Part shown: one piece after another, positions 1 to 64,000 of the stretch
How positions within the stretch are numbered: the first letter of the stretch is position 1
Layout of the letters: each line of letters starts with the position of its first letter
DNA from: Kaistia sp.
GTDB taxonomy: Bacteria; Pseudomonadota; Alphaproteobacteria; Rhizobiales; Kaistiaceae
Length of the DNA: 64,000 nucleotides
Reading direction: 5' to 3'
NCBI GenBank assembly: GCA_965229325.1
Contig: OZ245873.1
Coordinates: 914,716 to 978,715, forward strand
Notes under the pieces: generated by a model
The model's database searches: none
What the model was told of the DNA's origin: nothing
The model's input: only the letters and a program-made list of their open reading frames with translations
Program-made: the position numbers and the translations under genes

Positions 1-581
1 TTGTCGGGATCCATCCAGATGCGCATGGCATAGGGGCCGGCGCCGAAGACGTTGACATTGCCGACGCCGGGAATGCGCGCCAGCTCGTTCTGGATGTTGA
101 TGACGGCGTAGTTCGAGAGATACAGCCCGTCATGGCTCTTGTCGGGCGAGAACAGCGTGATGAACTGCAGGATCGCGGTCGACTTCTTCTGGACGTTGAC
201 GCCCTGGACCTGGACCGACTGCGGCAGCGAGGCGAGCGCGATCGAGACACGGTTCTGCACCAGCACCTGCGCCTGGTCCGGATCGGTGCCGATATCGAAG
301 GTCACGATCAGGTTGTAGGTGCCGTCGCTGGCGCTCGTCGACTGCATGTAGATCATGCCCTGGACGCCGTTGACCTGCTCCTCGATCGGCAGGGCGACGG
401 TGTCCATGATCGTGCGGGCGCTCGCGCCCGGATAGCTGGTCGAGACCTGGATCGTCGGCGGAACCACGTTCGGATATTGCGCGATCGGCAGCGTGTAGAG
501 CGCGACGGCGCCGAGCAGCACGATGACCAGCGCGAGAACGTTCGAAAGAACCGGCCGGTCGATGAAGAACTTGGAGATCAT
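1..581 (-). CDS. RND efflux permease (AcrB/HAE1 family), N-terminal part; runs off the window
   Basis: Manual translation from ATG at 581: MISKFFIDRPVLSNVLALVIVLLGAVALYTLPIAQYPNVVPPTIQVSTSYPGASA..., the typical AcrB-family N-terminus. Confidence 0.95.
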   Translation of the reverse strand, partial: MISKFFIDRPVLSNVLALVIVLLGAVALYTLPIAQYPNVVPPTIQVSTSYPGASARTIMDTVALPIEEQVNGVQGMIYMQSTSASDGTYNLIVTFDIGTDPDQAQVLVQNRVSIALASLPQSVQVQGVNVQKKSTAILQFITLFSPDKSHDGLYLSNYAVINIQNELARIPGVGNVNVFGAGPYAMRIWMDPD

Positions 582-630
582 GGAAGCCGCCTAGCCTGTG
601 GTCGCCGTTCGAACAGTGGGAGCAGAAACC

Positions 631-1956
631 TCAAGGCTTCGCCGGTGTCGCCGGCGCCGCATCGGCGGGAGCCGGCGCGGCATCCGTAGCGGCCGGCGCA
701 GGCGCTGCCGGGGCTGCCGGTGCTGCGGCGGCCGGTGCCGGTGCCGCGGCAGGGGGCTCGGGCGCGGCATTGGCCGGCGTGCCGTCCTGCGGCGTCGGCG
801 GGCTCATGCTGCCCTTCTGCGGATCGACCACATTGCCGGGCACGGCACGCTGGTTGCCGCCGACCAGAACCCAGTCGTCCTTGGTGATGCCCGATTCGAT
901 GACGCGCAGCTGGCCCTGCAACTGGCCCGTCTTGACGATGCGCTGCTCGACCTTGTTGTCGGCGCCGAGCACCAGCACATAGCTGCCGGCCTGGCTTGAG
1001 GCGATGGCGGTGTCGTTGACGAGGACCGCATCCGGCTGCGTCTGCAGCGGCACGCGCACCTTGGCGAAGAGGCCGGGCAGCAGCGCCGAGTTCTTGTTGT
1101 CGAACACGCCGCGCACGGTCAGCGTGCCGGTATTCTGGTCGATCTCGGGGGCGATGTAGTCGATCACGCCCTTGTAGGGGAAGCCGCTGTCGACCGAGAG
1201 GCCGATCTCGACCGGGATGTCGTGGACATCGCGCAGCGTGCGGCCGCGCTTGGTCAATTGTTCCTTGATCAGGAGCACCTGACGCTCGTTGACGCTGAAA
1301 TAGGTGTAGATCGGATCCATCTGGACGATCGAGGCGAGCTTGGTCGGGCCGCTATAGCCGACGAGCGCGCCGATATCCTGAAGGTGGTTGCTGACGATGC
1401 CGTCGAACGGCGCCTGGATCTCGGTGTAGCCGAGATTGATTGTGGCGACCTCGACATTGGCCTGCGCCTGCGCGGTGGCGGCGATTGCCTGGTCGAGCTG
1501 CGCCTTGGCGTCGTCGGCCTTGGCGACGGAGGTCACCTGCTGCTGCACCAGCGTGTTCTGGCGATTGAATTCGAGCTGCTTGTTTTCCTGCGCCGCCTGG
1601 GCCGAGGCGAGCTCGGCCTTGGCCTGATCGAGCTGCGCCTGGTAGGTGTCGCGCTGGATCGTGAACAGGACGTCGCCGGCCTTCACTTTCTGGCCGTCGA
1701 CATATTTGATGCCGGTCAGGAAGCCCTGCACGCGGGCCTCGAGGTCGACCTGATTGTAAGCCGACGTATTGCCGGTCACTTCCATGTAGAGCGTCACCGG
1801 CTGCTGCACCGGCTGGGCGATGGTCACCTTCTGCGGCGGCGGCGGAACGTACTGATTCTTCTCGTTGCAGGCGCCGAGGGCCAGCGCCGCCAGAGCGGTC
1901 GCGCCGAACAGACATCCCCGGACGACCCTGAGACTGCGACTATCGCGACCGTTCAT
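631..1956 (-). CDS. RND efflux periplasmic adaptor (MFP) subunit
   Basis: Lipoprotein-like signal (ALGAC), VDLEARVQG, coiled hairpin, INLGYTEIQAPFDG motif; directly upstream of the permease; Pro/Ala-rich tail. Confidence 0.93.
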   Translation of the reverse strand: MNGRDSRSLRVVRGCLFGATALAALALGACNEKNQYVPPPPQKVTIAQPVQQPVTLYMEVTGNTSAYNQVDLEARVQGFLTGIKYVDGQKVKAGDVLFTIQRDTYQAQLDQAKAELASAQAAQENKQLEFNRQNTLVQQQVTSVAKADDAKAQLDQAIAATAQAQANVEVATINLGYTEIQAPFDGIVSNHLQDIGALVGYSGPTKLASIVQMDPIYTYFSVNERQVLLIKEQLTKRGRTLRDVHDIPVEIGLSVDSGFPYKGVIDYIAPEIDQNTGTLTVRGVFDNKNSALLPGLFAKVRVPLQTQPDAVLVNDTAIASSQAGSYVLVLGADNKVEQRIVKTGQLQGQLRVIESGITKDDWVLVGGNQRAVPGNVVDPQKGSMSPPTPQDGTPANAAPEPPAAAPAPAAAAPAAPAAPAPAATDAAPAPADAAPATPAKP

Positions 1957-2197
1957 GCCAACCCCCAGAAGCGGCCCCTGCTGCGGGGCCAAGCCCATCA
2001 ACGGCGTCACGCCGCGACATCGATCATGCGAATCCGCCTGCGGATTCCGCAAGCGACAGAACCATATAGCCCGCCCATTGTTAAGGAGCGATGGCGAAGG
2101 GAAAAGGTCGAGACCCCACAGGCAAAAAGAAAAGGCCGCCGACCGGATGGTGGCGACCTCTCTTGGCGTCCGTGATGGGCGTCCGTGACCCGCGTCG

Positions 2198-2926
2198 TCA
2201 GAACGCGTTGGCGTGCAGGAGCGAGGCCGGGGTCAGCAGCAGGATCTTGACGTCGTAGAGCGGCGTCCACTTGCGGATATAGGCCCGGTCGCAGCGCAGA
2301 CGCATCTGGATCTTGTTCATCGCGTCGGTCGGTCCGCGATGGCCCTCGATCTGGGCGAGGCCCGTGAGGCCGGGGCGGACGAGATGGCGGTCGGCATAAT
2401 TCGGCAGGATGCGGCCGAACGTATCGTCCATCGGCACAGCATGCGGACGCGGGCCGACCAGAGACATGTCGCCGGTCAGCACATTGAAGAGCTGCGGCAG
2501 CTCGTCGAGGCTGGTGCGGCGCAGGAAGGCGCCGACCCGCGTGATGCGCGAGTCCCCCGCCGACACCTGCTTGAAGGCGCCGTGGGTTTCCATGACGCTC
2601 ATCGAGCGGAACTTATAGAGCGTGAAAATTTCGCGGCCGACGCCGTAGCGCTTCTGGCGGAAGAGCACGGGGCCCTTCGATTCCAGCTTGACCGCCAGCG
2701 CGATCATCAGGAGCGCCGGCATCAGGACAATGAGCAGTCCCGCTGCGCCGACGATATCCAGCGCCCTTTTGAAGCGCGAACTGTTGATGTCGGATGCCCG
2801 AGTCACCAAACGTGCGCTCGGTACGGAGACGTCGCCGACCTCGGCGGCATCGCTTCCTGCTGAACGGAACAAGCCGACATTCGACGCGTCAGATACAAGT
2901 GCTTGAGCAGATTCATCAAAAAACAT
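2198..2926 (-). CDS. Bacterial sugar transferase (WcaJ/ExoY-like priming glycosyltransferase)
   Basis: [62 protein letters not shown] motifs; start chosen at MFFDES after GGGGA RBS. Confidence 0.92.
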
Positions 2927-3799
2927 CGGTAGTCCCCGCGGATCGCCCGACTTTTGCGCTGCACAATCGCTATCGCACAGCAACATTTCAGTCTTGTACC
3001 GGCTGTCCTCGCCGCCATCAAGATCATTCTTGCGGCGACGCAACATGGGAGGTGCCCACGATTCAGGCAAGAGAACGAGACCTCGACATCGCCGTCTTCA
3101 TCTCGCGCACCTGCCCGTTCACTGCAGACTGCACCACCGACATGACGCTTTTGAGGCACAAGCCCCCAAGCCTCCCGGCAAGAAGCCGCCCCCTCCCCCT
3201 AAGAGAAGACGTCTCCCAAGCCTGCGCCCGGCGGCCGATGGCCAAACCCGGACGTGTCGCGCTGCATATCAGCCTTAAACCGTGCTCCCCACCACCGTTG
3301 CCGCGCACGAGCCCCCTGCTCCGGACTCGATTGCATACAACACTCCAGTTTTCTCAGGCTTCCGGTCCATTTGCAAGCGTATCCTTCGCCGGCGACGGAC
3401 CCCCGTTCGGGCACTCGCGATTCGCGCGACCAACCCCCGATCGCGCAGCCGCTAGGTTGCAGATATCGGGCAGATCTCCGGCATGGCGGCATCTTTCGCC
3501 GGCGTGTCATTGTTCTGTAGAAGTACTGTCATATTGCAGCGCGACATTTTCGCAACGACATGGAACCACAGGCCCATCTGAGGCAATTGTGACGTTCTCT
3601 TCACATGCCATCGTGGAACCGCCCGGCTAGGTTCGCTTCAACCCGGCGCGAGGGGTCGCGGCGGGCGGCGGTTGCTTCACTCAGCCGGTCTATACATCAA
3701 TCGGGGGCACCTGACCGACAGTAGAACTGCCGTGGCGCGAAGAAGCGCCGTGGCGTTTTGCTTTCGCGTCTTCGTCCTTCCTCAACGCGAGGTCAGACA

Positions 3800-5077
3800 A
3801 TGAATTTCAAGAACCTGCTTCTTGGCACCGCTGCGGCGATCTTCGCTTGCGGCGCCGCCGAAGCTGCCGACCTGACGGTCGCCGAGCCGGTCGACTACGT
3901 GAAGGTCTGCGACGCTTTCGGCAAGGGCTTCTTCTACTCGCCCGGCACCGACACCTGCATCAAGGTCGGCGGCTACGTGAAGTTCGGCACCTCGTTCGGT
4001 GACACCGACTTCGGTATCTACAACAAGATCTATCCGAACAGCCAGTGGTCGAACTTCTACACCGAAGCTTCGGTGCAGCTGACCGCCTCCTCGGTCACCG
4101 AGTTCGGCAACCTGACCGGCTTCCTCGACTTCCGCGCCCAGACCGGCAACACCGGTTCGTTCACGCAGTCGGCGTCGCAGACCGTCAACTCGGCCACCAA
4201 TTCGGCCTATGTCGACAGCGCCTATCTGTCGCTCGGCCCGGTCAAGGCCGGCCGCTTCGACTCGCTCTATGATTTCGGCCAGGGCTACACCGATACCGGC
4301 AGCTTCGCGTCCGACACCAAGACCGACCACATCCAGCTGACCTATGCCGTCAACGGCTTCGGTCTCTCGGTCTCGGTCGAAGACCAGCGTGACCGCGGCG
4401 CCGCCGGCAACACCGGCGATGCCGTTGCGAGCGGCTCGAACTACTACCAGGGCGGCCAGACCAATATTCCGGACTTCGTCGGCGCCGTGACCTATGCCTC
4501 GGGCATCTTCTCGACGAAGATCGCCGCGGCCTATGTCAACAACGCGGTCGATATCAATGGCGGCGCGGGCACCCTGCTCAACCCCTACGAGATCAACGCC
4601 AAGAGCGGCTACGCCATCGGCGGCAGCGTCGAGTTCGCGCTCGACAGCTTCTCGGCCGGCGACAAGTTCTTCGTCACCGGTTCGTATGGCGACAACGCCA
4701 ACTCCTACACCGGCATCGCCGGCGGCACTTCGGTCGCCAACCTGACCGGCACGGTCGACGGCAGCTTCATCGCCGCCGCCGCTCCCGGCTCCAGCTGGTC
4801 GGCCCTCGCGTCGTACAAGCATGTCTGGACCCCCTCGGTCTGGTCGGCGGTCACCGGCGGCTACGCGTCGTATGATGGCGATGGCTACTTCGACAACTTC
4901 ACCGTCGACGCCTACCGCTTCGTCGGTTCGACCGGCTGGACCCCCGTCAAGGGCCTCGACCTGATGCTCGACGGCCAGTACTCGCATGTCGACCTCAGCG
5001 ACGGCGCCGGCCCATCCAAGTCCGAGAAGGACGGCGACGCCTGGACCGTCAATCTCTGGATGAAGCGCTCCTGGTAA
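3800..5077 (+). CDS. Alphaproteobacterial porin (Omp2b/RopA-like)
   Basis: Signal peptide + ADL..AEPVDYVKVCDAFGKGFFYSPGTDTCIKVGGYV signature; C-terminal aromatic residue (W). Confidence 0.93.
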   Translation: MNFKNLLLGTAAAIFACGAAEAADLTVAEPVDYVKVCDAFGKGFFYSPGTDTCIKVGGYVKFGTSFGDTDFGIYNKIYPNSQWSNFYTEASVQLTASSVTEFGNLTGFLDFRAQTGNTGSFTQSASQTVNSATNSAYVDSAYLSLGPVKAGRFDSLYDFGQGYTDTGSFASDTKTDHIQLTYAVNGFGLSVSVEDQRDRGAAGNTGDAVASGSNYYQGGQTNIPDFVGAVTYASGIFSTKIAAAYVNNAVDINGGAGTLLNPYEINAKSGYAIGGSVEFALDSFSAGDKFFVTGSYGDNANSYTGIAGGTSVANLTGTVDGSFIAAAAPGSSWSALASYKHVWTPSVWSAVTGGYASYDGDGYFDNFTVDAYRFVGSTGWTPVKGLDLMLDGQYSHVDLSDGAGPSKSEKDGDAWTVNLWMKRSW

Positions 5078-5086
5078 GCCTTCCGG

Positions 5087-5106
5087 AGCCCGGCTTTCGC
5101 CGGGCT
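5087..5106 (+). terminator. Hairpin after porin, likely intrinsic terminator
   Basis: AGCCCGGC-TTTC-GCCGGGCT perfect 8-bp stem 10 nt after the stop; U-tract weak. Confidence 0.55.
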
Positions 5107-5185
5107 TCCTCGATCAATTCGGCCGGCGTCGCGATCCAGCGGCGCCGGCCGTTCGTTTCTTGAGGGCAACCCAGCGAGGACAACC

Positions 5186-5602
5186 ATGCTGAACGCCCTC
5201 ACCTATGTCGTCACTCTCGTCATATTCGCCGCCATCGACAGCGTCTGGCTCGGCAGCATGGCGGCCCGGATCTACCGGCCTCTCCTCGGCGATATCCTGC
5301 TCGACGGCTTCAGGCCCGCGCCGGCGATCGTCTTCTATCTCTTCTACGGCGTCGGTCTCGTCATCTTCGCCGTAATGCCGGGCGTCAAGAGCGGCAATGC
5401 CGGCACCGCCCTGCTCTGGGGCGCGCTGTTCGGCCTGTTCGCCTACGGCACCTACGATCTCACCAACTACGCCACGCTGCGCAACTGGGGCCTCGCGATC
5501 ACCGCGATCGACATGACCTGGGGCACGGTTCTCAGCGGCGTCACCGCCTATCTGGCAACGCTGGTGACGAGCTGGCTCGGCAAGCAGTTCGGCCTGCTCT
5601 GA
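5186..5602 (+). CDS. DUF2177 family membrane protein
   Basis: IDSVWLG..A..Y..LLG, GALFGLFAYGTYDLTNYATLRNW, DMTWG pattern; GAGGA RBS. Confidence 0.85.
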   Translation: MLNALTYVVTLVIFAAIDSVWLGSMAARIYRPLLGDILLDGFRPAPAIVFYLFYGVGLVIFAVMPGVKSGNAGTALLWGALFGLFAYGTYDLTNYATLRNWGLAITAIDMTWGTVLSGVTAYLATLVTSWLGKQFGLL

Positions 5603-5665
5603 TCCGCTCCGGTGCACGAACACCCCTCACCCCGGCGCTGGCCGCCGGGGTGGGGCGAGGCCCGG

Positions 5666-6475
5666 TCAGCGCCGCGGCGGCCGCGGGAAGAAGGCCGGGA
5701 CGCGGGCGCTGTAGCGGGCGAAGGCTTCCGGCCGGCTGCGCTGCATATGCGCCTCGAGCGGCGGAATGCCGGAAACGTGCACGAGCAGCCAGTACATGAA
5801 GGCCGGGCCGGTCAGCGCGACGAAGCCGAGCGGATGGCCGCCCGAAAGATCGATGGCGAAGAGCGGATAGGCCACCCAGCCGAGCCATTCGAAGAAATAG
5901 TTCGGATGGCGCGACCAGGCCCAGAGCCCGTCCTCGCAAATCTCGCCGCGGACCTCGCGCGGCTTCTCGCGGAAGCGCTGCAACTGGCGATCCGCCGTTC
6001 CGGCGCCGACGATCGCTGCGATGATGAGGACCACGGCGATCCCATCCTGAAGCCCGAGGCCCGGCCGCGGATTCTGCGCCGCGGCGATGACCGACAGGCA
6101 CAGGAACCAGCCCGCCGCCGCCTGGATCATCAGGAACACGAACAGGCGGCGCTGGAAATCCGCGCCCCATTCGGTGCGGAAGGCCGCATAGCGCGCATCC
6201 TCGGGCGCCCCGCGCGAGCGCGCCGCGATATGGCTGCCGAGACGCAGCGACCAGAGGCCGACGGCGAGCGCCACGAGCAGCTGGCGGCCGGTCGGCCAGC
6301 CCTCGCCCATCACGGGCACCAGCGCAACCACGACGCCGGCCGCGCCGGTGCCGAACGACCAGAAGGCATCCGACCAGCCGGCATTGCCGGTCGCTCTCTG
6401 CGTCGCCCACGCCGCCGCCATGACGGCGACGAGCAGCAGCGCGGCGGCGGCAAGGCCGACCACGACCCCGGTCAT
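5666..6475 (-). CDS. DUF1295 family (steroid 5-alpha-reductase-like) membrane protein
   Basis: GNAGWSDAFWS, EDARY, GLWAWSRHPNYFFEWLGW, SGIPPLE motifs. Confidence 0.88.
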   Translation of the reverse strand: MTGVVVGLAAAALLLVAVMAAAWATQRATGNAGWSDAFWSFGTGAAGVVVALVPVMGEGWPTGRQLLVALAVGLWSLRLGSHIAARSRGAPEDARYAAFRTEWGADFQRRLFVFLMIQAAAGWFLCLSVIAAAQNPRPGLGLQDGIAVVLIIAAIVGAGTADRQLQRFREKPREVRGEICEDGLWAWSRHPNYFFEWLGWVAYPLFAIDLSGGHPLGFVALTGPAFMYWLLVHVSGIPPLEAHMQRSRPEAFARYSARVPAFFPRPPRR

Positions 6476-6704
6476 CGGCTCACTCCACGGGCAGGCTTTG
6501 TCATGACGGCAGGTCCATCCAGGCTGGAGAGCGCGCCGACGAAGCGGCGCCTCGCCACCAGATAGCGGCCGGCGCCGGCATTGAAAGTGGCGGGTTGGAC
6601 CTCGCGTTGATCCGCGCGACGTTTCGCTGTCCGCGACCCGCACCCGGCATCGGCTGGCGAAGTGGCCCCTCTTCTGCCACTACTCACCGCATCACCATGA
6701 GGGA

Positions 6705-6965
6705 ATGCCAACCATGCCGATCGACAGGCCGCGCCGCCCGCAGGATCCGTTCGCAGCCGCCGAGGCGATGTTCGCCAAGAAGCGCCAGCCGGATCCGAAG
6801 TCGCCGTCCTCGCTGCCGGCGGCGAAGGAACTCGTGTCGCTGCGAATCGATCGCGACGTCGTCGAGCATTTCCAGGCCGCCGGTCCCGGCTGGCAGGAGC
6901 GCATGAACGACGCCTTGCGCGCCGCCGCGATCGCCGACGGCCTAGCGCCGAGCGAGCCCGTCTAG
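6705..6965 (+). CDS. BrnA-family antitoxin (orphan)
   Basis: KELVSLRIDRDVVEHFQAAGPGWQERMNDALR ribbon-helix-helix signature; no BrnT neighbour. Confidence 0.8.
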   Translation: MPTMPIDRPRRPQDPFAAAEAMFAKKRQPDPKSPSSLPAAKELVSLRIDRDVVEHFQAAGPGWQERMNDALRAAAIADGLAPSEPV

Positions 6966-6972
6966 CGGACGA

Positions 6973-7221
6973 TCAGGCGCCGAGGCCGAGCGAATAGGCC
7001 GCCAGCGGACCGAGCGTGATGATGGCCGCCCCAACGAAGGCGGCGATATCCTTGCCGTCGACCATCGGCGCATTCAGAACACTGGCCGGAAAGAGCCCGT
7101 TGCGGCGGGTGGCCGGAGAGTGTTCCGCGTCAGGGCGAAGCACGTTGCGGGCGTCGGCGCCAGAAAAAGCGGCTTCGCTCAGAATGCGGTCTTCGGGGCG
7201 AGTCACGACATCACTCATCAT
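6973..7221 (-). CDS. Small hypothetical protein with C-terminal TM helix
   Basis: 82-aa ORF with GGAGA RBS; hydrophobic C-terminus IAAFVGAAIITLGPLAAYSLGLG. Confidence 0.5.
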   Translation of the reverse strand: MMSDVVTRPEDRILSEAAFSGADARNVLRPDAEHSPATRRNGLFPASVLNAPMVDGKDIAAFVGAAIITLGPLAAYSLGLGA

Positions 7222-7458
7222 TTCTCTCCATTGCTGTCATTGCTGCAGACTCAACGGGAGATCCACTGACGGGTTCCCCGACATGTCGATCGATCCCGGC
7301 GCCCGGCCTCCGCGATCTCAGCGGAGATTGCAGGCGAGCGGCGACGACAAAGGCTCACGCTTTCACACGAATGAATGATGGAGAGCCCAACATCGGCTCT
7401 TCCCGTCCGACGATCCGCCGGCCAATCTGGCCGGCACCACGCAACCGCGGAGATGACA

Positions 7459-8337
7459 ATGGCGGAGTCCAACGACTACGTTCCCCCGAAGGTCTGGACC
7501 TGGGAAAAGCCCAGCGGCGGCGCCTTCGCCAATATCAACCGGCCGATCGCCGGCCCGACGCACGACAAGGAGCTGCCGGTCGGCCGCCATCCGCTGCAGC
7601 TCTATTCGCTGGCGACGCCGAACGGCCAGAAGGTGACCATCCTTCTCGAGGAGCTGCTGGCGCTCGGCCATTCCGGCGCCGAATATGATGCCTGGCTGAT
7701 CAGGATCAACGAGGGCGACCAGTTCGGCAGCGGCTTCGTCGCCGTGAACCCCAATTCCAAGATCCCGGCCCTCATGGACCGGTCCGGCCCGACGCCGATC
7801 CGCATTTTCGAATCGGGCGCGATCCTCGTTTATCTCGCCGAGAAGTTCGGCGCCTTCCTGCCGGTGGAGCAGCCGGCGCGGGCGGAGTGCCTCTCCTGGC
7901 TGTTCTGGCAGATGGGCAGCGCGCCCTATCTCGGCGGCGGCTTCGGCCATTTCTACGCCTATGCCCCGGTGAAGATCGAATATGCCATCAACCGCTTCGC
8001 CATGGAGGTGAAGCGCGAGCTCGACGTGCTCGACCGGCGGCTCGCCGAGAGCGAATTCCTCGCCGGCCCCGACTACACGATCGCTGACATGGCCGTGCTG
8101 CCCTGGTATGGCGCGCTCGCCAAGGGCTGGCAGTATGGCGCCGGCGAATTCCTGTCGGTGCACGAATACAAGAACGTGCTGCGCTGGGCGGATGCACTGT
8201 TCGCAAGGCCCACCGTGAAGCGCGGCCGCATGGTCAACCGCGCCTTCGGCGAGCCGGCGGAGCAACTGCACGAGCGCCACGACGCGAGCGATTTCGAGAC
8301 GCAGACGGAAGACAAGAAGGCCGCCGCGAAGGGCTGA
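7459..8337 (+). CDS. yghU: Glutathione-dependent disulfide-bond oxidoreductase (YghU-like GST)
   Basis: YVPPKVWTW..GGAFANINRPIAGPTHDKELPVGRHPLQLYSLATPNGQKV; NPNSKIPAL; WLFWQMGSAPYLGGGFGHF. Confidence 0.93.
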   Translation: MAESNDYVPPKVWTWEKPSGGAFANINRPIAGPTHDKELPVGRHPLQLYSLATPNGQKVTILLEELLALGHSGAEYDAWLIRINEGDQFGSGFVAVNPNSKIPALMDRSGPTPIRIFESGAILVYLAEKFGAFLPVEQPARAECLSWLFWQMGSAPYLGGGFGHFYAYAPVKIEYAINRFAMEVKRELDVLDRRLAESEFLAGPDYTIADMAVLPWYGALAKGWQYGAGEFLSVHEYKNVLRWADALFARPTVKRGRMVNRAFGEPAEQLHERHDASDFETQTEDKKAAAKG

Positions 8338-8465
8338 CCCGCCACCGCCATCGAGGACGCCCGGCGCGATGCCGGGCGCCCAAGCCACCTCCGTCGCCCG
8401 GCCAGCGACAAGGCGCCCGCCCGGGCGCGAGATGCGTGAGGCTTGAGCAGCCCCTCGCGATCGCG

Positions 8466-8948
8466 TCAGGAAATGGCGACAATCTCGAGCTGGCGTGGGC
8501 CGAGCTGAACGACGTCACCGACCGATTTCCCCATCAAGGCGAGCGCGACCGGCGAGCCATGCGAGATCGAGGCGCGGGCCGGATCGGCCTCGTCCTCGCC
8601 GACGATGCGGAAGGTCTGGGTGCGGCCGTCGTCGCGCTCGAAGGTCACGGTGTGGCCGAACGCGACGACGTCGGTGGACACCGGGACGGGCGAAACGCGC
8701 GCCGTGCGAAGGCGTTCGGCGAAATAGTTCATGTCGCGCAACGGCACCGCGGACTGTCGCCGCCGCTCGTTGGCATCATCGAGCGCGCTGGCCGCCTCGA
8801 GCGCCTGCTTGGCGCGGGCGAACTCCTCGCGCAGCCGCTCCAGCCCCGCCTCGGTGACCAGATTGATCCGATCCGAGATCGCGCGCGCCGGCAGCACGGT
8901 CTCCGCCGCCGCCTCGGCACTCTCCTCCCTGACAAACGCGACGCTCAC
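8466..8948 (-). CDS. GreA/GreB-family elongation factor-like protein
   Basis: GTG start with AGGAGA RBS (MSVAFVREE); NLVTEAGLERL, VAFGHTVTFERDDGRTQTFRIVGEDEADP..SISHGSPVALALMGK. Confidence 0.85.
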   Translation of the reverse strand: MSVAFVREESAEAAAETVLPARAISDRINLVTEAGLERLREEFARAKQALEAASALDDANERRRQSAVPLRDMNYFAERLRTARVSPVPVSTDVVAFGHTVTFERDDGRTQTFRIVGEDEADPARASISHGSPVALALMGKSVGDVVQLGPRQLEIVAIS

Positions 8949-9070
8949 GACACTTCTCCTGCTCGACTGATCCCGACCGACAACGCGCAAGCAGCACGAA
9001 GGCTGCGGGGGGCGGCGACGAACCGCCAGCCGACCGTCACCGCGCCGGGTGGCTGGTTTCCCATCAGTAG

Positions 9071-9208
9071 GACCGCGATGTCGCCGCTTGACAGCTTCCG
9101 CCAACAGACGAAGCGATGCTCGTAGCGGAAGAGGAACCCATCGACGCCGAACTCGGCCGGAACAAGCTTAGAGGTAACGCCCTGCGAGATGATCCGGTCA
9201 AAGGCGGC
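9071..9208 (-). pseudogene. RelE/ParE toxin fragment
   Basis: AAFDRIISQGVTSKLVPAEFGVDGFLFRYEHRFVCWRKLSSGDIAV resembles the C-terminal half of alphaproteobacterial ParE toxins (from memory); no proper N-terminus, no antitoxin. Confidence 0.6.
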
Positions 9209-9281
9209 GGGTGCGAGACATGAGTTTGGCTCCTGCGCCAAAGGCGTATTCAAGATCACCGAAATTGAACACGGTGCGACC

Positions 9282-9399
9282 TTGCCCACGTACCCGATTA
9301 TGCTGCACCGCATCACGCTTGAACTCGTCGTAGTTGCTCGTCCCCATCGCGGCCTCCTTGCCTCAAAGGTTGGGGGCGAAGCGGATGGGCGCCACCACA
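9282..9399 (-). mobile_element. IS3-family left-end / OrfA stub
   Basis: TG-starting end, AAGGAGG RBS, then MGTSNYDEFKRDAVQHNRVRG at 9347, resembling IS3 OrfA starts (xxFKRDAV..I..RG); similarity lost after about 21 codons. Confidence 0.6.
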
Positions 9400-9490
9400 G
9401 TCGGGCTTGCCGCGATCCATCTGTCGCTGCTGTCTCGTCCTCGTGAAGTTGCCGGGCTGATCCTGCCGGCCGCGGGGCGCGCCTGATCGC

Positions 9491-9934
9491 CTAGGAGCCG
9501 GTCCGCTGCTCCTCGAGCGCTTCGATACGCGCCAGGCTGTCTGCGACCGTCACCGACGCGAGTTGATCCATCACAACCCGATCGACGCCGGAGCTCACCT
9601 CACCGAAGAAGTTGGTGATGTTCCGGCTCACAATGCAGACGTTTGGCACGTCGGACCGGCCGGTGAACAACGATTTATCGTCGGTGACGGAGAGATACAC
9701 GTCCTTGAGCGTGATCGCGTCGGGTGAGCGGCCGAGCCTCAAGCCGCCGTTCTTCCCCGTCGAGGAGATGATGATCCCGTCGGCGACGAGCGGCACCGCC
9801 AGCTTTCGAACCAGCACCGGATTTGCGCCGAGCCCCGAGGCAAGCGCGGCGCTCGTGCAGCGTTCGCCCTTTCTCTCGGCGACCGCGAGCGAGAGCACCA
9901 TCTGGATCGCAGTTGGGAACCGGACATCGATCAT
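9491..9934 (-). CDS. Rrf2-family transcriptional regulator
   Basis: RFPTAIQMVLSLA, TSAALASGLGANPVLVRKL, GKNGGLRLGRSPDAITLKDVY winged helix. Confidence 0.88.
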   Translation of the reverse strand: MIDVRFPTAIQMVLSLAVAERKGERCTSAALASGLGANPVLVRKLAVPLVADGIIISSTGKNGGLRLGRSPDAITLKDVYLSVTDDKSLFTGRSDVPNVCIVSRNITNFFGEVSSGVDRVVMDQLASVTVADSLARIEALEEQRTGS

Positions 9935-10053
9935 CTATCGGCTCGCGGCGTCGTCATACTGCAATAGTGACCCTTGCAATATCGCATTTTAAGTGTAGCA
10001 ATCATAAGAACATTATGCGGCCATGCCGCGATTTTCGCAAGGGTGACAGGACC

Positions 10054-11076
10054 ATGAAACGTTGGATCGTGCCTGCAGGCGCTGCATCGATTGAGGACCT
10101 GGAGTTGGAGACCGTTCCGATGCCGGAGCCGGGCTCAGGGGAAGTTCAGATCAAGATCCATGCGGTCTCGCTGAACCGCCGGGACGAGCTCTTGGTGCGG
10201 GGCGCCTATGGGCCCACGCCGACGCCTTTCGTGGCGGTGTCAGATGGTGCCGGCGAGATCGCCGGGCTCGGCGCGGACGTGGCCGGTTGGTCGATCGGGG
10301 ATAGGGTCACGCCGCACTATTACCCGAGCTGGAACGATGGGCCGCCAGCGACGAATCAGGGGTGGGGGCTGGGGTCTCCAGGTCAAGACGGCGTCCTGTC
10401 CGAATATGTCGTCCTGCCGGCATCGAGACTGAGCCTTGCCCCTCAGACCCTCTCCTTCGAGGAAGCCGCTTGCCTGCCCTGCGCCGGCCTGACGGCATGG
10501 ACCGCGCTCAACGGCAATCGTCCCTACACGCGCCAGATCGGCCCGGAGGACCGGGTGCTGGTCGTCGGGACGGGAGGTGTCTCGCTGCTCGCCCTGTTGA
10601 TCGCAAAGGCAGCCGGTGCGGAAGTTGTTGCGACCACTCGCTCGCCATTGAAGATCGAGAAGGTCAAGCAGCTAGGTGCCTATGGCACGCTGGACATGAA
10701 CGGATCGTCGAACTGGGGCGAGATCGCCGCCGAGCGGTTCGGCGGTTTCACAAGGGTCGTCAACGCCGCAGGCAGCGCTGCGCTCGATCAGTCGATCCTG
10801 GCGCTCGCATCAGGCGGCGAAATCGCATTGATGGGTCTCTTCGAGCATGCCTCCACATCGCCGGACTTCATCCAGCTGATGATGAGGGGCGGCGCGATCC
10901 GTGGCATCTCCGTTGGAAGCGCGATGGCATTCCAGGATCTGGTTGCCTTCGTCGATAAGCACCGCATTCAGCCGCCGATCGCCGAAACCTTCGCATTCGA
11001 TGACGCGCGTGCCGCGTATCGATCGGCGGCTGGCAGCGATCACATCGGCAAGGTTGTGATCCGCGTCGCGTCGTAA
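10054..11076 (+). CDS. NAD(P)-dependent Zn-binding (MDR) oxidoreductase
   Basis: PEPGSGEVQIKIHAVSLN, SDGAGEI, EEAACLPCAGLTAW, GTGGVS Rossmann motif, GKVVI end; divergent from Rrf2. Confidence 0.9.
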   Translation: MKRWIVPAGAASIEDLELETVPMPEPGSGEVQIKIHAVSLNRRDELLVRGAYGPTPTPFVAVSDGAGEIAGLGADVAGWSIGDRVTPHYYPSWNDGPPATNQGWGLGSPGQDGVLSEYVVLPASRLSLAPQTLSFEEAACLPCAGLTAWTALNGNRPYTRQIGPEDRVLVVGTGGVSLLALLIAKAAGAEVVATTRSPLKIEKVKQLGAYGTLDMNGSSNWGEIAAERFGGFTRVVNAAGSAALDQSILALASGGEIALMGLFEHASTSPDFIQLMMRGGAIRGISVGSAMAFQDLVAFVDKHRIQPPIAETFAFDDARAAYRSAAGSDHIGKVVIRVAS

Positions 11077-11234
11077 CTGCTGAACGGGGCGGCGTATCAT
11101 GACACTGTCCAGCGGCGCGAGGTGTTTGCCTTGAACGAGCCGATCGGTGCGACCGCGCCAGTGTTCAGGACCGCCGCCACACGGGGCGCAAATCCGCCGT
11201 GAGTGGGCAAGACTTGGAGGTTGCGAGGGGGAAA

Positions 11235-11255
11235 TGGCGGAGAGGAAGGGATTCG
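11235..11255 (-). other. Putative prophage att core: displaced 3' end of a tRNA-Ser
   Basis: Reverse complement CGAATCCCTTCCTCTCCGCCA = T-loop, T-stem, acceptor 3' strand CCTCTCC, discriminator G and CCA; no 5' tRNA half present. Confidence 0.8.
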
Positions 11256-11334
11256 GAACGACAGCGACCTGCCGTCGAAAATGAGCATCTGCTTGGAGAT
11301 CGAGAGGCGATCAGCGGCGAGACTGGCGCGGATG

Positions 11335-11356
11335 CTGGTACAAAGCCTGATACACA
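11335..11356 (+). repeat. Candidate integrase arm-type direct repeats
   Basis: CTGGTACAAA (11335-11344) and CTGATACACA (11347-11356), 80 bp inside the att core. Confidence 0.45.
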
Positions 11357-11428
11357 GCGTCGGCCGGTCGATGCCTCGGGGCATTGATGCGCTCGCTGAG
11401 CGCGCGCCGTCAAGAAACTCTTGATGGC

Positions 11429-11448
11429 TTGTGGTCAATGTGCCACAA
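11429..11448. promoter_or_regulatory. Inverted repeat TTGTGG-N8-CCACAA at the head of the late region
   Basis: Perfect 6-bp arms (contains TGT-N12-ACA), followed by GATGAT (-10-like) at 11461. Confidence 0.4.
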
Positions 11449-11530
11449 AACCGCCTGTCAGATGATGGGCTGGCGAATTGCGTCGCGGTTTCGCTTCAAC
11501 GATTCGACCGACCCTCTCTCAACCAATTCG

Positions 11531-11557
11531 AAGCCGGGCCCAGCGCTCGGCTTTTTT
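11531..11557 (+). terminator. Intrinsic terminator in the late leader
   Basis: AAGCCGGGC-CCAGC-GCTCGGCTT stem running into a T6 tract. Confidence 0.65.
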
Positions 11558-11683
11558 GATTCTTGCCCGAAACCGGGGGTTTGGCGGCCCCCGGCTCCTC
11601 GGCCGGATCGGACCGCGGCAACAGCAGGGCCGGCCGTGGCGCGGCCGGCCCTGTCTTCCAACGGCCACGACGGCGAAGGGTCC

Positions 11684-11917
11684 ATGAGCAGCATCTCGAT
11701 CAACGGCCGAATGGTGGTCGTCGTCGAGAAGAAGCTTGGCCGTCGCACGATGCCGGTCCCCGTCGATCGCCGCCGCGAGCTCGCTCAGAAGCTTGCGTCG
11801 ATCGAGGAGCGCATCAGCCGCCTAACCGTGTCCCGGCATGATCCGGAGCGGTTCTTCGTCCAGCGATCCGAGATCTCCGACGACCTTCGGCGCGTGATCT
11901 CCGATCTGCAGCCCTGA
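11684..11917 (+). CDS. Phage hypothetical protein
   Basis: 77 aa, GAAGGG RBS, helical C-terminus; first ORF of the late-strand cluster. Confidence 0.6.
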   Translation: MSSISINGRMVVVVEKKLGRRTMPVPVDRRRELAQKLASIEERISRLTVSRHDPERFFVQRSEISDDLRRVISDLQP

Positions 11918-12071
11918 CCATTTGGCTTCGACACGGCGCGTCACCGCCTGACCGATTTCGTTCTGCGTCTCGGTCTTCGCCTTGGTGGCCGCCCGGGGTC
12001 CCGCCGCCTCACCGCCTGCCGAGCAGGCTGGCCTGCGCTGGCGCGCCGTGTCGGACAACTCTGGAGACCAT

Positions 12072-12329
12072 ATGCGCAGAGCTTCTCTTGCTGCCGCGAT
12101 GCTTGCGGCGTCCGGCCTTTTCGCAAGCATGGGAGCAGGCGTCAGCCTGCTTCGCGCTCCGGACATCGGCATGCCCGCCGAGATTACGGCCAAGCCCTCC
12201 CGCCCCTCCCGGCGCAAGCGCTATTGCAGCGGCACGAGGTGGTTCGGCCAGGGCGAACAGGAACGGGCGCGTCGCCGACGCCAGATCGCGGCCGGCCAGC
12301 TCACGGCTGCCAACGGGCTTATCGTCTAG
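12072..12329 (+). CDS. Phage hypothetical protein (hydrophobic N-terminus, Arg-rich C-terminus)
   Basis: GGAG RBS; MRRASLAAAMLAASGLFA...ERARRRRQIAAGQL. Confidence 0.55.
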   Translation: MRRASLAAAMLAASGLFASMGAGVSLLRAPDIGMPAEITAKPSRPSRRKRYCSGTRWFGQGEQERARRRRQIAAGQLTAANGLIV

Positions 12330-12474
12330 TCGAGGAGCGCTCGCCGGCATTGCGGAGCGGCCGTTCTGCTCGGCGAGGCGGGCGGCCGAACGACGGGGAT
12401 CAGTCAGCATGAACAGGGTCAGTCTCAGGCCGTGATAGTGATCACGCTCGGACAATCCAGGCGCTGAACGACTC

Positions 12475-13227
12475 GTGGCCAACGACCTCTTCCACAAGGG
12501 AAACCTTGCCTCCGGCGGCTGGATCGAGAACGGCGGTGTCCGCTTCGACCTTAGCGACTTCGAGCGCCTGACGGCGAAGCTCGGAGGCGCCGCCGATCAG
12601 CTCCCCTTCGCGCTCGCGAATGCGATGTCGCGGGCAGCCTTCGTCCTGCGCGACGTCATGACGGACGACGTCTGGCCGTCGCACGTGACGACCAGGAACA
12701 AGCGTTTCCTCTCTGCGGCGCTCAGGGTCGAGAAGGCCACGAAGCGAAAGCTAAGCGTGGCTCTCTACGACAGCATTGGGCGCGGGCACCTTGCGCTACA
12801 CGCCCGCGGCGGCATCAAGCGGTCGAAGAAGCGCCTCGCCATTCCGCCGACGGGCGCCGTCCGTCGCACGGCCAAGGGTGTCTCGAAGAGCCAGAGACCG
12901 CGCGCCATCATCGACACCACGCCGAAGCGCGCCCTCCGCGTGCTTCCGCACGGCATTTTCGTCGGCAAGGGCGGCCGGCTGCATCTCGTCTATGCGTTCA
13001 GCAAGCTGGCTCACCAGGAGGCGGACGTCCCGTTCGACCACGCATGGAACACCATTTATCGCGCTCAGGCGCGGAAGGAGTTTCCGCGAGCGCTGCAGTT
13101 GGCCATGGCGACGAAGCGCGTCACAAGCCGCTACGACAAGGAACTTGCGAAAGGCCGTCGTCAGATCAAGACGAAGGGCGTCCACGGCAACAGCGGCATG
13201 TTCAGAGGTTCAGCTGTCGTCCGCTGA
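12475..13227 (+). CDS. Basic phage protein, possibly lambda gpZ-like tail completion protein
   Basis: ERLTAKLGGAADQLPFALANAMSRAA N-terminal pattern and high Lys/Arg content; no gpZ-like gene in the head-tail block. Confidence 0.5.
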   Translation: MANDLFHKGNLASGGWIENGGVRFDLSDFERLTAKLGGAADQLPFALANAMSRAAFVLRDVMTDDVWPSHVTTRNKRFLSAALRVEKATKRKLSVALYDSIGRGHLALHARGGIKRSKKRLAIPPTGAVRRTAKGVSKSQRPRAIIDTTPKRALRVLPHGIFVGKGGRLHLVYAFSKLAHQEADVPFDHAWNTIYRAQARKEFPRALQLAMATKRVTSRYDKELAKGRRQIKTKGVHGNSGMFRGSAVVR

Positions 13228-13254
13228 TTCACGTTGCACCCAACAGGTATCGAT

Positions 13255-13536
13255 ATGCCAACGTCTCAGAACTTCCGAAACCTCACCGAGGTCCACGTCA
13301 ATGAGCGCCGGGTGAGCTGCACGTTCGATCGCGCCGACGTACGCCGCCTGGTCGCGGAAGCAGCGGCCGACGCCGCCGGCGTCAGCCTCGACAGCCCGGG
13401 TGTGGACTTCGACGTCAAGTTCGAAGATCGTATCGACGGAACGCTCGCCTATCGCGGCGGCACCGGCGCCGAGGTGACCATCACCATCGATGTCACCGCC
13501 GGCGTTCCCGACCCGGATCCGGTCGCGGCCGGCTGA
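13255..13536 (+). CDS. Phage hypothetical protein
   Basis: 93 aa with AGGT RBS and phage-like codon use, immediately before cos. Confidence 0.6.
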   Translation: MPTSQNFRNLTEVHVNERRVSCTFDRADVRRLVAEAAADAAGVSLDSPGVDFDVKFEDRIDGTLAYRGGTGAEVTITIDVTAGVPDPDPVAAG

Positions 13537-13595
13537 ACCGGCCCGGTCCCGCTCCGTCGACTTCCGGGCGGGCCCGCCGCCCCCCCCACCCCTTT

Positions 13596-13696
13596 GGGTC
13601 CTCCGCCGCCCCACCCCCTCGGGGGGGTACGCGCGACCCCGGAGGCTCTGCGGGCGCGGGGTCCCGAAAACCGGGTAACAAGGTAACAGGGTAACA
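13596..13696 (+). other. Putative cos packaging site
   Basis: GGGTCCT (identical to lambda cosQ) at 13596; GCGACC-containing cosN-like segment about 13628-13639; three tandem RGGTAACA octamers at 13673-13696 just before terS. Confidence 0.6.
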
Positions 13697-13705
13697 GCCC
13701 GCCCG

Positions 13706-14404
13706 ATGCCGAAACGCGATCCGGGGTTCGTCAGCCAGGCGGAATACGGCCGCCACCGCGGCGTTTCGCGGAAGACGGTAACCGGCTGGAAACAAAAGGG
13801 TCTTCTGATCCTCGACGGCCATGGGCGCGTCGACATCGCGATGACGGACGCGGCGCTCGATGAGCGACCTCCGACCTATCGCGGCGGCGTTACCTCCGCA
13901 CGGAAGGGTAACAGTTCGGCGTCTCGACGCGGCAAGGTACCTGAAGAACCTGCAGGCGGCCGGCGTCAGGTACCCGCGCAGCGCGATCCAGTGCCGGAGG
14001 ATCTCGCCGACGACGAGTTCGATGGGGCGCCGGTCGACCTGTCCGAGTTCGGCATCGAGATTGCCGGCGGCTGGTCGCTGGCCGAGGCCTCGCGGGTCAA
14101 GGAGATCTACCTCGCGCTGAAGCGGCGCCAGGACTTCCTCCTTGGAGAGAAGCTGCTAGCCCCGATCGAGGACATCGCGCAGCAGGTCGAAGCCGAATAC
14201 GCGATCGTGCGCGAGCGGCTGCTCGGGATCCCGGGCAAGCTCGGCGCCTCGCTCGTCGGTCTCGACCAGGCGGCGATTGAGATCGCGCTCGAGGAAGAGA
14301 TCAGCGAAGCGCTCAGGGAATTGCATGAACCAGGCGTCGACCGGTCGGCCGGCGATGGTGGAGAGGCTCGCCGGCCGTCTACGGACAGCGAGGCAGGCGC
14401 TTAG
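13706..14404 (+). CDS. terS: Terminase small subunit (Nu1-like)
   Basis: N-terminal wHTH SQAEYGRHRGVSRKTVTGWK; C-terminal VRERLLGIP..IEEEISEALREL; overlaps terL. Confidence 0.88.
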   Translation: MPKRDPGFVSQAEYGRHRGVSRKTVTGWKQKGLLILDGHGRVDIAMTDAALDERPPTYRGGVTSARKGNSSASRRGKVPEEPAGGRRQVPAQRDPVPEDLADDEFDGAPVDLSEFGIEIAGGWSLAEASRVKEIYLALKRRQDFLLGEKLLAPIEDIAQQVEAEYAIVRERLLGIPGKLGASLVGLDQAAIEIALEEEISEALRELHEPGVDRSAGDGGEARRPSTDSEAGA

Positions 14405-16352
14405 GCCGCCGCCGCGGCTCAATCTCATCGAATGGTCGGACACGTTCCGGCACGTGTCCGCAAAGACGTCGGCCTCGCCTGGTCGTTGGAAGACCAGCTC
14501 GCAGCCTGTTGCCTACGGGCCGTTCTCCGCTGTCACGGCGCGCGACACGCACACCGTTACCGTCATGGCGGCGACGCAGGTCCTCAAGACCGAGCTCGAC
14601 ATCAACGTCGCGCTCTACTTCATCCACCAGGATCCGTCACCGATCCTATTCGTCCAGCCGACGCAAGGTGCGGCCGAGGCGTTCTCAAAGGAGCGCATCG
14701 AACCGACGATCGAGGTCAGCCCTGATATCCGGGCAGCCCTCGCACCCTATGCGGCGAAGTCGACGATCACGCACAAGGAGTACAAGGGCGGCTCGATCGA
14801 TTTCGTCGGGTCGAACAGTCCGACCGATCTCGCCTCGCGCCCGAAGCGCGTCATCATCGAAGACGAGATCGACAAGTATCCGGCTTCGGCTGGCAAGGAA
14901 GGCGACCCGCTCAAGCTCGCCGAAGAGCGCGCCTCGACATATCGCGCGATCGGCCGCGCCAAGTTCATCAGAACCTGCTCGCCGACCGACGAGGACACCT
15001 CGCGCATCGGCCGCGAATACAAGGCGAGCGACCAGCGCCGCTGCTTCGTGCCGTGCCCGCATTGCGGCCACCGCTTCGAGCCGCTATGGCGCCACGTTGT
15101 CTGGGACAAGGACGTCAATGGCGAGAACGTGCCGGCGAGTGCCGGCATCGCCTGCCCGGGCTGCGGCGCTGTTTGGTCGGAGGGCGACCGGTTTCGCGCC
15201 CTCGATGCGCTGGCGGATCTGCCGGACTACGGCTGGCGCCAGACGCGGGTCTTCACCTGCTGCGGCGAGCGGCAGTCGCCTGAACTCTGGGACGATTGCG
15301 GCCGTTCGAGCTGCAAGAAGTGCGGCGGCGCGTCGACCTATGGTGGCCACGCCGGCTTCGTCGTCTCGAAGCTGATCTCGCGCCGCCATCGGCTGGCGGA
15401 CGTCGTTACCGAGTTCCTCGACACCGACGGCGATCCGGAGGCGCTCAAGAAGTTCGTCAACACGGCGCTTGCCGAACTCTGGCGCCCGATTGGTCACGAG
15501 ACCTTCGACGGTTCGGGGCTCATCGCCCGCGCCGAGGTCTACGGGCCCGAGGACCTGCCGAAGGCGGTGAAGGTCATCACCGGCTTCTGCGACGTGCAGG
15601 GCGATCGCCTCGAGGTCCAGCTGATCGGCTGGGGCTCGGAGGAAGAGTGCTGGCCGTTCCTCTACGAGGTGATCCACCAGGATCCTTCGCAGGCGGCCGC
15701 GTGGCGCGAGCTCGACGCGCTGCTGCGCCGTTCGTTTCGGCGCGTGGATGGCAGCGTCCTGCGGATCGCGGCCTTCGGCATCGACGCCGGCGGCCATCAC
15801 GGCGCGCAGGTCTTTGCCTTCACGCGGGTCCGGCGGAAGCGCCGCGTCTTCGCGACCTATGGCCGGAACGGCAACCTGCCGCTCTGGCCGGCGAATTTCC
15901 GGAAGACCAAAAAGGGCGAGGTGTTCTGGCCCATCGGCGTCGACACCGGCAAGGAGGCGATTTACACGCGCCTCAAGATCCAGCCGCCCGAGGATGGCGG
16001 CAGCAAGCCGGGTTACATCCACTTTCCGGCCGCCGAAGGTTTCGGGCCCGGCTACTTCGAGCAGCTGACGGTCGAGCGGCGCATCACGCGCCGCCGCGCC
16101 GGCCGGGTGATCGCGATCTGGGATCTGCCGAAGGGCAAGCGCAACGAGGCGCTCGACACCTTCGTGGGCGCGCTGGCAGTCAGGAAGTCCCTGCCCCGCC
16201 GGCTCGATGCCTCGCTCGAGTTCGATCTCAACGCCGACGCCGATCCGGCGCCGGCCGAACCGCCGCCGCCGCCTCCGCGGCCGGCCGCTCCACCGCGTCA
16301 GGACGACTGGCTCGGCGGCAGCGATCTCAGCACTCCCGGGAAATGGCTATGA
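14325..16352 (+). CDS. terL: Terminase large subunit (lambda GpA family)
   Basis: PGRWKT, TQVLKTE Walker A-like, DEIDKY Walker B, CPHCG Zn finger, DVQGDRLEVQ, RNEALDT nuclease motif; start could be 14355. Confidence 0.95.
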   Translation: MNQASTGRPAMVERLAGRLRTARQALRPPPRLNLIEWSDTFRHVSAKTSASPGRWKTSSQPVAYGPFSAVTARDTHTVTVMAATQVLKTELDINVALYFIHQDPSPILFVQPTQGAAEAFSKERIEPTIEVSPDIRAALAPYAAKSTITHKEYKGGSIDFVGSNSPTDLASRPKRVIIEDEIDKYPASAGKEGDPLKLAEERASTYRAIGRAKFIRTCSPTDEDTSRIGREYKASDQRRCFVPCPHCGHRFEPLWRHVVWDKDVNGENVPASAGIACPGCGAVWSEGDRFRALDALADLPDYGWRQTRVFTCCGERQSPELWDDCGRSSCKKCGGASTYGGHAGFVVSKLISRRHRLADVVTEFLDTDGDPEALKKFVNTALAELWRPIGHETFDGSGLIARAEVYGPEDLPKAVKVITGFCDVQGDRLEVQLIGWGSEEECWPFLYEVIHQDPSQAAAWRELDALLRRSFRRVDGSVLRIAAFGIDAGGHHGAQVFAFTRVRRKRRVFATYGRNGNLPLWPANFRKTKKGEVFWPIGVDTGKEAIYTRLKIQPPEDGGSKPGYIHFPAAEGFGPGYFEQLTVERRITRRRAGRVIAIWDLPKGKRNEALDTFVGALAVRKSLPRRLDASLEFDLNADADPAPAEPPPPPPRPAAPPRQDDWLGGSDLSTPGKWL

Positions 16353-16561
16353 CCGACTACACGGCCGAGATCGCGGCGCTCGAAGAGGCGATCGCGAGCG
16401 GAGCGACGCGCGTCAGCTATGACGGCAAGTCGGCCGACTACGACTCGCTCGACGGGCTGCGCCGGCGGCTGGCCTGGCTCAACGGCCGCCAGCAGCAGTC
16501 GGTGACAGGCAGGCGCCGCCCGGCTGCCGGGTTCGCCGGCTTCGATCGGGGCGATCGTTGA
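16349..16561 (+). CDS. Head-tail joining protein gpW-like
   Basis: 70 aa between terL and portal; IAALEEAIASGATRVSYDGKSADY. Confidence 0.85.
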   Translation: MTDYTAEIAALEEAIASGATRVSYDGKSADYDSLDGLRRRLAWLNGRQQQSVTGRRRPAAGFAGFDRGDR

Positions 16562-18069
16562 ACTGGATCGACGCCGCCGTCGCGCTGGTCGCGCCGCGCG
16601 CGGCGCTCGATCGCACCAAGGCCCGCGCGGCGCTGAAGGCCTATACCCGCTCCTATGACGGGGCGGCACAAGGCCGGAACACCGATGGCTGGCGGACCGC
16701 AAGCACCTCGGCCGATGCCGAGATCGCGTCGGCGGGTCCGCGGCTACGGGATCGCTCGCGAGATCTGACGCGAAACAATCCCTACGCCGCGCGCGCCGTT
16801 TCGGCATGGGTCACCAATCTGATCGGCGAAGGCATCATGCCGTCGCCGGCATCGACGGACGACAAGCTCAACACGCTGGTCGCAGCGGTTTTCGCCGAAT
16901 GGGCGCCCGTCTGCGCAGCCGACGGACAATATGATTTTGCAGGCTTCCAGGGCCTGATGGTCCGGGAGATGGTCGAGGGCGGCGAAGCGCTGACGCGTCG
17001 ACGTTTCCGCCGCGACACCGACGGGCTGCCGGTTCCGCTGCAGCTCCAGATCCTTGAAGCCGACTTCCTCGACAGCGCCAGGACCGGGCCGCAGTCGAAC
17101 GGCAACACGGCGATCCAGGGTGTCGAGTTCGACCTTCGCGGGCAGCGCGTCGCCTATTGGCTGTGGGCCGAGCATCCCGGCAACAGCTTCGTCTCCTATG
17201 GCACTCGGCTGCTTTCGAGCGCCGTGCCGGCCAGCGAGATCTTGCATCTCTACGAGAGCCAGCGGGTCCAGGCGCGTGGCGTTCCGTGGTCGGCGCCGGT
17301 CATCCGCCGGCTGCGCGACCTCGACGACTACCAGTTCGCCGAGGGTGTCCGGAAGAAGATCGAGTCGTCCATGGTCGGCGTGGTCGTCGGCGAGGACGAG
17401 GATGAGGGAATCAACACCGCCGATCCGTCTGAGCCGTCGCACGCCCGCGTGGTCGACGGCCGCGGCAATCTCCTCGAGCGCTTCGCGCCGGGCATGTTCG
17501 CCTATCTGCGCGGCGGCAAGGACATCAAGTTCAACGCCCCGGCTGCGGTCGCGGGCTTCTCTGAATACGAAACCACGGCGCTCCGAGCGATCGCCTCGGG
17601 CTGGCGGCTGCCCTACGAGCTGCTGACCGGCGACCTCTCGAAGGTGAACTTTTCCAGTTCCCGCCTTGGCCTCATGGAGTTCCGCCGGCTGGTGCGGATG
17701 CTGCAATGGCAGCTGATCATCCCGGTACTGCTCGATCCGATCTGGCGCTGGTTCTGCGAGGCAGCCTATCTCGCCGGCCGAATTCCGGTGCCATACGTGC
17801 CGGTCCAGTGGTCGCCGCCAAAGTTCGACTGGATCAACCCCGTCGACGATGTCCGCGCCGCCCAAATGGCAATGCGCTCCGGCCTTCGATCACCGCAGGA
17901 GGTGATCCTCGAATCCGGTCGCGATCCGAAGAAGCTGATTGCTGAGTTCAAGCAGTGGTTCGCGCTCGTCGACCAGGCCGAGCTCATCTTCGACAACGAC
18001 GCCCGCAAGGTCAGCCAGGCCGGCCTCGCCCAGACACAGACGCCGGGCGCGGATACCGGCGCCGGCTGA
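16558..18069 (+). CDS. Portal protein, lambda family
   Basis: SADAEI..LRDRSRDLTRNNPYA, RGVP, LPYELLTGDLSKVNFSSSR, WINPVDDV motifs; TTG start. Confidence 0.95.
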   Translation: MNWIDAAVALVAPRAALDRTKARAALKAYTRSYDGAAQGRNTDGWRTASTSADAEIASAGPRLRDRSRDLTRNNPYAARAVSAWVTNLIGEGIMPSPASTDDKLNTLVAAVFAEWAPVCAADGQYDFAGFQGLMVREMVEGGEALTRRRFRRDTDGLPVPLQLQILEADFLDSARTGPQSNGNTAIQGVEFDLRGQRVAYWLWAEHPGNSFVSYGTRLLSSAVPASEILHLYESQRVQARGVPWSAPVIRRLRDLDDYQFAEGVRKKIESSMVGVVVGEDEDEGINTADPSEPSHARVVDGRGNLLERFAPGMFAYLRGGKDIKFNAPAAVAGFSEYETTALRAIASGWRLPYELLTGDLSKVNFSSSRLGLMEFRRLVRMLQWQLIIPVLLDPIWRWFCEAAYLAGRIPVPYVPVQWSPPKFDWINPVDDVRAAQMAMRSGLRSPQEVILESGRDPKKLIAEFKQWFALVDQAELIFDNDARKVSQAGLAQTQTPGADTGAG

Positions 18070-18088
18070 CATCGAGAGAGAGGCAAAC

Positions 18089-20188
18089 ATGCCCAAATTG
18101 CAGAACCTGCAAATTGAGACGCCGCCGCGCGAGCAGACGATGGACCTGCCGCTTGGCACGCGCGCCGCCGAGCTGCGACCGGCCAGCTTCAATCCCGACG
18201 ACAACACGATCGAGATCTGCTGGACGACCGGCGCGAAGGTGCAGCGCTATTCCTGGTGGGATGACGAGTCCTATCTGGAGGAGCTGGTTCTCGATGCGGG
18301 AAGCGTGCGCCTCGATCGGCTGAACTCCGGCGCCTCCTTCCTGAACACCCACAATTCCTATGATCTCGACGCGGTGCTCGGCGCCGTCGTGCCGGGTACG
18401 GCTCGCATCGAGGGTGGCGAGGGCCTCGCCCGTATCCAGCTCTCGAAGGCGCCGGGCGACGCCGACATCGTCAGCAAGATCCGCGACGGCGTCATTCGCA
18501 ACATCTCGGTCGGCTACCGGCGGCACAAGATCGTCAAGACCGAGAGCGACGACGGCACGCTGCCGCTCTGGCGCGTCGTCGACTGGGAGCCGGTTGAGAT
18601 TTCGGCTGTCCCCGTTCCGGCCGATGCCGGCGCGCAGGTGCGCAGCCAGCGGCCCGAAGGTGGCCGCCGCCACCCCTGCATCATCGCCCGCAACAAGGAC
18701 GAAGTCCCCGCCGCACCGTCGGCGCACAGAGGAGTGACTGACATGCCGAACGGTGCTGAAACCGCTCAGGTTCCCCCCGCGTCGGAGACGGCCCGCACCC
18801 AGCCGGCTCAGCCGGCCGCTGCGGCCCAGCCCTCGACGCTCGACGCCGCGGCGATCGACGAGGCCGCGCGCAGCGCCGCCACCAACGCGATCACCGCCGA
18901 GCGCATCCGCGTATCCGAGATCTCCGCCCTTGCCGCGCAGTTCGGCGAACGCGCGCTCGCGGATGAGCACGTCGGCAAGCCCACCTCGCTGGAAGAGTTC
19001 CGCAAGCTGCTGACCGACAAGCTCGCCCAGCGGAGCGACGCCGGCGGCCCACGCAACTCCAATGTGCAGGTCGGCATCTCCGACGCCGAGAAGCGCGGCG
19101 CCGCCATCCAGGACGCGCTCCTGCATCGCTATGACCCCGCCCTCGCGCTGTCCCCCGAGGGCCGCGAGTTCCGCGGCATGTCGCTGCTCGAGATGGGCCG
19201 CGACTATCTCGAAGCGCGCGGTATCCGCACCCGCGGCCTGTCGAAGAATGAGCTTGCCGGCGCCATGCTGGCGCGGCGCGTCGACAGCGACGAGATCCTG
19301 GTCCGCGGCGCCGGCGGCATGCTCTCGACCTCGGACTTCCCGAACATTCTCGCCAACGTCGCCAACAAGACGCTGCGCATGGGCTATGACGCCGCGCCGC
19401 AGACGTTCCGTCCGCTCGTCCACGTCGTCACCGTGCCCGACTTCAAGCAGGTCTCGCGCACCCAGCTCGGCGAGGCGCCGCAGCTGGAGAAGGTGAACGA
19501 GCACGGCGAGTTCAAGCGCGGCAAGATGGGCGACGGCGCGGAGAAGTACGCGATCGCGACCTATGGCAAGATCGTCGCGATCACCCGCCAGGTCATCATC
19601 AACGACGACCTCCAGGCGTTCACGCGGATCCCGCGCGCCTTCGGCGTCGCCGCTGCCAACCTCGAGAGCGATCTGGTCTGGGGTATCTTCACCGCCAATG
19701 CGGCGATGAGCGATGGCGTCAACCTGTTCCACGCCACCCACAAGAACCTCGGCACCGGCGCGGCGATCGACGTTGCCTCAGTCGGCAAGGGCCGCGAAGC
19801 CATGCGCAAACAGGTGGGCCTCGACGGCAAGACCCTGCTCAACATCTCGCCGGCTTTCCTGATCGGCCCCACCGCGCTGCAGACGCTGATCGAGCAGTTC
19901 CTGACCTCGATCACGCCGGCCGATATCGCCAAGGTCGTGCCGGAAGGTATGCGCAAGCTGCAGCCGATCACCGAGCCGCGCCTCGATGCCGCCTCGGCTT
20001 CGAACTGGTACATGGCCGCCGACCCGAACCAGATCGACACCATCGAGCTCGCCTATCTCGAGGGGCAGGAGGGCCTCTACACGGAGACCCGCACCGGCTT
20101 CGACGTCGACGGCGTCGAGGTGAAGGTGCGCCAGGACGTCGGCGCCAAGGCGATCGACTGGCGCGGCCTGTTCAAGAACCCGAACTGA
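18089..20188 (+). CDS. Prohead protease / major capsid protein fusion
   Basis: N-terminal HK97-type protease (LNTHN, RNISVGY, WEPVEISAVPVPAD), linker, then capsid (STSDFPNIL, DFK, TYGK, VRQDVGAKAIDWRGLFKN). Confidence 0.92.
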   Translation: MPKLQNLQIETPPREQTMDLPLGTRAAELRPASFNPDDNTIEICWTTGAKVQRYSWWDDESYLEELVLDAGSVRLDRLNSGASFLNTHNSYDLDAVLGAVVPGTARIEGGEGLARIQLSKAPGDADIVSKIRDGVIRNISVGYRRHKIVKTESDDGTLPLWRVVDWEPVEISAVPVPADAGAQVRSQRPEGGRRHPCIIARNKDEVPAAPSAHRGVTDMPNGAETAQVPPASETARTQPAQPAAAAQPSTLDAAAIDEAARSAATNAITAERIRVSEISALAAQFGERALADEHVGKPTSLEEFRKLLTDKLAQRSDAGGPRNSNVQVGISDAEKRGAAIQDALLHRYDPALALSPEGREFRGMSLLEMGRDYLEARGIRTRGLSKNELAGAMLARRVDSDEILVRGAGGMLSTSDFPNILANVANKTLRMGYDAAPQTFRPLVHVVTVPDFKQVSRTQLGEAPQLEKVNEHGEFKRGKMGDGAEKYAIATYGKIVAITRQVIINDDLQAFTRIPRAFGVAAANLESDLVWGIFTANAAMSDGVNLFHATHKNLGTGAAIDVASVGKGREAMRKQVGLDGKTLLNISPAFLIGPTALQTLIEQFLTSITPADIAKVVPEGMRKLQPITEPRLDAASASNWYMAADPNQIDTIELAYLEGQEGLYTETRTGFDVDGVEVKVRQDVGAKAIDWRGLFKNPN

Positions 20189-20263
20189 TCGGCATCGAGC
20201 GCGGCCGAGTCCTGACGGGCCCGGCCGCCCCCTCCTCAACCACTCGCGCAGAAGGCGGACATC

Positions 20264-20593
20264 ATGCAGAACTACAGCAAGTCCGGTGACGTGATCACCG
20301 TTACCGCGCCGGTCGGCGGCGTCGTCTCCGGCGTGCCGGTCCTGATCGGCGCGGCCCTCTTCGGAATCCCCGCGGTCACCGCGGCAGCCGGCGAATCCTT
20401 CGAGCTGCTGCGCAAGGCCCAGGCGCCCCTGCCGAAGGCGGCCGCGCTGGCGATCACCGCCGGCGACCAGCTCTACTGGGACAACACCGCGAAGGTTCTC
20501 AACAAGACGGCCTCCGGCAACACGCTCGTCGCCATCGCGGTGCTCGACGCGCTGGCTGCGGACACCACGGTCGAGGCCGTGCTCCTCCAGTAA
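20264..20593 (+). CDS. DUF2190 family capsid-associated protein
   Basis: MQNYSKSGDVITVTAP.GGVVSG..V.IG, G..LYWDN pattern after capsid. Confidence 0.85.
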   Translation: MQNYSKSGDVITVTAPVGGVVSGVPVLIGAALFGIPAVTAAAGESFELLRKAQAPLPKAAALAITAGDQLYWDNTAKVLNKTASGNTLVAIAVLDALAADTTVEAVLLQ

Positions 20594-20598
20594 GCACG

Positions 20599-20961
20599 AT
20601 GCTGAACTTCGACCGCATGGTGCTGCGGCCGGCCATGGGCGCGTTCGCCCGGCCGGTCGCCTTCCTTCCGAAGGAGGGCACCCCCTATCTTGGCCGCGGC
20701 GACTTTCGTATGCCGACGACGGATATCCAGCTCGATGACGGGTCGCTCACCACGGCGACGCCGACGCTCGGCATTCGCGCGGCGGAGTTCGCGACGCTGC
20801 CGAGGCAGGACGACAAGGTCTATGTCGGGGTTGTTCGCAACCCGTCGAGCCCGGGAGGCTTCGACGTCGTCCCGACCACGCTCCGCTACATCGTGATGGA
20901 TGTCAGACCGGACGGTGAAGGCGACATCAAGCTCGTGCTCGCCGAGGTCTCCAGCCCGTGA
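20599..20961 (+). CDS. Head-tail joining protein (gpFII-like)
   Basis: Position, size, P..DD.V and Y.V.DV.PDGEG...LVL pattern. Confidence 0.65.
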   Translation: MLNFDRMVLRPAMGAFARPVAFLPKEGTPYLGRGDFRMPTTDIQLDDGSLTTATPTLGIRAAEFATLPRQDDKVYVGVVRNPSSPGGFDVVPTTLRYIVMDVRPDGEGDIKLVLAEVSSP

Positions 20962-21500
20962 CCAATTTCGCGAGAGAGATCCGCGACGCGGCGATCGAGC
21001 GGCTGAAGTTGCTCGGTCGCTATGCGCCGCGCGGTAGGCCGGGAACCCCGGCCCGCATCCGACGGACTCCGGTCATGCCGGCGCAGGCCGACGAGGTGCC
21101 GTGCCTGATGGTCTATCTCGGCAACCAGACCATGACGGCGGACGGCGATGCGAATGCCGGCGAGCCGAGCTTCGTCAACGAGGTGCAGCTCGTCATCGCG
21201 TCCATCCTGAACGCCGACGACGCCGACGATCTCGACGACCGGATGGCGGACGCCGGCACGGAGGTCCTCGAAACCCTGCTCGAGGATCCGGACTGGCTCG
21301 CGCTCAGCGAAGGCGTGCCCACCGTCACGCAGCAGAGCCGGTTCGACGACAGCAAGTATCTCGCTGCGATCGTCATGACGACGATCACGGTCACCTATCG
21401 GACGCTCTGGCCGCCGCGCGTCGCCGGCGACTTCCTGGCGATCCGCATGCGCACGCCCGACGGCGGCGGCGCCGACTATCCCGTGAACCCCGAGGCCTGA
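20958..21500 (+). CDS. Tail terminator / completion protein
   Basis: REIRDAAIERLK, P.L.VY, LDDLDD..TEV..TLL.DP; position before sheath. Confidence 0.65.
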   Translation: MTNFAREIRDAAIERLKLLGRYAPRGRPGTPARIRRTPVMPAQADEVPCLMVYLGNQTMTADGDANAGEPSFVNEVQLVIASILNADDADDLDDRMADAGTEVLETLLEDPDWLALSEGVPTVTQQSRFDDSKYLAAIVMTTITVTYRTLWPPRVAGDFLAIRMRTPDGGGADYPVNPEA

Positions 21501-21502
21501 TC

Positions 21503-21682
21503 ATGAAGCTCATTCCTGCCGACCCGGCGGTGCCGCTCTATGGCCCCGCGGGCGAGCGCATCGACCCGTCCGAAGGCGTCGAGACCGACGACGACAACGT
21601 CTTCTGGAATCGTCGCATCCGTGCAGGCGAGGCGGTGCGCGCTCCCGAGAAGCCTGCTGAAGCGGTCGCCAAGAAGGCCTGA
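21503..21682 (+). CDS. DUF2635 (Mu gp38-like) small tail protein
   Basis: 59 aa with FWNRRIRAGE motif just before the sheath. Confidence 0.75.
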   Translation: MKLIPADPAVPLYGPAGERIDPSEGVETDDDNVFWNRRIRAGEAVRAPEKPAEAVAKKA

Positions 21683-21736
21683 GGCCGCGGCGACCAGACA
21701 GATCCCTTTCACGCCTTCATCTGACGGAGCGCGCTC

Positions 21737-23242
21737 ATGCCCATTTCGTTTTCCTCCATTCCGGCCGACTGGCAGCTGCCGCTCTATTACGTCGAAGTCG
21801 ATCCCTCGAAAGCCGGCCAGGCCGTGCTCGATCAGCCGGCGATGCTGATCGGCCAGAAGTTCGCCGCCGGCTCTGCCGTGGCCGACACGCCGATCGCGGT
21901 TGGAAGCCTCGCGCAGGCGCAGGCCTATTTCGGCATCGGCTCGATGCTCGAGCGCATGGTGGCCACCTTCTTCAAGAACAATCAGGCGCAGGAGCTCTGG
22001 TGTCTGCCCCTCGCCGAGCCCGGCGCCGGCGTCGCCGCGAGCGGTTCGATCGCGCTCACCGGCCCGTCGACCGCGGCCGGAACCCTCAGCGTCTATATCG
22101 CCAATCAGCGCGTGCAGATCCCCGTTGCCGCGGCCGCCTCGGCAACCACGATCGGCGCGGCGCTCGCGGCCGCGATCAACGCCATGACCACCCTGCCCGT
22201 CACGGCGGTCAACACGACCGGCACCGTCGCGCTAACCGCGCGCTGGAAGGGCCTCACCGGCAACGACATCCATGTCGGCATCAATCTCGGCGGCGTCGCG
22301 GCCGGCGAGGCAACGCCGGCGGGCGTCGGCGTCGCCATCACCGCGATGGCAAGCGGCACGGCTGCCCCGTCGCTGACCATTGCGACCGCGGCGCTCGGCG
22401 ATGACCCGTACGAGTATGTCGCCTTCCCGTTCACCGACTCGACGTCGCTCAACGCGATCGAGGCCGAGTTCGGCTTCGGCGATGCCGGTCGCTGGGGCTG
22501 GATGCGCCAGCTCTATGGCCATATCTTCTCGGCCGCGCGCGGCACCTATTCCGCGCTGATCACGCTCGGCGCCGCCCGCAACTCCGGCGTCACCAGCATT
22601 CTCGGGATCGAGGTCGCGACGCCGACGCCGATCTGGGAAATCGCCGCCGCCTACACGGCGCAGGCGGCCCGGGCGCTTCTCAACGACCCCGCCCGCCCGC
22701 TGCAGACGCTGCCGCTCCTCGGCGTCAGCGCCGCCGCCAAGGGCTCGCGCTTCTCGATGCTGGAGCGCAACACGCTGACGAAGACCGGCATCGCCGTCAC
22801 GGCGATCCAGGCGGACGGAACCGTGCAGATCAGCCGTGAGGCGACCACCTACCAGACCAACACGCTCGGCACCGCCGATACGGCCTATAATCTGGTGACG
22901 ACGCTCGCGACCCTCGCCCGCCTCTTCCGCAACCAGAAACAGGCGATCACCTCGAAATATGCGCGGCACAAGCTGGCCAACAACGGCACGCGCTTCGGCG
23001 CCGGCCAGGCGATCGTCACGCCGAATGTGATCCGGGCCGAGCTGGTCGCGCAGTATGAGACGGACGAGTTCAACGGCCTGGTCGAGAACGCCGACGCCTT
23101 CGCCTCCAACCTCATCGTCGAGCGCGACAGCAGCAATCCCAACCGGGTCAACGTGCTCTATCCGCCGGATCTGGTGAACCAGCTGCGCATGTTCGCCGTG
23201 CTGGCGCAGTTCCGCCTCCAGTACACCGCCGCCGCGGCCTGA
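21737..23242 (+). CDS. Contractile tail sheath (Mu gpL-like)
   Basis: MPISFSSIPADWQLPLYYVEVD, FGIGSML, RWGWMRQLYGH, PARPLQTL, NPNRVNVLYPPDLVNQLRMFA. Confidence 0.95.
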   Translation: MPISFSSIPADWQLPLYYVEVDPSKAGQAVLDQPAMLIGQKFAAGSAVADTPIAVGSLAQAQAYFGIGSMLERMVATFFKNNQAQELWCLPLAEPGAGVAASGSIALTGPSTAAGTLSVYIANQRVQIPVAAAASATTIGAALAAAINAMTTLPVTAVNTTGTVALTARWKGLTGNDIHVGINLGGVAAGEATPAGVGVAITAMASGTAAPSLTIATAALGDDPYEYVAFPFTDSTSLNAIEAEFGFGDAGRWGWMRQLYGHIFSAARGTYSALITLGAARNSGVTSILGIEVATPTPIWEIAAAYTAQAARALLNDPARPLQTLPLLGVSAAAKGSRFSMLERNTLTKTGIAVTAIQADGTVQISREATTYQTNTLGTADTAYNLVTTLATLARLFRNQKQAITSKYARHKLANNGTRFGAGQAIVTPNVIRAELVAQYETDEFNGLVENADAFASNLIVERDSSNPNRVNVLYPPDLVNQLRMFAVLAQFRLQYTAAAA

Positions 23243-23288
23243 GCCGCAGCCGCCCGCCCTTTCACACCCATCTGAAGAGGAGACCTCC

Positions 23289-23654
23289 ATGGTCCAGAAA
23301 GCCCGTGGCGGTATCGCCTATCTGAAGGCGGATGGTCGCCAGTATGACCTTCGCGGCAACTTCACGGTCTCGCCGGATATGACGGAGCGTGAAGGCATCG
23401 CGGGGCAGGACGGCGTGCATGGCTTCCTCGAGCGGCCGCGCGTGCCCTTCATCTCGGGCGACATCACCGACAGCGCCGGCCTCTCCCTCGCCGATCTTCG
23501 CGCCATCACCGATGCCACGGTGACGGCCGAACTCGCGACGGGAAAGGTCTATGTGCTCCGCGGCGCCTGGACCTCGGACGCCCACGAGATCAACACCGGC
23601 GACGGCCAGATCAGCGTCAAGTTCGAAGGGCTCAGCTGCCGCGAGCTGATGTAG
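23289..23654 (+). CDS. Tail tube protein (Mu gpM-like)
   Basis: GIAYLKADGRQYDLRG, REGIAGQDGVHGFLERP, TVTAELATGKVYVLRGAW. Confidence 0.9.
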   Translation: MVQKARGGIAYLKADGRQYDLRGNFTVSPDMTEREGIAGQDGVHGFLERPRVPFISGDITDSAGLSLADLRAITDATVTAELATGKVYVLRGAWTSDAHEINTGDGQISVKFEGLSCRELM

Positions 23655-23706
23655 CCGGACCGCTCGGACCACCGATCTCATTTCGCGCCCAGCAAGAGCA
23701 CCCCTC

Positions 23707-24045
23707 ATGACCGAAGCAGCCCCTCCTTCCGACGGCAAGATCCGCGTGCCCCTGTCGAAGCCGATCGAGGCCCATGGCGAGAGCCTCGCTGCGCTCGCCT
23801 TCCGCGAGCCGAACGGCGGCGACATCGCGCGCTGCGGCAATCCGGTGAAGTTCAACCTCGCCGCGGCGGATCCGGAGCCGAGCTTCGACGAGGCCAAGAT
23901 GACGGCGATGATGGCGGCGCTCGCCGGCGTACCGCCCTCCTCGATCGCTCTGATGACCTCGCGCGACTGGATGACCTGCGCCTGGGTGCTCGCCGATTTT
24001 TTCGCGCCGGACCTGACGACGCTGTCGAGGTCTGCTGCCGGCTAG
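23707..24045 (+). CDS. Tail assembly chaperone (Mu gp41-like)
   Basis: LSKPIEAHGE....L.FREPNGGD; ends near a slippery site. Confidence 0.85.
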   Translation: MTEAAPPSDGKIRVPLSKPIEAHGESLAALAFREPNGGDIARCGNPVKFNLAAADPEPSFDEAKMTAMMAALAGVPPSSIALMTSRDWMTCAWVLADFFAPDLTTLSRSAAG

Positions 24046-24164
24046 CCCGTTTCTACCATTGCGCGCCGAACGCCTTCTTCGCCGAGCCGCTGAGCGTCAT
24101 CACTGTGATTTCCGCCAAGACCGTCGAGCTGATGGAAGAGGAGGCGTCGAACCATGAGCGATGA
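23997..24164 (+). other. Programmed -1 frameshift (T TTT TTC) and extension frame of the chaperone
   Basis: Heptamer at 23997-24003; -1 frame is open (FRAGPDDAVEVCCRLARFYHCAPNAFFAEPLSV...HER*) to TGA at 24162-24164. Confidence 0.8.
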
Positions 24165-26496
24165 ACGCCTCCGCCTTATCGCCGAAATGCGCGACCGGCT
24201 CTCGCCGCAGCTGCGCAGGCTGAAGGCGGTGATGGAATCGACCGGCCGGGTTCAGGCCTTCCGCCGTCTCGCCGCCGAGATGGGCGTCGCCGAGCGGGCA
24301 GGCTACCGGCTCGGCTTCATGCTCGGCCGCACTGTTCGCTATGGCGCCATCGCCGCGGCCGGTGGCGCCGTCGTCGCCGGCGCCGCCTTCGTCAAATTCG
24401 GCAGGCAGTCGGCCGACGCGCTCGACGACCAGGCCGCCTTTGCCAAGCAGATCAACTTCTCGGCCGACAGCCTGCGCACGCTCGAGGGCGTCGCGAAGCG
24501 TTACAATGTCAGCCAGGAGGGTCTCCGCGGCGGACTGCAGAAGTTCACGACGCAGTTCGGGCGGCTGAAACAGGGCCAGGGTGGCTTCTACACCTACCTG
24601 AAGAAGACCAATCCTGCGCTCGCCGAGCAGTTCAGGCATGTCGCCACCAGCGAGCAGGCCTTCGTCCTGCTCTCGGATGCAATTGCCAAGACGTCCGATC
24701 CCGCCAAGCGGGCAGCTCTCGCCAAGGCCGCCGGCGTCGGCCAGGAGTTCCTGCGCTTCTTCGCCGATGGTCCCGAGGACCTCCGCAAGACGATCAAGGA
24801 AGTGATCCGCTTCCAGGGCCGTCTCGGTCCGAAGGCATTCCGCGATGCTGCCGACTATGGCGACGCCATGGACAATATCGGCCTCGCCTGGCAGGGCCTT
24901 CGTGACGAGCTGACCGCCTCGGCCCTTCCGGTCGTGACACCCCTCCTCAGCGATCTTGCGGACTTCATGGCCGACAACCGCGAGGGCATCGCCTCCGGCT
25001 TCCGCGAGATCGCCGCCGATGCCGGGACCGGGCTTCGAGCACTCGGCGCCTGGGCGGCGACGCTGAAGAAGGACGATATCGCCGCGTTCTGGGACGAGAT
25101 GAAGCAGGGCGGCTCGGCTGTGGCCGAGGTCGCTGGCTCGGTGCGTGACCTCGCCGTGGCGATCAAGGATCTCGGCGGTTGGAAGGCGGTCATCGGCGCC
25201 ATCGTCGCCTACAAGATGGTCGGCGGAGTGCCCGGTCTGTTCAACATGACGCGCGGAGTTCCACCGGGGCCGGCCGGCCCGGGCTCCTCGTCAGGCGGTG
25301 GGCTTGCCGGCTTCCTGGGGATGTTGGGTCCGTTCGCGCCGATGCTCGCTTTGGGCGGTGCTGCTTTCCTAGGATCCCTATGGGCGACGAAGGACATTCC
25401 CCGCAATGTTCAGATCGACCCCGCTACTGGCCTGCCTTGGAATGCTCCGCCGGGCTACCTCCCGCCTGGGAGCAACCAGTCTATCGAGGACCGCGCCACG
25501 CGCGCCGGGGCCGATGCTGCGGGGCGGGCGGAGGCGGCCCTTTCGGTGAGCGATCTCAAGAAGCGCGCCGACGACCTCGACGGGCTCGCCAAGCGTATGG
25601 ACGCCGAGCTCAAGCAGTGGGTCGCTGCGGGCCAGGACAAGAGCGATCCGACCGGCTTCGCCGAGTTCACGCGGCGCCGGTTCGACATCGCGCAGCAGCT
25701 CGTCGCCGTGCAGCGACGCATCGCGCGGATCCTCGCCAGCGAGGCCGACAAAATCGGCACCAAGATCGGCGAGACGGCGGCCGGCGCGATGCTCCAGCGG
25801 ATGATGTTCGCCTTCGGCGGGTCGCGCAGTGGCGGCGGTTCCGGTGGCGCCCGCCTGTGGAATGCGAGCTACCAGCCCTCCGGCGGCGGCCTCTCCGGGC
25901 CGCGGGCCAATGGCGTCGGCCAGTCCTTCAGCGGCATGGGGATGCTCGATCTCATCGCCGCGGCCGAGGGCACCGGCAAGAACTACAACGAGACGCTCGG
26001 CTATGGCCGCTTCACCGGCGGCAAGGTCAACCTGACCGGGATGACGCTCGACCAGATCGATGCGCTTCAGAGCCGGATGCTGCGCCACCCCGGCAACAGC
26101 TTCAACTCCTCGGCGCTCGGCCGTTACCAGTTCACGCGGACGCGGCTCCGCAATCTTCGCAAGCGCTATGGCATCTCTGGCTCGGCGCTGTTCGATTCCA
26201 ATCTGCAGGATCAACTCGGCAAGCTGTCGCTCGCCGAGCGCGGCGGCACGATGCGGTCGCTGCGCAACGAATGGGAAGGGCTCCGTCGCGTCCCCGACAG
26301 CGCGCTGAAGGATGCCATGCAGCGGCATCGCCGCAAGAAGCGGGAGGAGCGGCAGAAGGTCGAGGGCTCCGCCTCGGTCGACATCCGCTTTCCGAACGGC
26401 GTTCCGGCCGGGACGCGGGTCGGCAGCAAGGTCGCCGGCCTCTTCAAGGCGGTCAATCTCGACACCGGCCGCAGCATGAAAGAAGCGATGGCATGA
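24154..26496 (+). CDS. Tape measure protein with C-terminal lysozyme-like domain
   Basis: Ala/Gly helical repeats; C-terminal LDLIAAAEG..NYN...SSALGRYQF...QDQLG...NEWEGL (lambda-R/GH104-like). Confidence 0.88.
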   Translation: MSDERLRLIAEMRDRLSPQLRRLKAVMESTGRVQAFRRLAAEMGVAERAGYRLGFMLGRTVRYGAIAAAGGAVVAGAAFVKFGRQSADALDDQAAFAKQINFSADSLRTLEGVAKRYNVSQEGLRGGLQKFTTQFGRLKQGQGGFYTYLKKTNPALAEQFRHVATSEQAFVLLSDAIAKTSDPAKRAALAKAAGVGQEFLRFFADGPEDLRKTIKEVIRFQGRLGPKAFRDAADYGDAMDNIGLAWQGLRDELTASALPVVTPLLSDLADFMADNREGIASGFREIAADAGTGLRALGAWAATLKKDDIAAFWDEMKQGGSAVAEVAGSVRDLAVAIKDLGGWKAVIGAIVAYKMVGGVPGLFNMTRGVPPGPAGPGSSSGGGLAGFLGMLGPFAPMLALGGAAFLGSLWATKDIPRNVQIDPATGLPWNAPPGYLPPGSNQSIEDRATRAGADAAGRAEAALSVSDLKKRADDLDGLAKRMDAELKQWVAAGQDKSDPTGFAEFTRRRFDIAQQLVAVQRRIARILASEADKIGTKIGETAAGAMLQRMMFAFGGSRSGGGSGGARLWNASYQPSGGGLSGPRANGVGQSFSGMGMLDLIAAAEGTGKNYNETLGYGRFTGGKVNLTGMTLDQIDALQSRMLRHPGNSFNSSALGRYQFTRTRLRNLRKRYGISGSALFDSNLQDQLGKLSLAERGGTMRSLRNEWEGLRRVPDSALKDAMQRHRRKKREERQKVEGSASVDIRFPNGVPAGTRVGSKVAGLFKAVNLDTGRSMKEAMA

Positions 26497-26981
26497 GCTG
26501 GCGCGCGCGCCTCAGGCCTGCCTTCTTCCGCGCGGTGCCGTTCCATGTCGATGAGAACGAGATCGAAGGCGGCCGCCGCGCCGTGCCGCACGAATATCCG
26601 AAGCGGAATGTCGGTTACACCGAGGACATGGGCCGCCGCATGCGGGCCTATCGCGTCCGCGCCTATCTCATCGGCGACAATTTCGACATCGTCGGCCGGC
26701 TGCTCATGGCTGCCCTCGAGGCGGACGGCGCCGGACTGCTCGTGCTGCCGCTGGTGGGCGAAGACACCGTCATCGCCGTCAACTTCGCCTATGCGGAAAC
26801 GCGCGAGGAAGGCGGCTATGCCACCGTCGACATGGACTTCCTGGAGGCTGGACAGCCCGTCGCTGCCGCCGCCGGAACCGACACCGTCGCCGCGGTCAGC
26901 AGTGCCGCCGACACGGCCAAGGCGAGCGTCGCCGACAGCCCGATGGCCGGCATCGCACCCTCCGGGATCGGAAGCCAATGA
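26493..26981 (+). CDS. DNA circularization protein N-terminal domain (Mu gpN-like, part 1)
   Basis: MSWRARLRPAFFRAVPFHV..EGGRR...HEYPKR..GYTEDMGR. Confidence 0.85.
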   Translation: MSWRARLRPAFFRAVPFHVDENEIEGGRRAVPHEYPKRNVGYTEDMGRRMRAYRVRAYLIGDNFDIVGRLLMAALEADGAGLLVLPLVGEDTVIAVNFAYAETREEGGYATVDMDFLEAGQPVAAAAGTDTVAAVSSAADTAKASVADSPMAGIAPSGIGSQ

Positions 26982-27646
26982 GCACGCGCGATCTCGCCGA
27001 AGCGATCGATCTCGCGACGGAGCTTTCCGATCTCCTGCTGGTGCGTGGTGGTCCACGCGGCCAGCCGGCGTCCGATCTCCGCCGGGCCGTCACGCGCTTT
27101 CAGGCGAACCTCGAGACGGGCTTTCGCCGCCGGACGCTCGGCGCATCGATCGCCGGGCTGTTCGACGCGGCGATCGCCGCCGGCGTCTCGGCCTCCAGCT
27201 TTCGCGCGCTGCGCGACGCCGCGACGGCGGCCGGCACGCTTGGGTCGCTGGCGGCCTGGACGCGGCGCTCGTTTCGTCGGCAGGCGCTGATCGCCGAGGC
27301 GCGGCGGCTCGCCTCGGTCGTCTTCACCGATCGCGACGCAGTCGAAGCAGCGCGGGCGGGTCTGATCACCGGGTTCGATGCGCTGATCGAGGATGCATCT
27401 GACGTGCAAGAATTCATCGTGGTGCAGGATCTCACCTCGCTGTTCGCGGCGATCCAGCGCCACCTCGCGACCACGGCGATGCCGCTGCCGCGCCTCGTCG
27501 CCTATGAGACGGCCGCGTCGCTGCCTTCCCTGGCGCTGGCGCATCGCCTTTACTCCGATGCCGGCCGCCGGCAGGAGATCGAACGCGGTAACCGGGTCAC
27601 GCATCCGCTCTTCATGCCACGCGTCGGGAAGGCCCTGGCGTCATGA
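26978..27646 (+). CDS. Mu gpN-like C-terminal part (part 2)
   Basis: C-terminal LPSLALAHRLYSDAGRRQEIERGNRVTHPLFMP motif; ATGA-coupled to part 1. Confidence 0.75.
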   Translation: MSTRDLAEAIDLATELSDLLLVRGGPRGQPASDLRRAVTRFQANLETGFRRRTLGASIAGLFDAAIAAGVSASSFRALRDAATAAGTLGSLAAWTRRSFRRQALIAEARRLASVVFTDRDAVEAARAGLITGFDALIEDASDVQEFIVVQDLTSLFAAIQRHLATTAMPLPRLVAYETAASLPSLALAHRLYSDAGRRQEIERGNRVTHPLFMPRVGKALAS

Positions 27647-28845
27647 GCCTCTTGCCGCTCTCGCCTTCCATGATGACTGCCGCCGGGCCGGAGCTCTGCC
27701 AGGTCTATTGCAACGGCCGCATCTTCGAGGGCTGGACCGCCGTCTCCGTCAGCCGCAGCACGCAGGACATGGCCGGGCGCTTTCGCCTGTCGGTGACCGA
27801 AGCCGTCGACGGCGCCGGCAAGATATTCGGCTGGCAGATCCGACCCGGCGATCCGGTCCAGATCAAGCTCGGCGGCGTGCTGGCTGTCGATGGCTTCGTC
27901 GATATTCGCCAGGCCGCCTATGATGCCGAAAGCCATGGCGTCGAGATCGCCGGACGCAGCAAGACGGCCGATGCGATCGAGGCGGCGGCTGTGACCGATG
28001 ACGGCAAGCCGGCCGGCCCCTTTGCTGGCTACGCCCTCGACGAGATCGCCCGTGCGCTGCTCGCGCCCTATGCGATCGGCCTCAAGGTCATCGGTGAAAT
28101 CGGCGCCGCATTTCCGATGGTGACCGTGCAAGTCGGCGAGAGCGTGTTCGAAGTGATCGAGCGGCTGGCGCGGCTGCGCGGCTTCCACCTCACCGACGGT
28201 TCAGATGGCACCCTTGTCCTTGCCAACAAGGTGGAGCCCGAGGCGGAGCCAGTCGGCCTCGTCGAAGGGGTAAACATCCTCGCCGCCAACGCGATGATGG
28301 ATGTCAGCAAGACTGCCTCGGAAATCTTCGTCTTCGGCCAGACGCCCGGTGATGACGACAGCTCCGGCGCGGCGGTCGCGAACCAGACGGCTGTCGTCAA
28401 GAACGACAAGGCTCCCCGTAAGCGGCCGAAGGTCGTCGTCATGGAGGAACCCGGCGACAAGGAGGCGATGAAGGCGCGCGGAAACCGCGAGATCGCGCAG
28501 GAAGCCGAGCGGCAGGCTGCCGTTCAGGTGACTGTGCAAGGCTGGCTTCTCGCCGACGGCACGCTCTGGGCACCGGGAAAGACCGTCAAGCTGACCTCGC
28601 CCATGCTGCTGATCGACCGAGATATGCTTGTCGCGGGCGTCGAGTTCGCGCAATCCGATAGCTCCGGCACGATCACGACGCTGGATCTTGTGACGCCGGA
28701 AGCCTTTGCGCTCGACGCACCGTCTGAGGAGGCGCCTGCGCCCGAGACGGAAGACGGCAGCGATTCGGGTGATGAGCCTGCCGACGACGACATGGGCGAT
28801 TCCGCCTCGCTGTGGTCGCCTCGGTCGACAGGATCCGCGGCATGA
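27643..28845 (+). CDS. Baseplate hub protein (Mu gp44/P-like)
   Basis: GRIFEGWTAVSVSRS, F.LSVTE, IRPGDPVQI..GG, GRSKTADAIE, W.PG..V. Confidence 0.88.
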   Translation: MSLLPLSPSMMTAAGPELCQVYCNGRIFEGWTAVSVSRSTQDMAGRFRLSVTEAVDGAGKIFGWQIRPGDPVQIKLGGVLAVDGFVDIRQAAYDAESHGVEIAGRSKTADAIEAAAVTDDGKPAGPFAGYALDEIARALLAPYAIGLKVIGEIGAAFPMVTVQVGESVFEVIERLARLRGFHLTDGSDGTLVLANKVEPEAEPVGLVEGVNILAANAMMDVSKTASEIFVFGQTPGDDDSSGAAVANQTAVVKNDKAPRKRPKVVVMEEPGDKEAMKARGNREIAQEAERQAAVQVTVQGWLLADGTLWAPGKTVKLTSPMLLIDRDMLVAGVEFAQSDSSGTITTLDLVTPEAFALDAPSEEAPAPETEDGSDSGDEPADDDMGDSASLWSPRSTGSAA

Positions 28846-29351
28846 GAATAACCGCGAAGGACAGCGGCCGGCGCGGCCTGCTCGGCATCGCGCGCGGTGT
28901 GGTCAAGGCGGTGTCGTCGCGCGCCCGACAGACGAAGCTGCAGCATCTCGATATCGAGGCCTTCAGCGGCGAGGCCCATGACGGCGCCGAGCATATGGAG
29001 GGCTACGGCCTGACGGCGAGGCCGCACGCCGGTGCGGAAGCCGTTGTCGTTTTCGCCGGCGGCAACCGCAATCATCCGCTGGTGATCAGTGTCGCCGATC
29101 GCCAGTACCGCCTGCAGGGCCTGGTCGACGGCGAGGTCGCGCTCTACGACGACCTCGGCCACAAGGTTCACCTGACGCGGACCGGTATCGTCATTGCGGG
29201 GGCGGCGATCACGCTCGAGGGCACGGTCACCATCAACGGCAACCTCGCCGTCAATGGCGCTGAACTCACGCATAACGGCGTCGACATCGGCGACAGCCAC
29301 CGGCATGGCGGCGTGACGCCAGGCGCCGGCAATACCGGAGTTCCCGTCTAG
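28842..29351 (+). CDS. Baseplate spike (Mu gp45-like)
   Basis: EHMEGYGLTARP, GGNRNHPLVI, GEVALYDDLG, C-terminal HRHGGV metal-tip motif. Confidence 0.9.
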   Translation: MRITAKDSGRRGLLGIARGVVKAVSSRARQTKLQHLDIEAFSGEAHDGAEHMEGYGLTARPHAGAEAVVVFAGGNRNHPLVISVADRQYRLQGLVDGEVALYDDLGHKVHLTRTGIVIAGAAITLEGTVTINGNLAVNGAELTHNGVDIGDSHRHGGVTPGAGNTGVPV

Positions 29352-29353
29352 CC

Positions 29354-29824
29354 ATGGCCGACATTCGCACGGCACAGACCGCCTCGCTCGAGGCGATCAC
29401 GACCGATTGGCTGGTTGCGTCCGGCGGCGCGCTCGACGACGGCGAAGAACTAGCGACTGCCTTCCGCATCGCCCTACTGACCGATCGGCAAGCGCTTCCA
29501 GACGACACCCTGCCGAGCGACAGCGACGATCGCCGGGGGTGGTGGGCGGACATGGATGCCGAGGCCTTGTGGAATGGTTGGCCGATCGGCTCGCGGCTGT
29601 GGCTGCTCTCGCGCGCATCGATCACCGCCGACACCGTCACGCGGGCCGAGCAGTATTGCCGGGAGGCGCTCGATCCGTTCGTCAAGCGGCGCATCGTCAG
29701 CCGTGTCGATGTCGCTCTCGAGCGGGTCGGCATCTCGGCGATCGGCGGCATCATCACGGCCTGGCGCGGACCGCGCCGTGCCGTCGACCTCCGCTTCGAA
29801 ACCCTCTGGTCAGAGATCGGCTGA
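29354..29824 (+). CDS. Baseplate protein (Mu gp46-like)
   Basis: LATAFRIALLTDR, DDRRGWWAD, IGSRLWLLSRA, AEQYCREAL. Confidence 0.88.
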   Translation: MADIRTAQTASLEAITTDWLVASGGALDDGEELATAFRIALLTDRQALPDDTLPSDSDDRRGWWADMDAEALWNGWPIGSRLWLLSRASITADTVTRAEQYCREALDPFVKRRIVSRVDVALERVGISAIGGIITAWRGPRRAVDLRFETLWSEIG

Positions 29825-30876
29825 TGGCCTTCAACACCCCCACCCTTAAGCAGATCCGCGCGCGGGTCCGCGACGACGTCACCGCGCGCCTGCCCGGCGC
29901 GGATGCCGGTGTGCCGAACTCCAATCTCCGCGTCATCGCGGAGGCGAATGCCGGTCTCGCCCTCCTCGAGCATTCGTTCCTGCTCTGGCTCGGCCGCCAA
30001 CTGATGCCCGATACCGCCGAATCCGAGTGGCTGGAACGGCACGCCAATATCTGGCTACGGCGAGGCCGCAAGGCAGCGACCTTCGCCACCGGCACGGTGA
30101 CCTTTACCGGCACCGCCGGAACGCTCATCCCGGCCGGCACGGTGCTTCTCTATGGCAGCCACGGCTATGAGACGGTCGACCCGGTGACGCTCGGCAGCGG
30201 AGCGACCGCGGCCGACGTCGAAGCGGTCACGGCCGGCGCGGCGCCGTCGCTCGAAATCGGCGGCACGCTGCGGCTCAAGGCGGCGATCGCCGGCGTTGCC
30301 GCCTCCGCGACGGTCACGGCGTCGGCCCCGGGCGTCGATGAGGAAAGCGACGACGATCTTCGCATTCGCGTCCTCGACCGGATCCGCAAGCCGCCGATGG
30401 GCGGCGACGCCGACGATTATGTCGCCTGGACTCTTGAGGTTCCGGGCGTGACGCGCGCCTGGTGCGCGCCGCTCGAGATGGGAAACGGCACGGTGACCGT
30501 CCGCTTCATGATGGATGATCTTCGGGACGGCGGCTTTCCGCTCTCCGGAGACCTCGCAACCGTCGCCACCTATCTCGACACGGTTCGCCCCGTCGCGGTC
30601 AAGGATCTCTTCGTGGAGGCGCCGGTCGCCGAAGTGATCGACCTGACGATCGCCGATCTCGACAAGGACACGGCCTCGGTTCGTGCCTCGATCGCCGCAT
30701 CGCTCGCCGACATGCTGGCACGCCGCGCCGCGCCTGGGCAGACGATTTATCATTCCTGGGTGTCCGAGGCGGTCTCGGCCGCCACCGGCGAGGATCACCA
30801 CGACCTCACCTTCGCCGATCACCCAATGCCGACGGCGGGCCATATCGCGGTGCTCGGGGTGATCACCTATGCCTGA
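29824..30876 (+). CDS. Baseplate J/gp47 family wedge protein
   Basis: RQLMPDTAESEWLERHA, G.DEESDDDLR.R, PPMGGDADDYVAW, GNGTVTVRF. Confidence 0.92.
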   Translation: MAFNTPTLKQIRARVRDDVTARLPGADAGVPNSNLRVIAEANAGLALLEHSFLLWLGRQLMPDTAESEWLERHANIWLRRGRKAATFATGTVTFTGTAGTLIPAGTVLLYGSHGYETVDPVTLGSGATAADVEAVTAGAAPSLEIGGTLRLKAAIAGVAASATVTASAPGVDEESDDDLRIRVLDRIRKPPMGGDADDYVAWTLEVPGVTRAWCAPLEMGNGTVTVRFMMDDLRDGGFPLSGDLATVATYLDTVRPVAVKDLFVEAPVAEVIDLTIADLDKDTASVRASIAASLADMLARRAAPGQTIYHSWVSEAVSAATGEDHHDLTFADHPMPTAGHIAVLGVITYA

Positions 30877-31492
30877 TCCGCTCCGGAGGTCCGGCGAGGA
30901 CTATGCCGAGGGCTTCGCCGCGCTGCTGCCGACGGGCATGGCGTGGCCGCGCGAGCCCGAAAGCGTCCTGATGCTGCTTGTACGCGGCTTTGCCGAGGAA
31001 TGGGCCCGCGTCGATGGCCGCGCCGCCGACCTGCTTGGCCGCGAATCCGACCCGCGCGCGACGATCGAGCTGCTCGACCAATGGGAGTCGGCCTTCGGCC
31101 TTCCCGATCCCTGCGTCGCTGAACCGCTGACGCTGGAGGATCGGCAGGGCGCCTTGCTCGGCCGAATGACCGCCGAGGGCGCTCAGTCGCGCGCCTTCTT
31201 CGTCCGGATGGCCGAGGACCTCGGCTACGAAATCTCGATCACCGAGTATGCGCCTTTCATGTTCGGCGTCTCGCGCTTTGGAGACACCGGTCGGCGCTGG
31301 GAAATCGGACCGCCCGAGATCCGCTTCCACTGGAAGGTCAAGCTCGCCTCGGCCCGCGTCCGTTGGTTCCGCGCTGGGTCGGGTCGCTTTGGCGTCGATC
31401 CGCATGCGCGCATCGGCCTTGCGACCGACATCACCTGCCGGTTCGAGAAGCTGAAGCCGGCTCATAGCAACGTCATCTTCGATTACAGCTGA
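30869..31492 (+). CDS. YmfQ/DUF2313 (Mu gp48-like) baseplate protein
   Basis: LLPTGMAWPR, ELLDQWESAFGLPDPC, GAQSRAFF..MA..LGY, LKPAHS. Confidence 0.9.
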   Translation: MPDPLRRSGEDYAEGFAALLPTGMAWPREPESVLMLLVRGFAEEWARVDGRAADLLGRESDPRATIELLDQWESAFGLPDPCVAEPLTLEDRQGALLGRMTAEGAQSRAFFVRMAEDLGYEISITEYAPFMFGVSRFGDTGRRWEIGPPEIRFHWKVKLASARVRWFRAGSGRFGVDPHARIGLATDITCRFEKLKPAHSNVIFDYS

Positions 31493-31504
31493 GGATCGTC
31501 AGCC

Positions 31505-32326
31505 ATGAAATACTGGGCACCTTTCGGGCAGCCGGATCCCGACGCGTCGTTCGTGAACGGCGATCCCGGCTCTGGCATCGAAGGTTCGATTCCGGACTGC
31601 CGTGGCTTCGAGCAGCCGCAGCGTGAAATCGTCGCCGTCATCGAGGCGGCGGGGCTCACCCCTACCGGCTTGGATCTGACCCAGCTGCTGCAGGCGATCC
31701 GCCTGCTGAATGGCGGCCGCCTCATCAACATTCAGGTCTTCGCGACGCCCGGAAGCTACACCTACACCAAGAGCGCCGGCGTCCGAGCCGTCCAGGCCGA
31801 GGTGCAGGGGGGCGGCGGTGGCTCCGGCGGCGTGCCGGCCACGAGCTCCGGCCAGAACGGAATGAGCGTGCCCGGCGGCTCGGGAAGCTACGGCAAATCC
31901 TCGCTCATCACCTCCGGCTTCGACGGCGTGACCGTCACGGTCGGCGCCGGCGGCGCGGCGGGCGCGGCCGGGGCGACGCATGGCAGCAGTGGCGGATCGA
32001 GCTCCTTCGGCACGCTGCTGTCTTCACCCGGCGGCAGCGCCTCGTCGACCAATGGCAAGGTGATCAGCGGCTATCCGGACAACACGTCCTTTTCCTTCGG
32101 CGCCGCCGATCCGACCGGTTCAGCCATCGTGCGGGCCGGCGGTTCGCGATCCTCGCAGCCGATCCTGGTCGCCGACGGCTACGGCACGGGCTTCGAAGGC
32201 GCTCAATCCGTCTTCGGCCGCTCCTACGGCGCCGGCGCGGACGGCGTCTTCACCTATGGCAGCACGGCCGCAACGGTCGGAAAGACCGGCAATGGCGGCA
32301 TCGTCATCGTTTGGGAGTTCTCCTGA
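31505..32326 (+). CDS. Short glycine-rich tail fibre protein
   Basis: QREIVAVIEAAGLTP..DLTQLLQAI baseplate-attachment motif; GGGGGSGG glycine-rich domain; GIVIVWE end. Confidence 0.8.
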   Translation: MKYWAPFGQPDPDASFVNGDPGSGIEGSIPDCRGFEQPQREIVAVIEAAGLTPTGLDLTQLLQAIRLLNGGRLINIQVFATPGSYTYTKSAGVRAVQAEVQGGGGGSGGVPATSSGQNGMSVPGGSGSYGKSSLITSGFDGVTVTVGAGGAAGAAGATHGSSGGSSSFGTLLSSPGGSASSTNGKVISGYPDNTSFSFGAADPTGSAIVRAGGSRSSQPILVADGYGTGFEGAQSVFGRSYGAGADGVFTYGSTAATVGKTGNGGIVIVWEFS

Positions 32327-32865
32327 TGTGGGCACGTATTGACGCCGGTCGCGTCGTCGAGCTGACCGATCTCGATCCCGCCGGCCGCTACCATCCGGAC
32401 TGGATCTGGCATCCCTGCGCATCGGATGTCGAGCCTGGCTGGATCTATGACGGCGCGAGTTTCGCGCCTCCGCCGCCGGCCCCGCCGCTCACCGGCGATG
32501 CGCTGGCCGCGCTGAAGGCTGCCTTGCGTGCCGGCATCGACGCCGAGGCCGAGCTCCAGCGTCTCCGCTACATCACGGGCGGCGCCGGCCAGGCGATGAC
32601 CTATGCCCGCAAGACGGAAGAGGCGAAGGCGGCCAGCGTCGATCTGGCGCCGACTGCCGAGGCCTATCCGCTGCTCGCCGCCTCCGTCGGCATCGACGGC
32701 GCCGACATCGCCGAGGTCGCGGCCGTGGTGCTGGCGATGGATGCGCAGTGGTCGATCATCGGCGCGGCGATCGAGGCGGCGCGGCTCGCGGCGAAGAAAG
32801 CAGTCTCCGATGCTGGCGATGAAGCCTCGGCCCGCGCTGCGGCCGTCGTCACCTGGCCGGCCTGA
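32326..32865 (+). CDS. Tail fibre assembly / chaperone-like protein
   Basis: MWARIDAGRVVE, V..GW.YDG..F.PP, QAMTYARKTEEA pattern. Confidence 0.65.
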   Translation: MWARIDAGRVVELTDLDPAGRYHPDWIWHPCASDVEPGWIYDGASFAPPPPAPPLTGDALAALKAALRAGIDAEAELQRLRYITGGAGQAMTYARKTEEAKAASVDLAPTAEAYPLLAASVGIDGADIAEVAAVVLAMDAQWSIIGAAIEAARLAAKKAVSDAGDEASARAAAVVTWPA

Positions 32866-33269
32866 TGATGCCCGTCCTCGTCGACATCGATGTCTGGCGC
32901 GGCAACAGCCTGCCGCCGATCGCCTGGGACTGGCCTGACGGCTATGCCGCGACGGTCGCCTGCCAGATGACGGTCTGGGTTGCCGGCGAGTTGCTGTTCG
33001 TCGTCGAAGGCGGTGGCGGCCTCGTCATCGACGCCGGCAGGCGGCGTTTCCTCTGGGATCGCACGATCGAGCAAAGCCGGGCGATCCCATTCGGCCGCAT
33101 CGCGCGATACGAGATCGAGGATCGCAACGGCAGCGAGACCACGATCTTCTACGGCGGGATCAACGGGCTCGGCGGCCTCAACCTCGACGCCGATGCGCCG
33201 GAGGCGACCGGACAGCTCGACTTCTCCAATCCCTACAATTCCGGCCTCGAACTTGACGGGTGGATCTGA
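32865..33269 (+). CDS. Tail-associated hypothetical protein
   Basis: Coupled ORF with DIDVWRGNS beta-rich pattern typical of fibre adaptor proteins. Confidence 0.55.
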   Translation: MMPVLVDIDVWRGNSLPPIAWDWPDGYAATVACQMTVWVAGELLFVVEGGGGLVIDAGRRRFLWDRTIEQSRAIPFGRIARYEIEDRNGSETTIFYGGINGLGGLNLDADAPEATGQLDFSNPYNSGLELDGWI

Positions 33270-33270
33270 C

Positions 33271-34023
33271 ATGCCTCTTTCGATCACGACGACATTGATC
33301 CGCGACGGCGCAAACAATCTAGTCGCTCGCCAGACCGGCGACGTGTCGGGTACCGGCGCGGGCCCGAAGCTCCCGCTGATGCTGCTCGCCACGGCCGATG
33401 GCCTCAATGTGGTGGACCTCCAGGAGTTGCTGACCGATATCGCCGACGCGGTGGCGTCTGGCGCATCGGTGCTGCCGACCGGCGCTGCCACGGATGCCGC
33501 GCTCGCTTCGATCCTCGCCAAGCTCTCGGCCGATCCCGCCACACAGACGACCCTCGCGGCCGTGCTGGCGAAGCTCAATGCCGGCCTGGCGCTCACGGCC
33601 GGCGCGGCTGTCATCGGCAAGATCATCCAGCAGGTCGGCGGCAGCGACGTTTCGGCTAGCAATCCGGTCCCGGTCGGCGGCGCGCAGATCGCCACCGCCA
33701 CCGCCACGATCGCCTCGGGCACCAGCCTCTCGTCCGCCACCGATCTCGGCACCGGCCGGCTGGTCGGCATCATCATCCCCGCCGCATGGACGACGGCGGC
33801 GATCACCTTCCAAGGCTCAGCCGACGGCGTGACCTATTTCGACCTCTACGATGACGCGATCGAACGCACCATCGCTTCCGGCAGCGTCGTCGCCTCGCGC
33901 TTCATCGCTCTCCCGATCGCCGACTGGTTGATGGTGCGGGCTGTGAAGATCCGATCGGGCAGCGCCGCATCGCCGGTCAACCAGCCGGCCGATCGCATCG
34001 TCACGCTCGTCACGGCGCGCTGA
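33271..34023 (+). CDS. Tail-associated structural protein (coiled segment + beta domain)
   Basis: Start MPLSITT; repeated LASILAKL/LAAVLAKL helices; ATIASGTSLS..IPAAWTTAAITFQGS.DG domain. Confidence 0.6.
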   Translation: MPLSITTTLIRDGANNLVARQTGDVSGTGAGPKLPLMLLATADGLNVVDLQELLTDIADAVASGASVLPTGAATDAALASILAKLSADPATQTTLAAVLAKLNAGLALTAGAAVIGKIIQQVGGSDVSASNPVPVGGAQIATATATIASGTSLSSATDLGTGRLVGIIIPAAWTTAAITFQGSADGVTYFDLYDDAIERTIASGSVVASRFIALPIADWLMVRAVKIRSGSAASPVNQPADRIVTLVTAR

Positions 34024-34026
34024 ACC

Positions 34027-36303
34027 ATGTCGACGCTCACCGCCCGAAAGCTGGCGTCGCAGCCCAGCTGGCTGCCGCGCGGGGCCATCGAACACGCTGA
34101 TCTCCTTGCCGGGATCTACTATGCCGGCAAGCGCCGGCGCGCGTCGATCGACGCTCATCTTGCGGCCAGCGGCTGGACCTTCGCTCGCGCTAGCGAGGCG
34201 AGCTACACCAGCGCCTCTGGCCTTTTGGCCTTTGCCGCTGCCAATGCATTGCGCCTCAACTGTGATCCTTCGACCAATACTCCTCTCGGGCTTCTGCTCG
34301 AGGGCTCTCGGACGAACCTCGCCTCGTACACCGAGAGCTTCGACAACGCCTATTGGCCCAAGACAGCGGGCGCAACCGCCGGCGGCATCACCGTCACGGC
34401 GGATGCTGCCGTAGGTCCGGACGGTGCCACCTCGGCCGACAAGATCATCGAGACGACGGGCAACCTCTCTCACTCGATTTTCAAGAGCACGACGTGGACC
34501 GCGACTCCCTTTGCGATGTCGGTCTACATGAAGGCCGGTGAGCGCAACCGAGGCGGCCCCTACTGGTACGACAACGCCGCCGAGCGCAAGTCGTGGTTCG
34601 ACCTTTCGGCCGGCGCCATCTCACCCTCGGGCCTCGGCACCAAGCGCATCTATGCCGCCGCCAACGGATTCTGGCGCTGCATCGTATCTCGCTCGCCCGG
34701 CGCTGGCTCGGGCCGCTTCGGCGTTGCCATCAGCTCCGCCGACAACCAGGCGGTATATGTGGGCGACGGCACGTCCGGCGCCTATGCCTGGGGCATCCAG
34801 ATCGAACCGGACTTCGAAAGCTCTTACATCCGAGAGCTCGCCGGTGGCTCGGCGACGCGCGCGGCCGACAGCCTGATGCGCACCATCGCACAGCCGACAC
34901 GGCTCGCGATCGTGTTCAAAGTGCGGACGCCTGTCGGCGTGCCGAGCGCAGGCAACCAGGTCATCTGGTCGATCGGCGATGCGACCAATGGCATAATGCT
35001 GCGCCGCAGCTCGACGGGTCACGTGTTTCTCAGTGTCTATGCAGGCGGCGCCACCACGGCCAATCTGGATCTCGGCGGCGTCGGCGGTCTCGGCGTGCAC
35101 AAGGTGGCGCTGTCGCATGACGGCACCACCGCCAAGGCCTGCCTCAACGGCGATACGGTCGCCTCGGCGGCCTGTTCGATCCCAACGCTGACCACGATGA
35201 CCGAGCGCCTCGGCTCATCTGCCGCGGGGGAAGGCTGGTTCGGACACCTGCAGAGTTTCACCCGCTTTGCAGCCCTGACCGACGACGCGATGCTCGCCTA
35301 TACGGCGCCGCCCCAGTACATCAACGCTCTGATCGGCATTGACAGCCTCAGCGACCCAGCCAGCACCGGGCTTGGCCGGCCGATCCGCGACATCATGTGG
35401 GGGCGCATCGGCAAGGCGTCGGCCGGCTGGATCCCGCTCATCTTCCCATCCAACGCTCGCGTCGACAGCCTCAACTATTCTGGCGTGTCCAACATCGACC
35501 GCAACACCGCCTTTCCAGGCGATGATCGGACCCTCGACTTCCAAGGACAGCGCTGGCTTAACCCCAATTCGGGCACAGCCATTGCGACCTTCACGCCGCG
35601 CGAGCCCTATGACCAGCTCGACATGATCTATGTGTCCAACCCCGGCGACGGCAGCTTCCGCTTCCAGGCGACCGGCAACGGCACCACGACGGTCGATGCC
35701 AATGCCGCCATCGCCGCGCGCTCCCTGCGTGTCGAGTGCTTCGCAGCGCCCAATGCCGCCGTGCGGTGGGACCAGTTCGTGACGGGCGTCCCTAACACGA
35801 TCGTCGGCGTCAATTTCTCCCGCGCCGGCGCCGGAGGCTTCACATACAACCCGTTCGGCAACGGTGGCTGGAAGGTGCAGTGGCTCGCCGAGATCGACGA
35901 CGCCGCGATGCGCACCATAATCGGCGCGATCAAACCGACGCACTTCCTGTTTAACGGCGGCATGAACGACCGCGTCGACCGCACGGCTGTGCAGTTCGAC
36001 GCCGATTGCCGCAAGGTGCTCGCCAACGTCTTGGCGGCCGCGCCGCGCTGCAAGATCGTCATCTTGCAATCACTTGATCCAGGTCCGGCTGACACCAGCT
36101 ATTTCCAGAGCTACGTGCCGGTCAAACAGCAGATCGCGATCGACTTCCGCTGCCAGTACCTTGACATGCGGACGATCAATGCCAACACGGCCAACTACAC
36201 CCTCGCCAACGCGGCAGGCTACATGCAGGACGGCGTTCATCCGGCGCCCGCATTCAACAGCGGCATCGGGGCGCCCTGGGTCTGCGACAACGTCGCATGG
36301 TAA
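34027..36303 (+). CDS. Tailspike / receptor-binding protein with C-terminal SGNH hydrolase
   Basis: N-terminal GLLLEGSRTNL fibre motif; C-terminal SGNH blocks IGIDS, GNGGW, NGGMND, DGVHP. Confidence 0.8.
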   Translation: MSTLTARKLASQPSWLPRGAIEHADLLAGIYYAGKRRRASIDAHLAASGWTFARASEASYTSASGLLAFAAANALRLNCDPSTNTPLGLLLEGSRTNLASYTESFDNAYWPKTAGATAGGITVTADAAVGPDGATSADKIIETTGNLSHSIFKSTTWTATPFAMSVYMKAGERNRGGPYWYDNAAERKSWFDLSAGAISPSGLGTKRIYAAANGFWRCIVSRSPGAGSGRFGVAISSADNQAVYVGDGTSGAYAWGIQIEPDFESSYIRELAGGSATRAADSLMRTIAQPTRLAIVFKVRTPVGVPSAGNQVIWSIGDATNGIMLRRSSTGHVFLSVYAGGATTANLDLGGVGGLGVHKVALSHDGTTAKACLNGDTVASAACSIPTLTTMTERLGSSAAGEGWFGHLQSFTRFAALTDDAMLAYTAPPQYINALIGIDSLSDPASTGLGRPIRDIMWGRIGKASAGWIPLIFPSNARVDSLNYSGVSNIDRNTAFPGDDRTLDFQGQRWLNPNSGTAIATFTPREPYDQLDMIYVSNPGDGSFRFQATGNGTTTVDANAAIAARSLRVECFAAPNAAVRWDQFVTGVPNTIVGVNFSRAGAGGFTYNPFGNGGWKVQWLAEIDDAAMRTIIGAIKPTHFLFNGGMNDRVDRTAVQFDADCRKVLANVLAAAPRCKIVILQSLDPGPADTSYFQSYVPVKQQIAIDFRCQYLDMRTINANTANYTLANAAGYMQDGVHPAPAFNSGIGAPWVCDNVAW

Positions 36304-37232
36304 TCGCCTGATTGTGTGGCTGATGTCGGCGCGAGACGGGTGACGGGTTGGTAACCAAGCGCCGCCGCCATTGTCCTAGCGAGCTTTCGCGCTCCATCCG
36401 GAGTCGGGTGAATCGTGTCAGCGTAGAATTCCACCGACCAATTGTCAGACGTTGTTGCGAGGTGAACCGTGGCACCTTCGCGCTCAAGGTCATCAAGAGC
36501 TGGGGCCGCGCGATAGTTGCCAGCGATAAAGTCGTCGCGGTGAGAATAAAAAACAACGTCGACCGGTTTTCCGAACCGTGTTGCAACTTCCCTGAACATG
36601 TCGACGTAGGAGGCACGCGGCACGCGGTACTGATCTTTCAAGACCAGCTTGCGCTTGTAGATCCTGCGTATGATAGCTTTCTCAATCACATAGACCAACG
36701 CCGATCGAGGGCGTGATCGAGGATGGGTTAGGTCGGATCGCCATGATGCCGGCGCTCCGAAATCTTCTCTGTTCACAACAAGGACGAGACGCCCAGCTGC
36801 GGCAAGCACGTCCGGGTTGTCAAGAAGGTACTGAAGTTCGTTCTGGAACGCCCAGCTCGGCGTCGAAACTGGCCAGACCATCGTCCCTGTAGCGAATTCG
36901 AGCTGGGGACCAAGCCGTTCAAAGGCGCGATAATTGGTGCCGCCGTAGACTACGCTGTCACCCACCAGGACGATATCGTTACTGCCAGGCTCGAACGGGC
37001 GCCAAGTTCCCATGCTCCGCTCGTTGAACTCCCAAGCGGTGCGGCCAGCGAAAACGCCGATCTGTTGAGGCTTCGGAATATAACCGATGCGTGCATTGGC
37101 GTCGAAAATCGGAAAGTTGATGACGCCGAGCAGACGCAGCGCGAGTTCGGCTGCGGCCACCATCGCGACTGTGCATAGGATAACGATCGCTGCTGTAAGC
37201 ACGTAGGCCCCCTGAAACGTGTTCAACCGCAA
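36237..37232 (-). CDS. Membrane-anchored SGNH/GDSL hydrolase (moron)
   Basis: N-terminal TM helix; VLVGDSVVYG (block I), DTIHPTPDG (block V); visibly more AT-rich; antisense to late operon; TTG start. Confidence 0.8.
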   Translation of the reverse strand: MRLNTFQGAYVLTAAIVILCTVAMVAAAELALRLLGVINFPIFDANARIGYIPKPQQIGVFAGRTAWEFNERSMGTWRPFEPGSNDIVLVGDSVVYGGTNYRAFERLGPQLEFATGTMVWPVSTPSWAFQNELQYLLDNPDVLAAAGRLVLVVNREDFGAPASWRSDLTHPRSRPRSALVYVIEKAIIRRIYKRKLVLKDQYRVPRASYVDMFREVATRFGKPVDVVFYSHRDDFIAGNYRAAPALDDLEREGATVHLATTSDNWSVEFYADTIHPTPDGARKLARTMAAALGYQPVTRLAPTSATQSGDYHATLSQTQGAPMPLLNAGAG

Positions 37233-37563
37233 ACCTACAATTCAGGACGCGCAAATTGCAATCGGCGATTCTCACAAATGAGGCACTAGGTTGTAAGGGG
37301 TACGAATTATCGGATCGATGCACAATTTTGGTGATATTGCCTCTCTGCGGGTTCAACCGACCGTTCAGAGTAGCGCCTTCAGCAGAAATGGTTGCGCCGC
37401 AACAAAGTCCGCCAACCGGCGCGAGAACGATGAGCTGACGCAGGGCTTTTTAATCTGATGCGCTGCACAACCGACGATCGGCCTTTGCCCCGCGGTCCGA
37501 CGCGCGGCCGAGTCTCGAGGTCACCCGTTGCCGATCTCTGCAACTGAACGCTGGGGGAGCAGA

Positions 37564-37695
37564 TCATAGCCCTCCGACCACCCGCCAAAGCGCGACGAGC
37601 GGCGGCACGAACTGCGCCGCAATGATGATCGCAGACAGGATCAATAGCCCGACGGCGAGCAGCCGCTCGGATCGGTTCGGCGATGGATCGCCCAT
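37564..37695 (-). CDS. Possible 43-aa single-TM protein
   Basis: MGDPSPNRSERLLAVGLLILSAIIIAAQFVPPLVALWRVVGGL; weak RBS. Confidence 0.35.
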   Translation of the reverse strand: MGDPSPNRSERLLAVGLLILSAIIIAAQFVPPLVALWRVVGGL

Positions 37696-37819
37696 CCGGG
37701 CAGAGTAGACCATCGGAGCAAGAGCGCCCGCCATTTCGGCGGGGCAGATCATGTGCCTTCTCGCGCGACCGGCGTTTCTAGACAGCCTTTTCTGACATTT
37801 CATCCCCCGGAGACACGAC

Positions 37820-38329
37820 ATGACCGAACCTTCTTGGCTCGCGGTTGCGCGCCGCTATCTCGGCGTCGCCGAGATCAAGGGCCCGCACCACAATCCGACG
37901 ATCCTCAAGATGCTCGACCGCGCCGATGGCAAGGTCGACGGCAAGCCGCTGCAGGGCATCCGCGACGACGAGGTGCCCTGGTGCGCCTCGTTCACCTCGG
38001 CCGTCCTGGAGGAGGTCGGCGTCGTCTCGGCGCGGTCGGCTTGGGCGCGCTCCTATCTCAACTGGGGCAAGGCGCTCAAGCAGGCAGTGCCCGGCGCCAT
38101 CGTCGTGCTCGATCGCGGCCAGGGGCGCGGCCATGTCTTCTTCGCGATCGGCCGTGACGCGCGCGGCAACATCGTCGGCATCGGCGGCAATCAGAAGGAC
38201 GCTGTGACGATCGCCTCCTTCGCGCCTTCGCGCGTGATCGGCATCCGCTGGCCGTCGAACCTCGCCATTCCCGCCGGCGGCCTGCCGCTCGTCTCGAGCA
38301 CCGGCAAGGTCTCGACCAACGAGGCGTGA
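37820..38329 (+). CDS. TIGR02594-family (NlpC/P60-like) putative endolysin
   Basis: PSWLAVARRYLGVAEIKG, DDEVPWCASF (Cys), GHVFF (His), GIGGNQKDAV. Confidence 0.85.
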   Translation: MTEPSWLAVARRYLGVAEIKGPHHNPTILKMLDRADGKVDGKPLQGIRDDEVPWCASFTSAVLEEVGVVSARSAWARSYLNWGKALKQAVPGAIVVLDRGQGRGHVFFAIGRDARGNIVGIGGNQKDAVTIASFAPSRVIGIRWPSNLAIPAGGLPLVSSTGKVSTNEA

Positions 38330-38388
38330 GCCGCGGCTATCGACCCGATGACGGCGGGTGTCCGTCAATCCCATCAGGAGAAACGACT

Positions 38389-38649
38389 ATGAGCACACGC
38401 ATGCGCGCCAAGGTCCGCGTGACGGCCGTCAAGCCGTACCAGCACGGCGAGACCGTCACGCAAGAGACGCTGATCTTCAGCTTCCCGGCCAAAGACAGCC
38501 CCTATCCGGCCGATGGCAGTGACGAGGACCAGCAGTTCGCCAAGTTCTCGCCCGCCGGCGCGCTGACACTGACGGTCGCCAATCCCGCGCTGATCGGCAA
38601 GTTCGCGGTCGGCGACACCTTCTATCTCGACTTCGTGCCGGCCGGCTGA
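38389..38649 (+). CDS. Conserved small phage protein
   Basis: MRAKVRV...EDQQFAKFSPAG.L.LTVANPA....F.VGD.FYLDF.P; AGGAG RBS. Confidence 0.75.
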   Translation: MSTRMRAKVRVTAVKPYQHGETVTQETLIFSFPAKDSPYPADGSDEDQQFAKFSPAGALTLTVANPALIGKFAVGDTFYLDFVPAG

Positions 38650-38713
38650 TCGGCACCGCGGCGCCCGTGCGTCGACACGGGCGCGCAACTCCCCACCATC
38701 CTCGGAGATCATC

Positions 38714-39190
38714 ATGCTTTCTCGCCTTTTCGGCGCGATCACGCTCGCGCTTGCCGTCCTCGTCCTGTCGACGTTTGGCGCCAGCGCCGCCACCGTGGAG
38801 ATTCCAGTCGGCAACTGGGCGGCCACGGCGATCACCTTCGCGTTGCCCTTCGTCGGTGCCGGCGTGATCTGGGTGCTCAACAGGATCCGCGCGCCTTGGG
38901 CCCAGAAGCTGCGGACCGAGGCGGCCGAACAGCTGCTCGCCTATGCAATCAGCTTCGGCTTCAACGCGACCGCCGGCGCCGTGAGGGGCAAGGCGGTCTC
39001 CGTCAATGTCGGCAACGAGGTCGTCGCGCGGGCGCTCGCCTATGCCATCGCCAACGGGCCGGCATGGCTCCTCAAATGGCTGGGCGGCGAAGCCGGCATC
39101 CGCGACAAGATCCTCGCACGCCTGACCGTCCCGGAAGACGCGGCGATCGACGCCGGCAAGATCGTTTCGGCCCCGCCGTCGCAGGCCTGA
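38714..39190 (+). CDS. Membrane protein of the lysis cassette (holin-like)
   Basis: Two N-terminal hydrophobic helices; GGAG RBS; after endolysin. Confidence 0.6.
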   Translation: MLSRLFGAITLALAVLVLSTFGASAATVEIPVGNWAATAITFALPFVGAGVIWVLNRIRAPWAQKLRTEAAEQLLAYAISFGFNATAGAVRGKAVSVNVGNEVVARALAYAIANGPAWLLKWLGGEAGIRDKILARLTVPEDAAIDAGKIVSAPPSQA

Positions 39191-39249
39191 TCAGCGGACA
39201 GCGGCGACAGGCACTGGCTGCCGCTGGCATTTCCTACCAGAGAGCTCAC

Positions 39250-39492
39250 ATGAACATCGATGCGATCATCCAGCAGTATGGTCCGCAGGGGCTGATGATC
39301 GGCGCGCTGCTGCTTGCATGTCGCCATCTCTGGGCAAAGCTCGCCGAATGCCAGGAAAAGCGGATCGCCGAACTCCGCGAGACGTTGGTGGTGATGGCGG
39401 CGTCGACCGCCGCGGCGCAGGCCGTCGCGGCTGGTCTTGCGGCATTGAAGGTGGCGATCGAGCAGCGATCGCAAGGAGGACATGGATCATGA
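39250..39492 (+). CDS. Single-TM coiled-coil protein (lysis cassette)
   Basis: QYGPQGLMIGALLLAC TM followed by heptad-rich helix. Confidence 0.6.
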   Translation: MNIDAIIQQYGPQGLMIGALLLACRHLWAKLAECQEKRIAELRETLVVMAASTAAAQAVAAGLAALKVAIEQRSQGGHGS

Positions 39493-39746
39493 CCATGATG
39501 AAGACCATCTGGGCGAGGATCCGGAGTGCGCTTGTCGGCCGGTCGCAGCGCGCTCGCGACGCCGAGGAGGATGCACTGCGACGCGAGATCGTCGGCCTCG
39601 GCGAACAGCATGCGGAGGCGGTCCAGCAGATCAGCCTCGGCTGTGAATTCCTGACGCGCTTCGTGCGCGAGGGCGCCCCCAGATCCAGCGCTCCGTCGCC
39701 ACGACGCCGAGGACCCCGTAGTTCCGGGCGCACCCAGCCGGCCTGA
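39489..39746 (+). CDS. Hypothetical protein
   Basis: ATGA-coupled to previous ORF. Confidence 0.45.
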   Translation: MTMMKTIWARIRSALVGRSQRARDAEEDALRREIVGLGEQHAEAVQQISLGCEFLTRFVREGAPRSSAPSPRRRGPRSSGRTQPA

Positions 39747-39809
39747 GCCCTTGTCAGCCGGTGCCGCGCTGGTGCCCTGACTGTACGATCATCCGCATTT
39801 ATTGCGCGA

Positions 39810-40070
39810 TCACCGTGCCATCGGCCCGGTCGGCGTCACCGGACTGATCCGGATCGACGTGTTGTAGGATCGACATGCGCTCACGCCGCAGCGGAGCGCC
39901 CTCCCGCCGATCCTGGCTGGCCCGATATCGGCCGAGCCCTGCACGCGCGCCTCGGCGCCGAGTTCCACTGCCATCGCCTCGAGGTCGATCTCCCGCGAGT
40001 GCTTGCACCGCTCGCAATAGGCGGAGACCGAGTAGCGGCCGACGATCAGCTTGCCGAGAGTCGAGGTCAC
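39810..40070 (-). CDS. Small Zn-finger protein (CxxC...CxxxxC), candidate SOS-induced antirepressor
   Basis: YCERCKH and LRCGVSAC motifs; GTG at 40070 overlaps the stop of the upstream mini-ORF (alternative start 40091). Confidence 0.65.
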   Translation of the reverse strand: MTSTLGKLIVGRYSVSAYCERCKHSREIDLEAMAVELGAEARVQGSADIGPARIGGRALRCGVSACRSYNTSIRISPVTPTGPMAR

Positions 40071-40138
40071 GGCGAAGCGCCGCGGATCCACGCCCGATCC
40101 GATTTCGTGCGACAGCGGCGCGATAGCCGATCGCTCAC
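40067..40138 (-). CDS. 23-aa basic leader ORF
   Basis: AAGGAG RBS 7 nt before GTG; MSDRLSRRCRTKSDRAWIRGASP; GTGA-coupled to the Zn-finger ORF. Confidence 0.45.
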   Translation of the reverse strand: MSDRLSRRCRTKSDRAWIRGASP

Positions 40139-40190
40139 GGGCTCTCTCCTTCGAGGCGGCGCCAGATCGCGTCCGCCGTCATCGTTCACT

Positions 40191-40205
40191 GTTCCTCTTT
40201 CGTTC
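40191..40205. promoter_or_regulatory. Alphaproteobacterial LexA (SOS) box
   Basis: GTTC-CTCTTTC-GTTC = GTTC-N7-GTTC; extra GTTC at 40184 and 40208; TTGACG on the minus strand at 40224-40219. Confidence 0.75.
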
Positions 40206-40317
40206 ACGTTCCCGAGGCCGTCAAGCCTCGCGGGCGCGACCGCACTTGCCGGCGACCGCCTGCCGGCCCAACTGCCGACCCCGCGCCACCGGGCGGCGAG
40301 CAGCAAGAGTGCTGAAA

Positions 40318-40830
40318 ATGACCGAGACCACCCTCCCCGCCTTCGCCGATGACGAGGCCTGCGCGACGGCGATCGGCCGCATGGGCGAGATCGATCGCGA
40401 CCTCGCCTTGATCGAGGCAACGAAGTCCGAGGCGATGCAGAAGGCCGCGGCCACGGCCGAGACGGCGGCCGATCCGCTGATCGCCGAGCGCGCCGACCTC
40501 TTCGCGAAGGTCAAGGCCTATTGCGAGGCGCACCGGACCCGCCTCACCGATGGCGGACGCAGCAAGACGGCGACGTTCACCGCCGGCACGGCCGCATGGA
40601 AGCTCGGGCGCCTTCGCGTCGTCGTCGACACGGTGCTCAAGGACAAGGTCATCGCCCTCCTCAAGAAGCGCGGGCTCGCCGAACTCGTCCGCACCAAGGA
40701 AGACATCGACGTGACCGCGGTCGGCAAGGCGCGCGACAAGGTCAAGGGGATCAAGGGCCTCTCCTTCGTCGAACCGACCGAGGATTTCTCAGTCAGTCCG
40801 ATCTCGGCCGAGCTGGCGCCCCGTCTCTAG
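40318..40830 (+). CDS. gam: Host-nuclease inhibitor Gam (Mu Gam family)
   Basis: AIGRMGEIDRDL..IE, KAYCEAHRTRLTDGGRSKTATFTAGTAAW, VRTKEDID. Confidence 0.88.
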   Translation: MTETTLPAFADDEACATAIGRMGEIDRDLALIEATKSEAMQKAAATAETAADPLIAERADLFAKVKAYCEAHRTRLTDGGRSKTATFTAGTAAWKLGRLRVVVDTVLKDKVIALLKKRGLAELVRTKEDIDVTAVGKARDKVKGIKGLSFVEPTEDFSVSPISAELAPRL

Positions 40831-41047
40831 GCCGTCGCTCCCGGGCGACGCGATCATGCAGCGCCGCGCCACCCGCGCGGCGCGGCCACACGAACCCGGC
40901 TGGCGCAACAGCGCCGGCCGAGCCCCGTGCAGCGGGGGCCGGGCAAAGCCCGGCAGGCGGGACGCCATGAGCAAATGTGACCCGCCCCGACGCCTCCAAG
41001 GATAACGCCGCCCCGCCAAGTCGGAGCGTGCCTATCCCGAGTTGAAA

Positions 41048-41851
41048 ATGTCTGAAGATCAATTCCGCGTCGTTCCCACAGCGCGGCCCGTCGCCGGCTA
41101 TGTCGGCGGCAAGAAGCAGCTCGCCGGCCGCCTAGCCCAGATGATCGAGGCGACGCCGCATGACCTCTATGGCGAGGTGTTCGCCGGCATGGCGGGCGTC
41201 TTCTTCCGCCGGCGCCGCGCGCCCAAGGTCGAGGTGCTGAACGACATCAGCCGCGACGTCATCACCTTCTTCCGCGTGCTGCAGAACCACTACCAGGCGC
41301 TGACCGACATGCTGAAATGGCAGCTGTCGTCGCGCGCCGAGTTCGAGCGTCTCGTCGGCCAGGATCCCGAGCGGCTCACCGACCTGCAACGCGCCGCGCG
41401 GTTCCTCTTCCTTCAGCGCCTCTCCTTCGGCGGCAAGGTCCAAGGCCGCACCTTCGGGATCGATTCCCGTGGCCCCGCCCGGTTCAATGCCGTCGCGCTC
41501 GAGGAGACGCTCGCCGCCGCGCATGAGCGGCTTGCCGGCGTCTGGCTGGAGTGCCTGCCATGGGAGGAGATGCTGAGCCGCTGGGACCGCCCCGGCGCGC
41601 TCTTCTTCCTCGATCCGCCCTATCGCGGCACCGAGACCTACTACGGCAAGGGCCTCTTCGCGGCCGAGGATTTCGGTCGCCTCGCCGAACGGCTCTCAAC
41701 CCTCAAGGGTCGGTTCATCCTGACGATCAACGACCACCCCGACACCCGCTCGGTCTTCGCGCGCTTCCTCATCGAGGAGGCGACCGTCACCTATACGACT
41801 GGCGGCGGCTCTCAGAAGACAGGCCAGGGCGAACTGATCATCAGCAGCTGA
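41048..41851 (+). CDS. Dam-like (D12 class) N6-adenine methyltransferase
   Basis: YVGGKKQLA, EVFAGMAGVF, LNDIS, FFLDPPY motifs. Confidence 0.93.
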   Translation: MSEDQFRVVPTARPVAGYVGGKKQLAGRLAQMIEATPHDLYGEVFAGMAGVFFRRRRAPKVEVLNDISRDVITFFRVLQNHYQALTDMLKWQLSSRAEFERLVGQDPERLTDLQRAARFLFLQRLSFGGKVQGRTFGIDSRGPARFNAVALEETLAAAHERLAGVWLECLPWEEMLSRWDRPGALFFLDPPYRGTETYYGKGLFAAEDFGRLAERLSTLKGRFILTINDHPDTRSVFARFLIEEATVTYTTGGGSQKTGQGELIISS

Positions 41852-43207
41852 TCAGGCGCGGCGCGGCGGCCAGTTGATCTCGCGAGGTCCGTCGGGGAGC
41901 TCGCGGACCTCGCCCGGCCTGAGGCCGAGGAGATAGGACTCCGTCTCCGGAGGCAGGTCGAACGATGCAACCAATGGAGTGCGGAGGCCGATTGCCATGA
42001 CGTGATCACGCGCCATTTGGCGCAGCCTATGCGTGTCAAATCCCTCGATTTGCCTGAGCATCCGGCGGGCGACCTCTAGTGCTGCTCCGGGGGCGCGGCA
42101 CCCTAACTGCGTCTCAAGGCGACTAACCTCTGTCGCGGTCAGTGGCTGCATCCGGGCAAATGCCGTGGCAGCCGCTTGCAGAACAGGTTCCGGCGGCCTC
42201 TGGTTCGAGGCCGCCCGGATCTGGGCGACTTCGAAGCGGGGCACCTCATCGCTGTGATAGAACTGCGGGAAAGGTCGGCGCGCGATCTCCATCGTTGCGA
42301 TGCGGACGCCGTTCGATCGAATACCGTAGATTCGGCTGACGCCCGAGAAGACATCGTCCCAATAGCTGCCGACGCAGTGCGTAAGCGCACTGCCCTCCTC
42401 GAAAAGCTCCGCCCGCGTGCGCAGCGCGACGAACTCGAAGCCGTCGACATCAAGGCGTAGCGGCAGATCGCCATAGTCGGCGACGCATTGGTCTTCGGCT
42501 GCGTCCCGCCGCGCCTTTTCCGTCGCCAGCTCCTCATGCCAGCGCCGCGCCGCGGCCAAGGCCTCCTGCAGCGACCAGCGGACATCGAGCATGCCCGGCG
42601 AACGCCACAGATAGTCGGCAACCGCGTCGACATCGCGTGACACTTCTTCAGCCAGAATCCCCACACTGAAAGGCCCGCTCACGCCCCCGAGCGCTCGCAA
42701 CGCCTCATGGCCGATCGCACCGACGGCCCATTGGCGATAGTCCTCCGGCCATTGTCCGCGAGAAAAGCGAGATATCTCGCGCAAGAAATACTCCTGGTGC
42801 AGCCTGCTCCCATTCAGAACCTGCCCGAGCACAGACGGATCGCTTCGGGCGAGAATCACCAATTCTGTATGCCACTGCGGCCCTACCACTCCCGGCCGCA
42901 GCAACCGCATGGGCAACGGCAAGCCGATCGCAGCCATCACGGTCTTGAGCTTGCGGCCGTCGGCGAGGATCGACCGGAACCGGCGCTCCACGGCATTCCC
43001 CATGCCGACAAAGCTCCGCCGTTGCGTATTGTCCGGGGAGACCTGGCGCGCAAGGCCCCAGGCAATGATCGGCGCTTGCTCGAGATAGTCCGCGCCGTAA
43101 GGGTCGGCGCGCGCGATCCGATAGGCGACGCGACGAAGAAAAGCGTCGTCATACTGATTGATCGCCCTGCCGATCGCGCTCGCCATCCAATCCTTCCCGC
43201 CCGTCAT
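41852..43207 (-). CDS. PcfJ-domain protein
   Basis: FEFVALRTRAELFEEGSALTHCVGSY...IATMEI; ATGA-coupled to rep gene. Confidence 0.85.
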   Translation of the reverse strand: MTGGKDWMASAIGRAINQYDDAFLRRVAYRIARADPYGADYLEQAPIIAWGLARQVSPDNTQRRSFVGMGNAVERRFRSILADGRKLKTVMAAIGLPLPMRLLRPGVVGPQWHTELVILARSDPSVLGQVLNGSRLHQEYFLREISRFSRGQWPEDYRQWAVGAIGHEALRALGGVSGPFSVGILAEEVSRDVDAVADYLWRSPGMLDVRWSLQEALAAARRWHEELATEKARRDAAEDQCVADYGDLPLRLDVDGFEFVALRTRAELFEEGSALTHCVGSYWDDVFSGVSRIYGIRSNGVRIATMEIARRPFPQFYHSDEVPRFEVAQIRAASNQRPPEPVLQAAATAFARMQPLTATEVSRLETQLGCRAPGAALEVARRMLRQIEGFDTHRLRQMARDHVMAIGLRTPLVASFDLPPETESYLLGLRPGEVRELPDGPREINWPPRRA

Positions 43208-44286
43208 CCCCGTCCTCCCGCCGCGCGCCGCTGGCCCGCGCTGGCCAGCGCCTCGGCCACGAGCTGGGCCGGCGCCCAGCATCCGGCCTCACCCGGCGGT
43301 GGCCCCATCGCCGGCCGCCAGCGCGCCCAGTCCGGCCATGCCCGCTGGTCCGCGCCCTTTTCGCGCACCATCCGCCCGAAGATCTCGAGCGGCTTTCGCC
43401 AGTGCTCGAGGTCGGCTGTCCGCCAGTCGATCACCCTCCCCTCGCCAGCTGCCTTCTTCGCCGCGGGCGATGCCGGGCGAGTCCTTCGCTTGCGCTGGTC
43501 GAGGATCGCGCCCTCGAAATAGCGCAGCGATGTCGGCAGCTGGCCGTTCTGCCGCGCCAGCACGACGGCAACGCCGTCGCGGATCTCCGTTGCGGAGAGC
43601 CCGCCATCGAGCCACCCCCTCACCACGCCGAGATCGTCGCGATACCCGGCCGGTGCTCCGGCCCGCTCGCAGATCCACCGATGCAGGTCGACCGCCTCGT
43701 CGGTGTTCACTGCCTTCCGGGCACGATCCCTCTCCTCCCCGAAATCGACCAGAGCGGCAGCGGCAGCAGCCCCGGCCGTCTCGCTCGCCGGCGCCGGCGG
43801 TGCAGCTGCAGCTGCTGTCTGGATTCTGGCTTCTGGCTTCTGGGGGATAGGGTCCCTATCCTCCGACCTATCGGCCGCGGCAGGTTCGGCGGCCGGTGTC
43901 TCCGCCGAAGCGCCGATGGCGGGCTGATCCTTCTTCTTCCCCCAGCGCTTCGTGACCGCCTCGCGGCCGGCATCGCTCTGCCGCGCCTCCTCGAGGATCC
44001 GGCGGCTATAGATCCGCCCTTCATCGTCACGCGAGAACACCCCCGCGGTTTCGAGCTCGTCCAGGAGGCCGAGCAGCTCGTCCTCGCCGACGCCGCCGGC
44101 GACACGCATCAGCTGCGCCGTCGTCATCGGCCTTCCGTCGATCGCGAGATAGCCGGCCGGCTGCATCTCCTGCATGATGCAGACGCACCGCATCCAGAGC
44201 CCCTGCGCCGCGAGCGAGCAGAGGCCGAGCCGCGGATCCCCCAGCCAGTCCGTGCAGTAGAACTTGATCCAGACCTTGCCGCTCAT
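43204..44286 (-). CDS. Phage replication initiation protein
   Basis: WIKFYCTDWLGDPRLGLCSLAAQGLW N-terminal wHTH pattern, YSRRILEE, QKPEAR repeat-coded linker. Confidence 0.8.
   Translation of the reverse strand: MSGKVWIKFYCTDWLGDPRLGLCSLAAQGLWMRCVCIMQEMQPAGYLAIDGRPMTTAQLMRVAGGVGEDELLGLLDELETAGVFSRDDEGRIYSRRILEEARQSDAGREAVTKRWGKKKDQPAIGASAETPAAEPAAADRSEDRDPIPQKPEARIQTAAAAAPPAPASETAGAAAAAALVDFGEERDRARKAVNTDEAVDLHRWICERAGAPAGYRDDLGVVRGWLDGGLSATEIRDGVAVVLARQNGQLPTSLRYFEGAILDQRKRRTRPASPAAKKAAGEGRVIDWRTADLEHWRKPLEIFGRMVREKGADQRAWPDWARWRPAMGPPPGEAGCWAPAQLVAEALASAGQRRAAGGRG
43817..43860. repeat. Candidate origin: tandem heptamers + palindrome inside rep
   Basis: GTCTGGA/TTCTGGC/TTCTGGC/TTCTGGG (43817-43844) and GATAGGG-T-CCCTATC (43846-43860). 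Confidence 0.55.
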
Positions 44287-44546
44287 GGTGCGAGGCCCCT
44301 GCGTGGCGGCGGCGCCGCCAGTTCCATCAGGATCCGGCGAATGTCCTGCCGGGAGAGGTTGACCGCGGCCTCGACGGAGCGCGGCGTGCAGCAGAGCGGC
44401 TTCGAGACACGCCGCCCGCCCCGCTCGACGACCAGCTTCGGATGCCGACCGCCGGTGACGAGCGCGCAGGTCGCGCCCTGCGCGGCGCAGTCCCGGCGCG
44501 CCGCGGCGAAGATCAGGCGAATGTGCTTGGCGAGGCGTCCTGACAT
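44283..44546 (-). CDS. Small basic phage protein
   Basis: 87 aa, GGRHPKL..CTPRS motif; coupled to rep. Confidence 0.55.
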   Translation of the reverse strand: MSGRLAKHIRLIFAAARRDCAAQGATCALVTGGRHPKLVVERGGRRVSKPLCCTPRSVEAAVNLSRQDIRRILMELAAPPPRRGLAP

Positions 44547-44554
44547 GGTGGCCC

Positions 44555-45442
44555 CTATTTGCCGAACTGCGCCTGGATCGCCGGCTTCGCGCGCGCCACC
44601 GCCGTGATGAAGGCGCCGAGCGCGCGCTCGTTCGGCACGCGGTCCGGATTCACATAGACCTTGGCGACCCACGACAGCGTCGACTTGCCGGAGAACCAGC
44701 CCTGCAGCGATTGCGGATAGGTGCCGCTCGGAATCTTGGCATAGCTGTAGAGGGCCTTGCCCTGCGGATCGACGGCGTCGTCGAAATCGCGGTCGTTGAC
44801 GCCGACCAGCGCCAGGCCGTCGCCGAACTGCTCGTCCGCCTGGCGCACCAGCGTATTGCCGATCGCCGCCGGCTGCAGCAGGCAGGTCGTCTGGTTGGCG
44901 GCGACCGACGCAAGCGCGATGACGCCGCTTTCGGTCGTCACCGGAACCTCGCCATAGTCGGCATCCTCGGCGACGAAGTTCTGCCAGATCAGCCAGGCAC
45001 CCGAGCCCTGGTCACCGAGCGCGATCGACCAGCCGTTGCCCTTCGGATCCCCCTCGAGGTCGCCGATGTCGCCGACGCCGCTCTCCTTCGAGCAGAGGGC
45101 ATGCAGATATTCGCGGTGCAGATCCGCTATCGGCTTCAGCGTCGCGGCGGCGGCCGGGTTCTGCCGCTTGAGATAGGCCGCGCCGTCGGGCTGCCCGATC
45201 ATCGCATCGCAGCCCTCGCCGAGCACGGTGCGCTGGATGTTCCCCCAGGTCCCGCCCGTGTCGGCGACGACCTCGACGCGAATGAAGGGGTCGCCCTTCG
45301 CCATGCCGGCGATCATCTGGCCGGCCTGGTTGTAAGGGCCGCCGGCGGCGCCGGTGCAGAGATGGATGACAGCCGGCTCGGCGAGCGCGGTCGAGGAAGC
45401 GGCGACGAGCAGGCCGCAGGCGAGAATGGATCGCATGGTCAT
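44555..45442 (-). CDS. TAXI-family (TRAP-type) periplasmic solute-binding protein
   Basis: Signal peptide; TGAAGGPY, TGGTWGN, LHREYLH, LGDQGSGA motifs; no transporter membrane subunit nearby. Confidence 0.75.
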   Translation of the reverse strand: MTMRSILACGLLVAASSTALAEPAVIHLCTGAAGGPYNQAGQMIAGMAKGDPFIRVEVVADTGGTWGNIQRTVLGEGCDAMIGQPDGAAYLKRQNPAAAATLKPIADLHREYLHALCSKESGVGDIGDLEGDPKGNGWSIALGDQGSGAWLIWQNFVAEDADYGEVPVTTESGVIALASVAANQTTCLLQPAAIGNTLVRQADEQFGDGLALVGVNDRDFDDAVDPQGKALYSYAKIPSGTYPQSLQGWFSGKSTLSWVAKVYVNPDRVPNERALGAFITAVARAKPAIQAQFGK

Positions 45443-45585
45443 TGGCTCCGTGAGGATGAGGAGGGGTCGGGCGTGGACCGGCGGCGGCGCCATCGCTCGA
45501 ACCTGCGGCCGGCGACGAACACGACGGCGGACCAGCAGACACCGAGCGCCAGCTGCGGCAGGTTGGCGATGACGATCGCGGCCAT
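45439..45585 (-). CDS. Small single-TM protein coupled to the TAXI gene
   Basis: MAAIVIANLPQLALGVCWSAVVFVAGRRFERWRRRR (TM + positive-inside); ATGA overlap. Confidence 0.55.
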   Translation of the reverse strand: MAAIVIANLPQLALGVCWSAVVFVAGRRFERWRRRRSTPDPSSSSRSQ

Positions 45586-45589
45586 GGCT

Positions 45590-45799
45590 TCAGGTCGCCG
45601 ACGCGACGGGCGGCCGCGTCTGGATGCTCTCGATTTCGACGCGGGCCTCGTCGAACCACCGCGGCTCGGCGTCGCCCCGACGCTCGATCTGCACGCGCGA
45701 AGGGCCATGCAGATATTCCGCGCGCGCCGTGGCAACGCCGGCGAAACCGGAGACGCTGTCGCGAACGTCCTTCCCAAGGATGGCTTGCATGATCGTCAC
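45590..45799 (-). CDS. Small phage protein
   Basis: LGKDVRDSVSGFAGVATARAEYLHG..RVQI...WFDEAR pattern; AGGAG RBS. Confidence 0.7.
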   Translation of the reverse strand: MTIMQAILGKDVRDSVSGFAGVATARAEYLHGPSRVQIERRGDAEPRWFDEARVEIESIQTRPPVASAT

Positions 45800-45816
45800 G
45801 CTCCTGATCGGGCCTG

Positions 45817-45864
45817 ATCGCCCGGTGACGCGGCCCCGGCGGAGCCGCGCTGCCGGAAGGTCAG
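45817..45864. repeat. 48-bp direct repeat, copy 1
   Basis: ATCGCCCGGTGACGCGGCCCCGGCGGAGCCGCGCTGCCGGAAGGTCAG; identical to 46149-46196. Confidence 0.97.
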
Positions 45865-45868
45865 GGCA

Positions 45869-46126
45869 TCAGCGTGTGATGTGCTTGACCGCCCACATGA
45901 CCGACTCTTCGATCTTGGTGGCGGCGAGGCTCAGCTCGCGGGATCCGAACCTGTCGCCATCCGGATCCGTGCCGCCGATCTGGTGCAGAAGCTTGATCGC
46001 GTCGAGGCCGAGATCCTTCACGCTCTTCATCGCGTCCTTTTCGGCATCCGAAAGAACGCGGTAGTTGTGGCGCATCACGTTGTTGATAACGCGCGCGTCG
46101 GACGTGCTCGATACTTCGTCTGCCAT
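45869..46126 (-). CDS. Acb2/Tad1-like helical-hairpin protein (candidate anti-defence sponge)
   Basis: 85 aa; NYRVLSDAEK resembles Acb2 GYRDLSQEE, and SRELSLAATKIEESVMWA resembles Tad1 SRENACALTHVEEALMW (recalled sequences); AAAGGAG RBS. Confidence 0.7.
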   Translation of the reverse strand: MADEVSSTSDARVINNVMRHNYRVLSDAEKDAMKSVKDLGLDAIKLLHQIGGTDPDGDRFGSRELSLAATKIEESVMWAVKHITR

Positions 46127-46148
46127 TGTCGTCTCCTTTGGGCGCCCA

Positions 46149-46196
46149 ATCGCCCGGTGACGCGGCCCCGGCGGAGCCGCGCTGCCGGAAGGTCAG
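46149..46196. repeat. 48-bp direct repeat, copy 2
   Basis: Identical to 45817-45864; includes the TGA stop of the upstream gene. Confidence 0.97.
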
Positions 46197-46459
46197 AACG
46201 GGATTCCATCGTCGATCTCGGCGGGGCCGGGCCGATCGCGCATGGGGGAGGCCCGGTCGACGGGATCGCCGATGAAGCGGCGCTGCACCGGCGGCATCGG
46301 CAGCAGAAAGCTCTGCCGTGCTTCGAGCACGACGAATTCCTGCCCCGGATTGGCGCGCGCGAGCCGCTCGGCCTCGCGCTCGGCGATAGCAGCGCTGGGG
46401 TGCCGCACGGATGGAGCGCCGCCACCGGTCGCGTGAATCATCCAGAATTGATCTGCCAT
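46193..46459 (-). CDS. Small phage protein
   Basis: APSVRHPSAAIAEREAERLARANPGQEFVVLEA; ends DDGIPF. Confidence 0.7.
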   Translation of the reverse strand: MADQFWMIHATGGGAPSVRHPSAAIAEREAERLARANPGQEFVVLEARQSFLLPMPPVQRRFIGDPVDRASPMRDRPGPAEIDDGIPF

Positions 46460-46527
46460 GTCGGTTGTCCGGTCGGTTGGAGGGACGGCGGATGGTCAGC
46501 GCGTCGGCGCGTCTCTGGGCACGGAAG

Positions 46528-46579
46528 CGCACGAAATCGTGCGAATGTGCTTGCACACCGCACGAAGTCGTGCGATAGT
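46528..46579 (+). promoter_or_regulatory. hicAB sigma70 promoter with two palindromic operators
   Basis: TTGCAC(46551)-17 bp-GATAGT(46574); CGCACGA-NN-TCGTGCG at 46528-46543 and 46559-46574. Confidence 0.8.
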
Positions 46580-46604
46580 CCTTGCATTGAAACGGAGACG
46601 GGAG

Positions 46605-46799
46605 ATGACGCGAGACCAGCTCATTCAGGAGCTTCGGAAGCTGGCCCGGAAAGAGGGCAAGGACTTCGAAGTCTTCACGAACAAGGGCAAGGGGTCTCAC
46701 TACCGGGTGCGGTTCGGCGGCGCGATGACGACAGTCAAGGGCGGCGAAATGACCCCGGGTTATGTGAGGCTCATCAAGAAGCAGCTGGGGATCAACTGA
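46605..46799 (+). CDS. hicA: HicA-family toxin
   Basis: 64 aa, GKGSH motif, GGAG RBS. Confidence 0.88.
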   Translation: MTRDQLIQELRKLARKEGKDFEVFTNKGKGSHYRVRFGGAMTTVKGGEMTPGYVRLIKKQLGIN

Positions 46800-46862
46800 T
46801 CCCCAGCCCTTCCTCGCAAGGTCTCTCCCGTCGATGCGTTGGAGCCCAAGGAGGGGCAGAGC

Positions 46863-47297
46863 ATGGACTATATCTATCAGGCCCGGTTCGAGCCGGATCC
46901 GGACGGCGGCTTTCTCGTGACGTTCCCCGACGTCCCGGAGGCGATCACCCATGGCGCGACGATGGACGAAGCCAGGGCGAGCGCCGCCGAGGCGCTCGGC
47001 CTCGCGCTGCGCGGCATCGTCCAGGCCGGCGGCGCCGTCCCGCCGGCGCGCGCCTATCGCGGCGGCCGCGACACGGCGATCGCGGTCCCGGCCGACGACG
47101 CGCTGAAGCTCGCCGTCATCGAGGCCTTCCGTGCTGCAGGAATCACGAAGTCCGAACTCGCCCGCCGGCTCGGCAAGGGCGAGAACGAGGCGCGCCGGAT
47201 CCTCGACCCGGACTATCCCTCGAAGCTCGAGATGCTGTCGGCCGCGCTGGCCGCGCTCGGCCGCACGGTCGTGATCTCCGTCCGGGAGGCGGCATAG
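46863..47297 (+). CDS. hicB: HicB-family antitoxin
   Basis: GGFLVTFPDVPEAITHG.T.DEA; C-terminal HTH KSELARRLG...RRILDP. Confidence 0.92.
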   Translation: MDYIYQARFEPDPDGGFLVTFPDVPEAITHGATMDEARASAAEALGLALRGIVQAGGAVPPARAYRGGRDTAIAVPADDALKLAVIEAFRAAGITKSELARRLGKGENEARRILDPDYPSKLEMLSAALAALGRTVVISVREAA

Positions 47298-47300
47298 ATC

Positions 47301-48089
47301 TTGAGCGAACCCGCGAGGACTATATCGATCAAGACGTTCCGCCTCTGGGTCGCAGTGGTGGCTCTGATGCTTGCCCTTGTAGTGGCCGGATGGAAGTGGC
47401 CGACTTTCATCGAGCAAATCGATCGCTGGCAGACCCTGATAACAGGCATCCTCGCGCTCATTGTCGGGTTTCTGACGATCACGCGCATCGACCACCAGAT
47501 AGCAGAGACCCGCCTTGAGCAGGAACGCAGCCGGCGCGCAATGATCGCGGGCCAGAATCAGCCCGCGATTGAAAGGATCAATCTGATCGGTCTGGCTGTC
47601 GCCAGCTTTCGCGACCGGCTCAGATCGGTGGGCGACAATGCAACGTGGAAGCTCCGGGATACCGTGACCGAGGAGCTGCACCTTAATCGACAACGATACT
47701 TCGACCTCGAAGAGGTAGAGGCCTACTATCTGGCTCGATTTCGGGTGTTGGCACTTGCCGACCGATTCTTCAGCGACAGCGACCAAGAAACGACGCCGAA
47801 GGCCAAGCGGCACCTGGACGCGATCGAGGAGACCGCCATCCTCACGAGCCTGCTGCGCGACATGGCCCTGCTGCTCGGCGAGGGCTACACCCTGCGAGAG
47901 CTGAGCAAGCTCACGAGCCGTCAGATTGCCGAAGCTGCTCATGATATCCGACCGCCGCGTGAAAACTGGCTTCTTGCTTTGCGCCCTTCTCCGGGCGGAC
48001 CCTCTGCCGGCGCCTCCCAACCCCAGACCTCCCAGCCCGGCCGGGCCCGGCGGGCGTTGAGCTCGATCTTCGGCAGCGTCGGGAAATAG
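47301..48089 (+). CDS. Two-TM moron protein of unknown function
   Basis: Two N-terminal TM helices, WQTLITGILAL pattern; AT-richer; overlaps the MT-A70 3' end. Confidence 0.6.
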   Translation: MSEPARTISIKTFRLWVAVVALMLALVVAGWKWPTFIEQIDRWQTLITGILALIVGFLTITRIDHQIAETRLEQERSRRAMIAGQNQPAIERINLIGLAVASFRDRLRSVGDNATWKLRDTVTEELHLNRQRYFDLEEVEAYYLARFRVLALADRFFSDSDQETTPKAKRHLDAIEETAILTSLLRDMALLLGEGYTLRELSKLTSRQIAEAAHDIRPPRENWLLALRPSPGGPSAGASQPQTSQPGRARRALSSIFGSVGK

Positions 48090-49354
48090 GCCTCGATCAG
48101 CTCGGCGAAGATCTCGGGCTTCTCGGAGTGGCGGCCGACCGGCGCTTCGATGACGGACGGCCATTGGGTGCCCTGCGCCGGCGCCGGCGGCTCTCCGCGG
48201 GTCCCGTAGAGCAGGATCTCGTGCTTGTTGCGGTTGATGTGGCCGGTGCCGAGACGGTCCTTCAGCCAGATGAACTGCGTCTTGTAGGTAAAGCCCCAGC
48301 CCTTCATGACGTAGAGGGCGGACAGAAGCATCGGCGCCGTCGCCCAGAGGAACAGCGCGCAGTCCTTGGCCGCGATGTCGCCGACCGGGCGGAGCACGAT
48401 GTCGTTGAGGGGCGAGGTCGGATAGTGGTTGTCGGCCGAGCGGTCCATGCCCGTCTCGTCGCTCCACGTCTCAAACTGCCATTCCGGGTCGGCATAGATG
48501 ACGCCATAGCGCTTGTCGGGGAGCGCGCGCTGACGCTTGCCGAGTTCGCGCTCGCGCACCTCCCGCCGTTCCTTCTTGGCGTGCTGGTCCGCTGCGCGAA
48601 GGTCCTTCACGACCGATCGGAATGCCGAGACCGTGTCGCTGCTGCCGGCGATTGCCGCGATCACCGCCTTCTGTTCTTCCTTCGGCAGCGCCGCGACGGT
48701 TGCGGCCGCGGCGATCGATACGGTGCCTGCGCGCACCTGGTCGACCAGCTCGCGGCCGCCATGATCGCGCACCAGCTTCGCGCGCTCGACGGTGCGCTCC
48801 GGAACGCCGAGCGCCCTCGCCGCCTCCGCCGTCGACAGTGCGGACCCGGACGAGCTTATTCCGCCAATTGGCGGATTTTCCGGGGACTGCTCGCGCGGCC
48901 GGCCGCGGCCGCGGGTCGCGAGATCCGCCGCGATCAGCGCGCGCTGCGCATCGGTCAGATGGCGCCGATGCAGGTTCCGCGAGATCACGGTTGCAAGCGC
49001 ATCGACGCCGGGCACGCCGGCCACTGTGAAATCGTTCGGCAGATGCGCCAGCGCCTGCGGCAGCCGGCTCATTTCCTCGTCGGTCACCGCCCGGCCGGCC
49101 AGCGCCGCCCGAAGCGCCAGGAGGGGCGCTTCGATCGCAAGGCCGAGGATCGCATAGGCGGGCTCGATCCCAATCACCTGCAGGGCGCGGTACCGGTTGC
49201 GCCCGTCGAGGATACGGCCCTGGTGCAGGATGATCGGCTCCTGCTGGCCGTTGTCGCGGAGGTCCTCGATTAGCCCGACAAGCGCTTCGCCCGTCATCAG
49301 CGGAAAGATGTTCGCGAGGTCGTGGAAGGCCGCGCCTTCCGCCAGCATGGTCAT
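47939..49354 (-). CDS. ParB-N / MT-A70 fusion adenine methyltransferase
   Basis: N-terminal G..EPI..ILDGRNRYRA, SRNLHRRHL; C-terminal YGVIYADPEW, DCALFLW, HSEKP, IELNAR. Confidence 0.88.
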   Translation of the reverse strand: MTMLAEGAAFHDLANIFPLMTGEALVGLIEDLRDNGQQEPIILHQGRILDGRNRYRALQVIGIEPAYAILGLAIEAPLLALRAALAGRAVTDEEMSRLPQALAHLPNDFTVAGVPGVDALATVISRNLHRRHLTDAQRALIAADLATRGRGRPREQSPENPPIGGISSSGSALSTAEAARALGVPERTVERAKLVRDHGGRELVDQVRAGTVSIAAAATVAALPKEEQKAVIAAIAGSSDTVSAFRSVVKDLRAADQHAKKERREVRERELGKRQRALPDKRYGVIYADPEWQFETWSDETGMDRSADNHYPTSPLNDIVLRPVGDIAAKDCALFLWATAPMLLSALYVMKGWGFTYKTQFIWLKDRLGTGHINRNKHEILLYGTRGEPPAPAQGTQWPSVIEAPVGRHSEKPEIFAELIEAYFPTLPKIELNARRARPGWEVWGWEAPAEGPPGEGRKARSQFSRGGRIS

Positions 49355-49659
49355 GGCCGCGGCGCTCCCTCGCGGCCGGCGATGGCCCGGACGCGCGCCA
49401 GCGAGGCGTCGCGCTGCTCGAGCTCGCCGCATGCGCTATCGAGGCGATCGAAGATGCCGAGATAGTGCTCGCCATAGTTCAGCACGGCGAAGGCAGCGAG
49501 CGCCCGGCCATGCTGCAGCTCGGCAAGGCCGATCGGCCCTGCCCGCCGGCCGCGCCGCGCGCCGCGGATCGGACGTCGCGTCTCCTCGTCCGCGTCAATG
49601 GGCGAGCCATCGCGCTGTCCCTGCGGCGTAGGCAACTCTGCGGAGCGGCGCGCCTGCAT
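49351..49659 (-). CDS. Hypothetical protein
   Basis: Coupled between DUF2312 and MT-A70. Confidence 0.5.
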   Translation of the reverse strand: MQARRSAELPTPQGQRDGSPIDADEETRRPIRGARRGRRAGPIGLAELQHGRALAAFAVLNYGEHYLGIFDRLDSACGELEQRDASLARVRAIAGREGAPRP

Positions 49660-49661
49660 GA

Positions 49662-49913
49662 TCACACCATGCCCAAGGCTTCTTTGTAGAGATCGAGGAT
49701 CGCGTCCTGTTCCTCGCGCTCGCTCGCATCCTGCTTGCGGAGGCGGATCACGGTCCGCAGCACCTTCGTGTCGTAGCCGTTGCCCTTGGCCTCGCCGTAG
49801 ACGTCCTTGATGTCGTCGCCGATCGCCTTCTTCTCCTCCTCGAGGCGCTCGATCCGCTCGACGATGGAGCGCAACTGCGCGGCGGCGACGCCCTGGACGT
49901 CCGTGTTGCTCAT
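49662..49913 (-). CDS. DUF2312 (GapR-like) DNA-binding protein
   Basis: [63 protein letters not shown]. Confidence 0.95.
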
Positions 49914-50425
49914 GACGCCGACCGCCGCTTGAAGAGGATGATCGGATCCGCGCCGGAACTGTTGATGCTGTCGTGGACAGCATCGCCGCGATCCTGGAGG
50001 GCGCTCACCTTCTGGGCGATCTGCTGCTTCTCGGACGGAGAGATGACGCCGTCAGCCGCGGCCCTGTTGATGGTGTCATAGGCATCGAGGGCCGCCTGGC
50101 CGAGGCCGATCTGCGATTCGACGAAGTCGGCGCCGCCGCCGCTGGGACCGCCGCGGGCCGACAGCCGCGCGATGATGTCGGTGTAGTCGGTCGCGCCAGT
50201 CTCGCGCTGGAGCGCAATCGCCGCGACCGCCGGAATGATGTCCGGCTTGTTGTTGTCGCGATACGCGTTGAGCCGGGTGATCGAGCGGCCGCAGATCCGC
50301 GCAGCCCGATCGAGAGTTCCGGCTCGATCCGTCAGGTCGCGGGTCGCGCCCTTGATCGCATAGAACCACTCGGCCGGGATTGGCCCGGCATCCTCCCTGT
50401 CGGAATCACTCTGGCCGGCTGCCAT
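49910..50425 (-). CDS. CII-like regulatory protein
   Basis: Position downstream of cro; [23 protein letters not shown]...Y HTH-like; [11 protein letters not shown]. Confidence 0.55.
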
Positions 50426-50569
50426 GGAACACCTGCGGTTGGCAATGAGGGGGCGGCCCGGAAAAAGGCGGTCGCCTTTTCCGGTGAAGTCAAAGCTCGG
50501 AACTGGGAGAAGAGGTCGTCCCGCTTGCCTACGGAGGGCCTGTCACATGCCTGTCGCTGCCACGAACCA

Positions 50570-50848
50570 TCAGAGCCTCCGCTCTTCGCCGGCGAGGCCC
50601 GAAAGCGTCTCTTCCGGGATCGCGCCCGCCATGCGGGCCGCTTGCTCGGCAGAGAATGGCGGCGCTGCAGGCGGCGATGCGCCGCCGGAAGACCGCCGCC
50701 GCGCATCAAACGATGCCCTCGTGACGGCCACGAGGATTTGGATCTCTACGTTCCGTTTCAGACGGGAGATTGCCCGCGCAAGAAGGATCACCGCGACCGT
50801 CAGTGCGACGATGGAGACCGATTGGATGTGGTCGATCCACACGTTCAT
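50570..50848 (-). CDS. Small single-TM protein
   Basis: GAGG RBS; SVSIVALTVAVILLA TM. Confidence 0.5.
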   Translation of the reverse strand: MNVWIDHIQSVSIVALTVAVILLARAISRLKRNVEIQILVAVTRASFDARRRSSGGASPPAAPPFSAEQAARMAGAIPEETLSGLAGEERRL

Positions 50849-51000
50849 GCATACCTCAGGAAAATCGCGAAAAGTCGAACGTTTTCAGCGACATGGCGGT
50901 GACCATGATGCCTACAATCCGTTGAAAATGCGATGCAACTTGCGGGAAGCTGTTCGTCCGGCCGGAAAGTCTGGCCGAGGAACAGTGGGAACGCAGGAAG

Positions 51001-51267
51001 ATGTCGATCACACGACTGGAAGAAGAACCAATTGCTTACGAACCAACGCCAATTCCAGATACCGTCGTGACCGGAGCGATGCCCGTCGAAGCGCTCGGAG
51101 GCCTCGTTCGACTTACCTTCTACTCCGACCGGAGAGACGGCTTTGGCACGCCGGAGCGTACGATTGTCGCGCGCCTTGTTTTGGCAAGATCCGCGCTCGC
51201 GGAGATTCTGAGCGCCGTGCATGCGCCTTCGGAGGAGGCAGCCGGCGTGCGCGAAAATCTGCACTAA
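51001..51267 (+). CDS. Small hypothetical protein antisense within the cro operon
   Basis: AGGAAG RBS; 88 aa, GGLVRLTFY..R...VARLVL. Confidence 0.6.
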   Translation: MSITRLEEEPIAYEPTPIPDTVVTGAMPVEALGGLVRLTFYSDRRDGFGTPERTIVARLVLARSALAEILSAVHAPSEEAAGVRENLH

Positions 51268-51272
51268 GTGCC

Positions 51273-51512
51273 TCATTGGCCGCTTCCCGCCGTGGTTGCT
51301 CGGCGCTCGAATTTGAGCCCCAGAATCTCATCGGCCGTGAGCCCCGTTTCTCTGGCAATCCGACCCAGTGCATCTCGATCCGGGAAGCGCGTACCCGCCT
51401 CCCAGCGAGACACGGTCCCGCGGGTGACTCCAACTTGGCGGCCAAACGCCTCTTGGCTGAGCGGCGGAGTCTGGCGCTCTCGATAAACCCGGATGGGATG
51501 AAGGGTGACCAT
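51273..51512 (-). CDS. Cro-like XRE HTH protein
   Basis: LSQEAFGRQVGVTRGTVSRWEAGTRFP; divergent from the repressor. Confidence 0.85.
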   Translation of the reverse strand: MVTLHPIRVYRERQTPPLSQEAFGRQVGVTRGTVSRWEAGTRFPDRDALGRIARETGLTADEILGLKFERRATTAGSGQ

Positions 51513-51520
51513 GGCAACGC

Positions 51521-51548
51521 TGTTACCATGCTGGAAACATTCGGTCAA
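51521..51548 (-). promoter_or_regulatory. pR with operator TGTTTCC-N5-GGTAACA
   Basis: Minus strand TTGACC-gaa-TGTTTCC-AGCAT-GGTAACA; weaker copies at 51555-51573 and 51579-51597. Confidence 0.75.
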
Positions 51549-51607
51549 CCTGCTTGGTTCCGGATTGGGTGACGCGCATGTTTCCAGCGTGGCCTAAACT
51601 GCCAAGC

Positions 51608-51928
51608 ATGAGCATCAGGTCGACAGCGCCGAAACCGCGCCTCTTCATAAAGGAGTGGCGAAACCACCTCGGCATGACGCTTGAGCAGGTTGGAGAGCGC
51701 CTGAATGTCGCCCGGGGCCAAGTGTCCAAATGGGAAAATGAGCAGCATAGGCTCAACCCCCAGAAGCTCGCTAACCTCGAGGCGGCGATGGGGCTAGCGC
51801 CCGGGACTTTTCAGCGGCCGCCGGGTCGCCAGAGCATCGATGCTATGCTTCAAAATGCCGACGATGAGCTATACGCAACCGCCGTGGACATCGTTGCTCG
51901 GCTCGTGAGACCGAAGGATCGAGACTAG
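51608..51928 (+). CDS. CI-like XRE repressor lacking an S24 peptidase domain
   Basis: LFIKEWRNHLGMTLEQVGERLNVARGQVSKWENE HTH; only 106 aa (alternative start 51578). Confidence 0.8.
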   Translation: MSIRSTAPKPRLFIKEWRNHLGMTLEQVGERLNVARGQVSKWENEQHRLNPQKLANLEAAMGLAPGTFQRPPGRQSIDAMLQNADDELYATAVDIVARLVRPKDRD

Positions 51929-52735
51929 CTAGTCGGTCTGGATGTTCACGTTCGTCCAGATTTGCTGGTCTCGCTGCTCAAGGGTGAACTCGATGTTCAC
52001 AACCCGTCCTAGGCTCGTGCTGACGGCTGCGCGGCACGTGCGAAGCTGATTTGCGAAAGAGACCTCTTGAATCCCGTCGATGGTGACAGCGCGGCTGCCA
52101 GTCAATTTTGCCAATGGGATTTCATCGAATAGGCGGCTGGCCTGACCCTTTGCGAAGCCGCTGCTGCAATCCGGAATGCCGCTCCCCCAGTACAAGTTGC
52201 CATTTGTCTGGATCGCCAGAACGGCCAAAGGAGCGCCAGCGGCTGCAATCCACGCAAACACCCAGAGCCAGCTCGTCCTGGCAATTCGAGCGCGCAGGAT
52301 GAGATAGATCGGCAGGAGCAAAAACCCCCACACAATCGGGGAGTCCTGGCGAAGCCGCCCGGCCTTTTTCAATGCGGCAACGTCGAGCGAGCACAACATC
52401 CAGTAAGCGACCGCAGAGCCACCAAGAGTCCAGAGCTGCGGGATGGATTGGCCCGAGACGTTCAGCGCAATTGCGTCGGCCGCCCAAGCGACAAGTGGAA
52501 CAGCGACGATACCGGCAACAAAAGCGACCGGCGCTGGAAGCGCTGGAGGCGTCACGGCCAGTCCAACAATACCGCTGTCGATTTCCGCGAGAGGTAGCCA
52601 GTCGTTGGGCCCGCCCTCGATCCAAGCCAGCGTGTCGCCGTCGACAACGCCGCGATCTCGCATCGACCGGACCTCGTCGGTCGAGTACGGCCCCTTCCGG
52701 CCCCCACCCAGTGCCAGGAAAATTCGCTTATCCAT
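51929..52735 (-). CDS. GYF_2/DUF4339-domain membrane protein (moron)
   Basis: GPYSTDEVRSM...G.VDGDTLAW.EG...W; four TM segments; periplasmic C-terminal Cys pair; AT-richer. Confidence 0.8.
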   Translation of the reverse strand: MDKRIFLALGGGRKGPYSTDEVRSMRDRGVVDGDTLAWIEGGPNDWLPLAEIDSGIVGLAVTPPALPAPVAFVAGIVAVPLVAWAADAIALNVSGQSIPQLWTLGGSAVAYWMLCSLDVAALKKAGRLRQDSPIVWGFLLLPIYLILRARIARTSWLWVFAWIAAAGAPLAVLAIQTNGNLYWGSGIPDCSSGFAKGQASRLFDEIPLAKLTGSRAVTIDGIQEVSFANQLRTCRAAVSTSLGRVVNIEFTLEQRDQQIWTNVNIQTD

Positions 52736-52828
52736 ATCGTCCCCACTTGATCGGATTGCACGCCATCATTCGCGCAACCGCCGTCAAAGTCATCAGCCGC
52801 GAGAAGCCCTGGAAACGCCGATCGCAAT

Positions 52829-52882
52829 GGGTTCCATTTTGGAAACATATGGCTTGACGATCGTGTTTCCATATTGGTAACT
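52829..52882 (+). promoter_or_regulatory. pL with two operators
   Basis: GGGTTCC-ATTTT-GGAAACA (52829-52847); TTGACG (52854); TGTTTCC-ATATT-GGTAACT (52864-52882). Confidence 0.78.
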
Positions 52883-52915
52883 TCGATCCATCACCACCCG
52901 TGATGGAACCCGGCG

Positions 52916-53110
52916 ATGCCCGCACCGACGCCAAGCGCTGCCATCCAGCTTCTGATCCTCGATCACAGCGCCTTCCTCGGCCGCGCGGCGGCCGCCTGCG
53001 AACGCTCCGCGGCGCGCAGTGACGCGGCCGCGCTCGTCGCTGCGACCGAGGCGCGCCAGCTTCGCGCCGAGCAGGCGCATCTCGAAGCGATCGCCCGGGG
53101 AGGCCGCTGA
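52916..53110 (+). CDS. Small helical protein, first gene of the pL arm
   Basis: 64 aa; coupled to the MTase. Confidence 0.55.
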   Translation: MPAPTPSAAIQLLILDHSAFLGRAAAACERSAARSDAAALVAATEARQLRAEQAHLEAIARGGR

Positions 53111-53901
53111 TGCGCGTCTCCAACGAGGTCCTTGATGTGCTCGGCCAGTCGATTTGTGATGGCCACACCTTAACCTTGCCCGCGCGGCTCGAGCGCGCGC
53201 TCTATACCAAGGTCGCCGCCGCGATCGATGCTGCTGGCGGCCGTTGGGATCGCCGGGCGAACGCGCATGTCTTTGGTGCCGACGCGGCTACCCTGATCGA
53301 CGCCATCCTGATGACCGGCACCGTGACCCGGGAAAAGCAGGAGCTTGGACAGTTCGACAGCCCGCCGCCGGTCGTCGACCGCGTCATGGCGAAGGCCGCG
53401 ATCGAGCCGGGGATGACCGTCCTCGAGCCAAGCGCCGGCCTTGGCAATCTGGCCGTCGCGGCGATCGCCGCCGGCGCGCGCGTCACGACCTGCGAGATCG
53501 ACCCGAAGCGCGCTGCTGCGCTGCTGTTCCGGATCACCGACCTCCATCGCAACGGATCCTGGCCGGCGGCCATCGTCTGCGAAGGGATGCTGTGCGACTT
53601 CCTGACGGCCGATCCCGACAAGGTCGGCCGGTTCGACCGCGTCGTCATGAACCCGCCATTTGCTCAGCAGGCGGAGATCGACCACGTGATGCATGCGACA
53701 CGCTTTTTGAAGGCAGGTAGCCGCCTGGTTTCCGTGATGTCGGCGGGCGCTCTTTTCCGCACCAACGTCAAGGCGAAGGCGTTTCGCGCCTTCGTCGAGG
53801 ACTTTGGCGGGTGGTTCGAAGAGCTGCCGGAGCATGCGTTTGCCGCTTCCGGGACATCTGTCCGCGCGGTGATCCTCACCCTGCCGGGAATGCCGGCATG
53901 A
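53110..53901 (+). CDS. SAM-dependent amino-methyltransferase (NPPF type)
   Basis: VLEPSAGLGNL motif I; VVMNPPF motif IV. Confidence 0.88.
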   Translation: MRVSNEVLDVLGQSICDGHTLTLPARLERALYTKVAAAIDAAGGRWDRRANAHVFGADAATLIDAILMTGTVTREKQELGQFDSPPPVVDRVMAKAAIEPGMTVLEPSAGLGNLAVAAIAAGARVTTCEIDPKRAAALLFRITDLHRNGSWPAAIVCEGMLCDFLTADPDKVGRFDRVVMNPPFAQQAEIDHVMHATRFLKAGSRLVSVMSAGALFRTNVKAKAFRAFVEDFGGWFEELPEHAFAASGTSVRAVILTLPGMPA

Positions 53902-54248
53902 TCGCTGCCCCGACGCCCAAGATCTTCAACGCCGGCGATCTGGCGCGGCCCGCCGGACGGCCCGCGACCGCCGACGATATCGGTCAGCCGGTCGAGTTCT
54001 GGCTTGTCGGCCGGACTGCCGGCGCCAGCGGTCACCTCGTCAACGTCTTCGACGACACGCCGCTGCTCGATTTCGGCGGCCCGGTCGGCGTCGTCGTTGT
54101 CGCGCGGATCGGCCGCTTCGCCATGCCGCTCGACTGCATCTCCGTTCTGCCCGTCGACCCCTCCCCGGCGGGCATCCTGCCGCCGTCCGGCGCGTCCCCC
54201 CGCGCGCCGGACGGCGGATCCTTTTCGGGAGGCGCCCAACATGCTTGA
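53898..54248 (+). CDS. Hypothetical protein
   Basis: ATGA-coupled. Confidence 0.5.
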   Translation: MIAAPTPKIFNAGDLARPAGRPATADDIGQPVEFWLVGRTAGASGHLVNVFDDTPLLDFGGPVGVVVVARIGRFAMPLDCISVLPVDPSPAGILPPSGASPRAPDGGSFSGGAQHA

Positions 54249-54450
54249 CCTTGGTACCGACATCGCCTTCGGGCTTGGCGCCTGGTTCCTTGTCGCCGTC
54301 GCGACCTTCCAGCTGCTCTCGGTTGCCCGCGCCCTCCGCCATCCGGATGGCCTGCCGCTCGACGGTGCGCTCGTTCTCGCCACGACCGGAACCATCACGG
54401 CGCTCGCCGGCGGCCAGGTCTTCCTCGACTTCATCACCAGGAGCTTCTGA
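54241..54450 (+). CDS. Small two-TM protein
   Basis: MLDLGTDIAFGLGAWFLVAV...; GGAGG RBS. Confidence 0.55.
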   Translation: MLDLGTDIAFGLGAWFLVAVATFQLLSVARALRHPDGLPLDGALVLATTGTITALAGGQVFLDFITRSF

Positions 54451-54857
54451 TGAGCGCAGCGGCATTGTCTGCCCCGATGACGACACCGCGCTTCGACGGC
54501 GCCACCGCGTGGGATCGGCTCGACGACGACACCAAGGCGCGGATCGGCGCGGCAGCGCTCGAGGCCGTCATCGCCGAGGTCGGCCACGAGTTGGCATCCG
54601 AAGCCCGCGAGCAGCGAGCCTTCGCCGCGGCATGGGAGCACTGCTCCGGCGTGCTTGCCGACGTCGTCATCGCCGCGCTGCCCGAACTCGACGAGCTCCT
54701 CGCCTCGGACCAGGCCAGCGCCGCCAGCCTTCCGCTGCCCGCATCGCTTGGCGCGGTCTGCCGCCTCTGCGGCTGTTCGCAGAACGACGCCTGCGGTCTC
54801 GGCTGCAGCTGGACCGAGGACGATCTCTGCTCGGCCTGCGACGGAGCGCCGTCGTGA
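54450..54857 (+). CDS. Hypothetical protein with C-terminal Cys-rich finger
   Basis: CRLCGCSQNDAC..GCSW...LCSAC. Confidence 0.7.
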   Translation: MSAAALSAPMTTPRFDGATAWDRLDDDTKARIGAAALEAVIAEVGHELASEAREQRAFAAAWEHCSGVLADVVIAALPELDELLASDQASAASLPLPASLGAVCRLCGCSQNDACGLGCSWTEDDLCSACDGAPS

Positions 54858-55072
54858 CCTTCGAGGAGTTTCACCACCGCCTGAGGATCCTCCTGCGGAT
54901 CGAGCCTGAGGAAGCACGCCAGGCCGGCGCTTTCGACGATCAGGACGCAGGCGCGGCGCGGCGCTTCGAGGCGAACCCCTTCACCTTTTTCATCCGCGCC
55001 GGCGACGCGTCGGCCCGCCGTCTCTGGGCTCTGATCCAGTCGATCGCCGCCGGCAATCGGAGGGCGCCATGA
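54854..55072 (+). CDS. Small hypothetical protein
   Basis: GTGA-coupled; MTFEEFHHRLRILL..NPFTFFIRA. Confidence 0.55.
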   Translation: MTFEEFHHRLRILLRIEPEEARQAGAFDDQDAGAARRFEANPFTFFIRAGDASARRLWALIQSIAAGNRRAP

Positions 55073-55281
55073 CGGTGGCCGCGCCCTTCGCCGCGGTGCT
55101 CGCCGCCGGCGCGGCCGGCGTCGCCTGCGTCGTCCTCGGCGTGACGCTGCTCGCGATGCAGGCCGGCGTGATCATCTCCGGCGACGCCGCACGAAACCCC
55201 GCTTTCACCCTCGTGAAGTCGGTCTGCGGCATCGCGCTCGCGACGCTCGGCTTCGAGATCCTGATCCTCATCCATCCCTGA
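55069..55281 (+). CDS. Small two-TM protein
   Basis: Two hydrophobic helices; coupled. Confidence 0.5.
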   Translation: MTVAAPFAAVLAAGAAGVACVVLGVTLLAMQAGVIISGDAARNPAFTLVKSVCGIALATLGFEILILIHP

Positions 55282-55293
55282 CAGGAGGCCTTT

Positions 55294-55671
55294 ATGGGCA
55301 ACGGAAAAGTTCCACAGCCGGTCGACGTCATCGTCGGCAGCAGGGTGCGCCAGCAGCGCATGAAACTGGGCATGAGCCAGGAGAAGCTCGGCGAGGCGCT
55401 CGGCATCTCGTTTCAGCAGATCCAGAAATACGAGAAGGGCACCAACCGCATCGGCGCGAGCAGGCTGTCCCAGATCGCCGCGGCGCTCGGTATCGCCCCG
55501 GCGGCACTCTTTCCCGACACGGACGCGCCGGCGGCCGTCGAGATGCCGGTGTTCGACGCGTTGACGATCCGCGTCGCCAACAACTTCGCCCGGATCGGGA
55601 ACCAGCAGCTGCGTCGTTCGCTCGCCGGCGCGATCGCCGCGGCGGCGCATGTCGCCGAGGAGGCCGCCTGA
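55294..55671 (+). CDS. XRE-family HTH regulator
   Basis: VDVIVGSRVRQQRMKLGMSQEKLGEALGISFQQIQKYEKGTNRIGASRL. Confidence 0.92.
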   Translation: MGNGKVPQPVDVIVGSRVRQQRMKLGMSQEKLGEALGISFQQIQKYEKGTNRIGASRLSQIAAALGIAPAALFPDTDAPAAVEMPVFDALTIRVANNFARIGNQQLRRSLAGAIAAAAHVAEEAA

Positions 55672-55672
55672 G

Positions 55673-57421
55673 ATGGCCTCGCTCGTCCTTGCCCTTTCCG
55701 CCCTGCGCTTCGGCCATGAAGCCGAGCCGCCGATCAATGTTCGCCAGGTCGGCCGCGACAGCGACATCCCGGCCCTCGCCGGCTCGATCCTCGCGCATGG
55801 CCTGATCCAGCATCTTGAGGTGCAGGAGCGAGACGGCATCTACTTCGTCGCCGACGGCAATCGCCGGCTGGCGGCGCTGCAGTTGCTGCAGCGGCAGGAT
55901 GCCATTCCCGCCGATCACCCCGTCCAGTGCGACGAGGTCGACCCAGCCGCGGATCCGGTCGAGATCTCGCTTGCCTCGAACGTCATGCGGACGGCGCTTC
56001 ATCCGGCCGACGAATATGTCGCCTTCAGCGATCTCGCTGCTCACGGGCTCAGCGAGGCCGGGATCGCGTCGCGCTTCGGCATCGAACTTCCGCGCGTCCG
56101 CCGCATGCTTGCCCTCGGTCGGCTGGCGCCCGGCGTCATCGAAGCCTGGCGATCGGGAGCCTTCGAGCATCGGGGGCTGGAGGACGTCGCCGCGTTCTCG
56201 CTCGCTCCGTCGATCGAGGAGCAGGAACGCGTTCTCGCCCTCCTGCTGCGCACGCGCAATCTCTACGCCCACACCATTCGCCAAGCGCTGGGCGCCAGCG
56301 ACGCCGCGGCTCTCTCCAACCTCAAGCTCGTCGGGAAGGAAGCCTATCTCGCCGCCGGCGGGACGATGATCGAGGACCTCTTCGGCGACCATCACGTCAT
56401 CGGCGACACCGCGCTTCTCCAGGAGCTTGCCGCCGATACGGTCAAGGCTGAACTCGAGCGGCTGCGCGCCGACGGCTGGAGCTGGGCCGAACCTGAATGG
56501 GAACTGCCGAACGGCGCCCGCTACAGCTGGGCGACCGCGCCGTCCGGGACGGTGAGCGGGAGGAAGGCCGAGAAGGCGCGGCGCGACGAACTGCAGGAGA
56601 AAACCAACGCGCGCGGCGCCACCGAGGAAGAGCGCTCCGAGCTTGCGGCGCTGAAGAGCGAGCTTGAGCTGGCGGCCTTTTCGAAGGCGGCAAAGGCGAC
56701 GTCCGGCGTCATCATCTCCCTGCAGAGCGGCCGGCTCGTCCTCACCCCCGGCAAGCAGAAGCCGAGCGGCAAGGTCCGCGCTGCGAAGGCCGACACGGGC
56801 GACGGCGACGAGGCAGCCGCCGAACCGTCGATCTCGAACGCTTTGCACGAACGGCTGTCGATCCAGCTCACCCTCGCCGTTCGCAAGGCCCTCGAGAACG
56901 AACCGACCGTCGGAATCTCGGCGCTTCTGGCCGGCTTCCTTTGCTCCGAGCATGCATCGCCCATCCGGGTACGGCTGAACGGCCATGGCACCGAGGTCTA
57001 TCAAGACCGGGAAGCCTATGAGGCCGCCTTTGCTCGCGTGCTCGCCATGTCGGACGGAGATCGTCTGGCGCTCGCGGCCGGACTCGCGGGCCAGGCCGTC
57101 GACATGGTGCGGACGATCACGGTCCAGAAGCCGCTGGCCGACCCTGGCATTGCCCTCCTGACCGCGCGCATGGATGGCTTCGGCCTCGAGGGGGCCATCG
57201 CTGCCGCGTTCGATGCCGAGGACTATTTCAAGAGCGTCTCGCGGCCGGTCCTTCTCCGTGCCCTCGCCGAGGCGGGGCTTGCCGGCGAAGGCGATCGCAA
57301 GGCCGCGAAGATGCCGAAACCCGAACTGGTGGCCTTCGCAGAGGCGAACCTGCCCCAGCGGGGCTGGCTGCCGCCGGAGCTCCGGACCGTCCACTACGCC
57401 GGACCCGGGAGGCAGGCATGA
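55673..57421 (+). CDS. Large ParB/RepB/Spo0J-family protein
   Basis: LAGSILAHGLIQ.L.V, VADGNRRLAAL, SNVMRTALHPADE, HTH, LALGRLAP. Confidence 0.85.
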   Translation: MASLVLALSALRFGHEAEPPINVRQVGRDSDIPALAGSILAHGLIQHLEVQERDGIYFVADGNRRLAALQLLQRQDAIPADHPVQCDEVDPAADPVEISLASNVMRTALHPADEYVAFSDLAAHGLSEAGIASRFGIELPRVRRMLALGRLAPGVIEAWRSGAFEHRGLEDVAAFSLAPSIEEQERVLALLLRTRNLYAHTIRQALGASDAAALSNLKLVGKEAYLAAGGTMIEDLFGDHHVIGDTALLQELAADTVKAELERLRADGWSWAEPEWELPNGARYSWATAPSGTVSGRKAEKARRDELQEKTNARGATEEERSELAALKSELELAAFSKAAKATSGVIISLQSGRLVLTPGKQKPSGKVRAAKADTGDGDEAAAEPSISNALHERLSIQLTLAVRKALENEPTVGISALLAGFLCSEHASPIRVRLNGHGTEVYQDREAYEAAFARVLAMSDGDRLALAAGLAGQAVDMVRTITVQKPLADPGIALLTARMDGFGLEGAIAAAFDAEDYFKSVSRPVLLRALAEAGLAGEGDRKAAKMPKPELVAFAEANLPQRGWLPPELRTVHYAGPGRQA

Positions 57422-57449
57422 GCACCGTAACCGCACAACTTCAAGATGC

Positions 57450-57462
57450 GGGGGGGGGGGGG
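57450..57462 (+). repeat. G13 homopolymer
   Basis: 13 consecutive G between ATG 57418 and ATG 57467 (length consistent with both ORF translations). Confidence 0.9.
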
Positions 57463-57466
57463 CGGG

Positions 57467-58303
57467 ATGAGCCGTTTCCGCGCGATCGAGCAGCCGAAGG
57501 TCGACGAGGGGCACCCTGCCCGGCTGTCGGCCGGGCCTCCGCCGCAGCTGGACTGGATCCGGATCGAACGGCTCGTCGTCGCGGAAGCATATCAGCGGCC
57601 GATCACCTCGGCCGGTCGACTGAACGTCCGCCGCATTGCCGACCGCTTTCAGTGGTCGCGCTTCTCGCCCGTGATCGTCGCGCCGGTGGAAGGCGGTCTC
57701 TTCGCAATCATCGACGGTCAGCACCGCACGACGGCCGCGGCGATGATCGGCATCGAATCCGTGCCCTGCCAGATCGTCCTGGCGACGCCTGGCGAGCAGG
57801 CCGAGGCCTTCACCGCGATCAACGGCGCGGTCACGCGCGTGACACGGCTGGCTCTGCACCGCGCCGCGGTGGCGGCAGGCGACAGCGACGCGAAGCTGAT
57901 CGCCGACACGACACGGCGCGCCGGCGTGACCGTGCTCGCCTATCCGAAATCGGAGCTCAACCAGGAGCCCTGCGAGACGATGGCGATCGGCGCCCTCTCC
58001 GACGCGCTGCGCAACTACGGCGCGGCGCCGGTCGAGACCGCATTGCGCTGCATCGTGAACACGCGCAACCGCGTGCGCGGCGGCCTGTCGGCACCGATCG
58101 TGGCGGCCGTCTGCGCCTTTGCCGCGCGGCGGCTCGCGCGCGGCATCGAAGAGAAGGCGCTGCTGGCCTTCTTCGAGGACGTGATCCTGATCCGCGAGGC
58201 GGACAAGGCCCGCATGGCCGAGCGCGAGAAGGGCGTGGCCGTCTGGACCGTCCTGGTCGAGCGGCTCGAAGAGCGCTGGGCGTCGAAACGGCTTGGAGCG
58301 TGA
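57467..58303 (+). CDS. ParB/Srx N-terminal-domain protein
   Basis: YQRPIT, FQWSRFSPVIVAP, AIIDGQHRTTAA. Confidence 0.8.
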   Translation: MSRFRAIEQPKVDEGHPARLSAGPPPQLDWIRIERLVVAEAYQRPITSAGRLNVRRIADRFQWSRFSPVIVAPVEGGLFAIIDGQHRTTAAAMIGIESVPCQIVLATPGEQAEAFTAINGAVTRVTRLALHRAAVAAGDSDAKLIADTTRRAGVTVLAYPKSELNQEPCETMAIGALSDALRNYGAAPVETALRCIVNTRNRVRGGLSAPIVAAVCAFAARRLARGIEEKALLAFFEDVILIREADKARMAEREKGVAVWTVLVERLEERWASKRLGA

Positions 58304-58304
58304 A

Positions 58305-58616
58305 ATGACCCAACAAGGACCAGCCGAGGAACTGAGGGCGGCCGGTGCCGCCATCGCGGTGGCGCTCGCGCTGCTGGAACCGCACCGGAACCTCTTCGAG
58401 CGTTTCGAGGACGAGGCGCGGAACCTCTTGAGCTTCGGCCACATCATCGACCCAACGCTGTTCAAGCGAGCGACGAGCGAGCCCTGGCGCGAGACCTATG
58501 GGGAGATCCTCGGCTCCGCGCATCGCTTCCTGAAGGACGCCGGCAGCCATCGCGAAGTGCTCGAGCAGCAGCTGGCTGCAATGGGCCACGAGAAAGGGGG
58601 AGCCGATGTCGGCTGA
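58305..58616 (+). CDS. Hypothetical protein
   Basis: GGAG RBS; in operon. Confidence 0.55.
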   Translation: MTQQGPAEELRAAGAAIAVALALLEPHRNLFERFEDEARNLLSFGHIIDPTLFKRATSEPWRETYGEILGSAHRFLKDAGSHREVLEQQLAAMGHEKGGADVG

Positions 58617-59049
58617 AATCAAGCGCATCACGGTCGCGGAGCTTCACGAGGCGTTCAAGGCGCAGGGCGTCGGAGCGCGCGAGGACGTGGCGGTCAAATG
58701 CCCGATCTGCGGCACGGTTCAGTCGCTCCGCATGCTGCAATTGGTCGGCGTCGGCAAGACGGCCGACGAAGCAGAGCGCTACCTCGGCTTCTCCTGCGTC
58801 GGGAGGTGGACCGGTGCCGGCCCGTTCAAGAAGAATGGTCCGCCCGCCGTCGGCTGCGACTGGACGCTCGGCGGCCTCTTCCAGCTGCATCGGCTGATCG
58901 TGGTCGACGGGCTCGGCGACCCGCATCCGTATTTCGACATCGCCTCGCCCGAAGAGGCGCAGGCGCTGGCGGCGCAGATGGCGGAACGTTCGCCGCTGGC
59001 CGCCAAGCCGTTGCCGACGCCGGCGAGCGAGGCCGCGCACCATGGCTGA
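58606..59049 (+). CDS. VVA0879-like Cys-rich protein
   Basis: KCPICGTVQS, GFSCVGRW, GCDWTLGGLF. Confidence 0.75.
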   Translation: MSAEIKRITVAELHEAFKAQGVGAREDVAVKCPICGTVQSLRMLQLVGVGKTADEAERYLGFSCVGRWTGAGPFKKNGPPAVGCDWTLGGLFQLHRLIVVDGLGDPHPYFDIASPEEAQALAAQMAERSPLAAKPLPTPASEAAHHG

Positions 59050-60220
59050 AACCTCCTCGATCGAATGGACCGACGCGACCTGGAACCTCATTACGGGCTG
59101 TTCAGTCATCTCGCCGGGCTGCACGAACTGCTACGCGATGCAGCTTGCCGGCACGCGGCTGAAGCACCTTCCCTCGCGCGTCGGCCTGACGCGCGAGACC
59201 AAGGGCGGCCCCGTCTGGACCGGCGAGGTGCGCTTCAACGAGCAGTGGCTGATGCAGCCGCTGCAGTGGCGGCGGCCGCGCAACATCTTCGTCTGTGCCC
59301 ATGGCGATCTCTTCCACGAGAGCGTGCCAGACGCCTGGATCGACCGGGTTTTTGCAGTCGCGGCTTTGGCACCGCAACACACGATGCAGGTGCTCACCAA
59401 GCGCGCGGCGCGGATGCGCGCCTATATGACAGCGCCGGGCGTGGCGCGCCGGATCTACGAGCTGGCATGCGAAATGGTGCTCGACCAAGGCATCAAGGTC
59501 GTGCTGATCGCTCCTGGAATGAACCCGGCGCTAGCGCCGCCCGGCCCGCGCATCTTTCTCGACACATGGCCGCTCCCCAATGTCTGGCTCGGCGTCTCGA
59601 CCGAGGACCAGCGGCGCGCCGATGAGCGCGTGCCGGATCTGCTCGAGACGCCGGCGGCGGTGCGCTTCGTGAGCGCCGAGCCACTGCTCGGGCCGATCAA
59701 CTTTCGCTCGATCGACATCAGTGGCGATGAAGAAATCCTGCCGCTCGGTGCGGCTTGGCTTGATCGACTTGAGGTCGGCGAAGTCGAGGGCACCCGCCTC
59801 GACTGGATCATCGTCGGCGGCGAGAGCGGCAAGGGCGCGCGACCGATGCATCCCGATTGGTCGCGGTCGATCCGCGACCAGTGCACCGCCGCCGGCGTCC
59901 CGTTCTTCTTCAAGCAATGGGGTAGCTGGCTTCCAATTTGCGAGATGGTCGACGGCGGAAGCGACGAGCTCTATGAGCCGCCGCCCGTCGAGCGTCCTGA
60001 TGCGCGCCGCCGCTGCAAGGTGCCGGCGCTGATACTCGATCGCGACGGGGCTCGCTTTGACATGGACGCGTGGTCTCGCGTCGTGCGCCGCTCGGTCGAA
60101 GGCCGTAGCGAGTTTCAGCAGGGCTTCGGCTCCATGACCATGTTCGAAGTCGGCAAGAAGGCCGCTGGCCGCCTTCTCGACGGCGCCGAGCACAACGCCT
60201 TTCCGAGGGCTTCGGCATGA
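59042..60220 (+). CDS. DUF5131 / phage Gp37-Gp68 family (radical-SAM-like)
   Basis: SSIEWTDATWN.ITGCS.ISPGCTNCYA, DLFHE, QVLTKR, NVWLGVSTEDQ, SAEPLLGP, WIIVGGESG, FFFKQWG. Confidence 0.92.
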   Translation: MAETSSIEWTDATWNLITGCSVISPGCTNCYAMQLAGTRLKHLPSRVGLTRETKGGPVWTGEVRFNEQWLMQPLQWRRPRNIFVCAHGDLFHESVPDAWIDRVFAVAALAPQHTMQVLTKRAARMRAYMTAPGVARRIYELACEMVLDQGIKVVLIAPGMNPALAPPGPRIFLDTWPLPNVWLGVSTEDQRRADERVPDLLETPAAVRFVSAEPLLGPINFRSIDISGDEEILPLGAAWLDRLEVGEVEGTRLDWIIVGGESGKGARPMHPDWSRSIRDQCTAAGVPFFFKQWGSWLPICEMVDGGSDELYEPPPVERPDARRRCKVPALILDRDGARFDMDAWSRVVRRSVEGRSEFQQGFGSMTMFEVGKKAAGRLLDGAEHNAFPRASA

Positions 60221-60522
60221 GCGCCGCTCGCCTCACGACCCGCCATCTCTCGGGCCGCAGCGCGCCGCCCTGCCCGCATTGCGGCGCGGCGATGGACGCC
60301 GCGACGGTGACCCTCGAGGCGCTCGTCGAGGCGTTGCCGCTGGTCGCGTTCGTCGCGACCGACCTCGACGGCTATGCCTTGACGGCGACCCTGCACGGGA
60401 CGCTCAGCGTCGACTGCCCGTCCTGCCTGAAGCCGTCCGCCTTCGCGCTCGACCGCCGCATCGCCAAGCTCATCGCGATGCGCACGCCGGCCGATGAGCG
60501 CCTGATCAGAGGCAGCGCATGA
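60217..60522 (+). CDS. Small Zn-ribbon protein
   Basis: CPHCG and CPSC. Confidence 0.6.
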   Translation: MSAARLTTRHLSGRSAPPCPHCGAAMDAATVTLEALVEALPLVAFVATDLDGYALTATLHGTLSVDCPSCLKPSAFALDRRIAKLIAMRTPADERLIRGSA

Positions 60523-61058
60523 CGATGATCCTCGAAACCATGGAGAAGCGCGTCTGCGTTCGGCGCCAGGCCGGACGGGATGCCCTGATTATCTCGCGGA
60601 CGATGGCCGGCGAGCTGCCGGAGCAGATCGCGCGCGATCTCCTGCTGTCGCTTGCCGCCGTGCGGTCGGTCCTCAGCCGCGCCAGGGAGCGCGGCGTTGC
60701 GGTGCCGTCGGTGTCCGAGATCCGGAAGGCGCGCGACGCGAAGATGGTCGAATGGGCGTGCGGCGGCATGCAGCCGAAGGTGATCGCCGAGCGGCTTGCC
60801 ATCGAGCCGTCGGAAGTGTCTTCCCGGCTGGCCGAGCTGCGGAAGGAAGACCAGAGCATCCCTAAGCTCCCGTGCGGCAAGCCCAGGAAGGCCCCGGCCA
60901 GCCCCGCGGCTCCAGTCTTGCCAGAGCCCGAGATCGTCGAGCGCGTCATGGACCTCAAGGGGCGTGGGTTCCGCGCCACCGGCATCGCCGCCCGGCTGCG
61001 GCTTCCCTACGCCGTCGTCAACGCAGCGATGGACCAGCGTGCGGAGCCGGCAGAGTGA
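60519..61058 (+). CDS. Protein with tandem HTH-like segments
   Basis: PKVIAERLAIEPSEVSSRL and ATGIAARLRLPYAVV. Confidence 0.55.
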   Translation: MTMILETMEKRVCVRRQAGRDALIISRTMAGELPEQIARDLLLSLAAVRSVLSRARERGVAVPSVSEIRKARDAKMVEWACGGMQPKVIAERLAIEPSEVSSRLAELRKEDQSIPKLPCGKPRKAPASPAAPVLPEPEIVERVMDLKGRGFRATGIAARLRLPYAVVNAAMDQRAEPAE

Positions 61059-61582
61059 CCATCGGCGACGCACCCAAGTCCTATGCGCTCGCCATCGCTG
61101 CCATGCGCGAGAAGGGCATCCGGGCCGGCACGATCGCGCCGCGCGCTGGCGACGTCCTCGAGGCGCAGTGGGCCGCCGAAGGCGTGGTGGCCGACCGCGA
61201 TCTGGCCGCGGTGAAGCATCCGGCGCATGGCGTCGGCCTGCTGGACCTCCGGCAGATGATCGAGCAGACGCGCGTCGATCTTTCGACGGAGAAGGCGGCG
61301 CAGCGCGACCTTGAGGAGATGCTGACGGGCCGTGGCGTCGCGTTCGATCGCGAGGCGCGCCTCAACGATGCCGATGTGCCCGACTTCCTCGTCGCCGGCG
61401 GCATCGTCATCGAGGTGAAGATCGGTGGCTCGGCGCCGAGCATCTATCGCCAGCTCAAGCGCTATGCGGCGCATGAAACGGTCACCGCGCTGCTGCTGGT
61501 CACCGCGGTGGCGATGAGCCTGCCGAGCCAGATTGAGGGCAAGGCCACCGCCATCGCGCGCCTGGGGGTGTCATGGGTCTGA
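61055..61582 (+). CDS. PD-(D/E)XK nuclease-like protein
   Basis: VPDFLV.GGIVIEVKIG and RQLKRYA. Confidence 0.75.
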   Translation: MTIGDAPKSYALAIAAMREKGIRAGTIAPRAGDVLEAQWAAEGVVADRDLAAVKHPAHGVGLLDLRQMIEQTRVDLSTEKAAQRDLEEMLTGRGVAFDREARLNDADVPDFLVAGGIVIEVKIGGSAPSIYRQLKRYAAHETVTALLLVTAVAMSLPSQIEGKATAIARLGVSWV

Positions 61583-63297
61583 TCCTCACGACGGAGGCGG
61601 CGCGCGCCATGGGCGCGCTTCGGCGAGACGGCCAGCGGTGGATCATCGACCGCGCCGAGCCGCACGTCTCCATCCGGCTCAAGCAACTGTTCCCGCGCAT
61701 TCCGAAGACGGCCGTGCCGCCTTTCGCGCTGCCGGGCGATCCGCTCACCTGCGCCGACATCGACTGGTTCACCAGCCGCTATGCCTTCGAGATGGACGCG
61801 CGCGATCTCGACGACCTTCGGGCCGGCCGCGACCTCTTCCATTCGAATTCGGCCGATCTCGATCGGATCCTGCTGCCCGACTGGCAGCCGCCGGCCGGCG
61901 GCGCCGGCCTGCGCGATGGCCAGACGGGCCGCCCCTACCAGCATCAGGCCGTCGAAATCGTCATGCGGCGCGGCTCGCTGCTGCTCGGCGACGTCGGCGG
62001 CCTCGGCAAGACCTATGTCGGCGGCCTGCTCTGCGTCCGCCCGAATGTCCTGCCGGCGGCGATCGTGGTCGAAGCGCACCTTCAGCAGCAGTGGAAGGAG
62101 AAGCTCGAGTCCTTCACGACGCTGCGCGTCTATTGCGTGAAGTCGACCCAGCCGCAGAAGGAGAAGCTGCCGCCGGCGGATGTCTATATCTGGCGCTACA
62201 GCCAGGTGGCGGGCTGGGTTTCGGTGTTCGCGGATCTCGGACTGCCGACAGTCATCTTCGACGAGATCCAGAAGCTGCGCACCGGCATCACGTCGCAGAT
62301 GGGCCAGGCCTGCCGCCAGCTTTCCATGATGGCGCAGCGCCGCCTCGGCCTGACCGGCAGCCCCATCTACAACTATGGCGCTGAAATCTTCGAGGTGCTG
62401 CAATTCCTCGACGGCCTCGTCCTCGGCAGCCGTGAGGATTTCCTGCGCGAATGGACCAAGGACGGCAAGCACCTGTCCGACCCGAAGGCGCTCGGCACCT
62501 ATCTGCGCGAGCAGCATGTCTATCTGCGGCGGACCAAGGAAGACGTCGGCCAGCAGATGCCGCCGGTCAACCGCGTCGTGCAGACGGTCGAGCACAATCA
62601 GTCCGATCTCGACGCGATCGAGGACGTCATCCGCAAGCTGGCGACGCAGGTCGCCTTCGGCAGCTTCGTCGAGCGCGGTGACGCCGCGCGCGAGCTGGAC
62701 TGGCGCCTGCGGCATGCGACGGGCATCGCCAAGGCGCGGAGCGTCGCGGCCTATGTCCGCCTGCTGCTCGAGAACGATCAGCCGGTGCTGCTCGCCGGCT
62801 GGCACCACGACGTCTACGACATCTGGCGGCACGAGCTCGCCGACTTCAATCCCGTCTTCTACACCGGCAAAGAGACGCCGGCGCAGAAGGAGCGCGCGAA
62901 GAAGGCCGCGATGGCCGGCGAGACGAACCTCGTCATCATCTCGCTGCGCTCCGGCGCCGGCCTCGACGGCTTGCAGGCGCGTTTCGCGGACGTGGTCATC
63001 GGCGAGCTCGACTGGGCGCCGGGCGTTCACCAGCAGCTTATCTGGCGCCTCGAGCGCGAAGGGCAGGAACAGCCCGTCACGGCCCACTTCCTGGTGTCCG
63101 ACGACGGCTCCGATCCTGTCCTGATCTCCCGGATCGGCATCAAGTCGAGCGAGGCGCGCGGCGTGAACGATCCGCATCTCGGCGTCGAGACCGTCCAGAG
63201 CGACCTCACCAACATTCAGGCGCTGGCGCGCCGCTACCTCACGAAGGCGCAGTTGCGCGCCCTCGACGAGGCCGAGAAGCAGGAAGAGCCCGCATGA
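61573..63297 (+). CDS. SNF2-related helicase
   Basis: LLGDVGGLGKT, IFDEIQKL, LGLTGSP, LRRTKEDV, SLRSGAGLDGLQ, Q...RL.R.GQ. Confidence 0.9.
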   Translation: MGLILTTEAARAMGALRRDGQRWIIDRAEPHVSIRLKQLFPRIPKTAVPPFALPGDPLTCADIDWFTSRYAFEMDARDLDDLRAGRDLFHSNSADLDRILLPDWQPPAGGAGLRDGQTGRPYQHQAVEIVMRRGSLLLGDVGGLGKTYVGGLLCVRPNVLPAAIVVEAHLQQQWKEKLESFTTLRVYCVKSTQPQKEKLPPADVYIWRYSQVAGWVSVFADLGLPTVIFDEIQKLRTGITSQMGQACRQLSMMAQRRLGLTGSPIYNYGAEIFEVLQFLDGLVLGSREDFLREWTKDGKHLSDPKALGTYLREQHVYLRRTKEDVGQQMPPVNRVVQTVEHNQSDLDAIEDVIRKLATQVAFGSFVERGDAARELDWRLRHATGIAKARSVAAYVRLLLENDQPVLLAGWHHDVYDIWRHELADFNPVFYTGKETPAQKERAKKAAMAGETNLVIISLRSGAGLDGLQARFADVVIGELDWAPGVHQQLIWRLEREGQEQPVTAHFLVSDDGSDPVLISRIGIKSSEARGVNDPHLGVETVQSDLTNIQALARRYLTKAQLRALDEAEKQEEPA

Positions 63298-64000
63298 ACA
63301 ATCACGCACTTACCTCGGATGTCGAAATCCGGGTTTTCCACTTCTTCTGCGGCCTCGGCGGTGGCGCCAAGGGTTTCAATCGAGGCGCGGCGCGCATCGG
63401 GACGATGCGGGCCAAGTTCCGCTGTCTGGGCGGTATCGACGTTGACCCGGCATCGATCCGGGATTTCGAGCGTCTCGCCGGCGTCAGGGGCACCGTGCTC
63501 GACCTGTTCTCGCTGGAACAGTACCAGGCCTTCCACGGGAAGATGCCGCCGTCCGGCTGGCGGGAGGCGGGCATAGCCGACATTCATCGCGCCGCCGGCG
63601 ACGAGCGGCCGCACATCGTCTTCCTGTCGGCGCCGTGCAAGGGCTTTTCGGGACTGCTGTCTGAGACTGCCTCCAAGACGGCCAAGTATCAGGCGCTGAA
63701 CGGCCTTACGCTGCGCGGCGTCTTCCTGATGCTTGAGGCGTGGAAGAATGACCCGCCAGAGCTGATCGTCTTCGAGAACGTGCCGCGGATTGCCAAGCGG
63801 GGCCGCCGGCTGCTCGACCAGATCGTCGCCCTCCTGCGCGCTTACGGCTATGCCGTCGCCGAGACGACACATGACTGCGGCGTCATTGGCGGCCTCGGCC
63901 AGAGCCGGAAGCGCTTCCTCCTGGTCGCACGTCACATGGAGAAGGTGCCGCCCTTTCTCTACGAGCCCCCGAAGCATCGGCTGAAGGGCGTCGGCGAAGT
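63294..64000 (+). CDS. C5 DNA cytosine methyltransferase (5' part; runs off the window)
   Basis: Manual translation: FHFFCGLGG (motif I), GGIDVD, SAPCKGFS (motif IV PC), VFENVPRI (motif VI), QSRKRF (motif VIII). Confidence 0.92.
   Translation, partial: MNNHALTSDVEIRVFHFFCGLGGGAKGFNRGAARIGTMRAKFRCLGGIDVDPASIRDFERLAGVRGTVLDLFSLEQYQAFHGKMPPSGWREAGIADIHRAAGDERPHIVFLSAPCKGFSGLLSETASKTAKYQALNGLTLRGVFLMLEAWKNDPPELIVFENVPRIAKRGRRLLDQIVALLRAYGYAVAETTHDCGVIGGLGQSRKRFLLVARHMEKVPPFLYEPPKHRLKGVGE

Follow-up and report, generated by a model that had tools for sequence, protein, structure and literature searches.

The prophage in the window, the 64,000-nucleotide stretch of DNA analysed here, carries on its minus strand a gene for an SGNH protein with a predicted membrane anchor, which we call the moron and which most plausibly modifies polysaccharide acetylation for lysogenic conversion (probability about 0.65). 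The moron occupies an accessory slot between a fibre gene, whose product itself ends in an SGNH module, and the lysis genes. In the related prophage L071, an AT3 O-acetyltransferase fills the identical slot and an AT3-SGNH fusion is encoded nearby, after the lysis genes; the context thus gives good support to an acetyl-modifying role in lysogenic conversion. The moron is also of deviant composition, and the slot is differently filled in related phages, so that the gene has the placement and composition of a moron.

The moron gene and its protein

A minus-strand frame is present at 36237..37232, with 331 aa counted from its first TTG, and the GDS and DTIH motifs, the transmembrane anchor, and the overlap with the 3′ end of an SGNH-ended fibre gene that an earlier note described are all found. 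The likely true start is the GTG at 37202, which lies 6 nt downstream of a GGGGG Shine-Dalgarno sequence, gives a protein of 321 aa, and agrees with the genome's own gene call (P0001); close homologs begin MLTA or MVTA. Residue numbers given here follow the 331-aa version. The moron is a genuine gene and not a chance open reading frame, as seen from its homologs (E 1e-168 to 1e-26), its AlphaFold2 model (pLDDT 89), and a dN/dS of 0.13 in comparison with L001, a related prophage whose copy is 75% identical; this dN/dS reflects strong purifying selection. The gene has a GC content of 0.58 and a GC3 of 0.63, compared with a GC3 of 0.82–0.89 in the flanking late genes and a window mean GC of 0.67; it had been called AT-rich, which holds relative to its neighbors only. 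The family has a patchy distribution, with members in only 3 of 401 genomes from the order and in none of four further species of the genus; together with the deviant GC3, this marks the moron as foreign and separately acquired.

Table 1. Coordinates of the moron, the fibre gene, and neighboring features in the window
Feature	Position	Strand	Description
Two genes always ahead of the fibre gene	32865..34023	+	134 aa and about 253 aa
Virion fibre gene (putative)	34027..36303	+	758 aa; SGNH module at C-terminus
Convergent 3′-end overlap of moron and fibre genes	36237..36303		67 nt
Moron gene	36237..37202	-	N-terminal anchor, conserved juxtamembrane β-hairpin region, SGNH domain, disordered C-terminal tail
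Region 5′ of the moron	37203..37390	-	GC 0.56; blocks conserved with related prophage L001
49-aa single-pass membrane ORF	37564..37713	-	L001, L002, and L066 have a 79% identical ORF in the same place
Endolysin-like gene (CHAP / TIGR02594)	37820..38329	+	Starts the lysis block; other border of the slot

The overlap between the two convergent genes codes for the disordered tail of the moron (pLDDT <50, residues 314–331), which is missing from the rest of the family, and the moron and fibre genes of L001 do not overlap; the 67-nt overlap is probably a by-product of insertion. Upstream of the moron, the blocks common with L001 are TTGCAA-18 nt-TAGGTT, an AATCG-C-CGATT palindrome, and the GGGGG Shine-Dalgarno sequence. 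The first of these (TTGCAA, 18 nt, TAGGTT) is a candidate promoter read by eye, which the consensus scan did not call; consensus scans returned no sigma-70-type site 5′ of the moron and no clear terminator 3′ of it. A weak hairpin followed by a T-run (37403–37391) separates the upstream region from the small upstream ORF. No meaningful repeats flank the slot.

The moron protein has a single hydrophobic N-terminal segment (Kyte-Doolittle mean 2.4 over 19 aa), which the AlphaFold2 model folds into a helix at residues 6–35, followed by an α/β/α SGNH fold. Most members of the family have basic residues ahead of the helix. In an alignment of 23 homologs, G91-D92-S93 (block I, with the nucleophilic serine), N154 (the block III asparagine), and both D272 and H275 of the block V DxxH motif (D272-T-I-H275) are invariant; N154 sits in an LNSxD motif that appears to replace the GxND motif. 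S126, in the region of the block II loop, is likewise invariant across the homologs. The loop itself, which follows strand 2, reads WPISAGSW in most members and STPSW or SAPSW in the clade of the window, and as a consequence of this glycine-to-proline exchange the oxyanion hole of the moron may not be canonical.

Comparison of the model with known structures by Foldseek gives a probability of 1.0 against many SGNH esterases, a generic SGNH result with modest TM-scores. The top matches are carbohydrate acetylesterases, namely RGAE (1deo), CE2 enzymes (4xvh and 2wao), and a sialate esterase (7pzg), and OafB, OatA, and PatB are absent from the top 50. Against Pfam, the moron scores below threshold throughout: its best match is PF19040, the AT3-fused SGNH domain, at 15.2 bits against a cut-off of 27, and ALGX is matched at E 0.14. 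PF13472 is matched at E ≤ 0.1 by 10 of 23 family members. No AT3 membrane domain is part of the moron, which has 321 aa and one helix. In one family representative, P0146, a cytoplasmic GT4 glycosyltransferase, a helix, and a moron-type SGNH domain are joined in a single protein.

The fibre, the slot, and the moron family

The fibre gene closes the series of baseplate and fibre genes, which suggests that its product is a virion protein. Residues 90–280 match a gene transfer agent (GTA) head-spike-fibre domain (NCBIfam NF048003, 5e-30) and are followed by LamG-like domains, and the N-terminal part resembles Pseudomonas phage tail fibres. The C-terminal module (approximately residues 430–758, nt 35314–36303) has an SGNH esterase fold with an inserted β-sandwich, as in Ape1; Pfam PF13472 matches residues 600–742 (E 6.7e-7), and the catalytic motifs GIDS440L, GGMN647D, and D735..H738 are invariant in 12 homologs. 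By Foldseek, the module is closest to the peptidoglycan O-acetylesterase Ape1 (8gkd and 4k3u, TM 0.65–0.68 over about 345 columns), and the fibre is plausibly an O-acetylesterase. The SGNH end of what had been called a tailspike is thus confirmed, and "tailspike" is a loose name for a protein with NF048003, LamG-like, and tail-fibre-like parts that may sit on the head or on the tail.

The two genes that always precede the fibre gene, for which NCBIfam gave no matches, make up a three-gene module with it, of which orphan copies occur on chromosomes as well. The orphan loci carry fibre homologs with 77–80% identical C-terminal modules and no moron. Five chromosomal fibre copies lack a moron, as does one other phage, L070, which has a convergent DNA polymerase gene behind its fibre gene instead; these rule out a strict form of the co-inheritance of fibre and moron on which the proposal of the earlier note depended. 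The same note suggested that both SGNH domains may act on one O-acetyl group. The two are unrelated in sequence, with no BLASTP match and only 20 columns around block V aligned by hhalign, and we therefore reject them as paralogs; nothing points to a common O-acetyl group. Neither the moron nor the fibre C-terminus has a tblastn match in 50,697 GenBank phage records.

The window and the three related prophage contigs L001, L002, and L066 contain no AT3 gene, and an AT3 HMM built here found no AT3 remnant in the slot when searched against the six-frame ORFs of the window (≥30 aa). In L001, L002, and L066 and also in L060 and L063, the family gene converges on large fibre or tail genes, and phage L062 pairs its family member with an AT3 gene. 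At least four captures of the family by phages can be counted, along with one by a GTA cluster of the RcGTA type (L004); a tblastn search with the GTA proteins of L004 found no other family locus that is a GTA cluster. In other phages, the gene adjoins integrase or tail genes with no lysis genes beside it, and phage copies lie beside receptor-binding genes in the company of AT3 or FkbM sugar-modifying genes.

The family as a whole comprises at least 274 clusters (50% identity clusters, E ≤ 1e-30), with 1,845 representatives in all, and no family model in Pfam/NCBIfam-type profile searches names the group. Its cellular members lie among GT4 and GT2 glycosyltransferases, Wzy, Wza-Wzb-Wzc, Bac_transf, and sugar-nucleotide enzymes; the 117 nearest neighbors at 33 genome loci include 13 GT4, 5 GDP-mannose dehydratase, 4 GT2, and 3 AT3 genes. 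Members stand directly beside co-oriented AT3-only genes, in varying gene order, at L008, L031, and L033 and in phage L062, and at L024 an AT3-only gene lies about 1 kb away. A Caulobacter copy (L011) has no polysaccharide neighbors, nor does the paralog on the host chromosome, which lies between catalase and methionine genes (ArsR-methyltransferase, metF). The host genome further contains one MBOAT gene, a homolog of RcGTA g15, and eight AT3 genes, four of them AT3-only and one of these (C1:2484189-2485178) beside a Wzz co-polymerase gene; an acetylated polysaccharide is therefore likely to be present.

Proposed role and alternative explanations

In the mechanism that we propose, the moron would be transcribed from its own candidate promoter, against the late operon, and its N-terminal helix would tether it to the inner membrane with the catalytic domain facing the periplasm, a topology favored by the basic residues ahead of the helix in most family members and by the P0146 fusion with its cytoplasmic GT4 part. 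There it would act on the O-acetyl groups of a Wzy-type surface polysaccharide (EPS, capsule, or O-antigen), either lipid-linked or in transit. The altered surface would change what phages see, and also what is seen by the host's own GTA-type fibre with its O-acetylesterase receptor-binding modules. The polysaccharide-cluster relatives, the AT3 gene in the slot of L071, and the pairing in L062 make a link between an esterase fibre and an acetyl-modifying moron plausible. Of the lysogenic role put forward in the earlier note, the modification of surface acetylation is thus upheld by context, and the shared acetyl target and strict co-inheritance are not.

As to the direction of the reaction, the moron may work alone as an O-acetyl esterase and so reduce acetylation or abolish it. 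With no AT3 or MBOAT donor in the prophage, a retained block III asparagine, and a likeness to acetylesterases, we think a stand-alone esterase the most likely form of the enzyme, although this assignment is tentative and falls somewhat short of even odds; a place in an operon among biosynthesis genes is usually commoner for enzymes that add decorations than for those that remove them, which counts against it. The opposite direction would follow if the moron supplied the periplasmic part of an OafA-type O-acetyltransferase divided between two proteins, drawing acetyl from an AT3-only membrane protein of the host and passing it to the polysaccharide. The lysogen would then gain O-acetyl, as in classical seroconversion, and the esterase fibre of the phage could still deal with acetylated hosts. 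The co-oriented AT3-only neighbors described above, which occur in separate clades, fit a two-part acetyltransferase better than an esterase. The AT3 and AT3-SGNH genes in and near the slot of L071, the membrane anchor and conserved juxtamembrane region, which would suit docking to a membrane partner, and the four AT3-only genes of the host also speak for it. A review of AT3 proteins leaves open whether a separate SGNH partner serves those that lack one (PMC9558356). However, some 80% of the family's loci lack an AT3 gene within 10 kb, and AT3 genes are common in polysaccharide clusters, so that the two may be neighbors by chance. AT3 fusions are absent from the 150 best family representatives. 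The weak PF19040 match and the hhalign alignment to the AT3-fused SGNH domains of the host (block I to block V, E 0.004) count toward the two-part transferase, but the probability of the latter is only 8%, and structurally solved transferases are outside the top Foldseek matches. No adjacent co-oriented AT3-only gene is present in the window or in L001, L002, and L066, and with AT3 in 0 of 4 prophages of its clade the moron would be a mobile gene dependent on a compatible partner in each host. On balance, we regard the two-part transferase as fairly unlikely.

An action on peptidoglycan O-acetylation or in lysis, for example the de-O-acetylation of MurNAc for the endolysin, is highly improbable. 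The moron does adjoin the endolysin gene, here and in L001, the fibre module is structurally nearest to the peptidoglycan esterase Ape1, and the host has its MBOAT gene; but the moron is of foreign composition and on the strand opposite to the lysis genes, copies in other phages are beside integrase or tail genes, and the cellular relatives are found in Wzy-type polysaccharide clusters and not in patA-patB-ape clusters. An endolysin of the CHAP/TIGR02594 type should, moreover, not be blocked by O-acetylation. It is also doubtful that the moron acts on another ester (succinyl, pyruvyl-linked, lipid A, or phospholipid), serves as a nutritional esterase, or is passenger DNA without effect on phage-host recognition. 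SGNH enzymes are chemically promiscuous, the group bears no family name, and the host paralog and the Caulobacter copy lack a polysaccharide context, yet the moron is under strong purifying selection, polysaccharide-cluster contexts dominate, and phages have repeatedly recruited the family beside receptor-binding genes, together with AT3 or FkbM genes.

Returning to surface acetylation, there is a further reading to which we give only a small chance: a periplasmic, AT3-independent moron esterase would erase the acetylated epitope needed by esterase-bearing fibres, including that of the prophage itself and that of the 80%-identical chromosomal GTA-type module of the host. Such an activity would amount to receptor-erasing superinfection exclusion and would also deprive the lysogen of gene uptake through GTAs, and the insertion of a family member in the RcGTA-type cluster of L004 would be the GTA's version of the same receptor erasure.

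By rewriting the acetylation of surface polysaccharides, prophage genes determine whether a given phage, and perhaps a given gene transfer agent, can attach. The moron's family is large and unnamed; its members are stand-alone SGNH proteins with a membrane anchor, they occur in polysaccharide clusters, and phages have captured them repeatedly. Should the moron prove to be an esterase, it would represent an enzymatic kind of conversion as yet undescribed; should it instead supply the SGNH partner that AT3-only acyltransferases lack, it would bear on the open AT3 question (PMC9558356). Under either reading, the family is a tractable target for assays.

Comparison with known systems

To our knowledge, all characterized prophage genes that alter the acetylation of surface polysaccharides encode AT3-type acetyltransferases or Gtr glycosylation systems. 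Conversion by phage epsilon15 reportedly removes O-acetylation by blocking, inhibiting, or repressing the host acetylase, with no esterase involved; the epsilon15 lysogen ends with less surface O-acetyl, as would a lysogen carrying the moron if the latter is an esterase.

Like the moron, the AT3-SGNH O-antigen O-acetyltransferases OafA, OafB, and GtrC of prophage BTP1 and the AT3-only Oac of Shigella phage Sf6 are accessory, partly prophage-borne, and near receptor-binding genes, and genes of these AT3 and AT3-SGNH types are what L071 carries in and near the moron's slot. The moron shares with OafA and OafB a Ser-His-Asp triad in an SGNH domain that is putatively tethered to the membrane, and it too would alter O-acetylation at the periplasmic face. 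It differs from them in having neither an AT3 domain nor an AT3 gene, in being anchored by a single helix, and in scoring only 15 bits against the PF19040 cut-off of 27; in addition, OafA and OafB are without the block III asparagine (PMC7448272), which the moron retains. AlgX/AlgJ with AlgI, PatB with PatA, and WssI show that a stand-alone periplasmic SGNH acetyltransferase can act on a polysaccharide downstream of a separate membrane protein that delivers the acyl group, an arrangement that may also hold for the five AT3-adjacent loci of the family. The partner in these systems is, however, an MBOAT protein that is always encoded adjacently, whereas the moron has no adjacent MBOAT or AT3 gene, and proteins of the AlgX/AlgJ, PatB, and WssI type are not among its structural matches.

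The fibre, and not the moron, has its counterpart in gp63.1 of Escherichia coli phage G7C, a virion protein whose SGNH esterase lies at the C-terminus and is presumed to deacetylate the receptor polysaccharide, and in the SGNH tail fibres of Klebsiella prophages (PMC13123978). Unlike these, it has the architecture of Ape1, with the β-sandwich inside the SGNH fold, and a GTA head-spike-fibre N-terminal part. The NF048003 domain is common to the fibre and the RcGTA head-spike fibre rcc01080, whose receptor is the capsule (PMC10218006); an esterase module like that of the fibre is unmentioned for rcc01080 in the RcGTA papers considered here. In the host and in related bacteria, the three-gene fibre module is also encoded at an orphan locus on the chromosome, a situation known from the accessory loci of RcGTA, and the host locus is a candidate GTA locus. 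Set against these systems, and read from its sequence and genomic neighborhood, the moron probably changes the acetylation of host surface sugars as a variant of known phage serotype conversion.

The moron gene and its family

The minus-strand reading frame claimed by the earlier note, the prophage-borne moron, is a real gene on the evidence of its homologs and of the genome's own gene call (P0001), which starts at the same point as the closest homologs in the alignment. A single N-terminal hydrophobic helix provides the membrane anchor proposed previously, and the GDS and DxxH motifs noticed at the same time are unchanging: G91-D92-S93, N154, D157, D272, and H275 (331-aa numbering) are invariant in an alignment of 23 homologs. 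The description of the gene as AT-rich holds relative to its surroundings, with a GC3 of 0.63 versus 0.82–0.89 in every flanking phage gene, although the overall GC content is still 0.58. As the low GC3 is accompanied by a core dN/dS of 0.13 versus the 75%-identical copy in the related prophage contig L001, the moron is a foreign gene that is being retained. The sequence TTGCAA-18-TAGGTT, picked by eye and only a candidate motif, is conserved upstream. A small membrane ORF also lies upstream; its counterparts in the related prophages L001, L002, and L066 share 79% identity with it, and in L001 an additional 82-aa membrane ORF sits between this ORF and the moron.

Coordinates of the moron, the fibre, and related genes (window positions unless a locus or the host chromosome, G000:C1, is named)
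Feature	Position	Strand	Details
Moron, reading frame	36237..37232	−	
Moron, called gene	GTG start 37202	−	321 aa; GGGGG Shine-Dalgarno ahead
Moron helix	model residues 6–35		single, N-terminal, hydrophobic; Kyte-Doolittle 2.4 over 19 residues
Moron β-hairpin region	about residues 40–76		strongly conserved; structure model
Moron SGNH core	about residues 87–291		structure model
Moron C-terminal tail	about 35 residues		disordered; structure model
Upstream membrane ORF	37564–37713	−	49 aa, single-pass, conserved
Fibre	34027..36303	+	758 aa; last gene of late structural block
Fibre GTA head-spike-fibre domain	residues 90–280		NCBIfam, 5e-30
Fibre LamG-like domains			
Fibre SGNH module	C-terminal		
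Host orphan module	G000:C1 about 3553485–3556900 (L078 7486–10903)		at 3.55 Mb
Host chromosomal family member	G000:C1:71967–72821 (L074 9923–10846)		37% identical
Host AT3-only gene	G000:C1:2269218–2270240 (L083 5994–7292)		
GTA-cluster family member	L004 8001–8861 (= L020 about 9971–10846)		Mesorhizobium MAG JBKBRJ010000016.1
AT3 gene and family member	L062 6333–7463 and 7788–8915		IMG/VR contig
AT3 gene	L071 8429–9640	−	prophage
AT3-SGNH fusion	L071 11697–13853	−	after lysis genes

No model for the family exists in Pfam, NCBIfam, or PHROGs, and the best sub-threshold Pfam matches of the moron are PF19040 (E 0.018), ALGX (0.14), and GDSL_2 (0.25). An exhaustive profile search returned 1,845 representatives at E≤1e-3, of which 274 reached E≤1e-30, nearly all of them stand-alone proteins of 260–340 aa matched over their full length. 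One metagenomic representative (P0146, 695 aa) fuses a GT4 glycosyltransferase, a helix, and the SGNH domain, which fits an N-in, C-out topology and a function connected with polysaccharide but could instead be a gene-calling artefact.

Cellular members reside in Wzy-type polysaccharide clusters, surrounded by glycosyltransferases, Wzy, and hexapeptide transferases (L006 and L009) or in the order Wza-Wzb-Wzc-Bac_transf-[SGNH]-AT3-Wzy (L008). The 117 nearest neighbours at 33 genome loci, which come from Alpha-, Beta-, and Gammaproteobacteria plus a single Acidobacteriaceae genome, include 13 GT4 glycosyltransferases, 5 GDP-mannose dehydratases/epimerases, 4 GT2 glycosyltransferases, and 3 each of UDP-glucose dehydrogenases and AT3 membrane acyltransferases. 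The family is sporadic, found in 3/401 genomes from the order to which the host belongs and in none of four other species of the host genus. A second, chromosomal host member, likewise absent from those four species, is flanked by catalase and ArsR-methyltransferase/metF genes, away from any polysaccharide genes.

The fibre and its probable esterase module

The convergent neighbour of the moron, the fibre (the "tailspike" of the earlier note), belongs to a block that also contains Baseplate_J, Mu gp48, and a glycine-rich fibre. Its C-terminal SGNH domain, proposed earlier, is borne out by motifs invariant in 12 homologs (GIDS440L, GGMN647D, and D735..H738), in which an insertion of about 150 residues separates blocks II and III. 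The best structural matches of the fibre model (pLDDT 80) are structures of the peptidoglycan O-acetylesterase Ape1 (8gkd and 4k3u; TM 0.65–0.68 over about 345 columns), an SGNH enzyme whose fold accommodates an inserted carbohydrate-binding module (PMC9487903). Given these catalytic residues and the Ape1-like match, the fibre is very probably an O-acetylesterase-bearing receptor-binding protein, a type already described for phage G7C and Klebsiella prophages (PMC13123978).

The fibre is a mosaic: over the N-terminal 420 residues it shares 50% identity with a host chromosomal copy, whereas its esterase module is 80% identical to that copy and 55–58% identical to the modules of other prophages. 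The module thus tracks the host, as expected of a receptor-specific part, and moves independently of the moron. The mosaic pattern suggests that prophage and resident chromosomal locus have exchanged the receptor module.

Linkage of the moron to the fibre and to phages

As the earlier note had observed, moron and fibre genes overlap at their 3' ends; the shared stretch measures 67 nt. The overlap looks incidental because it encodes only the moron's disordered tail, which is atypical of the family, and because L001 has a 150-nt gap in its place. Relatedness of the two SGNH domains was ruled out: BLASTP gives no match between them, and the profiles align over just 20 columns, around block V.

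Co-variation of fibre and moron, a check suggested by the earlier note, is found in the window and the L001 type, where fibre homologs are accompanied by the moron, but fails in phage L070, whose fibre homolog lacks one, and in orphan chromosomal copies. In these, a three-gene module (134 aa, 253 aa, fibre) lies beside tyrC/hisC/chorismate mutase without a moron and with no other phage genes nearby (L065, L067 of Mesorhizobium sp. BR1-1-16, L068, and L069, all from bacteria related to the host, and the host chromosome). An RcGTA g15 homolog lies at 1.78 Mb in the host, and the orphan module may represent a GTA locus for a head spike or fibre, with a predicted esterase on that fibre. In the related prophage L071, an AT3 gene convergent with an esterase fibre occupies the slot of the moron between fibre and lysis genes, and an AT3-SGNH fusion comes after the lysis genes. 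The linkage of moron and fibre is therefore only partial and loose.

Phage-borne members occupy at least four separate places on the family tree, and a long stem of 1.07 substitutions per site leads to the window clade. L001, L002, and L066 (75% identical) share the window's arrangement, convergent with a homologous fibre and preceded by that small membrane ORF; P0002 (80% identical) probably does too, as the sequence of its tail corresponds to the antisense of the fibre P0025 C terminus. Elsewhere, the member follows an FkbM methyltransferase gene and is overlapped convergently by a 679-aa ORF (L060), adjoins an integrase (L061), or is convergent with a 1,530-aa ORF after the tail-fibre J gene (L063/L064). 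In L062, the gene immediately ahead of the member encodes an AT3 O-acetyltransferase, and both genes have low GC3; the pair may be a split OafA-like cassette, the fused AT3-SGNH acetyltransferase in two genes. In L004, a 42%-identical member lies within an RcGTA-type head-tail cluster, between tail-completion and major tail genes on the same strand; with a GC3 of 0.61 versus 0.90–0.94 for all GTA genes, it seems to be foreign DNA that entered the gene transfer agent cluster recently.

Direction of the proposed acyl editing

The genomic context supports a reading of the moron as a periplasmic enzyme that would edit the acyl groups decorating a Wzy-type polysaccharide, a conversion gene recruited by phages (probability about 0.65). 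To this extent the earlier interpretation is supported by context; with the SGNH domains unrelated, there is no sign that the two proteins share an O-acetyl target, and the fibre linkage is loose.

Of the two directions, action in the periplasm as a stand-alone esterase is tentatively preferred. Its top structural matches are carbohydrate acetylesterases rather than OafB, OatA, or PatB. Action as the transferase partner of a separate AT3 protein seems less likely, as none of four window-clade prophages carries a donor gene and no AT3 fusion occurs among the 150 best of the 1,845 representatives, observations that favour the esterase. This transferase reading nonetheless draws on the biosynthetic operons in which the family is located, on the equivalence of the moron slot to that held by AT3 in L071, and on the weak PF19040 match and a whole-domain hhalign alignment. 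It draws further on recurrent AT3 neighbours: with an AT3 HMM built for this analysis, AT3 genes were found immediately adjoining family members, in both gene orders, in L008, L031, L033, and phage contig L062, and near but not adjacent in L024, L035, and L045, although no AT3 gene occurs within 10 kb at about 80% of the loci. The transferase reading would also be of interest because a review of AT3 enzymes leaves unsettled whether AT3-only proteins, those without a fused SGNH domain, require a separate SGNH partner (PMC9558356).

Of the eight AT3 genes that the host encodes, four are AT3-only, with one beside a Wzz co-polymerase gene; there is also one MBOAT gene. One AT3-only gene (L083) adjoins a gene with a weak match to a phage tail-sheath C-terminal domain and may encode a further acyltransferase borne by a prophage or tailocin.

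The comparison with OafA/OafB also favours the esterase: the block III Asn, invariant in the moron family, is missing from these transferases (PMC7448272). A surface-polysaccharide conversion gene carried by a prophage next to a receptor-binding protein is of a kind already known; the enzyme family that carries it here is without a name and worth characterising.

Follow-up and report, generated by a model that had tools for sequence, protein, structure and literature searches.

The zinc-ribbon locus of the window (the whole stretch of DNA analysed, 64,000 nucleotides of a Kaistia contig) is best explained as an accessory cassette in a lambdoid prophage, inducible by the SOS response and with a cellular role in the DNA-damage response rather than that of a repressor-specific antirepressor. 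We assign this reading a probability of roughly 0.6. The zinc-ribbon protein of the prophage looks like the product of a phage-carried SOS-response gene rather than a demonstrated prophage-induction switch. The cassette comprises the following features.

40184-40211: putative LexA operator region with four GTTC/GAAC half-sites; canonical GTTC-N7-GTTC at 40191-40205
40219-40224, minus strand: candidate -35 element (TTGACG) for leftward transcription of the zinc-ribbon gene
40146-40150, minus strand: Shine-Dalgarno AGGAG, 7 nt ahead of the mini-ORF start codon
40067-40138, minus strand: leader mini-ORF of 23 codons (VSDRLSRRCRTKSDRAWIRGASP), GTG at 40138, TGA at 40069-40067
39810-40070, minus strand: predicted Cys4 zinc-ribbon protein (ZnF) of 86 aa, the prophage-borne family member

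The original prediction described a perfect GTTC-N7-GTTC with extra GTTC half-sites and a leftward TTGACG, all of which are present at these positions. The two tetramers of the direct repeat are separated by the spacer CTCTTTC, and the extra half-sites lie at 40184-40187 and 40208-40211; further N7 boxes built from these two half-sites were rejected for their poor partner tetramers. In the host genome, GTTC-N7-GTTC is found upstream of lexA, uvrA/ssb, dnaE, imuA, comM, ruvC and a radical-SAM gene. A weight matrix was trained on these seven host SOS sites and used for a genome-wide scan (~10 million positions). The extended window box scored 21.4 bits and ranked 15th, compared with 23.8 bits for the lexA box, 22.1 bits for ruvC and 20.3 bits for recA (rank 18). 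In strength, the window box is level with the recA, lexA and ruvC boxes. The real genome contains 14 sites of at least 21.4 bits vs. ~0.8 per third-order Markov simulation. Outside the tetramers, the window box resembles the host SOS boxes in the T before the first GTTC and in the T-rich spacer, whereas the base 3' of the second GTTC is A in the window box and T or C in all the training sites. In Caulobacter, a GTTCttgttatGTTC box is located at ccna_01391 as well as ccna_02355, which are early SOS genes. The GTTC-N7-GTTC motif has been confirmed as an SOS motif in Caulobacter (PMC12700426). Judged from score and rank, the region 40184-40211 is a credible host LexA operator, which upholds the earlier assignment of the motif as a LexA site.

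A chance match without a regulatory role, next to small ORFs that are not expressed, is a highly improbable account of the motif. The bare GTTC-N7-GTTC is not enriched above expectation in the window (three occurrences vs. 1.43 expected, and at least three in 20 of 100 shuffles), and about one site of such a score occurs per simulated genome. However, the box is conserved in a sister phage, a paralog of the zinc-ribbon gene (76% identity, in a second prophage of the same genome) has an independent box that ranks 17th genome-wide, boxes are strongly associated with the family as a whole, and the zinc-ribbon ORF carries a coding signature.

The A-rich spacer of the box places GAAAGA (40201-40196) 17 bases past TTGACG as a candidate, weak -10 element. 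Thus, the box would cover the -10 and start region of the leftward promoter. The original prediction had the box drive the pair of mini-ORF and Zn-finger gene. Two homologous loci match the window in the -35, the spacing of 17 nt and the geometry of the box (TGGACG-N17-AAAAAT at the paralog and TTGACG-N17-AAATGT at locus L039 of genome G116). A generic promoter scan of the locus found no sigma-70 consensus promoter, so the leftward promoter is one that we infer. The distance from the start of the box to the zinc-ribbon start codon is 121 nt. Within this leader, the TGA of the mini-ORF overlaps the GTG of the zinc-ribbon gene (40070-40068) as GTGA, and a separate ribosome-binding site is lacking for the zinc-ribbon gene. 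From this arrangement, the mini-ORF is most likely a translational-coupling device.

Comparison with the sister phage (in the related genome G116), which is syntenic and has a different immunity, showed that the near-identical box, the leader and a coupled mini-ORF are kept there, whereas the cargo is a highly diverged member of the family. The sister-phage mini-ORF has 15 codons, the same VSDRL start and an ATGA overlap with its own zinc-ribbon gene, and GAGGAG stands at the position of the AGGAG of the window. Conservation of the mini-ORF sequence ends after five codons. The 23-aa ORF, the AGGAG and the GTGA coupling described earlier are thus all present, and the arrangement recurs at the orthologous sister-phage locus. 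Another genome (G076) has a 57-codon ORF coupled by ATGA, and the paralog has no such mini-ORF but its own GGAG instead. A 15-codon ORF (ATG at 40182, ending on the mini-ORF start) was rejected as unconserved and without a ribosome-binding site. The leader RNA folds no better than its shuffles (z = 0.36), and a Rfam search of 39000-41000 returned only sub-threshold noise. No intrinsic terminator was found 3' of the zinc-ribbon gene, where structure is weak (z = -1.9) and a T-run is missing; the single terminator-like site in the terminator scan is irrelevant to the locus.

The 86-aa ORF with CxxC and CxxxxC knuckles noted originally is a real gene, with a third-position GC of 0.86 vs. 0.60-0.62 at codon positions 1 and 2 and with homologs of the same length (85-87 aa). 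Because the homologs start at a matching MTSTLGKL, the 86-aa start is favoured over the 93-aa start at GTG 40091, which was rejected. The cysteines are arranged as C19xxC22 and C61xxxxC66, and A17, C19, C22, G38, C61, C66 and P77 are invariant in the two alignments examined (A2 and A4). An AlphaFold2 model has a mean pLDDT of 84. The protein has the family traits of ~80-95 aa, two Cys pairs with a helix between them, an N-terminal (T)LGxL and an LDL after the first knuckle; the second knuckle is CxxC in most family members. Searches of Pfam, PHROGs and NCBIfam assigned neither the protein nor its relatives to a family, lax E-values included. Fold searches gave no match in the PDB (best E 0.59) and one in BFVD, an unnamed 87-aa viral protein (E 2.7e-4). 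A tblastn search gave no hit among 50,697 phage records, and scans with patterns of the close subfamily found no relative in IMG/VR and only a Kaistia MAG in GTDB. A DksA/TraR-type finger was rejected as no model matched, and an Ogr/Delta late activator was rejected for its different cysteine spacing and the lack of a Pfam Ogr_Delta match (E up to 5).

Of the alphaproteobacterial genomes sampled, about 15% (51 of 308 genera) carry the family, which is found on prophages, chromosomes and plasmids. In the order Hyphomicrobiales, 9 of the 30 family loci are preceded within 350 nt by a box scoring 17.7 bits or more, a score that no site reaches in ~87 kb of the remaining flanks. The class-level figure is 20 of 29 loci, for boxes of 19 bits or more in the 170 nt upstream. 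About a third of the class-level loci have no box, nor do the closest homologs, in genomes G308, G191 and G156. The strong predicted LexA boxes often belong to a chromosomal site beside DUF2794 and gcrA. In this group the neighbourhood is der-bamB-TPR_21-DUF2794-ZnF-gcrA/CSD, the boxes lie 43-68 nt before the start, the neighbours are conserved and no prophage is nearby; 10 of the 29 class-level loci are linked to DUF2794. A profile built from the chromosomal members only recovered the paralog (E 2.5e-6) and the window protein (E 5.6e-6) as the top of 55,810 six-frame ORFs, with the next at 0.47. The host has DUF2794 (3.74 Mb) and gcrA, and no chromosomal family member either beside DUF2794 or elsewhere. 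The window copy lies inside a prophage, outside the DUF2794-ZnF-gcrA neighbourhood, and is therefore a mobile, divergent member of the family rather than an ortholog of the core group. Taken from these predicted boxes, the family is probably an unrecognised member of the alphaproteobacterial SOS regulon, one that has been repeatedly picked up by phages and plasmids. To our knowledge, and within the literature searched, it has not so far been included or named among SOS genes, and no description of an SOS-regulated zinc-ribbon protein was found for Caulobacter or other alphaproteobacteria.

As an accessory cassette, the locus would work as follows. In an undamaged lysogen, host LexA would occupy the box, which reads GAAC-N7-GAAC on the coding strand (40205-40191). 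RecA-stimulated self-cleavage of LexA after DNA damage is an established pathway, and it would free the promoter. The resulting transcript would carry the 23-codon leader ORF with its strong AGGAG and a stop overlapping the zinc-ribbon start. Since these two frames overlap in GTGA and the zinc-ribbon gene lacks its own ribosome-binding site, termination-reinitiation is probably how the protein is made, as the sequence and the same arrangement in the sister phage suggest. The product is a diverged copy, carried by the phage, of a small Cys4 zinc-ribbon protein that is predicted to be LexA-controlled in many alphaproteobacteria. Thus, its likeliest role would be the family's own function in the DNA-damage response, which it may exert through binding to a conserved partner in the cell. 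The prophage would supply the protein to a host without a chromosomal copy, in parallel with the LexA-controlled dinI copies in enterobacterial prophages. Assigning it the function of the chromosomal copies would be an extrapolation over ~30% identity.

The box is also close to a divergent gene, and the prophage genes that bear on its interpretation are listed below.

40318-40830, plus strand: Mu Gam-like gene (Pfam PF07352, E 2.6e-26), divergent from the shared intergenic region
39250-39492 (80 aa) and 39489-39746 (85 aa), plus strand: last two small late-operon genes, convergent on the zinc-ribbon gene; 82% nucleotide identity with the sister phage
51608-51928, plus strand: candidate repressor of 106 aa, Pfam HTH_3 only
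51273-51548, minus strand: second small HTH gene, divergent from 51608-51928

The gam ATG is 113 nt downstream of the box, which may co-regulate gam. The original prediction offered control of gam on the other strand in the alternative. That the box acts chiefly on rightward gam-dam transcription and is adjacent to the zinc-ribbon gene incidentally is improbable. The stretch between the box and gam is the part of the locus best conserved between the sister phages (92-93% at 40224-40343 vs. 72-90% inside gam), the sister phage retains the box together with gam, and divergent SOS promoters with one common box exist in the host (uvrA/ssb). However, the sister-phage copy is the only one of 16 gam homologs elsewhere with a box upstream, and none of the 15 others in the order has a promoter-positioned box within 1.5 kb upstream. 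Boxes of the zinc-ribbon family occur in many contexts without gam. Furthermore, no recognisable rightward promoter lies over the box. The sole -35-like element, TTGCCG, is ~45 nt downstream, so that the box would sit upstream of a rightward promoter. These comparisons assign the box to the zinc-ribbon gene.

The candidate repressor was said to lack a self-cleaving peptidase domain, and this holds: it contains HTH_3 only, and a six-frame search of the window found no Peptidase_S24 domain. As a counterpoint to the accessory cassette, the only strong LexA site in the window is found in a prophage without a self-cleaving repressor, which is the known setting of antirepressors.

The original prediction took the Zn-finger protein for a new type of antirepressor, which under LexA control would bind the 106-aa HTH-only repressor and induce the prophage as Tum, AntC and GfoA/GfhA do. 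We consider this fairly unlikely, although the locus combines a LexA box, a site outside the immunity region and a non-cleavable repressor. The zinc-ribbon gene is located ~11.5 kb from the HTH genes of the immunity region, a separation also seen in the Gifsy phages, 186 and N15 (PMC3121763), and the matrix scan found no other site of at least 14 bits within the prophage part of the window. There is no S24 gene near either of the zinc-ribbon-bearing prophages of the genome. The repressor counterpart of the sister phage (119 aa, 28% identity) is also HTH-only; there, immunity and zinc-ribbon cargo both differ and the LexA leader is conserved. Small antirepressors unrelated in sequence exist even with a cleavable cI (PMC10432266).

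However, the distribution of the family neither tracks non-cleavable repressors nor co-varies with the repressor, and only the pair formed by the window and the G116 sister phage fits. Even for this pair the co-variation with immunity is weak evidence, because the two phages are also unlike in seven further segments. HTH+Peptidase_S24 repressors lie 8-43 kb from zinc-ribbon homologs of 49-72% identity in six prophages (G374, G272, G116 at 2.78 Mb, G308, G193 and G191). Close homologs thus reside in prophages with self-cleaving repressors, which leaves the antirepressor idea unsupported. The 72% identical G308 copy has no LexA box, which counts against an antirepressor because an unregulated one would be incompatible with lysogeny; it is also not accompanied by a relative of the window repressor. 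The prophage of the 76% paralog shares nothing else with the window prophage, and the 106-aa repressor has no relative elsewhere in the genome, the paralog's prophage included. In addition, the family comprises vertically arranged SOS genes on chromosomes, away from any prophage, as well as plasmid copies, and the protein shows no similarity to a known antirepressor family in Pfam, PHROG, NCBIfam or the PDB. A combination of both roles is unlikely: the family would be an undescribed SOS effector, widely conserved in alphaproteobacteria, that was co-opted as a LexA-controlled antirepressor in the lineage of the window prophage and its G116 sister, as an exchangeable cargo that follows a fixed LexA leader and matches the immunity type of each phage. 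The accessory cassette with a cellular role remains the preferred reading, in which the box and the zinc-ribbon gene are the only visible SOS link of a prophage whose repressor is unable to self-cleave.

The locus can be compared with several known systems. Caulobacter SidA is an SOS-induced small division inhibitor, a 29-aa membrane protein without cysteines, and illustrates the kind of action open to a small SOS effector. Like SidA, the zinc-ribbon protein is a small alphaproteobacterial protein whose only regulation would be by LexA (known for SidA and predicted here); unlike SidA, it is soluble, basic and predicted to bind zinc. The operator type and score range are those of the alphaproteobacterial SOS regulon (lexA, recA, uvrA, ssb, ruvC, comM, dnaE, imuA), and the family behaves as a member of this regulon in many genera, whereas the window copy is phage-borne unlike the listed genes. 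The CxxC ... CxxxxC pattern in a small phage protein is reminiscent of P2 Ogr and P4 Delta, in which the spacing is CxxC-x22-CxxxxC rather than the 38 residues of the window protein.

The closest parallels come from LexA-controlled prophage operons. The Salmonella Gifsy-1/2/3 prophages carry LexA-controlled dinI-antirepressor-irsA operons (Lemire et al. 2011, PMC3121763). As in Gifsy, a host LexA box lies on the promoter of a small-gene cassette away from the immunity region, the prophage repressor is not self-cleaving, and a small ORF as the first cistron precedes the effector. The zinc-ribbon protein also appears to be a host SOS gene product copied into prophages, as dinI is. However, it has no relation in sequence or fold to DinI, GfoA, GfhA or GftA, its relatives occur on chromosomes and in prophages with cleavable repressors, and repressor binding is hypothetical here. 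The window box is an alphaproteobacterial direct repeat, whereas the Gifsy box is a gammaproteobacterial palindrome. Tum of 186 and AntC of N15 resemble the locus in having a single predicted LexA-repressed promoter far from the immunity region and a non-cleavable repressor. Unlike Tum (146 aa, half of it DinI-like), the window protein is an 86-aa Cys4 zinc ribbon without similarity to it.

TF-smORF induction modules are driven by an activator independently of SOS, and the small proteins that they encode act by inactivating cI (Silpe et al. 2023, PMC10432266). Similar to these modules, the locus is a small unannotated gene between the late genes and other modules, and a 47-aa HTH gene is divergent from the zinc-ribbon gene at the paralog and at G116 L039; unlike them, it would be controlled by LexA repression. 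The regulatory logic is not new, because LexA-controlled prophage genes are known (dinI copies, tum and the Gifsy antirepressors). The novelty is the protein, a Cys4 zinc-ribbon family without a Pfam, PHROG or NCBIfam model or a solved fold, and study of this family could reveal a new DNA-damage effector, for example one that arrests the cell cycle, modulates repair or induces prophages.

The zinc-ribbon gene, an 86-codon ORF on the minus strand, is preceded by a predicted LexA box and a short leader ORF. The elements read from the sequence are:

40224-40219, minus strand: TTGACG, candidate -35 hexamer
40191-40205: LexA box, GTTC-CTCTTTC-GTTC
40184 and 40208 (starts): additional GTTC tetramers
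40150-40146, minus strand: AGGAG
40138 (GTG) to 40069-40067 (TGA), minus strand: 23-codon ORF
40070 (GTG) to 39810, minus strand: zinc-ribbon ORF, 86 aa, with CxxC and CxxxxC

The original prediction had named a perfect GTTC-N7-GTTC with extra half-sites, a leftward TTGACG, an AGGAG and a 23-codon ORF overlapping the start of an 86-aa CxxC/CxxxxC protein, and all of these are present. The arrangement is well supported, from sequence comparison, as a LexA-repressed promoter that would drive a leader mini-ORF coupled to the zinc-ribbon gene. Gene models beyond the automated calls relied on a third-position GC filter; the third-position GC of the 86-aa ORF (0.86, in a genome of 67% GC) matches the coding signature of the genome. 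The homologs (85-87 aa) start at the equivalent MTSTLGKL, indicating that the assigned start is right.

GTTC-N7-GTTC is an established operator type of the Alphaproteobacteria (PMC12700426). The bare pattern shows no enrichment within the window (3 observed vs. 1.43 expected), and the case for the box must therefore rest on other evidence. In the host genome (4.997 Mb, single contig), the pattern with a T-rich spacer is found at lexA, uvrA/ssb, dnaE, imuA, comM, ruvC and a radical-SAM repair gene. A weight matrix of 22 columns, trained on these seven host SOS sites only, gave the window box 21.4 bits, the 15th-highest score in the genome when both strands are counted (lexA 23.8, ruvC 22.1 and recA 20.3 bits). 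Sites of at least 21.4 bits number 14 in the real genome vs. 0 or 1 in each of five third-order Markov simulations. The predicted host LexA regulon comprises uvrA/ssb, dnaE, a glyoxalase-type protein, a radical-SAM protein, imuA, comM, ruvC, a 425-aa protein, a 101-aa unknown and an AbrB/MazE-like 83-aa gene (sites on the host contig C1 at 1168844, 1387355, 1942527, 1966733, 2836276, 3323028, 3404000, 4144878, 4531929, 4532515, 1905024 and 1929451). Two near-identical boxes (CATGTTCCTATTTTGTTCTC) lie ~24 kb apart in C1, at 1.905 and 1.93 Mb, the latter upstream of a 73-aa ORF.

Four lines of evidence from sequence comparison (the paralog, a common promoter geometry, the association across the family and the gam homologs) point to the zinc-ribbon gene as the gene that the box probably serves. 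A six-frame profile search found exactly two family members in the host genome; the second is a paralog of 76% identity, carried at 4.61 Mb by a prophage that has nothing else in common with that of the window, and has its own box (rank 17) ~20 nt before the start codon. Searches of 401 genomes of the order returned 30 family loci; in 9 of them the 350 nt upstream include a box scoring 17.7 bits or more, and the remaining ~87 kb of flanks contain none of that score; the genome-wide site rate predicts ~0.05 boxes in these 30 upstream regions, a figure for the order-level set alone. The class-level searches (401 genomes) returned 29 further loci, and in 20 of these a box scoring 19 bits or more lies no farther than 170 nt upstream. 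The alternative that the box controls the divergent Mu Gam-like gene gam on the other strand is disfavoured, as only one of 16 gam homologs in other genomes (301 genomes of the order) has a box, and that one is the G116 sister-phage copy. The non-coding stretch from the box to the gam start (40224-40343) is 92-93% identical between the sister phages vs. 72-90% over most of gam itself. Searches of this stretch gave no promoter, no Rfam family and no stable fold; the gam promoter or some other regulatory element could lie there.

A TTGACG-like hexamer, 17 nt and then the A-rich box spacer are common to the window, the paralog and the G116 homolog L039, so that the box would cover the -10 and start region. 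The leftward promoter under the box is predicted only from this hexamer and spacing geometry, because the generic promoter scan gave no consensus match. The stop codon of the mini-ORF overlaps the GTG of the 86-aa ORF. The paralog and L039 each have a ribosome-binding site (GGAG or GGGGAG), but the window gene lacks one; the simplest reading would thus be that its translation is coupled to that of the mini-ORF. Similarly, in G076 the box stands ahead of a 57-codon ORF (MEPAPFAPPIDEVEDYIREAGGTWHAVRQLLDEVALLTAECEANQRATSAGYVRRRPS; L010, G076:C21, upstream of 437576) that is itself ATGA-coupled to the family gene; this ORF has no Pfam match.

The gam locus with a box in G116, at 575 kb, belongs to a syntenic relative of the entire window prophage, of the same genus and with different immunity (window 11407-58646 vs. 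G116:C1:556965-604130, L073-L076; 70-90% nucleotide identity), which makes it a useful comparator for every feature of the window prophage. Window segments without similarity to it are about 33273-39222, 39746-40125, 41839-42890, 43835-44493, 46463-48007, 49913-50884 and 51173-52887, the last being the immunity region. The box (AATGTTCCTCTTTCGTTCACGT, one change), the box-to-gam stretch, gam and dam are kept. Segment 39750-40163 is replaced by one coding for an 88-aa family member, which scores 26 bits against the family profile and whose first knuckle carries an insertion of 11 residues. This gene is preceded by GAGGAG and a 15-codon ORF, which shares its first five codons (VSDRL) with the window mini-ORF and ends in ATGA on the zinc-ribbon start. 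Since these elements are kept while the family member is replaced, the LexA operator, leader and coupled mini-ORF are, as judged from the two prophages, a conserved slot with a cargo exchangeable within one protein family. Two small plus-strand genes ending the late operon after a 158-aa membrane protein (38714-39190), namely 39250-39492 (80 aa, with a hydrophobic segment) and 39489-39746 (85 aa), were missed by the simple third-position GC filter, yet show 82% conservation in the sister phage and may have a spanin-like accessory role in lysis.

The zinc-ribbon protein has no match among Pfam, PHROG or NCBIfam models. AlphaFold2 predicted a confident small fold, a helix flanked by two cysteine knuckles (mean pLDDT 84); a fold search of the PDB returned nothing similar (best E 0.59), and one unnamed viral protein in BFVD resembles the model. 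Because the protein is short, a profile search of 1.84 billion representatives returned only 19 short relatives. Of 401 alphaproteobacterial genomes searched, 59 (51 of 308 genera) encode a member of the family. A search with a typical member retrieves hundreds of protein clusters, none with a Pfam domain and the named ones all 'hypothetical'. The profile also matched 5-10 separate stretches in each of three large proteins (P0006, P0010 and P0011; 601, 943 and 1935 aa), which suggests that such proteins also contain the knuckle-helix unit in tandem copies.

Members of the core group of the family share a chromosomal location with conserved neighbours (der, bamB, a TPR_21 protein and DUF2794 on one side of the zinc-ribbon gene, gcrA or a cold-shock gene on the other) and have excellent LexA boxes, which lie 43-68 nt ahead of the start; 10 of the 29 class-level loci are DUF2794-linked. 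This neighbourhood recurs in diverse Alphaproteobacteria (metagenome contigs L106, L109 and L110; L078-L100), with a very strong box (24-35 bits) between DUF2794 and the zinc-ribbon gene. A chromosomal-only profile ranked the two prophage genes first among 55,810 six-frame ORFs of the host (E 2.5e-6 and 5.6e-6; next 0.47). The host has DUF2794 and gcrA, and the six-frame profile search found no chromosomal family member in it. Together, the boxed core group and the profile ranking indicate that the window gene looks like a divergent, phage-borne copy of a seemingly unrecognised SOS-regulon gene.

The original prediction went further, proposing the zinc-ribbon protein as a new type of LexA-controlled antirepressor of the window prophage. 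As it had noted, the CI-like repressor has no self-cleaving peptidase domain: the 106-aa product of 51608-51928 has HTH_3 only, its divergent partner is a second small HTH gene (51273-51548), and no Peptidase_S24 domain is found in the window or near the paralog. Moreover, the window contains no strong LexA site other than the zinc-ribbon box. The arrangement resembles that of phages 186, N15 and Gifsy (PMC3121763), a likeness counted in favour of the antirepressor. The sister-phage repressor is likewise HTH-only (119 aa, 28% identity), and immunity region and zinc-ribbon cargo both differ; however, seven other segments also differ, so that this co-variation is weak evidence. Typical HTH+S24 repressors, moreover, lie near the family gene in six prophages of other genomes: at 8 kb in G374, where a P22-type portal also adjoins the family gene, at 12.7 kb in G272, where it sits between terminase and portal homologs, at 31 kb in G116 (2.78 Mb), at 32 kb in both G308 and G193 and at 43 kb in G191, with membership of the same prophage deduced from late-gene direction for the 30-43 kb cases. 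The G308 copy, 72% identical, lies at a prophage end beside a tRNA fragment and has no box; no relative of the window repressor occurs near the paralog, in G308 or in G191; and neither the plasmid copies of Mesorhizobium nor the members of the chromosomal group lie in prophages. An antirepressor function is thus not supported. Since small antirepressors can also occur as extras in phages with a cleavable cI (PMC10432266), the observations reduce the probability of the proposal without bringing it to nil; we consider it unlikely.

Within the immunity region, the 106-aa HTH gene is directly followed on the opposite strand by a gene (51929-52735, minus strand) for a membrane protein of 268 aa whose N-terminus has a GYF_2 domain; this could be a lysogen-expressed exclusion gene. 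Besides lexA, C1 has two further HTH+S24 (LexA/UmuD/cI-like) genes (4297585-4297935 and 2732209-2571). The type at 2.73 Mb recurs in G116 and G156 (~E 1e-22) and G308 (~1e-20), and may therefore be a chromosomal LexA-like regulator, not a phage repressor.

In the paralog prophage (L001 5796-5939) and G116 L039 (G116:C1, ~2.7797 Mb), a 47-aa helix-turn-helix gene diverges from the zinc-ribbon gene across a common LexA-box intergenic region, a pair reminiscent of regulator and small-protein modules; the window has no such gene, and gam occupies its place. A phage-borne copy of a conserved uncharacterised SOS effector, rather than an antirepressor, is the better-supported view, and as a phage-borne copy of an SOS gene the window zinc-ribbon gene has an analogue in the dinI copies that enterobacterial prophages carry.

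Follow-up and report, generated by a model that had tools for sequence, protein, structure and literature searches.

TAXI proteins are textbook transporter subunits. In the TAXI-TRAP systems of Vibrio cholerae (VcGluP-VcGluQM, 8S4J/9IBO) and Thermus thermophilus (TtGluBP, 1US4/8U79), the solute-binding protein (SBP) belongs to a system with a fused DctQM permease. Cyanophages encode the phosphate-binding protein PstS, which is used together with the PstCAB transporter of the host. Elsewhere, as in LuxP-LuxQ, TorT-TorS and ChvE-VirA, a periplasmic SBP reports its ligand occupancy to a membrane protein that is not a transporter. Other proteins of the cell envelope are relevant as well: T4 Imm and Sp and HK97 gp15 are early phage superinfection-exclusion proteins of the inner membrane or periplasm, AcrZ, MgtS and KdpF are small membrane proteins that modulate transporters, and the gene set to which TerB belongs has historically been tied to phage inhibition and colicin resistance.

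Here we analysed a 64-kb stretch of DNA (the window) in which a complete myovirus-type prophage of a Kaistia-like host carries the genes of a TAXI-like SBP and of a 48-aa peptide, both on the minus strand. Literature searches yielded no paper that deals with phage TAXI proteins or with an SBP-microprotein cassette. The two genes and their junction are arranged as follows.

44555..45436 (alternative start 45442), minus strand: gene of an exported TAXI-fold SBP, 293 aa (PF16868, PHROG 6856, AF2 model, Foldseek).
45439..45585, minus strand: gene of the type A microprotein, 48 aa, an ORF read from the sequence and missed by gene callers.
45434..45449, minus strand: gene junction, read directly from the sequence, with GGAG at 45449-45446, an ATGA overlap at 45442-45439 and a second ATG at 45436-45434.

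The TGA stop codon of the peptide (45441-45439) overlaps a candidate ATG of the SBP at 45442-45440, and the ATGA overlap is thus genuine. GGAG lies 3 nt from this ATG and 9 nt from the second one. Judged from the nucleotides, the second ATG (45436) is favoured as the SBP start because of its 9-nt spacing, and it is also the database start of P0003 (293 aa), the one used by gene callers. Whichever ATG is used, the layout of the junction indicates translational coupling of peptide and SBP. The earlier note had described a secreted protein with TAXI motifs, ATGA-coupled to a 48-aa ORF with a single transmembrane span (TM), and both ORFs are present as it described them.

The cassette is part of an operon-like string of co-directional genes with gaps of -4 to 79 nt, which we read as an early operon. 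When the cassette was considered as a possible moron, no promoter or terminator of its own was predicted, which is weak evidence as the scan covered sigma-70 consensus sites only. Carriers of the module comprise temperate as well as virulent-looking phages, among them large phages with nucleotide-metabolism or tRNA genes, in which lysogeny genes were not seen near the cassette. An operon-like string without a promoter or terminator of the cassette's own, together with the occurrence in these large phages, would suit a role in the lytic cycle.

The SBP is a divergent member of the TAXI family. On Pfam PF16868 (NMT1_3) it scored 37.4 bits, above the cut-off of 27; on TIGR02122 (TRAP_TAXI), whose cut-off is 84.35, it fell short with 51.3 bits. 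In addition, it matched PHROG 6856, listed as 'unknown function', over its full length (E=1.1e-55), and a search of 1.8 billion proteins returned 162 representatives at E<=1e-30. The protein starts with a signal peptide:

45380..45436, minus strand: Sec-type signal peptide of the SBP, MRSILACGLLVAASSTALA, with predicted cleavage between ALA and EP.

Its n-, h- and c-regions were recognized by inspection, the pLDDT is low there, and AXA sites occur at equivalent positions in homologues. Export to the periplasm via Sec is therefore predicted. Four cysteines are invariant and, according to the strand layout of the model, would form the disulfides C27/C76 and C115/C185. Structure prediction with an alignment free of phage-record rows gave an AF2 model with a pLDDT of 91.8. 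In Foldseek, the seven best matches of this model were all solved TAXI proteins (E 1.8e-16 to 7.8e-14, TM 0.66-0.72), with the glutamate-binding VcGluP and TtGluBP as closest folds (best matches 9ibo, 8u79, 1us4 and 8s4j, E 1e-15 to 1e-16, TM about 0.7). The modelled fold is the two-lobed type II periplasmic binding-protein fold, nearest to the solved TAXIs. Structure prediction had been proposed in the earlier note as a check, with a fold other than that of a periplasmic binding protein as the adverse outcome; a periplasmic binding-protein fold was found.

A profile alignment to 8s4j placed VcGluP Y45, S75, Q93, E125 and G156 at SBP positions Y35, T63, Q82, E109 and G144-S145-G146, with the identities of the VcGluP ligand residues taken from PMC11574862. 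Within the family, these SBP positions vary little or not at all and, judged by eye, are kept in phage homologues at 24-31% identity. The phage SBP thus shares fold, PF16868 membership, export and these pocket equivalents with the TAXI-TRAP proteins, but differs from them in its TIGR02122 score, in its disulfide positions and in its distal pocket, where Q188 and P189 replace VcGluP Y200 and M201. In VcGluP and TtGluBP, the equivalent residues bind the amino and alpha-carboxylate groups of glutamate, which makes an amino acid, or a small acid closely related to one, the probable ligand. This assignment of a ligand class is uncertain, as part of the conserved pocket residues recurs across TAXI proteins in general (78% of TAXIs have Y45, PMC11574862). 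Of the top 150 relatives, about 25 are natural fusions of the same TAXI subtype to an N-terminal hydrophobic, low-complexity, coiled-coil region, which suggests that the TAXI domain works while tethered. In the long fusion relatives, a Pfam search of the N-terminal part detected no domain. A likeness between the Asp-containing hydrophobic segment of these fusions and the motif of a hairpin partner described below was dropped, as the inferred orientation is opposite.

The microprotein, MAAIVIANLPQLALGVCWSAVVFVAGRRFERWRRRRSTPDPSSSSRSQ, consists of a single hydrophobic span and a strongly basic tail C-terminal to it. Peptides of this kind (type A) share the motif I-A-x-x-N-N-L-P-x-L-x-L-G...W...F..G-R-R-F-E-R-W, and two parts were distinguished in the window's copy.

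45508..45579, minus strand: hydrophobic TM core of the microprotein, residues about 3-26 (Kyte-Doolittle maximum 1.86 over 17 residues).
45490..45510, minus strand: juxtamembrane motif GRRFERW, residues 26-32, with G26, R28, R31 and W32 invariant in alignment A5.

Within the TM core, the motif ANLPQLALG is conserved in alignments A3 and A5, while the tail C-terminal of GRRFERW is variable. From the positive-inside rule we infer an N-out/C-in topology, which would put ANLPQLALG at the periplasmic face; GRRFERW is predicted to be cytoplasmic. Among 5.8 billion proteins searched, only two matched the microprotein, and family searches (Pfam, PHROGs, NCBIfam, PADLOC) returned no significant match for peptides of type A or of type B. 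The sequence is conserved in more than 20 loci and was recovered again by a search that started from the peptide. Close pairs of the gene differed by 7-10 synonymous versus 2-3 non-synonymous changes (dN/dS 0.04-0.10), and one further close pair by 1 versus 0 (dN/dS 0). Because of this conservation and a dN/dS of 0-0.10, the substitution patterns mark the ORF as a real gene under purifying selection and not a chance ORF of G+C-rich DNA. A place in the holin/antiholin class of a lysis cassette was considered and rejected: the CHAP-domain gene lies about 6 kb away on the opposite strand, the cassette belongs to the string read as early, and no holin family was matched. This assessment concerns lysis-cassette membership and not holin-like activity.

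We then compared the neighbourhoods of 55 SBP loci by all-against-all clustering of the ORFs within 4 kb. Only one neighbour travels with the SBP, a mini membrane protein, and the recurrence of the pair across phages, which the earlier note had suggested looking for, was thereby borne out. The partner is of the 1-TM type A in the window's clade, whereas in more distant clades a 2-TM hairpin takes its place, with a gene that overlaps the stop codon of the SBP; the partner type tracks the SBP tree. The type A gene nearly always adjoins the SBP gene, and adjacency is kept even though the order flips, from upstream of the SBP in one clade to downstream in its sister clade. Pairing was seen in the isolated phages Atu_ph08, PBC5, RHph_I1_18, BDU-MI-1, EBPR siphovirus 2, Lana and Erwinia Caitlin; in PBC5 the cassette is gp45-gp46. 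No clear membrane ORF adjoined the SBP in L019, L031, L058 and the L014 group. In an hhalign comparison, type A aligned with TM2 of type B at a probability of 3.8%, which does not demonstrate a common origin of the 1-TM and 2-TM partners. The phage SBP nearly always occurs with a membrane microprotein of 35-70 aa, unlike canonical TAXI-TRAP systems, which lack one. These data support the view that the SBP is a phage-encoded, exported, orphan TAXI-fold protein that is genetically coupled to a small TM peptide.

Alternatively, the SBP could be a recently captured host TAXI gene, decaying or neutral, that happens to lie beside a chance ORF. High-G+C DNA does yield many spurious ORFs, and two IMG/VR copies (L028 and L039) look truncated or frameshifted. 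However, no paralogue of the SBP was found in the host genome and the G+C content of the gene equals that of its surroundings. Moreover, the SBP is intact, with pocket residues and cysteines that do not vary among at least 40 homologues, its family (PHROG 6856) extends across phages, and the small ORF is conserved at low dN/dS. The absent paralogue, the co-inheritance of SBP tree and partner and the low dN/dS of the peptide effectively refute a recent decaying capture, the outcome that the earlier note had named as adverse to its own proposal, and we consider this origin barely credible.

If the SBP were part of a TAXI-TRAP transporter, its permease should be sought in the host. No TRAP membrane gene was found within the window, in agreement with the earlier note, and a permease almost never adjoins the phage-type SBP in the 55 loci. 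We searched the complete host genome (4.997 Mb) with TIGR02123, the model of the TAXI-type fused permease. The best match, an ordinary DctM, reached 45.8 bits against a cut-off of 320.65; it is the only DctM of the host, lies at 3.82 Mb, and forms a single DctQ+DctM pair with its own DctP adjoining. The cut-off was passed in none of five genus genomes (the host and four others), two of which contain the phage SBP, and in 13 of 41 genomes of the family. In the absence of a TAXI permease from the host and the four other genus genomes, the hijacking of a host transporter that the earlier note had envisaged is, for a TAXI/TRAP transporter, not supported here.

A broader form of auxiliary uptake would have the SBP pass an amino or organic acid to the single DctQM or to another secondary carrier of the host, with the microprotein as a retrofit adaptor, and would thereby raise nutrient import during infection. 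The conserved ligand-binding residues and the one DctQ+DctM of the host are consistent with this idea, as are the small transporter-modulating membrane proteins AcrZ, MgtS and KdpF. PstS offers a precedent of a phage-encoded uptake SBP and, like the phage SBP, is an orphan periplasmic binding protein without a permease gene in the phage. Yet PstS has a known partner in every host, whereas the Kaistia-like host lacks the cognate permease class and the phage SBP is encoded together with a dedicated microprotein. In addition, DctQM already has its adjoining DctP, and to our knowledge TAXI and DctP proteins do not swap partners. The rarity of permeases beside the SBP also argues against uptake, and the occurrence of the same peptide with the cytoplasmic TerB and no SBP in other phages (see below) is a misfit for an uptake adaptor. 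We therefore regard auxiliary uptake as unlikely.

A sponge gene neighbours the cassette in the window.

45869-46126, minus strand: Acb2/Tad1 hairpin sponge (PF24729, 63 bits).

The earlier note had located the cassette between a sponge and a replication initiator. The sponge assignment stands, while for the gene labelled replication initiator (43204-44286, minus strand) no family was matched. The note had also taken the position among anti-defence genes as suggestive. This reading was not supported: the Acb2/Tad1-like gene did not cluster with SBP neighbours in at least 4 of the 55 loci and its linkage is local, and no neighbour family other than that of the SBP was common to more than 15 of the 55 loci. 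In most members of the mutually syntenic PBC5/Atu_ph08-like group, the gene immediately upstream of the SBP encodes an XRE regulator. The PADLOC models of anti-phage defence systems matched neither the SBP nor the peptide nor four neighbours. Membership of the SBP in the Acb2/Tad1 type of sponges was rejected, since the SBP is exported, matches no sponge family and has an Acb2/Tad1 neighbour that is not conserved.

The SBP might still act as a periplasmic sponge that merely sequesters a small extracellular or periplasmic signal, with an incidental small ORF. The modelled pocket resembles a high-affinity binding site, and in the window's prophage the gene lies beside that of a cytoplasmic sponge. 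However, free exchange between periplasm and medium would make stoichiometric sequestration ineffective, and the small ORF is co-inherited and under selection. The immune signals known to us are all cytoplasmic, and a sponge for such signals is a misfit with a Sec-exported protein bearing disulfide cysteines. We thus judge a periplasmic sponge highly improbable.

To see in which contexts the peptide occurs, we performed a peptide-first search with the narrower alignment A5. Among 18 loci, 15 contained the SBP; in the other three (L073, L075 and L080), the type A gene was followed directly by TerB (PF05099) and no SBP, with both peptide motifs still conserved. Two phage records of the TerB type, 97-100% complete, contained no TAXI gene anywhere. 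In Erwinia phage Caitlin, TerB, hairpin and TAXI genes stand in a row, and the 59-aa hairpin gp6, which adjoins the TerB gene gp5, is annotated as 'TciB-like inhibition of cell division or resistance to colicin'. The window's prophage differs from these Ter-type modules in having no TerB gene; the host has three, elsewhere in its genome. These loci are best read as showing a constant membrane element, the microprotein, with the SBP as its periplasmic partner for ligand binding.

Such an envelope protein pair could also serve superinfection exclusion or envelope protection, with an early periplasmic protein and a small inner-membrane protein preventing other phages from injecting their DNA, or warding off membrane-attacking agents (pore-forming colicins, for example), comparable to T4 Imm and Sp or HK97 gp15. 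Both products are predicted to reside in the envelope, the operon-like string is read as early, and the module occurs in temperate and virulent-looking phages alike. The alternative partner TerB stems from a gene set linked to phage inhibition and colicin resistance, and the annotation of Caitlin gp6 points in the same direction. But pocket residues for a small molecule, strictly conserved down to 24% identity, would be needless for pure protein blocking, and there is no sign of a separately expressed moron. Furthermore, Imm, Sp and gp15, although likewise early proteins of the envelope, are not ligand-binding SBPs, and we found neither sequence nor fold similarity to them, no resemblance to other known exclusion proteins and no match among PADLOC models. 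This reading is, in our estimate, also unlikely.

The pair is probably a phage envelope device rather than a borrowed uptake gene. Our main reading, which we hold tentatively at a probability of about 45%, is that of a self-contained, phage-specific two-gene envelope module that is not part of a TRAP transporter and in which the SBP with its ligand works at the membrane by way of the microprotein. Both proteins would be made together from the co-directional, presumably early prophage string. The microprotein would insert into the inner membrane as a single helix, with its NNLP-type motif and short N-terminus at the periplasmic face and its GRRFERW tail in the cytoplasm. The SBP would be exported via Sec, form its two disulfides and keep a working Venus-flytrap pocket. 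Once ligand-bound, it would act on the microprotein, possibly an oligomer. The two proteins would be in physical contact; the peptide would expose almost nothing to the periplasm, and docking would thus have to take place at the membrane surface. The microprotein would be the constant working part and the SBP a periplasmic input, which cytoplasmic TerB appears to replace in some related phages. As output, the membrane may change in permeability or potential, a host membrane protein may be controlled, or the timing of lysis or exclusion may be affected. This working mode would resemble the occupancy signalling of LuxP-LuxQ, TorT-TorS and ChvE-VirA, except that their partners are large sensor kinases with defined outputs, whereas the phage partner has one TM, 35-48 aa and a conserved cytoplasmic motif of 7 residues.

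A more specific version of this two-gene module is conceivable, although we rate it as speculative and rather improbable. The microprotein (35-48 aa) would then form the core of a minimal transmembrane switch of the phage, to which different sensor heads can be fitted: a periplasmic TAXI protein in the window, cytoplasmic TerB in L073, L075 and L080, and both in Erwinia jumbo phages. In the window's prophage, a periplasmic amino acid, for example glutamate from lysed neighbours, might, by occupying the SBP, switch the state of a peptide oligomer, for instance through ion leak, depolarisation or release of the GRRFERW tail, and so adjust when lysis occurs, exclusion or how the infection proceeds. 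If true, the phage would encode, in two pieces, an analogue of a ligand-gated membrane receptor.

TAXI proteins are known from transporters, and here a whole phage-borne TAXI subfamily runs without a TRAP permease and travels with a microprotein that annotation pipelines overlooked. Phage genes annotated as 'TRAP transporter solute receptor' or 'C4-dicarboxylate ABC transporter substrate-binding protein' should thus be checked for a host partner before they are called auxiliary metabolic genes. Should the pair prove to be a membrane device that responds to a ligand, viruses would have a new means of sensing or manipulating the cell envelope. Genes found in many temperate, T4-like and jumbo phages of plant-associated and other bacteria would then gain a function, and a new class of functional microproteins would be added.

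The earlier note rightly called the solute-binding protein (SBP) phage-encoded, because the cassette lies inside a prophage of myovirus type that is complete within the window, with large terminase, portal, head-protease fusion, sheath, tape measure, baseplate hub and tail protein. The region flanking the cassette encodes Mu Gam, GapR, MT-A70 and PcfJ. We could also read the proposed ATGA coupling of the SBP to a 48-aa single-TM ORF:

45439-45585, minus strand: type A microprotein gene, 48 aa (MAAIVIANLPQLALGVCWSAVVFVAGRRFERWRRRRSTPDPSSSSRSQ), with a single hydrophobic span, then a basic tail

At 45442-45439, the TGA of the microprotein shares bases with an ATG. A GGAG at 45449-45446 lies 9 nt from the next ATG at 45436, a better spacing than for the overlapping ATG, and gene callers start the SBP at 45436, yielding 293 aa (database record P0003). 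This arrangement indicates that microprotein and SBP are translationally coupled, whichever SBP start is used. A 69-aa gene precedes the microprotein, its stop codon 4 nt before the microprotein ATG. The cassette is part of an eight-gene co-directional string (intergenic gaps of -4 to 79 nt), within which no intrinsic terminator was predicted and no promoter either, the promoter scan covering sigma-70 consensus sites.

The SBP passes the threshold of Pfam NMT1_3 (37.4 bits, cut-off 27), stays below that of the NCBIfam TAXI subfamily model TIGR02122 (51.3 bits, cut-off 84.35) and aligns along its entire length with PHROG 6856 (E=1.1e-55), a family annotated 'unknown function'. Its AF2 model (pLDDT 91.8, alignment of 40 homologues) has a periplasmic TAXI fold, as the earlier family assignment implied: the top seven Foldseek matches were all solved TAXI proteins, with VcGluP first (9ibo, TM 0.72), then TtGluBP and others. 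Within the TAXI SBP family it is a structurally divergent member. VcGluP has two disulfides (PMC11574862), on which we cross-checked the residue numbering of our profile alignment to 8s4j. The VcGluP ligand residues Y45, S75, Q93, E125 and the G156 loop correspond to Y35, T63, Q82, E109 and G144-S145-G146 in the SBP, which are invariant or nearly so in 40-43 homologues. By eye, the pocket residues are also kept in the homologues of EBPR siphovirus 2, Bradyrhizobium phage BDU-MI-1, Pseudomonas phage Lana, Erwinia phage Caitlin and a Vibrio phage, at 24-31% identity. The distal pocket is unlike that of VcGluP, with Q188 and P189 in place of Y200 and M201. The signal peptide has ALA|EP at its end, and four invariant cysteines are compatible with two disulfides in the periplasm. 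Pocket residues, cysteines and signal peptide together predict an intact, exported, ligand-binding-competent TAXI-fold protein, whose ligand probably has a head group of the amino-acid type. That the protein serves as a periplasmic sponge, as the earlier note had proposed among other roles, seems improbable to us. A purely protein-blocking role is disfavoured because the pocket is conserved; Imm/Sp-like exclusion or envelope protection, the broader reading to which such a role belongs, is unlikely.

Unlike TAXI-TRAP transporters, the system of SBP and microprotein lacks their defining fused DctQM permease. The complete host genome (one contig, 4,996,853 bases) contains no TAXI-type fused permease (TIGR02123) either; its best match reached 45.8 bits against a cut-off of 320.65 and is an ordinary DctM, with DctQ beside it and DctP 0.5 kb off. 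In the host genus no genome out of five passed the cut-off, against 13 out of 41 in the host family. A phage-type SBP is present in only two of the 41 family genomes. No paralogue of the phage SBP was found in the complete host genome, and the G+C of the SBP gene equals that of its surroundings. These results remove two readings: the SBP as feeder of a hijacked TAXI transporter, for this host, and the SBP as a recent, decaying host capture. We regard it as highly improbable that the cassette is decaying cargo.

A profile of the SBP, searched against 1.84 billion representatives, recovered 1,407 proteins at E<=1e-3, of which 162 reached E<=1e-30. About 25 of the 150 best relatives are 430-616 aa long, with the phage-type TAXI subtype as C-terminal half (for example P0172, P0188, P0197, P0222 and P0235). 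Their N-terminal part comprises a hydrophobic segment, a Ser/Lys-rich low-complexity stretch, a conserved motif (Y-G-x-x-D-x-x-F-L...Y-H-H-x-x-D-P-G) and a coiled coil; Pfam recognised no domain outside the TAXI part. Such an architecture suggests a TAXI subtype able to function when anchored to a membrane-associated scaffold.

The SBP family has members in isolated phages, at 38 IMG/VR loci and at 12 loci in genomes, chiefly of Rhizobiales. Scanning 450 nt either side of the SBP for same-strand ORFs revealed two main partner types. In the window's clade the partner peptides are sequence-related (type A), with the consensus M-x-I-A-V-x-N-N-L-P-x-L-I-L-G-x-C-W-x-x-V-V-F-x-x-G-R-R-F-E-R-W (alignments A3 and A5). 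In the window, in the Kaistia loci and at locus L004, type A lies 5' of the SBP; in the sister clade it follows the SBP at a distance of 3-80 nt. Type B, a 50-70-aa two-helix hairpin with a conserved Gln...Asp turn (alignment A4), is found in other clades, including Atu_ph08, PBC5 and RHph_I1_18, where its start overlaps the SBP stop codon. Type-A-like peptides of 37-39 aa lie upstream of the SBP in BDU-MI-1 and EBPR siphovirus 2, and a hairpin lies downstream in Lana; at a few low-G+C loci the partner is a hairpin of a third type, or none is evident. The pairing of SBP and TM peptide recurs across phages, and partner type tracks SBP clade: the four partner labels take 5 changes on the SBP tree versus 24 expected by chance, and 'downstream type A' is a single clade (support 100/100).

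Close pairs of type A genes differ by 7-10 synonymous versus 2-3 non-synonymous changes (dN/dS 0.04-0.10), and one further close pair by a single synonymous difference (dN/dS 0); over all pairs, among which synonymous sites are saturated, the median is 0.46. The type A microprotein is a real gene under selection. Its ORF was missed by gene callers, and of 5.8 billion proteins only two are similar to it.

Several loci depart from the two-gene layout. L052 (5861-7046) and L025 (5765-7006) hold a three-gene cassette, in which a downstream hairpin is joined by an upstream peptide of 38-60 aa with a C-terminal TM helix and W-[IV]-P-V-A-x-A-F-G-I-T. The SBP frame is broken or shortened in the IMG/VR loci L028 (6001-6829), where the type A peptide is intact, and L039 (5203-6007), which may reflect occasional decay or assembly error. 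The annotated N-terminus of the 362-aa homologue P0064 carries an in-frame two-helix hydrophobic hairpin ahead of the SBP signal peptide, either a true hairpin-SBP fusion or an over-extended start.

Leaving aside the SBP and the shadow ORFs antisense to it, no ORF family within 4 kb is common to more than 15 of 55 loci. Most phages of one mutually syntenic group have an XRE regulator immediately 5' of the SBP. The neighbours in the window are:

41852-43282, minus strand: PcfJ-like protein, 476 aa (PF14284), just downstream of the cassette
43204-44286, minus strand: 360-aa protein, no family match, just downstream of the cassette
45869-46126, minus strand: Acb2/Tad1 hairpin-domain protein, 85 aa (PF24729, 63 bits), two genes upstream of the cassette
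46458-46799 and 46839-47297, plus strand: HicA-like toxin and HicB-like antitoxin pair, opposite strand to the cassette, inserted in the early region
47301-48089: 262-aa gene after this pair
47939-49432, minus strand: ParB-like N-terminal and MT-A70-type DNA methyltransferase fusion, 497 aa (phrog_21315, phrog_359)
55649-57421, plus strand: second ParB-like protein

The Acb2/Tad1-like product is likely an anti-CBASS/Thoeris signal sponge, which bears out the 'sponge' gene of the earlier note. The weight given there to a position among anti-defence genes was not sustained, as this gene is not a conserved SBP neighbour, and no family match bore out the label 'replication initiator' for 43204-44286. 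The HicA-like call is based on a KGSHYRV motif seen by eye, the HicB-like one on PF15919/PF15970 recorded for the identical locus L046. The ParB-like/MT-A70 fusion is of an anti-restriction type often seen in phages.

Searching IMG/VR with the type A peptide profile returned 13 loci, 11 of them SBP loci already known. At L073 and L075, no SBP lies within 2.5 kb and the peptide is directly followed by a 148-150-aa TerB-domain protein (PF05099, 55-61 bits). A metagenome scan added five loci, four with SBP and one with TerB, so that SBP accompanies the peptide in 15 and TerB in 3 of 18 loci. The microprotein-TerB pairs, in phages without a TAXI gene, are:

L073, 2501-3115: type A microprotein, then TerB-domain protein
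L075, 2501-3116: the same order
L080, 355-942: the same order

Both TerB-type phage records (CheckV completeness 100% and 97%) lack a TAXI gene, and their peptides retain the NNLP-E-L and a GRRFERW-like motif. The L075 pair has a Cro/C1-type HTH gene close by on its 5' side. In the Erwinia jumbo phage Caitlin, TerB, a 59-aa hairpin and a TAXI protein stand in a row. The window's prophage has no TerB gene; the host genome has three TerB-domain genes elsewhere. Given the peptide-first counts and the SBP-free TerB phages, the constant element of the cassette is the microprotein, and exported TAXI and cytoplasmic TerB are its alternative or joint partners on opposite membrane sides. Because the same microprotein occurs with TerB in phages without SBP, we consider it doubtful that the cassette serves to adapt a non-cognate host carrier for uptake.

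The cassette matched no PADLOC defence model, and we found no paper on phage TAXI proteins or on an SBP-microprotein cassette. New here are the one-TM 'NNLP' partner type and its order flip between sister clades, the pairing of the 'NNLP' peptide with TerB in SBP-free phages, and the lack of a TAXI permease in a complete host genome and its genus.

Our preferred reading, at a probability of roughly 45%, is a transporter-independent receptor module. The module would be expressed with the early lytic genes, and the microprotein would sit in the membrane N-out/C-in, following the positive-inside rule. The SBP would act at the membrane via the microprotein and, on occupancy by an amino-acid-like ligand, relay this state to its partner, which may oligomerise. 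The output may be an altered membrane state, or the module may govern a host membrane protein, lysis or exclusion.
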